DNA of 32,000 bases from Cylindrospermopsis raciborskii Cr2010 (GTDB lineage: Bacteria; Cyanobacteriota; Cyanobacteriia; Cyanobacteriales; Nostocaceae), in contig NZ_CP065936.1 of the NCBI RefSeq assembly GCF_003367075.2, forward strand, positions 480,001 through 512,000. The letters run 5' to 3'. A model generated the notes under the pieces. That model had not been told where the DNA came from, ran no database searches, and saw only the letters and a program-made list of their open reading frames with translations. This document shows, piece after piece, positions 1 to 32,000 of the stretch. The position numbers were made by a program, and so were the translations under genes. How positions within the stretch are numbered: the stretch's first letter is position 1; each line of letters begins with the position of its first letter.

Positions 1-397
1 GTTGGGTTGAGGAACGAAACCCAACGCCCCCATGGGCATCCTACAAATAATTGTGCCTCCGTACTTGCTAGTAAATGAAAAGCTCCTCACAAGAAAATCG
101 CCGAAAGGCACGGAAGCCACTTGGCTTTAGACAGGAAGTGCCAACGGCGAATTTATTCGCCTTGATATTTAACCGTGATGCGGATCTTCAATATTGCAGT
201 GTTGTCTTTATGTTATTTTGTGGCTGCTATTGACAAGTAAGTCTTATCTGAGGCTATACTTTCGGAATAAACTTAAAGTAGCGGTGATGCTAAGAATTAA
301 TTTTAGCAGAATCAGTACAGGCTGTTTAAACCAGCCTCAGAAAGTTCGTTTATGGACTGTTCAGAAATCTCCGTGTCTTTAGACCGGAGAAGCTTAA

Positions 398-547
398 CTC
401 GATAATTTGGTTACGGATTTAAGACGAGGTGCTAAACTCAGACGTGCTGACCTCTCTCGTGCTGAGGTGGGAGGTACTAGTTTCAAGAATGCTAAGCTGA
501 ACCCTGAATGGCAATTTCTCCAACTATACGATACCGGAGAAGCTTAA
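398..547 (+). pseudogene. Pentapeptide-repeat protein remnant (about 48 C-terminal codons only)
   Basis: The frame opens just after a TAA at 395-397 and reads ...DLRRGAKLRRADLSRAEVGGTSFKNAKLNPEW..., with A(D/N)LXX-like 5-residue periodicity. There is no start codon. It is bracketed by direct repeats ACCGGAGAAGCTTAA (383-396 and 533-547). Confidence 0.3.
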
Positions 548-846
548 TCTTAGTAATTACCCCCCAGTTCCTTCTCAAGGGAAAAACCTGAATGTATTGA
601 GGGGCGATTGCGCAGCACTCCCTACGGGAGATTGCCAACTACCCGTTATTTTTTGAATTAATCCATACCTGGAGACTGTCTATTGGGGAGACCGGGAATC
701 AATTTTGGGTCTCAAAGCGAAAGTAGGTTTAAAACCGACTAGTTTTGTGATATTGTAAGTTGAGTTCAATAACTCAACATCCCTAAACAAACTATGTTAT
801 ATTAAATTAAACCGATTAAGTCAGTACCAAAGTGGGAGGTATAGAC

Positions 847-1614
847 ATGGTGAGGCAAATTGTACCAGAAACTGAACCGGGGGGGATAAAATCTGATAAA
901 AATCAGCTTGGAGAGACAATCGTCCCTCAAATTGTCTACCCAGAAAGTGATAATAAACCTATGGCGGATAACACTAGACAATTTACATGGATTGTCAAAA
1001 TTAAGGAAAATTTAGAAATACTATTTAAGTCTAACCTAGATGTGTTTGTAGCTGGGGACTTATTTTGGTATCCAGTAGAGGGTAGCAACAAAATTAAACT
1101 AGCTCCCGATACCATGGTGGTGTTTGGGAGACCCAAGGCACACCGGGGGTCTTATCGACAGTGGGAAGAAGATAATATTCCTCCCCAGGTGGTTTTTGAA
1201 ATTTTATCTCCCGGGAATACTCAAGATGAAATGGACAAAAAAAAGCTGTTTTATCTGAAACATGGAGTAGAAGAGTATTATGTGTATGACCCAGATAGAA
1301 TTAGTCTAGAAGTATCTATTAGAGAAAATAATTCATTTAAAGAGATTAAGGATTTTAGTGTTTGGACTAGTCCAAGATTGGATGTACGGTTTGATATGAC
1401 GGGAGATGAATTAGTCATCTATTATCCAGACGGTGGTAGGTTTCTTAGTTCTGTAGAGTTGAGTAATTATGCAGAACAAGAAACCCAACGTGCAGAACGT
1501 GAAAAATTGCTTAAAGAACAAGAAAGATTTCTCAAAGAGCAGGAACAAATAAAGTATCAAACCTTGCTATCACAATTAAAAGCTAAGGGTATTGATATTA
1601 CTGCACTCGAATAA
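847..1614 (+). CDS. Uma2 family (DUF820) putative endonuclease, paralog 1, with one coiled-coil repeat unit
   Basis: Family-typical motifs are present: PESDNKPMADNT, DVFVAGDLFWYPVEG, APDTMVVFGRPK, PPQVVFEILSP, GVEEYYVYDP. The ATG at 847 is preceded by GGGAGG; the ORF track starts at an upstream GTG (832). The C-terminal tail is ETQRAEREKLLKEQERFLKEQ x1, then QIKYQTLLSQLKAKGIDITALE. Confidence 0.85.
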   Translation: MVRQIVPETEPGGIKSDKNQLGETIVPQIVYPESDNKPMADNTRQFTWIVKIKENLEILFKSNLDVFVAGDLFWYPVEGSNKIKLAPDTMVVFGRPKAHRGSYRQWEEDNIPPQVVFEILSPGNTQDEMDKKKLFYLKHGVEEYYVYDPDRISLEVSIRENNSFKEIKDFSVWTSPRLDVRFDMTGDELVIYYPDGGRFLSSVELSNYAEQETQRAEREKLLKEQERFLKEQEQIKYQTLLSQLKAKGIDITALE

Positions 1615-1743
1615 ACTATTACCTGCACCAGAATACCCTTGGAAGGTTTTTAAAAACTGGAGTTTATACTAAAGAGCGCAGCACTCCCTGCAGGAGATCG
1701 TCTCCCTACATCTTCTCAAGGGAAAACTGTGAACCTGCTTACC

Positions 1744-3047
1744 GGGCGACAAAGTGGTCAAACAGCTTGTTTCATAAGGGATAGAGCCTGAAAGCCACGC
1801 TTGAAAAAGAGGCGTTTATGAAGTTTAAGACTAATTAAGCTTAGAGCTAAATCAGCCCATAGTTCCATGCCGTAAATCCATAATTGTCCGTAAACAGCAA
1901 AGCTAAAATCACTCTGACGTGGGTAATTGTCCTGATGTTGTTGAATCCGTCCAGCATAAGTCTCTATCCCTAATTTTTTCATCCGTTGACCGTACGGCCA
2001 AACTATAAGCAATTACAATTAATAAAACTAAGGCTAAAAAACGAGTTTCATTTACTTTAGTATCCTCTAGATTATAACCTCCTGTTTTACAATCTTTGAA
2101 GAATTGTTCAATTCCCCATCGACATCTATAGAGGCATAAAGTTTGTTTGAGATTTGGTAGATTAGTTAAGATATACCAAGGTTCTTTTTGTCCTTTATGA
2201 CTATATTTTCTCTTCCAATAAACAGCGATATTAAATAACCCTAATTCATCTCCTTTACCACATTTAACTCCATGATAAAACTTCGACATCCCCGGCTTAA
2301 ATCCTTGGTTTTTAAAAACTTGATATTCAAGTCCTATTTCTTCTTGAAAATGAAGGTCTTTTTTCTGACGTAAAGCAAAGTAAACTCCTTGCTCATCAAG
2401 CCACTTAGCCAGTTTTGCACTATGAAATTCTCTATCTGCCAACACCACAATTCGACATTTTTTCAACAACTTTATTGCTGTCTTTATCAATCTTTTTTGG
2501 GTTGATAAGTTACTATTTCCTACATGATTTAATGTTTCCCAATATAGTGGTAAGGCATGAGTACCCCATACCAATGTCACCATAAATATATTCCGTCCTT
2601 TCCACTGTGTTCTATCCAGTGCTACCATCCAGTAACCATACTTTTGATATTGTTTTTTATGAAAATAGCGGCGCTGTTCTCAATTCAATTGTTGTGGTGT
2701 TAACGATTGTCTAATCCAATATTTTATCAAGGGAAACCATAATAATTTTACGCAGAGTTTATTTATTCCTAAAAATCTTTGTAAATTACGTTTCCTGCTT
2801 TCATATTTAATTGGTTGGGGAAACAAACTCGCCAATTTTGACAGTTTTACTTGGCGATAAGCTTGTATCAATAATAACAATATCTCCAGTGTCAAATACT
2901 GCTGTTCACTCAAATGCTTTCGGAAAATTTTGTGATATGATTGTGGTAACATTTTGTTGTTTTGGGGCTCCCTTGCCCCTATTTTTTTACCCCCTTATTT
3001 TCTCAAATTATTGCCACATCTCATCTTCAACCCCCTTGTCACCCGGT
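1744..3047 (-). mobile_element. IS4-like insertion sequence (DDE_Tnp_1-type), about 1.3 kb, inserted into an IS630 element
   Basis: Imperfect terminal inverted repeats: GGGCGACAAAGTGG at about 1744 and CCCTTGTCACCCGG at about 3034-3047. The same terminus (GGTGACAAAGTGGTCAAACAGC) recurs on fragments at 4344-4532 and 10009-10264. The interior encodes a split transposase. Confidence 0.7.
1758..2952 (-). pseudogene. IS4-family transposase, inactivated by an in-frame TGA and a frameshift
   Basis: Three consecutive ORFs cover it (2680-2952, 1909-2628, 1758-2012). The first two share a frame and are separated by a TGA at 2680-2682. The third is in a different frame. WGIEQFFKDCK is a motif typical of cyanobacterial IS4-type transposases. 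Confidence 0.7.
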
Positions 3048-3049
3048 AA

Positions 3050-3602
3050 GCTTGACATCCCTAAATTTATCCCCGATTCATCTAAAAACACTAAATTTCT
3101 AATATCAACTGTATCTACCCAACGACGATAATCATGCCTTAATTCTTGAACACTTGGAGTCTCCTGTTCACTGGCATTTAGACTTTTTTTTATGACGTAG
3201 ACCCAACTTTTCTAAGGCTCGATGCATGGTTGTGATACTAACACTAGTGCCCGTCGTTTCTCTCAGGCGATCGCATAATTCTGAAAGTAGTAAATCATTT
3301 TTCTCATCCAGCCAAGACTTGATCATGTTTAAATATTGGCCTGCAATTATAGGCTTTTCATATCCCCCACATTGCTTTGGCTCAACTTGCCCAGTTTCAC
3401 GATAACGACGTACTAAATTTTTCACAAATGATAAGCTGACCTTGAATCTTTCTGCCAACTGGCGTTGAGATCCCTCTTGAGCAACCCATGCTACAATCAA
3501 CTGAGATAACGGCTCGTTGAATGCTTGGCGGTTAAGTCCAGTCATTGCTCGTAGCAGTCGCTCTTGATTCAGGATGCGGTCTAAGTTCAACATTAATGTC
3601 AC
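3050..3602 (-). pseudogene. IS630-family transposase, N-terminal HTH part only, truncated by the IS4-like insertion
   Basis: ORF 3168-3602 has the IS630 ORF-A-like winged-helix region (QRQLAERFKVSLSFVKNLVRRYRETGQVEPK...MHRALEKLGLRHKKK). Downstream, 3050-3167 on the minus strand reads ...VFLDESG (first DDE aspartate region) and then stops at the IS4 terminus. Confidence 0.7.
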
Positions 3603-3648
3603 CCTACTTGTCTGCTTGATTATTATCCCTTATTTTCCAACAACTCTA

Positions 3649-3744
3649 TTAGAAGCCCTAAATGAGTCCATGACAAGTGCAGTAAATTATATTACAGCAG
3701 AGGATGCGCTTAATTGGTTCAATCATTGTGGTTTATTTACATGA
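3649..3744 (+). pseudogene. C-terminal fragment of a second IS630-family transposase, in opposite orientation
   Basis: Translates to LEALNESMTSAVNYITAEDALNWFNHCGLFT*, the characteristic IS630 C-terminus (I..eDa..WF.HCG). No upstream body is present. Confidence 0.55.
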
Positions 3745-3817
3745 AAACCGCTGTAATAAATTTGGTGAAATCATGCTACTGTTGGGAGGGTTTTTATCTT
3801 AGGAGATTATTTACATT

Positions 3818-4207
3818 ATGCAGGTTAGGACACGCTTATTAATGTTTTTGAGTGCGGTATTCGTAATTTTGGGAATAATTCTTTCCCAACCAACATTAGC
3901 TGATGGATTGAAGGTGGACAATTTTTCTAACCTCATTGCCTTGCAAAATTCGGCCGAGGATAAGCTGGGTACTGACTTTGGTCGAAAAATTAACCTCAAT
4001 AATGCAAGTAGGCGGGAATTTAAGCAGTATCCTGGTTTGTATCCCACATTGGCTGTTTGGATAGTGAAGAATTCACCATACAAAAAAGTAGAAGACGTGC
4101 TGAAAATTTCAGGGTTGACCGATGGACAGGTAGAAGTATTACGTAGTAATTTAGATCATTTTACCGTTGAAGAACACAATTTCTCTGGACTTGAAGAACG
4201 CCCTTGA
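3818..4207 (+). CDS. psbU: Photosystem II 12-kDa extrinsic protein PsbU
   Basis: An N-terminal signal peptide is followed by [15 protein letters not shown]...[48 protein letters not shown], which matches the conserved PsbU core. AGGAG lies upstream of the ATG and a terminator follows. Confidence 0.9.
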
Positions 4208-4230
4208 TGAGACCGAATTAATAATAGAAA

Positions 4231-4260
4231 ATCACAGTGCGATGGCACTGTGATTTTTGT
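4231..4260 (+). terminator. Rho-independent terminator of psbU
   Basis: Perfect 10-bp stem ATCACAGTGC / GCACTGTGAT with loop GATG, followed by TTTTT. Confidence 0.75.
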
Positions 4261-4343
4261 GTGCCACCACTCATTGTATATACGCGACCATCGATTAGCT
4301 CATGCTTGTCCAACTGCTGTTCTTCCCAGCAAAAATACTCTAA

Positions 4344-4532
4344 GGAGATGAATTAGGGTTATTTAATATCGCTGTTTATTGGAAGAGAAAATATTGTCAT
4401 AAAGGACCAAAAGAACCTTGGTATATCTTAACGAATCTACCAAATCTCAAACAAACTTTATGCCTCTATAGATAGCGTGGCTTTCAGGCTCTATCCCTTA
4501 TGAAACAAGCTGTTTGACCACTTTGTCACCCG
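4344..4532 (+). mobile_element. Internally deleted fragment of the IS4-like element
   Basis: 4344-4473 is the reverse complement of about 2130-2260. 4476-4532 is the reverse complement of the 1744-1800 terminus (ends ...GACCACTTTGTCACCCG). Confidence 0.7.
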
Positions 4533-4661
4533 TTTAGGGCGATCGCCTCCCTACATCTTCTCAAGGGAAAAATTTGAACATGTTGAAGGGCGCGCATTTA
4601 AGAACTCTCCCCTGGTTCCTTCTCAAGGGAAAAATCTGAATGTGTTGAGGGGCGATTGCAT
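4533..4661. repeat. Small dispersed repeat (SDR) cluster with HIP1 cores
   Basis: Units such as TTCTCAAGGGAAAAATNTGAAYRTGTTGARGGGCG and GGCGATCGCC recur throughout the window (560-636, 1675-1740, 5805-5885, 6553-6640, 7815-7878). Confidence 0.7.
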
Positions 4662-5804
4662 TAGACATCTCCGGAAATAGCCAAAGCGTTACCAATACTA
4701 CTTTTTAAGGTGAGACACCCCAATACAAAAGTAGCTGACTGGTATGCTAAAATAAGCGTTAGAGATGCCTCTTGTTGGGAATTAACCAAAAGATAACACC
4801 TATGTGAGATAATTTATTTTTAGCCAAGTCCAAATCTTGATAACTAAAATAAGTAGGTTCCCATTCGGAAACGAACAAGTCCACAAATAGTCATGATTAC
4901 CTGTTCATACTTACTTGAATTTAATCGAAATCTTTCTTGTGCCACTCTGAATATTTTCACTACACGAATTAAATGTTCAACAAAAATTCGTTCGGAAGCT
5001 AACTCTTTATTTTTTTCTTTTTGTTCAGACGTTAATTCTTGGTTTTTAGGTTTTTTTGTCGGAGTTTTCATTAACTCCTCTCCTTGATAAGCTTTATCAC
5101 CACTAAATTTTTGTTTTTTATCAAATATATTTCTGGTTTCACGGAATAAATTTACATCACTTTTTGGACCAGGTTTACCCGCTACTACATCAACAATATC
5201 TTTACCATTTGGTAAAACGATTAGTTGACTTTTTCTAGTATGACAGGCTTTTTTACCTGAATAATATTTTTTTTGTTCTTGGTACTCTCCAGGTCTGTCT
5301 ATAGGCTGTTCATAGCTATCCACTATTAACTCAAATTCTGTTAATATTTCTTTAACGACTTCGTAATCACTGGAGTTTTTTTTTACCTGTTCTAGCAAAC
5401 TTGGTGGCAATAATTCTCCTATTATTGGCAACCAATAGTTAAAGATATCATTTGCAGTTGTTTCACTTACTCCAAATTGAATACCTAGTAGCTGAAATGT
5501 TGTTAACTGCCGTAAATATGTTAATGTTAAGATTATTTGCTCCGACGGTGATAATTTGGGTTTGCGCCCTCCACCGCCTTGAATAATTCGGGTTTTTTTT
5601 GATTCAACCAATTGTTGTTTCTGATGATGCAGTTTTATGGCTTTTTCCAAAAGTTGCTGTAACTGCTCATACTTCAGACCCAAAAAACGGTGTGATTCGT
5701 GAGGATTATTCTGGATATATTCAGATATGTTGCTCATAATAAGTTGCCAAAAATACCATTTCATATTATTTTATCACACTTTGATTCTTTTTCGGAGATG
5801 TCTA
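4662..5804 (-). mobile_element. IS5-family / Harbinger-like (DDE_Tnp_4-type) insertion sequence, copy 1, 1143 bp, apparently intact
   Basis: Terminal inverted repeats TAGACATCTCCGGAAA (4662) and TTTTCGGAGATGTCTA (ends 5804). A colinear 1143-bp second copy lies at 17311-18453. It is inserted inside an SDR unit: the flanks GGCGATTGCAT and TTACACTCC rejoin to the GCATTACACTCC seen at 7848-7860. Confidence 0.8.
4844..5764 (-). CDS. IS5-family (DDE_Tnp_4 / HTH_Tnp_4-like) transposase
   Basis: 306-aa ORF. N-terminal HTH region (SPSEQIILTLTYLRQLTTFQLLGIQFGVSETTANDIF). DDE region (LIVDSYEQPIDRP...YYSGKKACHT...SGDKAYQG...ASERIFVEHLIRVVK). The true start may be the internal MSNISEY (5737). Confidence 0.8.
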   Translation of the reverse strand: MKWYFWQLIMSNISEYIQNNPHESHRFLGLKYEQLQQLLEKAIKLHHQKQQLVESKKTRIIQGGGGRKPKLSPSEQIILTLTYLRQLTTFQLLGIQFGVSETTANDIFNYWLPIIGELLPPSLLEQVKKNSSDYEVVKEILTEFELIVDSYEQPIDRPGEYQEQKKYYSGKKACHTRKSQLIVLPNGKDIVDVVAGKPGPKSDVNLFRETRNIFDKKQKFSGDKAYQGEELMKTPTKKPKNQELTSEQKEKNKELASERIFVEHLIRVVKIFRVAQERFRLNSSKYEQVIMTICGLVRFRMGTYLF

Positions 5805-5918
5805 TTACACTCCTCGTGGGCGATTGCGCAGCACTCCCTACGGGAGATCGCTCTCATATAGGTCTATTTTACAGCACTTCCCCTCTGATAAAAGATTGAC
5901 GGAAAACGTTTTCCGTCA

Positions 5919-6424
5919 GTGCATAAAGCCATTATTTCAAGGATTTTGGCGTATACTATTTGACTAAATGTAGTTATGCAATTTGGTATTGTGTTTTATC
6001 ATATTAAATCATAGCCATACATTTTTATCCAGACAATGAAATATACTTTTAAAGTTTTGCACCCGGTAACTTACAGTAGGGTATTCACAATAAAAATAAA
6101 ATATACATAATTTTTAGGGAATTATTTTGCTGTAAATGTGTTATAATAAGGGGGAATATAGGGGAAAATCGATATAAATATTTAAGTAATAAAAAAGAAT
6201 AATGATAAAAATAAAGACAAAAAGAACAGTAATTAACGAAGAGATTGCGAAGGTCAAGAAAAAACGCTGGAATGCCTATTATTTGGTTGGGAACCTCGTA
6301 GCCTTGTGGTGTAAAGGTTTCAGCCATTATTTTCAGGGTGCTGGAGGTGAAAAACAGAGAAATTTTGCTGACCTTCGCAAAGTGGGTCTAGACACCAGTC
6401 AGGGTAAGGGGTTAAAATGGTGGG
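5919..6424 (+). promoter_or_regulatory. Second copy of the CRISPR leader, reading toward the mini-array at 6425
   Basis: About 500 bp, AT-rich, colinear with the reverse complement of 22625-23130 at high identity. Contains an extended -10 (TGTTATAAT, 6139-6147). Confidence 0.6.
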
Positions 6425-6531
6425 GTCTTGACCTTCGCAAGAAGGAATTGGTAAAAGATTTTGTAGGAACGAACCCTAGAGTAGACTTCCATTGAGTCTT
6501 GACCTTCGCAAGAAGGAATTGGTAAAAGATT
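6425..6531 (+). CRISPR. Eroded CRISPR locus: two identical chimeric 36-bp repeats flanking one 35-bp spacer
   Basis: GTCTTGACCTTCGCAAGAAGGAATTGGTAAAAGATT occurs at 6425-6460 and 6496-6531. The first 24 nt equal the array repeat (reverse-complement orientation). The last 12 nt belong to the palindrome-containing dispersed element that continues at 6532. The spacer is 6461-6495. Confidence 0.6.
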
Positions 6532-6823
6532 GACGGTAAACGTCTTCCGTCAAAGGATAAATCAGTTATTTCAAAGGTTTTGGGATATTTGGAGGGCGAT
6601 TGCGAAGCACTCCCTTTGGGAGATCGCAAAGGACTAGCAACCTGGAGACTGTCTGTTGGGGAGACCGGGAATCAATTTTGGGTCTCAAAGCGAAAGTCGG
6701 TTTAAAACCGACTAGTTTTGTGATATTGTAAGTTGAGTTCAATAACTCAACATCCCTAGACAAACTATGTTATTTTAAATTAAACCGATTTAGTCAGTAC
6801 CAAAGTGAATGGGAGGTATAGAC

Positions 6824-7753
6824 ATGGTGAGGCAAATTGCACCAAAAACTCAACTGGGGGTGATAGAATCTAACATTAATCAGGGTGTGGAGACATCTGA
6901 AATTGTCTACCCAGAAAGTGATAACAAACCTATGGCGGATAACACTAGACAATTTACATGGATTGTCAAAATTAAGGAAAATTTAGAAATACTATTTAAG
7001 TCTAAGGCGGATGTGTTTGTGGCTGGGGACTTGTTTTGGTATCCAGTGAAGGGTAGTAACAAAATTAAACTAGCCCCTGACACCATGGTGGTGTTTGGGA
7101 GACCTAAGGGTCACCGGGGGTCTTATCGACAGTGGGAGGAGGATAATATTCCTCCCCAGGTGGTTTTTGAAATTTTATCTCCTAGTAATAATAGTACTGA
7201 GATGAATAGAAAAAAGCTCTTTTATCTGGAACATGGAGTGGAGGAGTATTATGTATATGATCCAGATAGGATTAGTCTAGAAGTATCCATTAGAGAAAAT
7301 AACTCATTTAAGGAGATTGAGAATTTTACCACTTGGACTAGTCCAAGATTGAAAATAAGATTTGACATGAGCCAAGATGAATTAGTCATCTATTATCCAG
7401 ATGGGAGTAAGTTTCTTAGTCCTGTAGAATTGAGTAATTATGCAGAACAAGAAACTCAACGTGCAGAACGTGAAAAATTGCTTAAAGAACAAGAAAGACT
7501 TCTCAAAGAGCAGGAAACTCAACGTGCAGAACGTGAAAAATTGCTTAAAGAACAAGAAAGATTTCTCAAAGAACAAGAAACTCAACGTGCAGAACGTGAA
7601 AAATTGCTTAAAGAACAAGAAAGATTTCTCAAAGAACAAGAAACTCAACGTGCAGAACGTGAAAGACTTCTCAAAGAGCAGGAACAAATAAAGTATCAAA
7701 CCTTGCTATCACAATTAAAAGCTAAGGGTATTGATATTACTGCACTCGAATAA
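6824..7753 (+). CDS. Uma2 family (DUF820) putative endonuclease, paralog 2, with about 3.7 coiled-coil repeat units
   Basis: Same motifs as paralog 1. The ATG at 6824 follows GGGAGG; the ORF track starts at 6809. The C-terminus carries ETQRAEREKLLKEQER(L/F)LKEQ x3 plus a partial unit. Confidence 0.85.
   Translation: MVRQIAPKTQLGVIESNINQGVETSEIVYPESDNKPMADNTRQFTWIVKIKENLEILFKSKADVFVAGDLFWYPVKGSNKIKLAPDTMVVFGRPKGHRGSYRQWEEDNIPPQVVFEILSPSNNSTEMNRKKLFYLEHGVEEYYVYDPDRISLEVSIRENNSFKEIENFTTWTSPRLKIRFDMSQDELVIYYPDGSKFLSPVELSNYAEQETQRAEREKLLKEQERLLKEQETQRAEREKLLKEQERFLKEQETQRAEREKLLKEQERFLKEQETQRAERERLLKEQEQIKYQTLLSQLKAKGIDITALE
7451..7681 (+). repeat. In-frame 63-bp tandem repeat (3 full units plus a 42-bp partial) inside Uma2 paralog 2
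   Basis: GAAACTCAACGTGCAGAACGTGAAAAATTGCTTAAAGAACAAGAAAGATTTCTCAAAGAACAA is repeated head-to-tail with 1-3 substitutions per unit. Confidence 0.9.
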
Positions 7754-8209
7754 ACTATCACCTGCACCAGAATACCCTTAGGAGGTTTTTAAAAACTGGA
7801 GTTTATACTAAAGAGAAGAGCGATTGCGCAGCACTCGCTACGCGAGATCGCATTACACTCCCGACGGGAGATCGCGAGGCACCACTTACTACCTGAAATA
7901 CCATGAGAAAGGAGAGTTGGGCTAAATACGCGAGGTAAGACTAGGTAAACTATGCAAGGGAGGGAAAAACATCCCCACTTCACAACCCCATTGTTCCCAA
8001 CCTCCCAGTAATGGTAGTTGACCCTTTGATGCGTAAAGTGACGATAAATCATCATAATAAAGACTAATAATACTATTATAAGATAGCTAATATCCGTTAT
8101 GCCTCCATCCTGTTCTGTCACTCGCTTTCAGTATGTTCTGGAAAATTGTGTGGGACATGGTAGCATAGACCTCGGGTAATTTGGCAAAAGACTAATTAAT
8201 ATGAAATAT

Positions 8210-8323
8210 GTCTCGACCTTCGTAAGAAGGAATAGGTATTGCGACTGCTTGTACAACTAAAGAGGTATTTGATTGTTTTACAGCTACATCTTGACCTTCG
8301 TAAGAAGGAATAAGTATTGCGAC
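8210..8323 (+). CRISPR. Degenerate two-repeat mini-array, copy A
   Basis: GTCTCGACCTTCGTAAGAAGGAATAGGTATTGCGAC (8210-8245), a 42-bp spacer, then ATCTTGACCTTCGTAAGAAGGAATAAGTATTGCGAC (8288-8323). Each has 2-3 mismatches to the array repeat. The exact reverse complement, with the same spacer, lies at 23604-23717. Confidence 0.5.
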
Positions 8324-8410
8324 CTGGTAGATACTGGGTTGGATTCTGCCCTCGCACCCTGGTTCGGAAGCATTTCCCTTGCGAATTTCCTAGGGTTCGT
8401 CTTCCCCCTA

Positions 8411-8553
8411 TGAGCGATTGCGAAGCACTCCCTACGGGCGATTGCGAAGCACTCGCTACGCGAGATCGCTCTTAGAGATTATCCCCCTAGTTCCTTCTCA
8501 AGGGAAAAACTTGAATATGCTGAAGGGCGATTGCGAGATCGCATTTATAGGAG
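8411..8553. repeat. SDR cluster (24-nt GCGATTGCGAAGCACTCCCTACGG-type units plus a TTCTCAAGGGAAAAA unit)
   Basis: Tandem and adjacent copies of repeat units seen at more than 10 other places in the window. Confidence 0.7.
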
Positions 8554-8565
8554 GGGGTAGGTAAG

Positions 8566-8645
8566 GGGGGTAAACTTTTGGCAGGGATGAAACCAAATCG
8601 AAAAAAGAAGGGAACATCACCGGGACAAGCTTTAGCTCTTTTGAA
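8566..8645 (+). pseudogene. Short internal fragment of a RAYT gene
   Basis: Translates to KLLAGMKPNRKKKGTSPGQALALL, matching residues about 196-220 of the intact RAYTs (SKLLAGMKPNQKKKGTSPGQLKLF). Nothing else of the gene is present. Confidence 0.5.
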
Positions 8646-8845
8646 GGGATAAGCATAATCTTCACCTCATCCCAAATCAAAAATGTCGTACATATCGCGG
8701 ATTAGCTTATGAGATAGCTTACCAACTAGATTTGATTTATTCTATTAGGTTTCCCGATTGCCACTCATCATTCATTGACAAATGTAAGGAAAACTCTTTG
8801 AGTGAAATTTGTCCGGAAATTCGATCGCTTTGGCAATAAAAATAT

Positions 8846-9391
8846 CTATGATTGCATCAATTTCACAAACCCTGGTGCCACGATCGCGAGAACTGCTAAC
8901 ACTTCTGGAACTGTCAGTGGTGGGTCGTCGAGGTCGCCAGCTTGTTCGCTCAAAATTTCCATCATCAGCGTGGGATTCAAGTAGAAGAGATGGGTCAGAA
9001 ACTCATCTGGGGTTTGAGCCTCAACCCCAAACGGTTCTAATGTTTGTTTGGGAAAGTCCTTGATGTTGCTGGTGACAATTACTTGAGATCGAGACATCAC
9101 CGCTGCAGCTAAGACATGGCGGTCTTTCTCATCGTTAGTCATGGCAGGGATGAGTACTTCAAACCCTCGCACATTAGCTTCGGCGAAAAACCGATTCATT
9201 TGGTCGATCAGATCTTGAGCATCTTCGGGACTGGTCATTCCTCTCTTGACCAAATTGCGCCTCACTTCGTCTAAGATTTCGTCGCTCCAGTGCAGCCGAT
9301 ACATCCCTTTTTCGACAGCGCGGAGGAGCGTATCTCTCAAGGTGGCAGGAATTAGGACACAGGCATCCAAAACTACTCCAAAAGATGACAA
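8846..9391 (-). CDS. PIN-domain protein (VapC-like toxin, PIN_3 type)
   Basis: N-terminal VVLDACVLIP (first acidic PIN residue), DEKDRHVLAAA and IVTSNIKDF motifs. It lies 13 bp downstream of, and is co-oriented with, an HTH gene. Confidence 0.75.
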   Translation of the reverse strand: MSSFGVVLDACVLIPATLRDTLLRAVEKGMYRLHWSDEILDEVRRNLVKRGMTSPEDAQDLIDQMNRFFAEANVRGFEVLIPAMTNDEKDRHVLAAAVMSRSQVIVTSNIKDFPKQTLEPFGVEAQTPDEFLTHLFYLNPTLMMEILSEQAGDLDDPPLTVPEVLAVLAIVAPGFVKLMQS

Positions 9392-9404
9392 GGTTGTTTC
9401 CTCT

Positions 9405-9893
9405 CTATGTGCCTTGCGGGTCTTGGAGGGTATTGGCTGCTTCGGTATATAGACCGAGCTGCTGACTCTTCTTGGTCATCCGCGATAGTCCCGCTTGCCG
9501 CTTAGCATCGCGCTCAGTTTTATAATGCATCAGATTGCCGAAACGGATGCGACGGTGGGTGCCAACTTTGGTATGGGGGATGGTTTGGGCATCTAGGAGT
9601 TCGACGAGATATTGACGGGAGACATTGAGAATGTCGGCGGCTTCTTGAGTGGTAAGTTCTTTATGGATCGGGACGATGGTAACACTGTTGCCTTGAAGTA
9701 GCTCGTGCACCATCTGCTGCATCAGGTTAAAGACTGGAGTGGGGATATCGATGGCAGCTCCTGATGTGCTGACAAGTTGAAAGCTAGGGGATTCTGGGTC
9801 TAATTGTCCTAAGAGGTCTTCTAGTTCGATCAGAGCGGGTCGATCTTCTTCTCTAGCTGTAATTGGTTGGTGGTCTAAAACAGTCGATAGCAT
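9405..9893 (-). CDS. Excisionase-family / HTH_17 DNA-binding protein, putative antitoxin of the PIN toxin
   Basis: LTTQEAADILNVSRQYLVELLDAQTIPHTKVGTHRRIRFGNLMHYK is the typical MerR/excisionase-like HTH found upstream of PIN_3 toxins. Confidence 0.7.
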   Translation of the reverse strand: MLSTVLDHQPITAREEDRPALIELEDLLGQLDPESPSFQLVSTSGAAIDIPTPVFNLMQQMVHELLQGNSVTIVPIHKELTTQEAADILNVSRQYLVELLDAQTIPHTKVGTHRRIRFGNLMHYKTERDAKRQAGLSRMTKKSQQLGLYTEAANTLQDPQGT

Positions 9894-10008
9894 CTTGTTT
9901 TGCAGAGCGGGTTTACCTGAGAATACTATCTTATCAAGCTAAACGCTATAAACGCAAGTAAAGTCTCATCCTCGTTGCTTGATCGGTTGTGCCAGTTGCT
10001 CCCCTTTA

Positions 10009-10264
10009 GGGGTGACAAAGTGGTCAAACAGCTTGTTTCATAAGGGATAGAGCCTGAAAGCCACGCTTGAAAAAGCGGCGTTTATGAGGTTTAAGACTAA
10101 TTAAGCTTAGAGCTAAATCAGCCCATAGTTCCATGCCATAAATCCATAATTGTCCGTAGACAGCAAAGCTAAAATCACTCTGACGTGGGTAATTGTCCTG
10201 ATGTTGTTGAATCCGTCCGGCATAAGTCTCTATCCCTAATTTTTTCATCCGTTGACCGTACGGC
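10009..10264 (-). mobile_element. Terminal fragment of the IS4-like element
   Basis: Near-identical to 1744-2000 (terminus GGTGACAAAGTGGTCAAACAGC, ORF MKKLGIETYAGRIQQHQDNYPRQSDFSF...). It breaks off at ...CCGTACGGC. Confidence 0.75.
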
Positions 10265-10319
10265 GGCGTTGCATATTTGCGGGATGAATCAACTAAACAC
10301 TAGTATTACTTCATACTTT
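10265..10319 (+). mobile_element. Solo left end (about 55 bp) of the IS1-family element
   Basis: GGCGTTGCATATTTGCGGGATGAATCAACTAAAC...GTATTACTTCATACTTT matches 30565-30620. It is fused directly to the 3' end of Uma2 paralog 3, changing ...ITALE* to ...ITALESMK*. Confidence 0.7.
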
Positions 10320-11265
10320 CGAGTGCAGTAATATCAATACCCTTAGCTTTTAATTGTGATAGCAAGGTTTGATACTTTATTTGTTCCTGCTCTTTAAGCA
10401 ATTTTTCACTTTCTGCACGTTGAGTTTCTTGTTCTTTAAGCAATTTTTCACGTTCTGCACGTTGAGTTTCCTGCTCTTTGAGAAGTCTTTCACGTTCTGC
10501 ACGTTGAGTTTCTTGTTCTTTAAGCAATTTTTCACGTTCTGCACGTTGAGTTTCCTGCTCTTTGAGAAGTCTTTCACGTTCTGTACGTTGAGTTTCCTGC
10601 TCTTTAAGCAATTTTTCACGTTCTGCACGTTGAGTTTCTTGTTCTGCATAATTACTCAATTCTACAGGACTAAGAAACTTACTCCCATCTGGATAATAGA
10701 TGACTAATTCATCTTGGCTCATGTCAAATCTTATTTTCAATCTTGGACTAGTCCAAGTGGTAAAATTCTCAATCTCCTTAAATGAGTTATTTTCTCTAAT
10801 GGATACTTCTAGACTAATCCTATCTGGATCATATACATAATACTCCTCCACTCCATGTTCCAGATAAAAGAGCTTTTTTCTATCCATCTCAGTATTATTA
10901 TTACTAGGAGATAAAATTTCAAACACCACCTGGGGAGGAATATTATCCTCCTCCCACTGTCGATAAGACCCCCGGTGACCCTTAGGTCTCCCAAACACCA
11001 CCATGGTGTCAGGGGCTAGTTTAATTTTGTTGCTACCCTCTACTGGATACCAAAATAAGTCCCCAGCTACAAACACATCTAGGTTAGACTTAAATAGTAT
11101 TTCTAAATTTTCCTTAATTTTGACAATCCATGTAAATTGTCTAGTGTTATCCGCCATAGGTTTATTATCACTTTCTGGGTAGACAATTTTAGGCGTGTCC
11201 ACACCCTGATTAGTGTTAGATTTTATCACCCCCAGTTGAGTTTTTGGTGCAATTTGCCTCACCAT
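10306..11265 (-). CDS. Uma2 family (DUF820) putative endonuclease, paralog 3, with six coiled-coil repeat units and an IS-derived C-terminal end
   Basis: Same motifs as paralogs 1 and 2. The ATG at 11265 follows GGGAGG; the ORF track starts at 11280. Carries ETQRAEREKLLKEQ x6. The last 3 codons and the stop come from the IS1 fragment. Confidence 0.85.
   Translation of the reverse strand: MVRQIAPKTQLGVIKSNTNQGVDTPKIVYPESDNKPMADNTRQFTWIVKIKENLEILFKSNLDVFVAGDLFWYPVEGSNKIKLAPDTMVVFGRPKGHRGSYRQWEEDNIPPQVVFEILSPSNNNTEMDRKKLFYLEHGVEEYYVYDPDRISLEVSIRENNSFKEIENFTTWTSPRLKIRFDMSQDELVIYYPDGSKFLSPVELSNYAEQETQRAEREKLLKEQETQRTERERLLKEQETQRAEREKLLKEQETQRAERERLLKEQETQRAEREKLLKEQETQRAESEKLLKEQEQIKYQTLLSQLKAKGIDITALESMK
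10387..10638 (-). repeat. In-frame 42-bp tandem repeat x6 inside Uma2 paralog 3
   Basis: CTGCTCTTT(A/G)AG(C/A)A(A/G)T(T/C)TTTCACGTTCTGCACGTTGAGTTTC is repeated six times head-to-tail. Confidence 0.9.
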
Positions 11266-11487
11266 GTCTATACCTCCCACTTTGGTACTGACTTAATCGG
11301 TTTAATTTAATATAACATAGTTTGTTTAGGGATGTTGAGTTATTGAACTCAACTTACAATATCACAAAACTAGTCGGTTTTAAACCGACTTTCGCTTTGA
11401 GACCCAAAATTGATTCCCGGTCTCCCCAACAGACAGTCTCCAGGTTGCTAGTCCTTTGCGATCTCCCGTCGGGAGTGCTGCGCAATC

Positions 11488-11862
11488 CCCCTCCACATAC
11501 TCCTGAACCAAATACTGACGATTATCCTCTGTGTGGATAAAATAGTCCAAAAGTTCTGGGATTTGAGGATGTTGACCCAACTGCTCTAACTGTTTTGCTT
11601 CTTGATTAAAAAAACGGGATGCTTTTTCAATAGTGTCTGTGCCCTGGGCTTGGGGTAAAAATTGTTTAATCACACAGGTAGGTTGAGATGGTTTACCCGT
11701 ATCTGTTGCTAAAAAGGTACGTCCAAATCCTCCCTCCCCCAAAATTTCCCGGGGGATGAACCGCTCTCGCAAAATTAATTTGTTGCCACATTTTTGGCAG
11801 AATTTACAGTCGTTTGGATTCTGGTGCAAACAGTCTGGTTTTACGCAGAGGATTTTATTCAT
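11488..11862 (-). pseudogene. Ser/Thr protein kinase with N-terminal zinc ribbon, truncated after kinase subdomain V
   Basis: CVKPDCLHQNPNDCKFCQKCG (4-Cys ribbon), then GEGGFGRTF (G-loop), VIKQF, and YLVQEYVEG. The frame then runs into an SDR unit (GDCAALPTGDR) and the upstream flank of the Uma2 cassette. No catalytic loop or DFG remains. Confidence 0.8.
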
Positions 11863-12132
11863 CTTACTTGTAAGTATTTTACCTCAGTATATCAAAAGTC
11901 CATAAGATTGCGAAGCAGTAGCACTCTCCAGATTGCACTTCCTATCACAATTCCTATAACAGGATATAAATAAAAGCTAACTTAATCAAATTAAATTATA
12001 TAGGAGTTAACATAAAATAATCATTACAAGTGAAACTGAGCGTCAAAACTAGTAACTTAATAATCGGAAACCCCTACCACATATAGGAAAATCCCTAATT
12101 GGCAAAATTATTAAAAATTTTGTAAAAACCTC

Positions 12133-12161
12133 TTTACAAAACTAAACATCTGTCTTAATAT
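12133..12161 (+). promoter_or_regulatory. Candidate sigma70-type psbA promoter
   Basis: TTTACA (12133-12138), a 17-nt spacer, then TAATAT (12156-12161), about 70 nt upstream of the psbA ATG. Motif-based only. Confidence 0.45.
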
Positions 12162-12229
12162 AAGTTCATAAGGTAGAAACACCTACCAGAACATACATAA
12201 ATCTCTCGTAAAACCGCAATTATAAAACC

Positions 12230-13312
12230 ATGACCACCGCCATTCAACAGCGCCAAAGCGCCAACGTATGGGATCGCTTCTGTGAATTTATCACCAGCAC
12301 CAACAACCGCCTTTATATTGGCTGGTTCGGCGTGTTAATGATCCCCACCCTGCTTGCAGCTACCACTTGCTTCATCATTGCTTTTATTGCTGCTCCCCCC
12401 GTGGACATCGACGGTATTCGTGAACCCGTAGCTGGTTCCCTAATGTACGGTAACAACATCATCTCCGGTGCTGTAGTTCCTTCCTCCAACGCCATTGGCT
12501 TGCACTTCTACCCAATTTGGGAAGCTGCATCCTTAGATGAATGGTTATACAACGGTGGTCCTTACCAACTAGTAATTTTCCACTTCTTGATTGGTGTAGC
12601 CTGCTACCTAGGTCGTGAATGGGAACTATCCTTCCGTTTAGGCATGCGTCCTTGGATTTGCGTAGCATTCTCCGCTCCTTTGGCAGCTGCTACCGCAGTA
12701 TTCTTAATCTACCCCATCGGACAAGGTTCATTCTCTGATGGTATGCCCTTAGGTATCTCTGGAACCTTCAACTTCATGATTGTGTTCCAAGCAGAGCATA
12801 ACATCCTCATGCACCCCTTCCACATGTTAGGAGTAGCAGGTGTATTCGGTGGTAGCTTGTTCAGCGCTATGCACGGTTCCTTAGTAACATCTTCCTTAGT
12901 AAGAGAAACAACCGAAACCGAGTCTCAGAACTATGGTTACAAGTTCGGACAAGAGGAAGAAACCTACAACATCGTAGCAGCACACGGTTACTTCGGACGC
13001 TTGATATTCCAATATGCTTCATTCAACAACAGCCGTTCACTACACTTCTTCTTGGCAGCATGGCCAGTAGTAGGAATCTGGTTTACAGCACTGGGTGTAA
13101 GCACCATGGCATTCAACCTGAATGGATTCAACTTCAACCAATCCATCATTGATTCTCAAGGACGCGTAATCGGTACATGGGCTGACGTAATCAACCGCGC
13201 TAACCTAGGTATGGAAGTAATGCACGAGCGCAATGCGCACAACTTCCCCTTAGACCTAGCTGCTGGTGAAGTAGCACCTGTAGCATTAACCGCTCCCGCA
13301 ATCAACGGTTAA
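12230..13312 (+). CDS. psbA: Photosystem II reaction-centre protein D1 (Q-B protein), D1:2-type (Glu130)
   Basis: 360 aa, essentially full-length identity to the canonical D1 pattern (…[22 protein letters not shown]…HNFPLDLA… plus a C-terminal extension). By direct count, residue 130 in ...YLGREWELS is E. Confidence 0.98.
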
Positions 13313-13335
13313 TAACAAATACTGGTAAATGAAAA

Positions 13336-13363
13336 GCTCCTCACCAGGTGAGGGGCTTTTTTT
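13336..13363 (+). terminator. Rho-independent terminator of psbA, shared with the convergent gene
   Basis: GCTCCTCACC / GGTGAGGGGC stem (one G-U pair) followed by TTTTTTT. Confidence 0.7.
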
Positions 13364-14027
13364 ATGGGGAGACATCAGGGATAGTTTCATCCCCAACTGT
13401 TGCGCCTTTTTGACTTAATAGAGTTCCTCTGAACTTATTGGGTTTCCCGCACTGGGGACAAAATACAAGTAAATTTTCCATTCCTACAAGCACAGACACT
13501 TCGTCTTCATATCCACAAGAGCATTCCCACTCAATTAAATTTATATCGCCCTTTAGAGTAAATTTGTAGGGGCGTTTAAAGATATAGAATTTCTCTTTCT
13601 TTTTGTATTGTGTCTTTTCATCAGGCAATGATTCTACATTTGGTTCTCCTACCTCCTGGTCTTTTAGCAGAGTAGTTTCGACCGGTTGTGTAACATCTGG
13701 TTGAGTTAATGGAACCATTTCAATAGGTAATGCTACCTCCCTGTCTTTTGGGGGAGTCATAACCACTGGGGGTATTTCAACTGGGGGTGTAACATCCCGA
13801 GGAGGTGGTGGAGCTAGAACCACAGGTGATGCTTTTTGAGATTTTTTTCTTGCAGCTTTTTGGGGGGTAGCCTTTTTATTTTCCTCAGCAGGTGGAATAA
13901 TCTCATCAGGATTAGATTCCACTGGAGGGGGAGCAGCAGTTTTCTTAACCACAGATATTATTTGCAGTTTTGTTTCCTGCTTTGGCTCTTCTTTCTTTGG
14001 TACTTGCTGTTTACGTGGCATAGTCAC
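13362..14027 (-). CDS. Hypothetical protein: Pro/Lys-rich low-complexity N-terminus plus C-terminal CxC...CxxC zinc ribbon
   Basis: 221-aa ORF. C-terminal WECSCGYEDEVSVLVGMENLLVFCPQCGKP. No recognisable family. Confidence 0.55.
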   Translation of the reverse strand: MTMPRKQQVPKKEEPKQETKLQIISVVKKTAAPPPVESNPDEIIPPAEENKKATPQKAARKKSQKASPVVLAPPPPRDVTPPVEIPPVVMTPPKDREVALPIEMVPLTQPDVTQPVETTLLKDQEVGEPNVESLPDEKTQYKKKEKFYIFKRPYKFTLKGDINLIEWECSCGYEDEVSVLVGMENLLVFCPQCGKPNKFRGTLLSQKGATVGDETIPDVSP

Positions 14028-14118
14028 TCCTTTGGCATACCCCTATTATACATTAGCCCTAGTTTCTTGGTTTGGGAGACAATAGCTATACTGATAAAAA
14101 ACTCACCCATCCCATGAG

Positions 14119-15258
14119 ATGAACCGCAAAAAACTTACCCAACTAATCACTATTGCAATTCTTGTCACCTTTATTACCATATTCTATCCATTTATTACTA
14201 TTGCCCTAACTACCAAAGAAATCGGCGCGATCGCTGAAAGGGTGACTGTTCGCCTTAGCGGTCCCGACCAAGGTTCAGGTGTAATTATCAATAAAAATGG
14301 TAACACTTACACAGTATTAACCAATTCCCATGTTTTTCAGTATAAAGGCGCATTTGAAATTATCACCTACGATGGGAGAAAATACCAATCAAATAACGTA
14401 ACAGAAATACCTAATCTTGATTTAGCCACCCTTCAATTTAACAGTGACCAAGAATATCAAGTAGTGGCATTGGGTGACTCTAATACTGTAACCATAGGGC
14501 AGGTAGTTTATATTAGTGGGTTTCCTTCTAAACAAGACTTTACCTTTAGATTTGATGGAATCTCCCGGATTTTAAAAAAACCAAGAGACGGGGGATATAG
14601 CTTGGTATATAGAATAGGAGCATTAAAAGGAATGAGTGGAGGTCCCATCCTAGATGAGAATGGTAAATTAGTAGGTATTCATGGGCTAACCCACAGTCAA
14701 AGCCTAGGAGATGGACGCGGTACACCGGAAGAATATGGAATTCCACTTCAGACCTTTTTAAATGCACCACCCCCCACACCGAGCAGGTACACAAGATTAG
14801 AAACCCTATTAAAAGCTCAAAACTTTAGAGAAGCAGATGAAGAAACAGACAGAGTAATGTTAGCAGTAGCTAACAGACAAAGCGAGGGTTGGTTGAGAAT
14901 AGAAGATGCAGAAAATTTTCCCTGTCAAGAATTGCGCACCATTGATAATCTGTGGTTAAAATATAGTCAGGGTAAATTTGGTATATCTGTCCAACAAGAA
15001 ATATACAAAAACCTGGGGGGAACAAAACAATTTGATGTGAATGTATGGAGATCCTTCGGAGACAGGGTAGGATGGAGAAAACAAGGTTCATGGCTCGATT
15101 ACAAAGATTTAAACTTTTCATTATCCGCACCAACGGGTCAACTCCCTTTGTATCGGATGATATTTATCAGTATCTTGATAAACTCCCTTACGGATATGGA
15201 TAGTCGGCTTCCCTCCAGGGCTTCCCTCCTGTCAAGACATGTAGAGTGTAACCCATAA
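14119..15258 (+). CDS. Trypsin-like serine protease (S1/PF13365-type) fused to a C-terminal GUN4-like domain
   Basis: N-terminal TM/signal segment. GSGVII...TNSHV (His), D in NLDLATL, GMSGGPILD (Ser) triad context. From about residue 224 the GUN4-like block YTRLETLLKAQNFREADEET...FPCQELRTIDNLWLKYSQGKFGISVQQ...GDRVGWR...APTGQLP. Confidence 0.8.
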   Translation: MNRKKLTQLITIAILVTFITIFYPFITIALTTKEIGAIAERVTVRLSGPDQGSGVIINKNGNTYTVLTNSHVFQYKGAFEIITYDGRKYQSNNVTEIPNLDLATLQFNSDQEYQVVALGDSNTVTIGQVVYISGFPSKQDFTFRFDGISRILKKPRDGGYSLVYRIGALKGMSGGPILDENGKLVGIHGLTHSQSLGDGRGTPEEYGIPLQTFLNAPPPTPSRYTRLETLLKAQNFREADEETDRVMLAVANRQSEGWLRIEDAENFPCQELRTIDNLWLKYSQGKFGISVQQEIYKNLGGTKQFDVNVWRSFGDRVGWRKQGSWLDYKDLNFSLSAPTGQLPLYRMIFISILINSLTDMDSRLPSRASLLSRHVECNP

Positions 15259-15340
15259 AGGTTTGATAGTATTGTTAACTTTTGTAAATAACAAGAAATT
15301 AACGAAACCTTGCTAGTTCCAGGGTTTCGGATACCTGGTA

Positions 15341-15492
15341 CTATTTATTTTTAGGATTAGGTGTATAACAATTTGCCTTGACAAATATTGTTGCTGCCTT
15401 TACTATTTCCTCACTAGTTATGTCTAACTCATCCCAAAAAAGCTTTAGCTGTCCTGGTGATGTTCCCTTCTTTTTTTGATTTGGTTTCATCC
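15341..15492 (-). pseudogene. RAYT 3' remnant (last ~50 codons)
   Basis: MKPNQKKKGTSPGQLKLFWDELDITSEEIVKAATIFVKANCYTPNPKNK* matches the C-terminus of the intact RAYTs. Homology stops at 15492, where an SDR array begins. Confidence 0.8.
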
Positions 15493-15508
15493 CTCTAGGG
15501 AGTGCAAT

Positions 15509-16050
15509 GCGATCTCCCGCAGGGTGTGCTGCGCAATCGCCCCTCCATACGTTCAGATTTTTCCCTTGAGAAGGAACCGGGGAGAACACTGAATGCGATC
15601 TCCCGCAGGGTGTGCTGCGCAATCGCCCCTCCATACGTTCAGATTTTTCCCTTAAGAAGAAACATGGAGAACCCTGAATACGATCGCCCGTCTTGAATGC
15701 TTTGAGATCGCCCCTCTATACATTCAGATTTTTCCCTTGAGAAGAAACATGGGGAGACCCTAAATGCGATCACTCAGAGGGAGTGCTGCGCGATCGCCCC
15801 TCAACACAGTCAGATTTTTCCCTTGAGAAGAAACACGGGGGGACCCTGAATGCGATCGCCCATAGGAATTGCTTCGCGATCGCCCCTCAACACATTCAGA
15901 ATTTTCCCTTGAGAAGAAACACGAGGAACCCTAAATGCGATCGCCCATAGGAATTGCTTCGCGATCGCCCCTCAACACATTCAGAATTTTCCCTTGAGAA
16001 GAAACACGAGGAGCCCTAAATGCGATCGCCCATAGGGAGTGCTTTACAAA
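15509..16050. repeat. Tandem array of a composite ~85-bp repeat, six units plus a partial seventh
   Basis: Unit starts at 15509, 15595, 15680, 15766, 15852, 15937 and 16022. Each unit is GCGATCNCCC-N-GCGATCGCCCCTC-AACACATTCAGA(T/A)TTTTCCCTTGAGAAGAAAC-N-CCCT(G/A)AAT, so it holds two HIP1-like cores. Confidence 0.85.
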
Positions 16051-16131
16051 CGCACCCATTTTAAGGCACTATATTTCAAAACTAACTGTTAAAATCTTAG
16101 CAAAGTTTAACCTACATGCAAAAATGCAATT

Positions 16132-17313
16132 ATGAATGATTTACCTCGTCAAAAACTCAAGGAAATTATTATTCAATATGGTCGCGACTTATGTGACAAT
16201 CCAAAACGTTGTGGAGCATTCCTGAATGACTACTGTGGACAATATAGACGAGAAATATTTTTGCTTATCAGTGCTTTAAAACAAGGTGTGGCAAAAGACC
16301 TACTCAATTCTGGCAACATTCCTGTTGAAGTGCTATTAGGTAGATTAATTAACCAAATGCAGAATGATTTGGGTTTAACAAAAGAAGCTGCCCAATATGC
16401 AGTTGAAAGTTGGGCCCAGGTTTTAGATAAGATGCCTCAAATAACCACACTACAAAAAACTAGAAGGGCTGAGCAGAAACAAGAAACAACATCTTCAGTA
16501 CCTACACCTAGCAGGTACACACAATTAGAAACCTTATTAAAAGCTAAAAAATTTAAAGAAGCAGATGAAGAAACAAGGAGTGTAATGTTAGCAGTAGCTA
16601 ACAGACAAAGCGAGCGTTGGTTAAGAGTGGAAGATGCGGAAAATTTTCCTTGTGAAGAGTTGCGCACCATTGACAATCTGTGGTTAAAATATAGTGAGGG
16701 TAAATTTGGTATCTCTGTCCAACAAGAAATATACAAAAACCTGGGCGGGACAAAACAATATGATGAGAGAAGAAACCTAAAATTAAAAACAATGAACCTT
16801 ATGGCTGAGCAGAAACAAGAAACAACATCTTCAGTACCTACACCTAGCAGGTACACACAATTAGAAACCTTATTAAAAGCTAAAAAATTTAAAGAAGCAG
16901 ATGAAGAAACAAGGAGTGTAATGTTAGCAGTAGCTAACAGACAAAGCAATGGTTATTTAAGAGTGGAAGATGCAGAAAATTTTCCTTGTAAGGAATTGCG
17001 CACCATTGATAATTTGTGGTTAAAATATAGTCAGGGTAAATTTGGTATCTCTGTCCAACAAGAAATATACAAAAACTTAGGCGGCACAAAACAATTTAAT
17101 TTAAAGGTATGGGAATCCTTCGGAGATAGAATTGGATGGAGGTCAGGAGGTTCATGGCTGTACAGTAGCGGCTTAAACTTTTCACTATCCGCACCAACGG
17201 GTCAACTCCCCACGTGTCGTGTCGGTGTTTGTTGCGTGTTAGTATTTGGGGGTTTTTTATGTGGGTTTGGGAAATGTGGGTGGTCTTCCCTCCTGTCAAG
17301 ACATGTAGAGTAG
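16132..17313 (+). CDS. Unknown N-terminal domain plus two tandem GUN4-like units (first unit truncated); stop codon supplied by an IS insertion
   Basis: A 336-bp internal duplication (16468-16759 ~ 16804-17095) repeats AEQKQETTSSVPTPSRYTQLETLLKAKKFKEADEET...GISVQQEIYKNLGGTKQ. The tail ...SSLLSRHVE* ends in a TAG that is the first 3 nt of the IS terminus at 17311. Confidence 0.75.
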   Translation: MNDLPRQKLKEIIIQYGRDLCDNPKRCGAFLNDYCGQYRREIFLLISALKQGVAKDLLNSGNIPVEVLLGRLINQMQNDLGLTKEAAQYAVESWAQVLDKMPQITTLQKTRRAEQKQETTSSVPTPSRYTQLETLLKAKKFKEADEETRSVMLAVANRQSERWLRVEDAENFPCEELRTIDNLWLKYSEGKFGISVQQEIYKNLGGTKQYDERRNLKLKTMNLMAEQKQETTSSVPTPSRYTQLETLLKAKKFKEADEETRSVMLAVANRQSNGYLRVEDAENFPCKELRTIDNLWLKYSQGKFGISVQQEIYKNLGGTKQFNLKVWESFGDRIGWRSGGSWLYSSGLNFSLSAPTGQLPTCRVGVCCVLVFGGFLCGFGKCGWSSLLSRHVE

Positions 17314-18453
17314 ACATCTCCGGAAATAGCCAAAGCGTTACCAATACTACTTTTTAAGGTGAGACACCCCAATACAAAAGTAGCTGACTGGTATGCTAAA
17401 ATAAGCGTTAGAGATGCCTCTTGTTGGGAATTAACCAAAAGATAACACCTATGTGAGATAATTTATTTTTAGCCAAGTCTAAATCTTGATAACTAAAATA
17501 AGTAGGTTCCTATTCGGAAACGAACAAGTCCACAAATAGTCATGATTACCTGTTCATACTTACTTGAATTTAATCGAAATCTTTCTTGTGCCACTCTGAA
17601 TATTTTCACTACACGAATTAAATGTTCAACAAAAATTCGTTCGGAAGCTAACTCTTTATTTTTTTCTTTTTGTTCAGACGTTAATTCTTGGTTTTAAGGT
17701 TTTTTTGTCGGAGTTTTCATTAACTCCTCTCCTTGATAAGCTTTATCACCACTAAATTTTTGTTTTTTATCAAATATATTTCTGGTTTCACGGAATAAAT
17801 TTACATCACTTTTTGGACCAGGTTTACCCGCTACTACATCAACAATATCTTTACCATTTGGTAAAACGATTAGTTGACTTTTTCTAGTATGACAGGCTTT
17901 TTTACCTGAATAATATTTTTTTTGTTCTTGGTACTCTCCAGGTCTGTCTATAGGCTGTTCATAGCTATCCACTATTAACTCAAATTCTGTTAATATTTCT
18001 TTAACGACTTCGTAATCACTGGAGTTTTTTTTTACCTGTTCTAGCAAACTTGGTGGCAATAATTCTCCTATTATTGGCAACCAATAGTTAAAGATATCAT
18101 TTGCAGTTGTTTCACTTACTCCAAATTGAATACCTAGTAGCTGAAATGTTGTTAACTGCCGTAAATATGTTAATGTTAAGATTATTTGCTCCGACGGTGA
18201 TAATTTGGGTTTGCGCCCTCCACCGCCTTGAATAATTCGGGTTTTTTTTGATTCAACCAATTGTTGTTTCTGATGATGCAGTTTTATGGCTTTTTCCAAA
18301 AGTTGCTGTAACTGCTCATACTTCAGACCCAATAAACGGTGTGATTCGTGAGGATTATTCTGGATATATTCAGATATGTTGCTCATAATAAGTTGCCAAA
18401 AATACCATTTCATATTATTTTATCACACTTTGATTCTTTTTCGGAGATGTCTA
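17311..18453 (-). mobile_element. IS5-family / Harbinger-like insertion sequence, copy 2, 1143 bp
   Basis: Colinear with 4662-5804 (offset 12649) with the same termini. The flanks are not contiguous in the paralogous loci, so an adjacent deletion of about 190 bp is implied. Confidence 0.8.
17493..18413 (-). pseudogene. IS5-family transposase with a premature stop
   Basis: A single substitution relative to copy 1 (CCTAAAAAC -> CCTTAAAAC in the coding sense) gives ...PTKKP* at 17694. This removes the C-terminal ~67 aa, including the ERIFVEH region. Confidence 0.8.
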
Positions 18454-18752
18454 TTTGTTATATCTAACTCATCCCAAAAGAGCTTTAGTTGTCCCGGTGA
18501 TGTTCCCTTCTTTTTTTGATTTGGTTTCATCCCGGCTAAAAGTTTACTCCCCCACCGGTTTTTTTCTACCTTTTTCGGTTGAGGACGATATTTTTGACAA
18601 AATCCTTTATAAATATTTGCACACTCATCTAAAGTCTTGCCTAATGCTAAAAAGGCTGGATGCCATGTTGTTACTCCATCACTACCTAACCTCTCATGTA
18701 CTCCATAGTTACTAAAATCATAAAACATTCCCTGTTGTATTCCTGCTGCTTT
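18454..18752 (-). pseudogene. RAYT 3' remnant (about 95 codons), truncated at both ends
   Basis: GMFYDFSNYGVHERLGSDGVTTWHPAFLALGKTLDECANIYKGFCQKYRPQPKKVEKNRWGSKLLAGMKPNQKKKGTSPGQLKLFWDELDIT matches RAYT residues about 135-235. The 3' end is cut by the IS at 18453. The 5' end is cut by the palindromic element at 18753. Confidence 0.8.
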
Positions 18753-19300
18753 TGACGGAAAACGTTTTCCGTCAATCTTTTACCAAACGGGAACCGAACA
18801 TGAAATGAGCCTAGATATAAATTCTCCTTCCTGGAGGAGAGCGATCTCCCAAAGGGAGTGCTGCGCAATCGCCCTTCAGCATGTTCAAGTTTTTCCCTTC
18901 AGAAGGAATCGGGGGATAATCACTAAGAGCGATCGCCCGTAGTGGGTGTAATGCGATCGCCCGTAGGGAGTGCTTCGCAATCGCCCTACGGAATAAATAT
19001 TGATTGAGATCCCCAGAAGCTTGTTACCCAAACTGCGATCGCCCCTTTATACATTCAGATTTTCCCCTTGAGAAGAAACCAGGGGCATTTCTAAATGCGA
19101 GATCCCGTAGGGAGTGCAAAGCGATCGCCTGTCCTCATGTTCAGTATTTTCCATTGAGAAGGAAGTAGAGACGATTCCCACAAGCGATCGCCCGGCAAAT
19201 ATCCTAAAAGCATTGAAATAACTGATTTATCTTTTGACAGAAAACGTTTTCCGTCACTATTTAACATAGATTTGGAAACGTCATATATCAGGCGATCGCG
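18753..19300. repeat. SDR / palindromic-element cluster
   Basis: Contains GACGGAAAACGTTTTCCGTC (perfect 20-bp palindrome) with its CAATCTTTTACCAAACGGGAACCGAACATGAAATGAGCCTAG arm. Also holds several GCGATCGCCCGTAGGGAGTGCTTCGCAATCGCC-type units and TTCCCTTGAGAAG units. Confidence 0.75.
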
Positions 19301-19313
19301 CCGAAGAGCATGA

Positions 19314-19958
19314 GTACCACATTTATTGCTAGGTAATCCCAGCATCGCTAAAAACAGTATTGATAGTTCAAATAACTATCTGATGGTCAAGAAGCAATAC
19401 GCTTTATCTTATAATCGCAGTCATGGGACTGCTAATTGGGTAGCCTGGGAACTTAACCAATCGTGGCTAGGAAATGCAGAAAGACAAGATAATTTCAGAC
19501 CTGATCCAACTCTTCCGAAACAGTGGAAACGAATAAAACCAAGTATTTATAAAGGTTCTGGATACGATAGAGGACATTTAGTTCCTTCTGGAGATAGGAA
19601 GGCAAACATTGAAGATAATTCATCTACCTTCCTGATGACTAATATCATTCCACAAACGCCAGATAATAATAGAAACACCTGGGGGAACCTAGAAGATTAC
19701 AGCAGGGATTTAGTAGAACAAGGTAAAACCCTATACATTATTGCTGGTACTTGGGGAAGTCAAGGAAAAATCAATAATCTGGTCAATATCCCCAAATACA
19801 CTTGGAAAATTATTGTTGTACTGGATCACCCATCATCGCACTTTAGTTTATTCTCAATGGTAGGCGCGATCGCACTTCTTAAGGAAAAACAGTTGAATCT
19901 GTTCTTATTAATTGGCGTGCGATGGCAGTTGAGCATATTACAAGAGGAATATTGTTGA
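19314..19958 (+). pseudogene. DNA/RNA non-specific endonuclease (NucA/EndoG beta-beta-alpha-Me family), apparently truncated at both ends
   Basis: GYDRGHLVPSGDR (DRGH catalytic motif), NIIPQTPDNNRNTW, and HLLLGNPS near the N-terminus. The frame opens at 19314 directly after a stop, and only a TTG (19326) is available. There is no signal peptide. Family similarity is lost after ...VVLDHPSS (about 19845). Confidence 0.6.
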
Positions 19959-20262
19959 ATCTATATTTGGTAACAAGTAATGAGATTTGTATTTGAATGC
20001 CTACTATTTTTTATAAAAGTAAATAAATGAAGAAGTTTTTTGTATGTAATTATATTGCGGTACAGGCAGTTAGTTATGTCTTTTCATGGGAAAATAGTAA
20101 ATCTATAAGTTTTTAATAAAGTAAATGTATTTATAGGAAAGTAGTGAAGGAGGAGATAGATACAGAGAATAAAAAAATACAGAAAGAGTACGGATAGAGG
20201 ATAAGAGGGAGTGAAAGTAAGATAAGTGCAATTATCAGTAGTTCATTCGGGAGGTTTTTCTA

Positions 20263-21126
20263 TTGTCTACCATCTCTGTCTTGTCTAACCCCTCTACTAC
20301 AATTACCAAAGAAGATTCTATTACTAATGCTATTAATCAATGGTTATATGGTAAATCTACACACTCTAAAAGAAGCTATAATAGGGTAATTCGTAGTTAC
20401 ATATCTTATTTAGATGATATCCATATAGCTAATTCTACTGCTGCTCATTTTAGAGATTACCAGGAATATCTCTATCAATCTGGTAAAACTATTAATACTA
20501 TTAACACTTACACCAATATAATAAAATCCTTCTTTACTTTTCTTAGAGATGAGAGTGTACTTCCTACTAATATCACCCATCGTGTTAAATCTCCTAAGCC
20601 TGTCTCTGCTTTACGTGAAAGAATTTTAACTCGAGCAGAAGTAGATGCTATGATTACATTAGAAACTAATACACGTAATCGACTTATCTTAGAGCTATTA
20701 TTCTTTTGTGGACTTAGAGTTAGTGAATTAACTATACTTCTCTGGGCAGATATTAAAGATAATGGTTCTACTGCTTATGTTCATATTACTGGTAAAGGTA
20801 ACAAACAACGCACTTTAATCATTCCTCCTTTACTATGGACATCTTTAAAGTCGCATAAAACTACTAATGAGTCTCCTGTATTTAAATCTCGCAAGGGTGG
20901 TAAAAATCTTACACAAAAAGCTGTTTGGGATATTGTTCGCACTGCTTCTAAAAGAATTGGTATCAGCGCCAGTCCCCATTGGCTCCGCCACACTCATGCT
21001 ACCTTAGCTTTACACAATGGTGCTGATATTAATCAAGTTTCTACATCTTTAGGTCATTCTTCTGTTGCTACTACAACTAAATATCTACATGCCCGACCTA
21101 ATGATTGTAGTAGTCTTTATCTATAG
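20263..21126 (+). CDS. Tyrosine recombinase / phage-type integrase (XerC/D-like)
   Basis: Catalytic signature in order: GLRVSEL (Arg), GKGNKQR (Lys), HWLRHTHAT (His-x-x-Arg), LGHSSVATTTKYLH (His...Tyr). TTG start 9 nt after GGGAGG. Visibly lower GC and a T-rich third-codon position compared with the neighbours. Confidence 0.85.
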   Translation: MSTISVLSNPSTTITKEDSITNAINQWLYGKSTHSKRSYNRVIRSYISYLDDIHIANSTAAHFRDYQEYLYQSGKTINTINTYTNIIKSFFTFLRDESVLPTNITHRVKSPKPVSALRERILTRAEVDAMITLETNTRNRLILELLFFCGLRVSELTILLWADIKDNGSTAYVHITGKGNKQRTLIIPPLLWTSLKSHKTTNESPVFKSRKGGKNLTQKAVWDIVRTASKRIGISASPHWLRHTHATLALHNGADINQVSTSLGHSSVATTTKYLHARPNDCSSLYL

Positions 21127-21139
21127 ATACTTAAATGAA

Positions 21140-21168
21140 AGAGGGAAGATTATCCTCCCTCTTTTTTA
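21140..21168 (+). terminator. Rho-independent terminator of the recombinase gene
   Basis: AGAGGGA / TCCCTCT stem (21140-21146 / 21156-21162) followed by a T tract. Confidence 0.65.
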
Positions 21169-21241
21169 TTTGTCTTAACACTTAGTTCTCTTATGAAAGT
21201 TAAAGTTTGCGAATTTACTTATCTACACTAAATATACTCAA

Positions 21242-22624
21242 TTCGCAATACCTATTCCTTCTTGCGAAGGTCAAGACCGTCTTCACCGTTGAAGATGGTA
21301 ATCCTATAAAAAAGTCGCAATACCTATTCCTTCTTGCGAAGGTCAAGACCACCCTGGAGGACGGAGTGAATGTGGATGTCGTCTCTAAGTCGCAATACCT
21401 ATTCCTTCTTGCGAAGGTCAAGACCAGAGTGATGCCCTCAAACAAACACCTTCTAGAAACCTAGAGTCGCAATACCTATTCCTTCTTGCGAAGGTCAAGA
21501 CTGAGTTGGTTATCTCGATTGTTGCTGCAATTGTTTCAGGTCGCAATACCTATTCCTTCTTGCGAAGGTCAAGACAAGCTTAATTCCGCAATTAAGCTAG
21601 TTCTGGCAGAAGACCGTCGCAATACCTATTCCTTCTTGCGAAGGTCAAGACTATTCCTGAACCAAGACGGCAATGCTGTTAAAAACAAGTCGCAATACCT
21701 ATTCCTTCTTGCGAAGGTCAAGACTTAGAGGAGGTATAGAACTCTTCGAAAACGGTGGTGAGTCGCAATACCTATTCCTTCTTGCGAAGGTCAAGACGGT
21801 TGCCTCAGACTTTGAATACCTGTATGGTATTTAATTGTCGCAATACCTATTCCTTCTTGCGAAGGTCAAGACAATATGAGTCCTGGACACCCCAAGAGGT
21901 TACTACTTCTTGGTCGCAATACCTATTCCTTCTTGCGAAGGTCAAGACCCACCACCTCACATCTTTGACATCTTGTCAGTGTTGTGTGTCGCAATACCTA
22001 TTCCTTCTTGCGAAGGTCAAGACGGTACTGTCCTTTTTACACAACTACAGCCGTACCTCTGGTCGCAATACCTATTCCTTCTTGCGAAGGTCAAGACATG
22101 AACAATGGTGTTAGAGAGTCTTGGATAGATGGTCGCAATACCTATTCCTTCTTGCGAAGGTCAAGACCAGAGCGATTGATTGACCATCTAGAGGGGAATG
22201 GCTAGTCGCAATACCTATTCCTTCTTGCGAAGGTCAAGACTACCAATTGGTAAGGAGCAACCATGAAATGCTCATGGCAGCCGACCAGTTGTCGCAATAC
22301 CTATTCCTTCTTGCGAAGGTCAAGACTGTTTTCTGTTAGAGGCGCGGCCCCTAACAGTTTTAAGTCGCAATACCTATTCCTTCTTGCGAAGGTCAAGACA
22401 GAGCTGGCAGTTTATTGACATGACCCAAGGACAATGGGTGTCGCAATACCTATTCCTTCTTGCGAAGGTCAAGACCCACCAATCGTTTTTCAGCATTAAT
22501 CCCTCGTCTGAATTGTCGCAATACCTATTCCTTCTTGCGAAGGTCAAGACATTGTTAGAGGAATTGAGAGAGAGACTGAAAGATTGTCGTCGCAATACCT
22601 ATTCCTTCTTGCGAAGGTCAAGAC
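21242..22624 (-). CRISPR. CRISPR array: 19 x 36-bp repeats and 18 spacers of 34-41 bp (one of 50 bp); no adjacent cas genes
   Basis: Repeat starts at 21242, 21314, 21389, 21466, 21540, 21616, 21689, 21762, 21837, 21913, 21988, 22062, 22132, 22205, 22291, 22364, 22440, 22515 and 22589. Eighteen repeats are identical; the one at 21242 has T for G at its outermost base. All spacers are unique. The minus-strand call rests on leader position, the degenerate distal repeat and the ATTGCGAC 3' end. The hairpin position argues weakly for the plus strand. Confidence 0.97.
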
Positions 22625-23130
22625 CCCTCCATTTTAACCCCTTACCCTGACTGGTGTCTAGACCCACTTTGCGAAGGTCAGCAAAATTTCTCTGTTTTTC
22701 ACCTCCAGCACCATCAAAATAATGGCTGAAACCTTTACACCACAAGGCTGCGAGGTTCCCAACGAAATAATAGGCATTCCAGCGTTTTTTCTTGACCTTC
22801 GCAATCTCTTCGTTAATTACTGTTTTTTTTGTCTTTATTTTTATCATTATTCTTTCTTATTACTTAAATATTTATATCGATTTTCCCCTATATTCCCCCG
22901 TATTATAACACATTTACAGCAAAATAATTCCCTAAAAATTATGTATATTTTCTTTTTATTGTGAATACGCTACTGTAAGTTACTGGGTGCAAAACTTTAA
23001 AAGTATATTTCATTGTCTGGATAAAAATGTATAGCTATAATTTAATATCTTAAAATACAATACTAACTTACATAGCTACATCCAATTAAACAGTATACGC
23101 TAAAATTCTTGGAGTAATGGCTTTATGCAC
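22625..23130 (-). promoter_or_regulatory. CRISPR leader (AT-rich, about 500 bp) with a candidate extended -10 promoter
   Basis: It directly abuts the perfect repeat at 22589-22624 and is duplicated, with an attached repeat, at 5919-6424. TGTTATAAT lies on the minus strand at 22902-22910 and is conserved in both copies. Confidence 0.6.
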
Positions 23131-23522
23131 TGACGAAAAACGTTTTCCGTCAATCTTTTACCAACCGCGAACCGAACATGAAACGTGCCTAGAGGAGAGC
23201 GATCTCGCGTAGCGAGTGCTGCGCTATCTCCCGTAGGGAGTGCTTCGCAATCGCCCGTAGGGAGTGCTTCGCAATCCCCCTCCAAATATCCCCAAAACTT
23301 TGAAATAACTGATTTATCCTTTGACGGAAAACGTTTACCGTCAAAGTTTTACCAAATGGGAACCGAACATGAAATGAGCCTGGATATGAATTCTGCTTCC
23401 TGTAGCAAAGCGATCTCGCGTAGCGAGTGCTTCGCAATCGCCCGTAGGGAGTGCAATGCGATCTCCCGTAGGGAGTGCTGCGCAATCGCCCGTAGGGAGT
23501 GCTTCGCAATCGCTCATAGGGG
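23131..23522. repeat. SDR / palindromic-element cluster
   Basis: Two copies of the GACGNAAAACGTTTNCCGTC element (23132-23151, 23324-23343) with their arms. Also runs of the 24-nt CCGTAGGGAGTGCTTCGCAATCGC unit. The long ORFs here (for example 23185-23643) are translations of these repeats. Confidence 0.8.
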
Positions 23523-23603
23523 GAAGACGAACCCTAGGAAATTCGCAAGGGAAATGCTTCCGAACCAGGGTGCGAGGGCAGAATCCAACCCAGTATCTAC
23601 CAG

Positions 23604-23717
23604 GTCGCAATACTTATTCCTTCTTACGAAGGTCAAGATGTAGCTGTAAAACAATCAAATACCTCTTTAGTTGTACAAGCAGTCGCAATACCTATTCCTT
23701 CTTACGAAGGTCGAGAC
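23604..23717 (-). CRISPR. Degenerate two-repeat mini-array, copy B
   Basis: GTCGCAATACTTATTCCTTCTTACGAAGGTCAAGAT, a 42-bp spacer, then GTCGCAATACCTATTCCTTCTTACGAAGGTCGAGAC. This is the exact reverse complement of 8210-8323. It has the same orientation as the main array and lies about 470 bp upstream of its leader. Confidence 0.5.
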
Positions 23718-23835
23718 ATATTTCATATTAATTAGTCTTTTGCCAAATTACCCGAGGTCTATGCTACCATGTCCCACACATTTTTCCAGAACATACTGAA
23801 AGCGAATGATCTTTTGTCAACCTCCTACAATTCTA

Positions 23836-24441
23836 CTAATCAGTAATCGCATTCATTAAAACTTCTGTTAAACTCATTTCTTCTAACTCATCTAAAGTCA
23901 CAGTGTCACAAATATCAAATTTAGCTCCTACACTTTGTAACTGGTCATCGAGAGTTTTGAGAAATTTTGTAGCTTGCGGATCCCTACCTACTTGAATTAG
24001 AGAAATTGCTAATTCCTCATCTTTATCCATTTTGCGAGAGGCCTTAATAACTACTTCAAAAACTGCTTTCCGATCATCCGGTTCGCCATCAGTAATCACT
24101 AGAATGGTTTCACCATTCGGTTTGGCTTGACCAGATGCTTTACGTTGAAAATATTGATTAGTAGCATCTAAAAGCACTCCAGCTAAATTGGTTGCACCAA
24201 CAGGATCATTTTCTTGAAATATTTGGGCAACCTTTGCTGCTGTCACATTTTCGTATCGTTTAAATCTACCGGAAAATACATAAACAGTAATACCATCTGG
24301 GTCAAATTCCTCACACTTTCTGGCTAGGGCTATGGTAGATTCTTGGGCTATTTCCCATCTGGTTTTTCCACCCCGTTGATCTCGAGTTGACATGCTCCCA
24401 CTTTTATCAATGATTAGCGTATAGTCGCGATCGTTCAACAT
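23836..24441 (-). CDS. von Willebrand factor type A (vWA) domain protein, TerY-like
   Basis: MIDAS motif DKSGSMS at residues 12-18. T in GATNLAGVL and ITDGEPDD complete the vWA metal site. A 201-aa single-domain protein. Confidence 0.8.
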   Translation of the reverse strand: MLNDRDYTLIIDKSGSMSTRDQRGGKTRWEIAQESTIALARKCEEFDPDGITVYVFSGRFKRYENVTAAKVAQIFQENDPVGATNLAGVLLDATNQYFQRKASGQAKPNGETILVITDGEPDDRKAVFEVVIKASRKMDKDEELAISLIQVGRDPQATKFLKTLDDQLQSVGAKFDICDTVTLDELEEMSLTEVLMNAITD

Positions 24442-25100
24442 ATTTTGCTCTAAATATTAGGTTACTCTTATTTTATCTGTTATCTAGCATTTTTGCGCAA
24501 GGTGAGGGTATCCTAATTCCCAGTTAGAAAAATGAGATAAATTTAAACAGTACATAGATATCCTTCGATGACAGAACAGGATGGAGGCATAACGGATATT
24601 AGCTATATTATAATAGTATTATTAGTCTTTATTATGATGATTTATCGTCACTTTACGCATCAAAGGGTCAACTACCATTACTGGGAGGTTGGGAACAATG
24701 GGGTTGTCAAGTGGGGATGTTTTTCCCTCCCTTGCATAGTTTACCTAGTCTTACCTCGCGTATTTAGCCCAACTCTCCTTTCTCATGGTATTTCAGGTAG
24801 TAAGTGGTGCCTCGCGAGCTACCGTAGGAAATACTTTGGGTTCACGTTATAAAAGACAATTGTCATATCCCACTATGGAGCAATGGTTCAAAAGTGCAAA
24901 ACCGATAAAGCTCTAATCTAGGTCACAGCACCCTTTTCAATAAGTGGAATTAAATATAAGATGAAGGTAGGTTGAGTTGAAGTATAAAACCCACTACACG
25001 CGTGGCTTATGCTACCCCTAACCCATCCTACAAATAACTGTGCCTTCCTACTTAGTCCAAAAATATTTCAAAAGTAGATAGAACCAACATAAAGGGATAT

Positions 25101-26387
25101 ATGAAGATAAACAAATTACATCTGTCAATTACCAGCATAGCAATTTTTGCATTAATAAACATACTGTGGATACCACAGTATACAATTGCATCTAAAAAGA
25201 ATAGTTCACAAAGAAGCAACTCAAGTCGTATGTCAAACAAAGCGACTTATCTTACTACGCCTTTCAATAACTCAACCAAAATACTACCAAATTTTCTTGG
25301 GCATGATCTTGAAGCCATTTCAAACGCGTTAATTAAAAGACAGGAGTCTTTGAAAAAGGATGAATTTGAAACTACACAAGCATTTAATCAAAGAGTAATC
25401 AAAGAAGGACTTAAACCAATACTTGGAACAATCAATGTTGATAGTACCTTAGCTTTTGTTCTGTCAGATAAGTTTGAGTCATCCTACAATGCTGATTTAA
25501 GTTTATTTCGTATAGAAATACCTAAAAGTGATTATACAGAATTTACGTGGAAGTCAAAGACATTTAACTACAGAACGTATAAAGCTTCTAATGCTTTTGG
25601 AGCTACAATAGATGTTAGTAGTTGGGATAGGGAATCATTTAGTATAAAGCCGGACAGGAAAAGTAACGAACAAACTATTACACTTAGAATAAGTTCTAAT
25701 TTAGCTAAAAAACTTAAAGAGAATTTTAGGATAATATTTATTTCCAAAATAGAAGGATACAGCCCTGTAAAAAGGCAAATAGGACGCTCTAATGCAACCT
25801 TTGATAACCCTTATAGTATATCATATTCTGATACTTCCTTAAATGTGAAGATATTAGAATTCAAGATTTTTGATAAAACAACTGGTAAAGTCTACTATTC
25901 TGGAACATTGTATCCACCAATCAATTACACAAAATTAGAAACCCTATTAAAAGCTCAAAACTTTAGAGAAGCAGATGAAGAAACAGCCAGAGTAATGTTA
26001 GCAGTAGCTAACAGACAAAGCGAGGGTTGGTTGAGAATAGAAGATGCAGAAAATTTTCCCTGTCAAGAATTGCGCACCATTGATAATTTGTGGTTAAAAT
26101 ATAGTCAGGGTAAATTTGGTATATCTGTCCAACAAGAAATATACAAAAACCTGGGGGGAACAAAACAATTTGATGTAAATGTATGGAGATCCTTCGGAGA
26201 CAGGGTGGGATGGAGAAAACAAGGTTCATGGCTCGATTACAAAGATTTAAACTTTTCATTATCCGCACCAACGGGTCACCTCTTTGTTGGTGGTGGGGTG
26301 GGGTGGGAAGGGGGTTTGTGGGGGAGGTGGGGAGGGGTGATGGGTAGTAGGAAGATCTTCCCTCCTGTCAAGACATGTAGAGTGTAA
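25101..26387 (+). CDS. Secreted protein: signal peptide, unknown ~250-aa domain and a C-terminal GUN4-like domain
   Basis: MKINKLHLSITSIAIFALINILWIPQYTIAS signal-like N-terminus. From residue about 276 the block YTKLETLLKAQNFREADEET... is nearly identical at the DNA level to the 14119 and 27682 genes. It ends in the alternative frame (...FPPVKTCRV*) of the shared 3' block. Confidence 0.75.
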   Translation: MKINKLHLSITSIAIFALINILWIPQYTIASKKNSSQRSNSSRMSNKATYLTTPFNNSTKILPNFLGHDLEAISNALIKRQESLKKDEFETTQAFNQRVIKEGLKPILGTINVDSTLAFVLSDKFESSYNADLSLFRIEIPKSDYTEFTWKSKTFNYRTYKASNAFGATIDVSSWDRESFSIKPDRKSNEQTITLRISSNLAKKLKENFRIIFISKIEGYSPVKRQIGRSNATFDNPYSISYSDTSLNVKILEFKIFDKTTGKVYYSGTLYPPINYTKLETLLKAQNFREADEETARVMLAVANRQSEGWLRIEDAENFPCQELRTIDNLWLKYSQGKFGISVQQEIYKNLGGTKQFDVNVWRSFGDRVGWRKQGSWLDYKDLNFSLSAPTGHLFVGGGVGWEGGLWGRWGGVMGSRKIFPPVKTCRV

Positions 26388-26476
26388 CCCATAAAGGTTT
26401 GATAGTATTGTTAACTTTTGTAAATAACAAGAAATTAACGAAACCTTGCTAGTTCCAGGGTTTCGGATACCTGGTA

Positions 26477-27229
26477 CTATTTATTTTTAGGATTAGGTGT
26501 ATAACAATTTGCCTTGACAAATATTGTTGCTGCCTTTATTATTTCCTCATTAGTTATGTCTAACTCATCCCAAAAGAGCTTTAGTTGTCCCGGTGATGTT
26601 CCCTTCTTTTTTTGATTTGGTTTCATCCCCGCCAAAAGTTTACTCCCCCAGCGGTTTTTTTCCACCTTTTTCGGTTGAGGACGATATTTTTGACAAAATC
26701 CTTTATAAATGCTTGCACACTCATCTAAAGTTTTCCCTAATGCTAAAAAGGCTGGATGCCATGTTGTTACCCCATCACTACCTAACCTCTCATGTACTCC
26801 ATAGTTACTAAAATCATAAAACATTCCCTGTTGTATTCCTGCTGCTTTAGGATTGCCGTGTATATATCTCAGCGTGTTTAATGCCCTTTTCTTATCTGAC
26901 ATGGCAAACCCCGTGCTGTGATACCTTTTTTCCCAAAAATGCCCTGTTCTATTCAGCATCTGATTAAAGCACAGTGCTGTATACCAATTTAACCAGTGCA
27001 TAATTTTAGGCAGATCTGAGGGCTGTAATGGTTCTATTAAATAATGTATGTGATTACTCATTAGACATAACCCATACATTCTAAAATTATACTTGTCAAT
27101 TGCTTTTTTTATTGCATAAATCAAGACCTGACGACATTCTAATTTAGTTAGTCTAAATTCCCGATTGTTACATCTGATTGTAATGTGATAGCAGTATCCT
27201 GCTTCTAATTTTCTTGGTTTTCGACTCAT
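26477..27229 (-). CDS. REP-associated tyrosine transposase (RAYT; IS200/IS605-like Y1 HUH transposase), intact copy 1
   Basis: HUH motif in LMSNHIHYLI and a catalytic Tyr region NTLRYIHGNP. 250 aa, identical in protein sequence to 29204-29956. Confidence 0.8.
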   Translation of the reverse strand: MSRKPRKLEAGYCYHITIRCNNREFRLTKLECRQVLIYAIKKAIDKYNFRMYGLCLMSNHIHYLIEPLQPSDLPKIMHWLNWYTALCFNQMLNRTGHFWEKRYHSTGFAMSDKKRALNTLRYIHGNPKAAGIQQGMFYDFSNYGVHERLGSDGVTTWHPAFLALGKTLDECASIYKGFCQKYRPQPKKVEKNRWGSKLLAGMKPNQKKKGTSPGQLKLFWDELDITNEEIIKAATIFVKANCYTPNPKNK

Positions 27230-27269
27230 AAAAATTTAAGACTGGGTTATTCTCAATATAAAGCTGAGA

Positions 27270-27545
27270 ATGTGCTGTCTCCCGTAGGGAGTGCTTCGCA
27301 ATCGCCTCTCAATACATTCAGAATTTTCCCTTGAGAAGGAATCGGGGGGAACACTGAATGCGAGATCCCCCTCCAAATATCCCAAAAACCTTGAAATAAC
27401 TGATTCATCCTTTGACGGAAAACGTTTACCGTCAATCTTTTACGAACCGGGAACCGAACATGAAACGTGCCTAGATGAGAGCGTGCCTTGCGATCTCGCG
27501 TAGCGAGTGCTGCGCAATCGCCTGTATGGAGTGCTTAGCAAGGAT
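27270..27545. repeat. SDR / palindromic-element cluster upstream of RAYT copy 1
   Basis: CCCGTAGGGAGTGCTTCGCAATCGCC, TTCCCTTGAGAAGGAA, GACGGAAAACGTTTACCGTC plus its arm, and GCGATCTCGCGTAGCGAGTGCTGCGCAATCGCC. Confidence 0.75.
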
Positions 27546-27681
27546 AACTCTTACCCAGGTTATCGGAGTCAAACTGAATGTGGCGCAAATAATGAATTCC
27601 CTGACTCCCTTTTATATGCTCCTTTTTCTGTTACCCTATTAAGATATGGATTATTACTTACCAAAGATAAACTGATTAAAC

Positions 27682-29037
27682 ATGTTAATCACTTGGCAAC
27701 CGGGACAGTCAATCGTTAATGATAGATTTACCATAGAAGAGGTTCTTGGTGTCGGAGGATTTGGCATTACCTATAAAGCTAAAGACCGTAAAGGTGAACT
27801 ATATGCCATTAAGACCTTAAACCCCACCATACAAAATCGGGTCGATTTTAAAGAGCAACAAGTTAAATTTATCAACGAAGCATTAACAGTAAAGGGCTTT
27901 AGGCATCCCCACATAGTTAAAGTCTATGAAGTTATTCAGGAGGGGGAACTTTTTGCCGTATTAATGGAGTATATAAAAGGAATCCCTCTCTCTAAGTATA
28001 TTGAAGAAAATGGGCAGTTAACTGAAGTATTAGCACTAAAATACATTGACCAAATTAGTCAAGCTCTAGAATGTGTACATAAAGATAACTACTTACATAG
28101 GGATATAAAGCCAGATAATATTTTATTGAGAAATAATTATAAAGATGCGGTGCTAATAGATTTTGGACTAGCAAGAATTATATCTACTCAAAGTATGACC
28201 AACTCATTAACACATGGTTATGCACCAATAGAACAGTATCAAAGAAAAGCTAATTTTGGACCACATACAGATGTGTATGCTTTAGGGGCAACTCTATATT
28301 ACGTATTAACGGCTAACGGATTACGGTTAAAGGGGGAATCATCACCAGTCCCAGCAGTAAATCGCAAATATGATGAAGAGGAACTACCAGAACCTAAAAG
28401 TTACAATCCTAGTATTAGCAAGAAAGTGAATGATGCCATAATAGCTGCAATGGCTATAAATCCTGAGCAGAGAACGAAAAATATAGAAGAATTTAGAAAA
28501 GACTTGGGTTTGATAGAATCTAAATCATTACCAAAAGAGGAAGTTCTAACGGTAAAACAACCAGAACCACAGAAAAAAGAACCAATAAAGGCAGAAAAAT
28601 CTGTTGAATCAGAGGTGATCCCTAGGAGGTACACAAAATTAGAAACCCTATTAAAAGCTCAAAACTTTAGAGAAGCAGATGAAGAAACAGCCAGAGTAAT
28701 GTTAGCAGTAGCTAACAGACAAAGCGAGGGTTGGTTGAGAATAGAAGATGCAGAAAATTTTCCCTGTCAAGAATTGCGCACCATTGATAATTTGTGGTTA
28801 AAATATAGTCAGGGTAAATTTGGTATATCTGTCCAACAAGAAATATACAAAAACCTGGGGGGAACAAAATCTAGTAATGAACGTGAATTATGGAGATCCT
28901 TTGAATCCTTCGGAGACAGGGTGGGATGGAGAAAACAAGGTTCATGGCTCGATTACAAAGATTTAAACTTTTCATTATCCGCACCAACGGGTCACCTCTG
29001 GTCACCTATTCACCTTTATTCACCTTGGGGTGGGTAG
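27682..29037 (+). CDS. Ser/Thr protein kinase fused to a C-terminal GUN4-like domain
   Basis: GVGGFGITY (G-loop), YAIKTL, HRDIKPDNILL, IDFGLA, GYAPIEQ. After a linker comes the shared GUN4 block from YTKLETLL. An in-frame TAG at 29035 lies inside the variable tail, upstream of the shared ...SLLSRHVECNP* end. Confidence 0.85.
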   Translation: MLITWQPGQSIVNDRFTIEEVLGVGGFGITYKAKDRKGELYAIKTLNPTIQNRVDFKEQQVKFINEALTVKGFRHPHIVKVYEVIQEGELFAVLMEYIKGIPLSKYIEENGQLTEVLALKYIDQISQALECVHKDNYLHRDIKPDNILLRNNYKDAVLIDFGLARIISTQSMTNSLTHGYAPIEQYQRKANFGPHTDVYALGATLYYVLTANGLRLKGESSPVPAVNRKYDEEELPEPKSYNPSISKKVNDAIIAAMAINPEQRTKNIEEFRKDLGLIESKSLPKEEVLTVKQPEPQKKEPIKAEKSVESEVIPRRYTKLETLLKAQNFREADEETARVMLAVANRQSEGWLRIEDAENFPCQELRTIDNLWLKYSQGKFGISVQQEIYKNLGGTKSSNERELWRSFESFGDRVGWRKQGSWLDYKDLNFSLSAPTGHLWSPIHLYSPWGG

Positions 29038-29203
29038 TTTGGAGTTTTTGTTTGGAGTGGTTGGTGTATAGATTTGGTGGACACTTCCCTCCTGTCAAGA
29101 CATGTAGAGTGTAACCCATAAAGGTTTGATAGTATTGTTAACTTTTGTAAATAACAAGAAATTAACGAAACCTTGCTAGTTCCAGGGTTTCGGATACCTG
29201 GTA

Positions 29204-29956
29204 CTATTTATTTTTAGGATTAGGTGTATAACAATTTGCCTTGACAAATATTGTTGCTGCCTTTATTATTTCCTCATTAGTTATGTCTAACTCATCCCAA
29301 AAAAGCTTTAGCTGTCCTGGTGATGTTCCCTTCTTTTTTTGATTTGGTTTCATCCCCGCCAAAAGTTTACTCCCCCAGCGGTTTTTTTCCACCTTTTTCG
29401 GTTGAGGACGATATTTTTGACAAAATCCTTTATAAATGCTTGCACACTCATCTAAAGTTTTCCCTAATGCTAAAAAGGCTGGATGCCATGTTGTTACCCC
29501 ATCACTACCTAACCTCTCATGTACTCCATAGTTACTAAAATCATAAAACATCCCCTGTTGTATTCCTGCTGCTTTAGGATTGCCGTGTATATATCTCAGC
29601 GTGTTTAATGCCCTTTTCTTATCTGACATGGCAAACCCCGTGCTGTGATACCTTTTTTCCCAAAAATGCCCTGTTCTATTCAGCATCTGATTAAAGCACA
29701 GTGCTGTATACCAATTTAACCAGTGCATAATTTTAGGCAGATCTGAGGGCTGTAATGGTTCTATTAAATAATGTATGTGATTACTCATTAGACATAACCC
29801 ATACATTCTAAAATTATACTTGTCAATTGCTTTTTTTATTGCATAAATCAAGACCTGACGACATTCTAATTTAGTTAGTCTAAATTCCCGATTGTTACAT
29901 CTGATTGTAATGTGATAGCAGTATCCTGCTTCTAATTTTCTTGGTTTTCGACTCAT
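29204..29956 (-). CDS. REP-associated tyrosine transposase (RAYT), intact copy 2
   Basis: Protein identical to 26477-27229. By eye there are four nucleotide differences, all synonymous. Confidence 0.8.
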   Translation of the reverse strand: MSRKPRKLEAGYCYHITIRCNNREFRLTKLECRQVLIYAIKKAIDKYNFRMYGLCLMSNHIHYLIEPLQPSDLPKIMHWLNWYTALCFNQMLNRTGHFWEKRYHSTGFAMSDKKRALNTLRYIHGNPKAAGIQQGMFYDFSNYGVHERLGSDGVTTWHPAFLALGKTLDECASIYKGFCQKYRPQPKKVEKNRWGSKLLAGMKPNQKKKGTSPGQLKLFWDELDITNEEIIKAATIFVKANCYTPNPKNK

Positions 29957-30046
29957 AAAAATTTAAGACTGGGTTATTCTCAATAGAGCTGTTGGGAAAT
30001 AAAAGCATATTTCCGGATGACAGAACTTTCCCCATCCCGATTGAAT

Positions 30047-30564
30047 TTATGCTGCATCTAAATAGAAGTTCCATAGCCCTGCACTGACCAACATCAATTG
30101 ATCATCAAAATCGGTCACACGATTCCTATATACAGAATGTACACAGTTATATCTCTTAATTCCAGAGTGAGCGTGCTCACACACAACTCGCTGACGACTG
30201 AGTTCTCGATTCTCCTCCTTTTGCTGCTGTGTTAACTCCTTACCTTTCGGTTTCTTGTGTGGTAAATGGACATTGACAAATTCTTTCTCCAACCCATGAA
30301 AACCCAAATCTCCCTCTATTGCTACTTCATCAGGAATGTATTGCACTATCTCTGATTCATGGAGTAGCCGTTTGTCATGCACTTTACCTGCTCTGGTTTT
30401 CGTCAGAATAATCACTCGTTTCTCCCTTGTGCTGACTGTAATCTGCTTGCATGTATGCCGCTTTTTCTTGCCAGAGTAATACTCTTTTTGGCGTTCTCGG
30501 TTTTGAGGACGCTGGACTGGACGCTCCGTACCATCCACAATCACCTCCTTCACATCTGGAAACC
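30047..30564 (-). pseudogene. IS5-family / DDE_Tnp_4-type transposase, C-terminal part only, truncated by an IS1 insertion
   Basis: VIVDGTERPVQRP...EYYSGKKKRHT...EGDLGFHG...SRQRVVCEHAHSGIK parallels the DDE region of the 4844-5764 transposase. The apparent N-terminus MIHPANMQRR is translated from the IS1 terminal repeat. Confidence 0.7.
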
Positions 30565-31321
30565 GGCGTTGCATATTTGCGGGATGAATCAACTAAACGC
30601 GGGTATTACTTCATACTTTAAATAGTGAAGTAATAATTTAATTGAATACCTAAGCATATCTACAGATTTTGAATAGCATAGCGTTTTTCTATGTAGTCGC
30701 GCTAAGTAGTGACGTAAACGTGTATTTTCACCCTCTACCCTAGTCATATATGTTTTGCTCACAATATGATCCTCTGGCTGAATAAAACTCGGATAAACCC
30801 TCCACCCATCAGTAACATAAAAAAAGCATTGCCAGAGTTTAACGATGTCCCACAAAGGTTGAAATGCTTGTGAGCTGTGGTCTCCCACAACCCAAGCCAG
30901 GATATTTTTACGGAAGTGATTTACTGCTGTCCACAACCATATTTTGTTTTTTTTTGATCCCACAAAGGTCTCCAACTCATCAAGCTCACCTACCAAGGGT
31001 GTTTCCTCAACTGGTGGAGCATCTGGAAGTATGGAACCAATTTGTTTTAGCCAGTAAATAATAGTTGTATGATGAACGCCTTTATCGCGTTCAATTGCTC
31101 TAAATCCCATACCGTTAACATAAGAGCGCAGGCAACTTTGTTTAACTTCTTCTGAATAGCCTTTAGGTGGACTATAGACATCGATAAATTGACGACCACA
31201 ATCAACACAAATGTGATTTTGTTTACCTCGACGTTTGCCATTCTTTCTGATTTTGGAAGACCCGCAGTTTGGACAATGCACAGTAGATTACCTCAATTCA
31301 TACCTCTATTATGCAACGCCA
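30565..31321 (-). mobile_element. IS1-family insertion sequence (757 bp)
   Basis: Terminal inverted repeats: GGCGTTGCATATTTGCGGGATGAAT (30565-) and the reverse complement of 31321 (GGCGTTGCATAATAGAGGTATGAAT). It holds a single transposase ORF. No target-site duplication is visible. The two flanks belong to unrelated truncated genes. Confidence 0.8.
30589..31281 (-). CDS. IS1-family transposase (single-ORF type)
   Basis: N-terminal zinc finger CPNCGSSKIRKNGKRRGKQNHICVDCGRQF. DELETFVGSKKNKIWLWTAV..., FYVTDGWRVY and RVEGENTRLRHYLARLHRKTLCYSKS match IS1 InsAB' conserved blocks. Confidence 0.85.
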   Translation of the reverse strand: MHCPNCGSSKIRKNGKRRGKQNHICVDCGRQFIDVYSPPKGYSEEVKQSCLRSYVNGMGFRAIERDKGVHHTTIIYWLKQIGSILPDAPPVEETPLVGELDELETFVGSKKNKIWLWTAVNHFRKNILAWVVGDHSSQAFQPLWDIVKLWQCFFYVTDGWRVYPSFIQPEDHIVSKTYMTRVEGENTRLRHYLARLHRKTLCYSKSVDMLRYSIKLLLHYLKYEVIPAFS

Positions 31322-31721
31322 CAAATCTTTCTACTGCGGATTTAATTCCCCATTGACAGAATGAAGCTAGAATTACTTCTGTATCAGAGTGTCCACGAAA
31401 AGTATGACCTAGCCCAATCAGTTCCTGGCGCAGCTGGGAAAAGTTATAAATTTCACCATTGAATACCAGAATATAGCGACCATCAGATGATGCCATAGGT
31501 TGTTTCCCTAGGGGAGAAAGGTCCACTATGGATAGGCGGCGGTGTGCTAGGGCTATCCCTGCTCTTTTATCTGTCCATGTTCCCCCGTCATCAGGTCCTC
31601 GATGGTAGAGAGGCTTGGACATTTGCTGGGCAATCAACTCCAACTCTTGACTGTTAATTGATTTAGTCCAATAACCAGTAATTCTAATTGATTTAGTCCA
31701 ATAACCAGTAATTCCACACAT
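31322..31721 (-). pseudogene. asnB: Asparagine synthase (glutamine-hydrolysing), N-terminal GATase-2 fragment truncated by IS1
   Basis: MCGI(T)G start (the Ntn Cys2), HRGPDDGG, LAHRRLSIVDLS, LVFNGEIYNF, RGHSDTEV. The frame leaves asnB at 31322 and enters the IS1 repeat. It contains a perfect 30-bp in-frame tandem duplication (31655-31714). Confidence 0.8.
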
Positions 31722-31727
31722 GGGGTT

Positions 31728-32000
31728 TTAATATCTTTTTAAAAGTTCTAATACTTTTGGTGCAGTTACTTGAATACAATACTCACGTTCAACCTTTTGC
31801 CGACCAGCTTGTCCCATCTTAAACCTCAGATCTGGATTAGATAACAATTTCTCCAGAGCATCTTCCCACTCTGAAAGAGTGGTTGCTAAAAAACCATTAA
31901 CACCATGCTCGACAATCTGAGTATTCACACCAATAGGGGAGGCGACCACTGGCAATCCACAGGCCATATATTGAATTAACTTGTACCCACACTTGCCGCG
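31728..32000 (-). CDS. Glycosyltransferase family 1 (GT-B), C-terminal part; the gene continues beyond the window edge
   Basis: YMACGLPVVASPIGVNTQIVEHGVNGFL is the typical GT1 nucleotide-sugar binding region. The open frame runs to position 32000. Confidence 0.75.
   Translation of the reverse strand, partial: RGKCGYKLIQYMACGLPVVASPIGVNTQIVEHGVNGFLATTLSEWEDALEKLLSNPDLRFKMGQAGRQKVEREYCIQVTAPKVLELLKRY

What the first reader, a model, noticed from the sequence alone, without database searches (positions are those of the whole stretch)
6425..6531. A chimeric CRISPR repeat was duplicated exactly 36 bp from the leader junction, a possible footprint of spacer acquisition after the array was destroyed
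At the second leader copy the first repeat is GTCTTGACCTTCGCAAGAAGGAAT (24 nt of genuine repeat) fused to TGGTAAAAGATT. That added sequence is part of the dispersed palindromic element (...TTGGTAAAAGATTGACGGAAAACG...) which continues at 6532. This 36-nt chimera occurs twice and is identical both times. The two copies are separated by a unique 35-bp sequence, which is within the 34-41 bp spacer range of the main array. The second copy runs straight on into the rest of the dispersed element. The simplest reading has two steps. First, a deletion or recombination fused repeat 1 to the element. Then the adaptation machinery integrated one more spacer and copied 36 nt measured from the leader-repeat junction regardless of sequence, as a ruler mechanism predicts. 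This also independently identifies 5919-6424 and 22625-23130 as the leader side.
Basis: inference. Interest (0 to 1): 0.7.

Follow-up and report, generated by a model that had tools for sequence, protein, structure and literature searches.

The report
Spacers added at a chimeric CRISPR repeat
A spare copy of a CRISPR leader in the cyanobacterium Cylindrospermopsis raciborskii is joined to a repeat whose last third is unrelated DNA, yet related strains carry 0, 1 or 2 different spacers there, so the acquisition machinery still used this damaged site and copied a fixed 36 bases each time.

Summary
Window 6425-6460 and 6496-6531 are identical 36-nt copies: 24 nt of genuine repeat plus TGGTAAAAGATT from a dispersed palindromic element. 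A unique 35-nt spacer separates them, and the second copy runs into the rest of the element.

The window comes from C. raciborskii Cr2010. The same locus forms an allelic series:
- Strain KLL07 has one chimeric repeat and no spacer. It differs from Cr2010 by only this 71-bp indel and one SNP over about 1.2 kb.
- MAG REEB494 has three chimeric repeats and two spacers unlike Cr2010's.

Copy number therefore varies with different spacers. That fits Cas1-Cas2 integration and excludes slippage.

The leader is homologous to the one beside csx18-cas1-cas2 and a type III-B cmr operon in KLL07 and in Anabaena cylindrica. It heads arrays of two unrelated 36-nt repeat families.

- The chimeric joint looks like the novel joint of a segmental duplication, not the scar of a destroyed array.
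- A ruler anchored in the preserved first two-thirds of the repeat is not excluded.

Cas1 in Cr2010 itself could not be checked, and no protospacer was found. This is a natural example of a known mechanism in an untested system. Interest is moderate to high.

The parts
5885..5960 (+). Diverged copy (B') of the dispersed element at the upstream edge of the duplicated leader region. Its palindrome is 5898-5917.
5918..6424 (+). Second copy of the CRISPR leader. The conserved core is about 6226-6424.
   Evidence: 91.7% identical to the main leader over 637 nt (alignment). Homologous to the leader next to cas2 in KLL07 (L039) and in A. cylindrica (L025).
6389..6418 (+). Promoter-like site TAGACA-18-TAAAAT in the most conserved part of the leader, just before repeat 1.
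   Evidence: This is a consensus match only; its function is inferred.
6425..6460 (+). Chimeric repeat R*, leader-proximal copy: 24 nt of repeat B plus TGGTAAAAGATT.
6461..6495 (+). Unique 35-nt spacer, absent from the KLL07 allele.
6496..6531 (+). Chimeric repeat R*, distal copy. Its last 12-13 nt are the remnant of the element's left arm.
6519..6595 (+). Element A', truncated on its left: TTGGTAAAAGATT, the palindrome 6532-6551, and the right arm. Intact copies lie upstream of the orthologous Uma2 gene in other genomes.
6596..6627 (+). HIP1-type repeat unit (GCGATTGCGAAGCACTCCCTTTGGGAGATCGC) flanking the element.
   Evidence: family D19
6809..7753 (+). Uma2-family endonuclease gene downstream. 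It is part of the segment colinear with L001 5220-6859.
8210..8323 (+). Second copy of a degenerate two-repeat mini-array, a marker of the segmental duplication.
21242..22624 (-). Main array: 19 repeats of family B (36 nt) and 18 spacers of 34-50 nt. The terminal repeat ends ...GCGAA.
22551..22588 (-). Leader-proximal (newest) spacer of the main array. It matches Cylindrospermopsis phages.
   Evidence: 38/38 to Cr-LKS4 and 36/38 to CrV-01T
22625..23164 (-). Main leader, with element copy B at its upstream edge (palindrome 23132-23151, TTGGTAAAAGATT 23152-23164).
23604..23717 (-). Degenerate two-repeat mini-array upstream of the main leader.

Best explanation
Step 1 (inferred). In an ancestor of strains Cr2010 and KLL07 and of MAG REEB494, an illegitimate recombination event joined two sequences. 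One was nt 24 of the leader-proximal repeat of a type III-B-associated array (repeat family B). The other was the left arm of a dispersed palindromic element lying upstream of a Uma2 gene. The crossover fell in the microhomology T..GGTA. The event was most likely the novel joint of a segmental or tandem duplication. The result was an orphan leader followed by one 36-nt position made of 24 nt of repeat plus 12 nt of element.

Step 2 (the allelic series is shown; the enzyme is inferred). The csx18-cas1-cas2 adaptation module is encoded elsewhere and acts in trans through the shared leader. It kept using this site. It attacks at the leader-repeat junction and again 36 nt downstream on the other strand. 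Gap repair then duplicates whatever 36 nt lie between. Cr2010 records one such event, the 71 bp at 6425-6495 or equivalently 6461-6531. REEB494 records two independent ones.

Conclusions. Second-site choice therefore does not need the native last 7-12 nt of the repeat or the native repeat-spacer junction. It is set by distance from the leader junction or from a motif in the preserved part of the repeat (hairpin CCTTC-GCAA-GAAGG, GAAG at positions 17-20).

The 8-nt type III crRNA tag (ATTGCGAC) is replaced by AAAAGATT. These spacers are therefore probably useless for interference. This rests on general knowledge of type III crRNAs and is inferred.
For: - The 36-nt copies are exact and stop at both ends.
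- KLL07's syntenic allele has a single R* running into the same element. Over window 5821-6990 it differs only by the 71-bp indel and 1 SNP.
- REEB494 has 3 R* and spacers of 42 and 44 nt unlike Cr2010's. An ENA metagenome contig shares REEB494's leader-proximal spacer.
- Spacer lengths fall within the 33-52 nt seen in 404 canonical spacers.
- The leader is homologous to the one beside cas2 in KLL07 and in A. cylindrica pANACY.03, where the order is csx18-cas1-cas2-leader-array-cmr.
- The same leader heads 36-nt arrays of family A and family B, so the leader is the constant and the repeat varies.
- Cas1-Cas2 is present in KLL07 (L039) and Cas1 in REEB494.
- Adaptation was recently active in Cr2010's lineage: the newest main-array spacer matches phages of this host, including one from Cr2010's own lake.
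- Intact copies of the A' element lie upstream of the orthologous Uma2 gene, and locus 2 is a circular permutation of the GIHE-G1 order.
- Ruler-type second-site selection is established for types I-B, I-E and II-A.
Against: - Cas1 could not be found for Cr2010 itself. Its 3,757,845-bp contig is not among those carrying the four Cas1 variants looked up, and the genus is absent from genome contigs.
- None of the three R* spacers has a protospacer in phage, plasmid, IMG/VR or JGI collections, or in two complete Cylindrospermopsis phage genomes.
- REEB494's two spacers share TAGAAA at their 5' ends. No such sharing occurs among 381 adjacent canonical pairs. One event may therefore have duplicated 42 nt rather than 36.
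- No integration experiment exists for this Cas1-Cas2.
- KLL07's single-repeat state could be a secondary spacer loss.
Confidence: 0.85

Rival explanations
1. Replication slippage or unequal crossing-over produced a tandem 71-bp duplication with no involvement of Cas proteins.
For: Two identical 36-nt copies 71 bp apart. The region is full of tandem and dispersed repeats.
Against: - A tandem duplication would duplicate the intervening sequence too. Here the 35 nt occur once, and the second copy is followed by different sequence.
- Related alleles differ in spacer sequence, not only in copy number.
- The unit starts exactly at the leader junction and has exactly the repeat length in at least 2 of 3 events.
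Confidence: 0.03
2. A normal small array (leader-R-S-R...) lost its distal part by deletion into the terminal repeat. The upstream canonical repeats were then converted to the chimeric sequence by gene conversion, so the spacers are older than the chimera.
For: Terminal repeats are often degenerate. The leader copies show signs of exchange (L013 mosaic).
Against: - It needs conversion of 12-nt tracts flanked by unique spacers in three separate arrays.
- Cr2010's only spacer and REEB494's distal spacer differ, although they should be the shared ancestral one.
- KLL07 has no spacer at all.
Confidence: 0.05
3. The R*-spacer-R* unit is a selected cr-like regulatory mini-array (CreA-type or similar) and not a by-product of adaptation.
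For: Degenerate two-repeat units with partial repeats exist in other systems (own knowledge; repeat-like regulatory RNAs are listed). The leader carries a promoter-like site.
Against: The spacer is not conserved: it is absent in KLL07 and different in REEB494. No complementary target was found in the window or in 606 kb of related loci. The type III 5' tag is lost.
Confidence: 0.03
4. Assembly artefact in a repeat-rich region.
For: L013 is a 623-bp MEGAHIT contig with a mosaic leader.
Against: The chimeric repeat appears in four independent assemblies, two of them multi-megabase contigs of 3.76 Mb and 3.81 Mb.
Confidence: 0.01

Closest known systems
Molecular-ruler repeat duplication during CRISPR adaptation (I-B Haloarcula hispanica, PMC4872114; I-E E. 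coli, PMC5039180; II-A S. thermophilus, PMC6895254; P. furiosus, PMC6698737)
   Same: Duplication starts at the leader-repeat junction and ends at a fixed distance, independent of the sequence at the cut site. Repeats mutated at the distal end are still duplicated. Altered repeats can give aberrant sizes, which may explain the possible 42-nt event in REEB494.
   Different: Those are laboratory mutants in type I and II systems. This is a natural mutant whose whole distal third is replaced by foreign DNA. It sits in a Nostocales csx18-cas1-cas2 / type III-B setting for which I found no integration data. The anchor, whether the leader junction or a mid-repeat motif, is not resolved here.
Neo-CRISPR arrays from non-canonical (off-target) spacer integration (Nivala et al. 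2018, known to me only through citations; isolated arrays, Shmakov et al. 2020, cited)
   Same: A new array with a new repeat sequence grows away from cas genes, because the integrase copies a repeat-length stretch of whatever DNA it targets.
   Different: The site here is not a chance pseudo-leader. It is a true duplicated leader with two-thirds of a true repeat. Natural evidence elsewhere is described as circumstantial, whereas here an allelic series of 0, 1 and 2 spacers is seen.
Orphan arrays served in trans by a separate cas1-cas2-csx18 cassette in Nostocales (Anabaena sp. PCC 7120; bioRxiv 10.1101/2020.04.14.041012)
   Same: Many arrays with dissimilar repeats sit far from cas genes in one genome, alongside a cas1-cas2-csx18 cassette.
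   Different: That work concerns Cas6 processing of intact repeats. It does not address acquisition at a damaged repeat.

Membership tests
CRISPR array extended by Cas1-Cas2 integration at the leader-proximal repeat | Direct repeats of constant length separated by unique spacers of system-typical length | tested here: met
   The repeats are 36 nt. Spacers are 35, 42 and 44 nt, against 33-52 nt in 404 canonical spacers.
CRISPR array extended by Cas1-Cas2 integration at the leader-proximal repeat | A leader homologous to that of a cas1-cas2-adjacent array lies directly upstream of repeat 1 | tested here: met
CRISPR array extended by Cas1-Cas2 integration at the leader-proximal repeat | Strain-to-strain variation in spacer content, with a fixed distal end | tested here: met
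   0, 1 and 2 spacers, all with the same distal joint into GACGGTAAACG.
CRISPR array extended by Cas1-Cas2 integration at the leader-proximal repeat | cas1-cas2 present in the same genome | tested here: inconclusive
   Cas1-Cas2 is present in KLL07 (L039), and Cas1 in REEB494 (MBU6345652.1). It was not found for Cr2010 by exact-sequence look-up, and the genus is absent from genome contigs.
CRISPR array extended by Cas1-Cas2 integration at the leader-proximal repeat | Spacers derive from mobile elements | tested here: not met
   No protospacer was found for the three R* spacers. The feature is met for the newest spacer of the canonical main array. Most spacers in any organism lack database matches (own knowledge).
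Functional type III-B (Cmr) crRNA source | The repeat 3' end supplies the 8-nt 5' tag (ATTGCGAC in family B) | tested here: not met
   R* ends AAAAGATT. The hairpin CCUUC-GCAA-GAAGG is retained. The consequence for crRNA function is inferred.
Functional type III-B (Cmr) crRNA source | Transcription and processing of the array | not testable with these tools
   Only a promoter-like consensus match at 6389-6418.
Neo-CRISPR / off-target integration | Integration at a site that is not a genuine leader-repeat junction | tested here: not met
   The leader is genuine, and repeat positions 1-24 and 26-29 are genuine.
Neo-CRISPR / off-target integration | Duplication of a repeat-length stretch that includes non-repeat DNA, founding a new repeat sequence | tested here: met
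   12 nt of element DNA were propagated in 2 copies (Cr2010) and 3 copies (REEB494).
Slippage-type tandem duplication | Units identical including the inter-repeat segment, with copy number varying and 'spacers' identical | tested here: not met
cr-like regulatory mini-array (CreA-type) | A conserved spacer with a partial target in the host genome | tested here: not met
   The spacer is absent or different in relatives. No target was found in 606 kb. The whole genome was not searched.

The most novel reading that the evidence does not exclude
Locus 2 shows a new CRISPR repeat family at the moment of its origin. In this Nostocales system the leader is the real integration signal. The integrase propagates whatever 36 nt follow it, so recombination next to a leader can create a new repeat, which acquisition then amplifies.

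Repeat family B may itself be an older product of the same process. Its nt 2-16 are identical to a motif that occurs as an inverted pair in the conserved leader (6245-6259, with the shorter direct arm TGACCTTCGCAA at 6369-6380). That motif is also present in leaders heading family-A arrays.

Because R* lacks the type III tag, the array would act as a silent sink. It would record acquisitions that interference never filters.
Probability: 0.3. Interest if true: 0.75.

Novelty: new variant of a known kind. Interest (0 to 1): 0.6.

Why it matters
Ruler-based repeat duplication and neo-array formation are known mainly from engineered type I and II systems. Evidence from natural genomes is described as circumstantial.

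Here a natural mutant repeat, seen with 0, 1 and 2 spacers in related strains, shows that acquisition continues when the distal third of the repeat is foreign DNA. The setting is a bloom-forming cyanobacterium whose type III-B-associated csx18-cas1-cas2 module has, as far as I could find, never been tested.

Three things follow:
- It gives a concrete route by which new repeat sequences and orphan arrays arise.
- It shows that adaptation can be uncoupled from interference.
- It offers a ready-made assay locus in KLL07, a culturable host with isolated phages.

Tried and rejected
- Exact scans for the 24-nt repeat core in genome contigs and metagenome contigs found nothing. A later Cas1 search showed that no Cylindrospermopsis genome is in genome contigs.
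- Look-ups of the neighbouring Uma2 protein with two start codons found nothing. The psbU look-up and the leader 'ORF' used as a protein query were what worked.
- Protospacer searches were all negative: blastn against phages and plasmids, exact 25-27-mers in IMG/VR, a 22-mer in JGI metagenomes, and an ungapped scan of CrV-01T and Cr-LKS4 against shuffled controls.
- An 11-nt match of the spacer at 23527-23537 and 8390-8400, and a 9-nt match to repeat A, are at chance level (E = 2.7 and 42).
- Rfam gave no family hit anywhere in the window.
- A tracrRNA or CAST homing-array reading was considered because the leader holds an inverted repeat-like motif. I dropped it: the window has no cas12k, tnsB or other cas gene, the repeat family sits beside cmr operons, and the spacer varies between strains.
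- The leader 'ORF' (97 aa, annotated hypothetical protein) was considered as a real gene. It shows no third-codon-position bias across 21 homologues.
- Four Cas1 variants were looked up to locate Cr2010's cas1, without success.
- The papers by Nivala et al. 2018 and Shmakov et al. 2020 are not held in the library.

Full report
**The observation**

- Window 6425-6460 and 6496-6531 are both GTCTTGACCTTCGCAAGAAGGAATTGGTAAAAGATT.
- Between them lies TTGTAGGAACGAACCCTAGAGTAGACTTCCATTGA (35 nt).
- After the second copy comes GACGGTAAACGTCTTCCGTC.

The flanking bases differ on both sides of the two copies, so the duplicated unit is exactly 36 nt. It begins at the base where the leader ends. The canonical repeat is GTCTTGACCTTCGCAAGAAGGAATAGGTATTGCGAC, also 36 nt. 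It occurs 19 times at 21242-22624 on the minus strand, with spacers of 34-50 nt.

The chimera keeps repeat positions 1-24 and, by chance, 26-29. The other 8 positions come from a dispersed element:
- Its 20-nt palindrome occurs at 7 places in the window against 0 expected.
- Its left arm ends ...GGTTGGTAAAAGATT.
- The two leader copies align almost without gaps.

**Organism and setting**

The window has no cas genes. It holds psbU, psbA, GUN4-domain genes, Uma2 endonucleases, many transposases and a tyrosine recombinase.

The 97-codon reading frame across the leader is UJL34080.1 of Cylindrospermopsis raciborskii Cr2010. That strain comes from Reeuwijkse Plassen, the Netherlands, and is the host of phage CrV-01T.

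The main array locus also lies on a plasmid of C. curvispora GIHE-G1, with only 4 repeats and different spacers.

**The decisive comparison**

Fetching contigs that encode the same PsbU gave the syntenic locus in C. raciborskii KLL07 (GCA_021650815.1).
- KLL07 has the same leader and a single chimeric repeat running straight into the element, with no spacer.
- Over window 5821-6990 the two strains differ only by one SNP and the 71-bp indel.

Using the leader frame as a protein query found two further alleles.
- MAG REEB494 has three chimeric repeats and two spacers, of 42 and 44 nt. Neither resembles Cr2010's.
- A 623-bp ENA metagenome contig has the chimera followed by REEB494's leader-proximal spacer.

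All alleles share the same distal joint. Copy number therefore varies with different spacers. That is the signature of spacer acquisition and the opposite of slippage. Because the spacers next to the joint differ between lineages, they were added after the chimera formed.

**Which system**

The last ~200 nt of this leader recur in three other places:
- Directly downstream of csx18-cas1-cas2 and next to a type III-B cmr operon in KLL07, heading an array of a different 36-nt repeat, CCCCGCTTCCCTCTGGGAAGTGGAATCAATGGAAAC (family A).
- In the same arrangement on Anabaena cylindrica plasmid pANACY.03.
- Heading a 44-repeat family-B array beside a second cmr operon in strain CP073250.1.

Families A and B share little beyond length, a central hairpin and GAAG at positions 17-20. 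One leader therefore serves unlike repeats. This fits an integrase guided mainly by the leader and by distance.

A second Cas1 type present in some strains has no adjacent array. Anabaena 7120 likewise has many orphan arrays and an isolated cas1-cas2-csx18 cassette.

**Is adaptation active?**
- KLL07 carries cas1-cas2 and REEB494 carries cas1.
- For Cr2010 I could not find cas1. Its contig is not among those carrying four exact Cas1 variants, and the genus is missing from genome contigs.
- There is indirect support. The leader-proximal spacer of Cr2010's main array (22551-22588) matches phage Cr-LKS4 at 38/38 and CrV-01T at 36/38, and CrV-01T comes from Cr2010's own lake.
- None of the three R* spacers has a detectable protospacer.

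**How the joint arose**

Intact copies of exactly this element variant lie upstream of the orthologous Uma2 gene in GIHE-G1 and two other genomes. They have a full left arm...CTAGGCACGTTTCATGTTCGGTTCCCGG|TTGGTAAAAGATTGACGGTAAACGTCTTCCGTC....

The correspondence with the GIHE-G1 plasmid locus L001 is as follows:

| Window | L001 | Identity or content |
|---|---|---|
| 6519-8120 | 5220-6859 | 95% |
| 8118-8445 | 7619-7946 | 98.8% |
| 8416-8535 | 8080-8199 | 97.5% |
| 5818-6524 | 8213-8923 | 88.5%; HIP repeat, element B, leader, repeat 1 |

Locus 2 is thus a circular permutation of the order element-Uma2-VWA-mini-array-...-leader-repeat 1. The degenerate mini-array is present twice in the window, at 8210-8323 and 23604-23717.

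This is what the novel joint of a tandem or segmental duplication, or an excised circle, would look like. The crossover would lie in T..GGTA. No array needs to have been destroyed. I rate this origin at about 0.55. A deletion of a former array remains possible.

**Mechanism**

The best reading is Cas1-Cas2 integration with first attack at the leader-repeat junction and second attack 36 nt away. Gap repair then copies the intervening 36 nt. Ruler-type second-site choice is established in I-B, I-E and II-A systems.

The natural mutant shows that the native distal 7-12 nt and the native repeat-spacer junction are dispensable. It cannot tell a leader-junction anchor from a mid-repeat anchor, because the hairpin and GAAG motif are retained.

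One irregularity stands out. REEB494's two spacers both begin TAGAAA. Among 381 adjacent canonical spacer pairs, none shares more than 5 nt at that end, and canonical spacers have no end motif. The second REEB494 event may therefore have duplicated 42 nt, R* plus 6 nt of the older spacer. That would make the new spacer a typical 36 nt. It would also suggest lower fidelity once the distal repeat element is lost, as reported for II-A.

**Consequence**

The repeat's last 8 nt, ATTGCGAC, is a typical type III crRNA tag (own knowledge). In R* it is replaced by AAAAGATT. Spacers stored here are therefore probably not usable by the Cmr complex. This is inferred and untested.

**Comparison with what is known**

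The closest relatives are the laboratory ruler studies and the neo-CRISPR/off-target integration idea. This case differs in three ways:
- It is natural.
- It sits at a genuine duplicated leader.
- It is documented by an allelic series.

I file it as a new variant of a known kind, of moderate to high interest.

Noticed in passing
window 6202-6495 (also 22847-22599 minus): The leader is annotated in public records as an 82-97-aa hypothetical protein (for example WP_236107328.1). Across 21 leader homologues, substitutions show no third-codon-position bias (57/48/54), so it is conserved non-coding leader DNA and the gene calls are spurious.
   Followed up: yes
window 6245-6259 and 6369-6380; L039 5581-5591 and 5704-5714: The conserved leader holds an inverted pair of a motif equal to the 5' half of repeat B. 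TTGCGAAGGTCAAGA is the reverse complement of repeat nt 2-16, and TGACCTTCGCAA equals nt 5-16. The pair is also present in leaders that head family-A arrays. It may be a binding site, or a trace of how repeat B arose.
   Followed up: partly
window 22551-22588 (minus): The newest spacer of the main array matches Cylindrospermopsis phage Cr-LKS4 (38/38) and CrV-01T (36/38). CrV-01T was isolated from the same Dutch lake as strain Cr2010. The other 17 spacers have no match in these phages.
   Followed up: yes
L140 39293-39622 (CrV-01T 89192-89521); L143 37627-38261 and 38936-39194 (Cr-LKS4): Both Cylindrospermopsis phages carry their own CRISPR arrays. In CrV-01T the repeat is GTTGGGAACGGGTGGAGAAGTTAGGTCAATGGGAAC, and one spacer is present twice. 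The Cr-LKS4 arrays were seen only as annotations. The targets were not examined.
   Followed up: no
window 5898, 6532, 18754, 19236, 23132, 23323, 27414: The dispersed element has a 20-nt perfect palindrome with conserved arms, nested among 24-nt HIP1-type tandem repeats. Read on the opposite strand it is a hairpin followed by AATCTTTTACC, which looks like an intrinsic terminator. The 12 nt grafted onto the repeat are the complement of that T-tract.
   Followed up: partly
window 8210-8323 (+) and 23604-23717 (-): There are two copies of a degenerate two-repeat mini-array (GTCTCGACCTTCGTAAG..., ATCTTGACCTTCGTAAG...AAGTATTGCGAC), 98.6% identical with their flanks. The same unit is in GIHE-G1 and two other C. 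raciborskii genome assemblies (L005, L007). It is an old, fixed relic upstream of the main leader.
   Followed up: partly
L012 3756-3877: The two spacers of the REEB494 chimeric array both start TAGAAA. The longest shared 5' prefix among 381 adjacent canonical spacer pairs is 5 nt. A 42-nt duplication, a slipped second cut, is possible.
   Followed up: partly
L013 1-539: The 623-bp metagenome contig combines the chimeric repeat and REEB494's spacer with a leader that is main-locus type at most diagnostic positions. It is either a recombinant between leader copies or a chimeric short-read assembly.
   Followed up: partly
L016/L014/L015/L017 10001-10300: A third leader copy, with an internal deletion, sits with two family-B repeats immediately downstream of a BREX operon (PglZ, BrxL) in KLL07 and other strains.
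   Followed up: no
window 15508-16032, 18840-19192, 27273-27369; 10342-10677; 7381-7684: There are arrays of 85-86-nt tandem repeats built from HIP1-type units. Inside the Uma2-family genes there are 42-nt and 21-nt tandem repeats, probably coiled-coil repeats.
   Followed up: no
window 14119-17313, 25101-29037; 26477-27229 and 29204-29956: Five paralogous GUN4-domain segments are fused to trypsin-like or protein-kinase domains. Two identical IS200-type Y1 transposase genes are also present. The region is a patchwork of segmental duplications.
   Followed up: no
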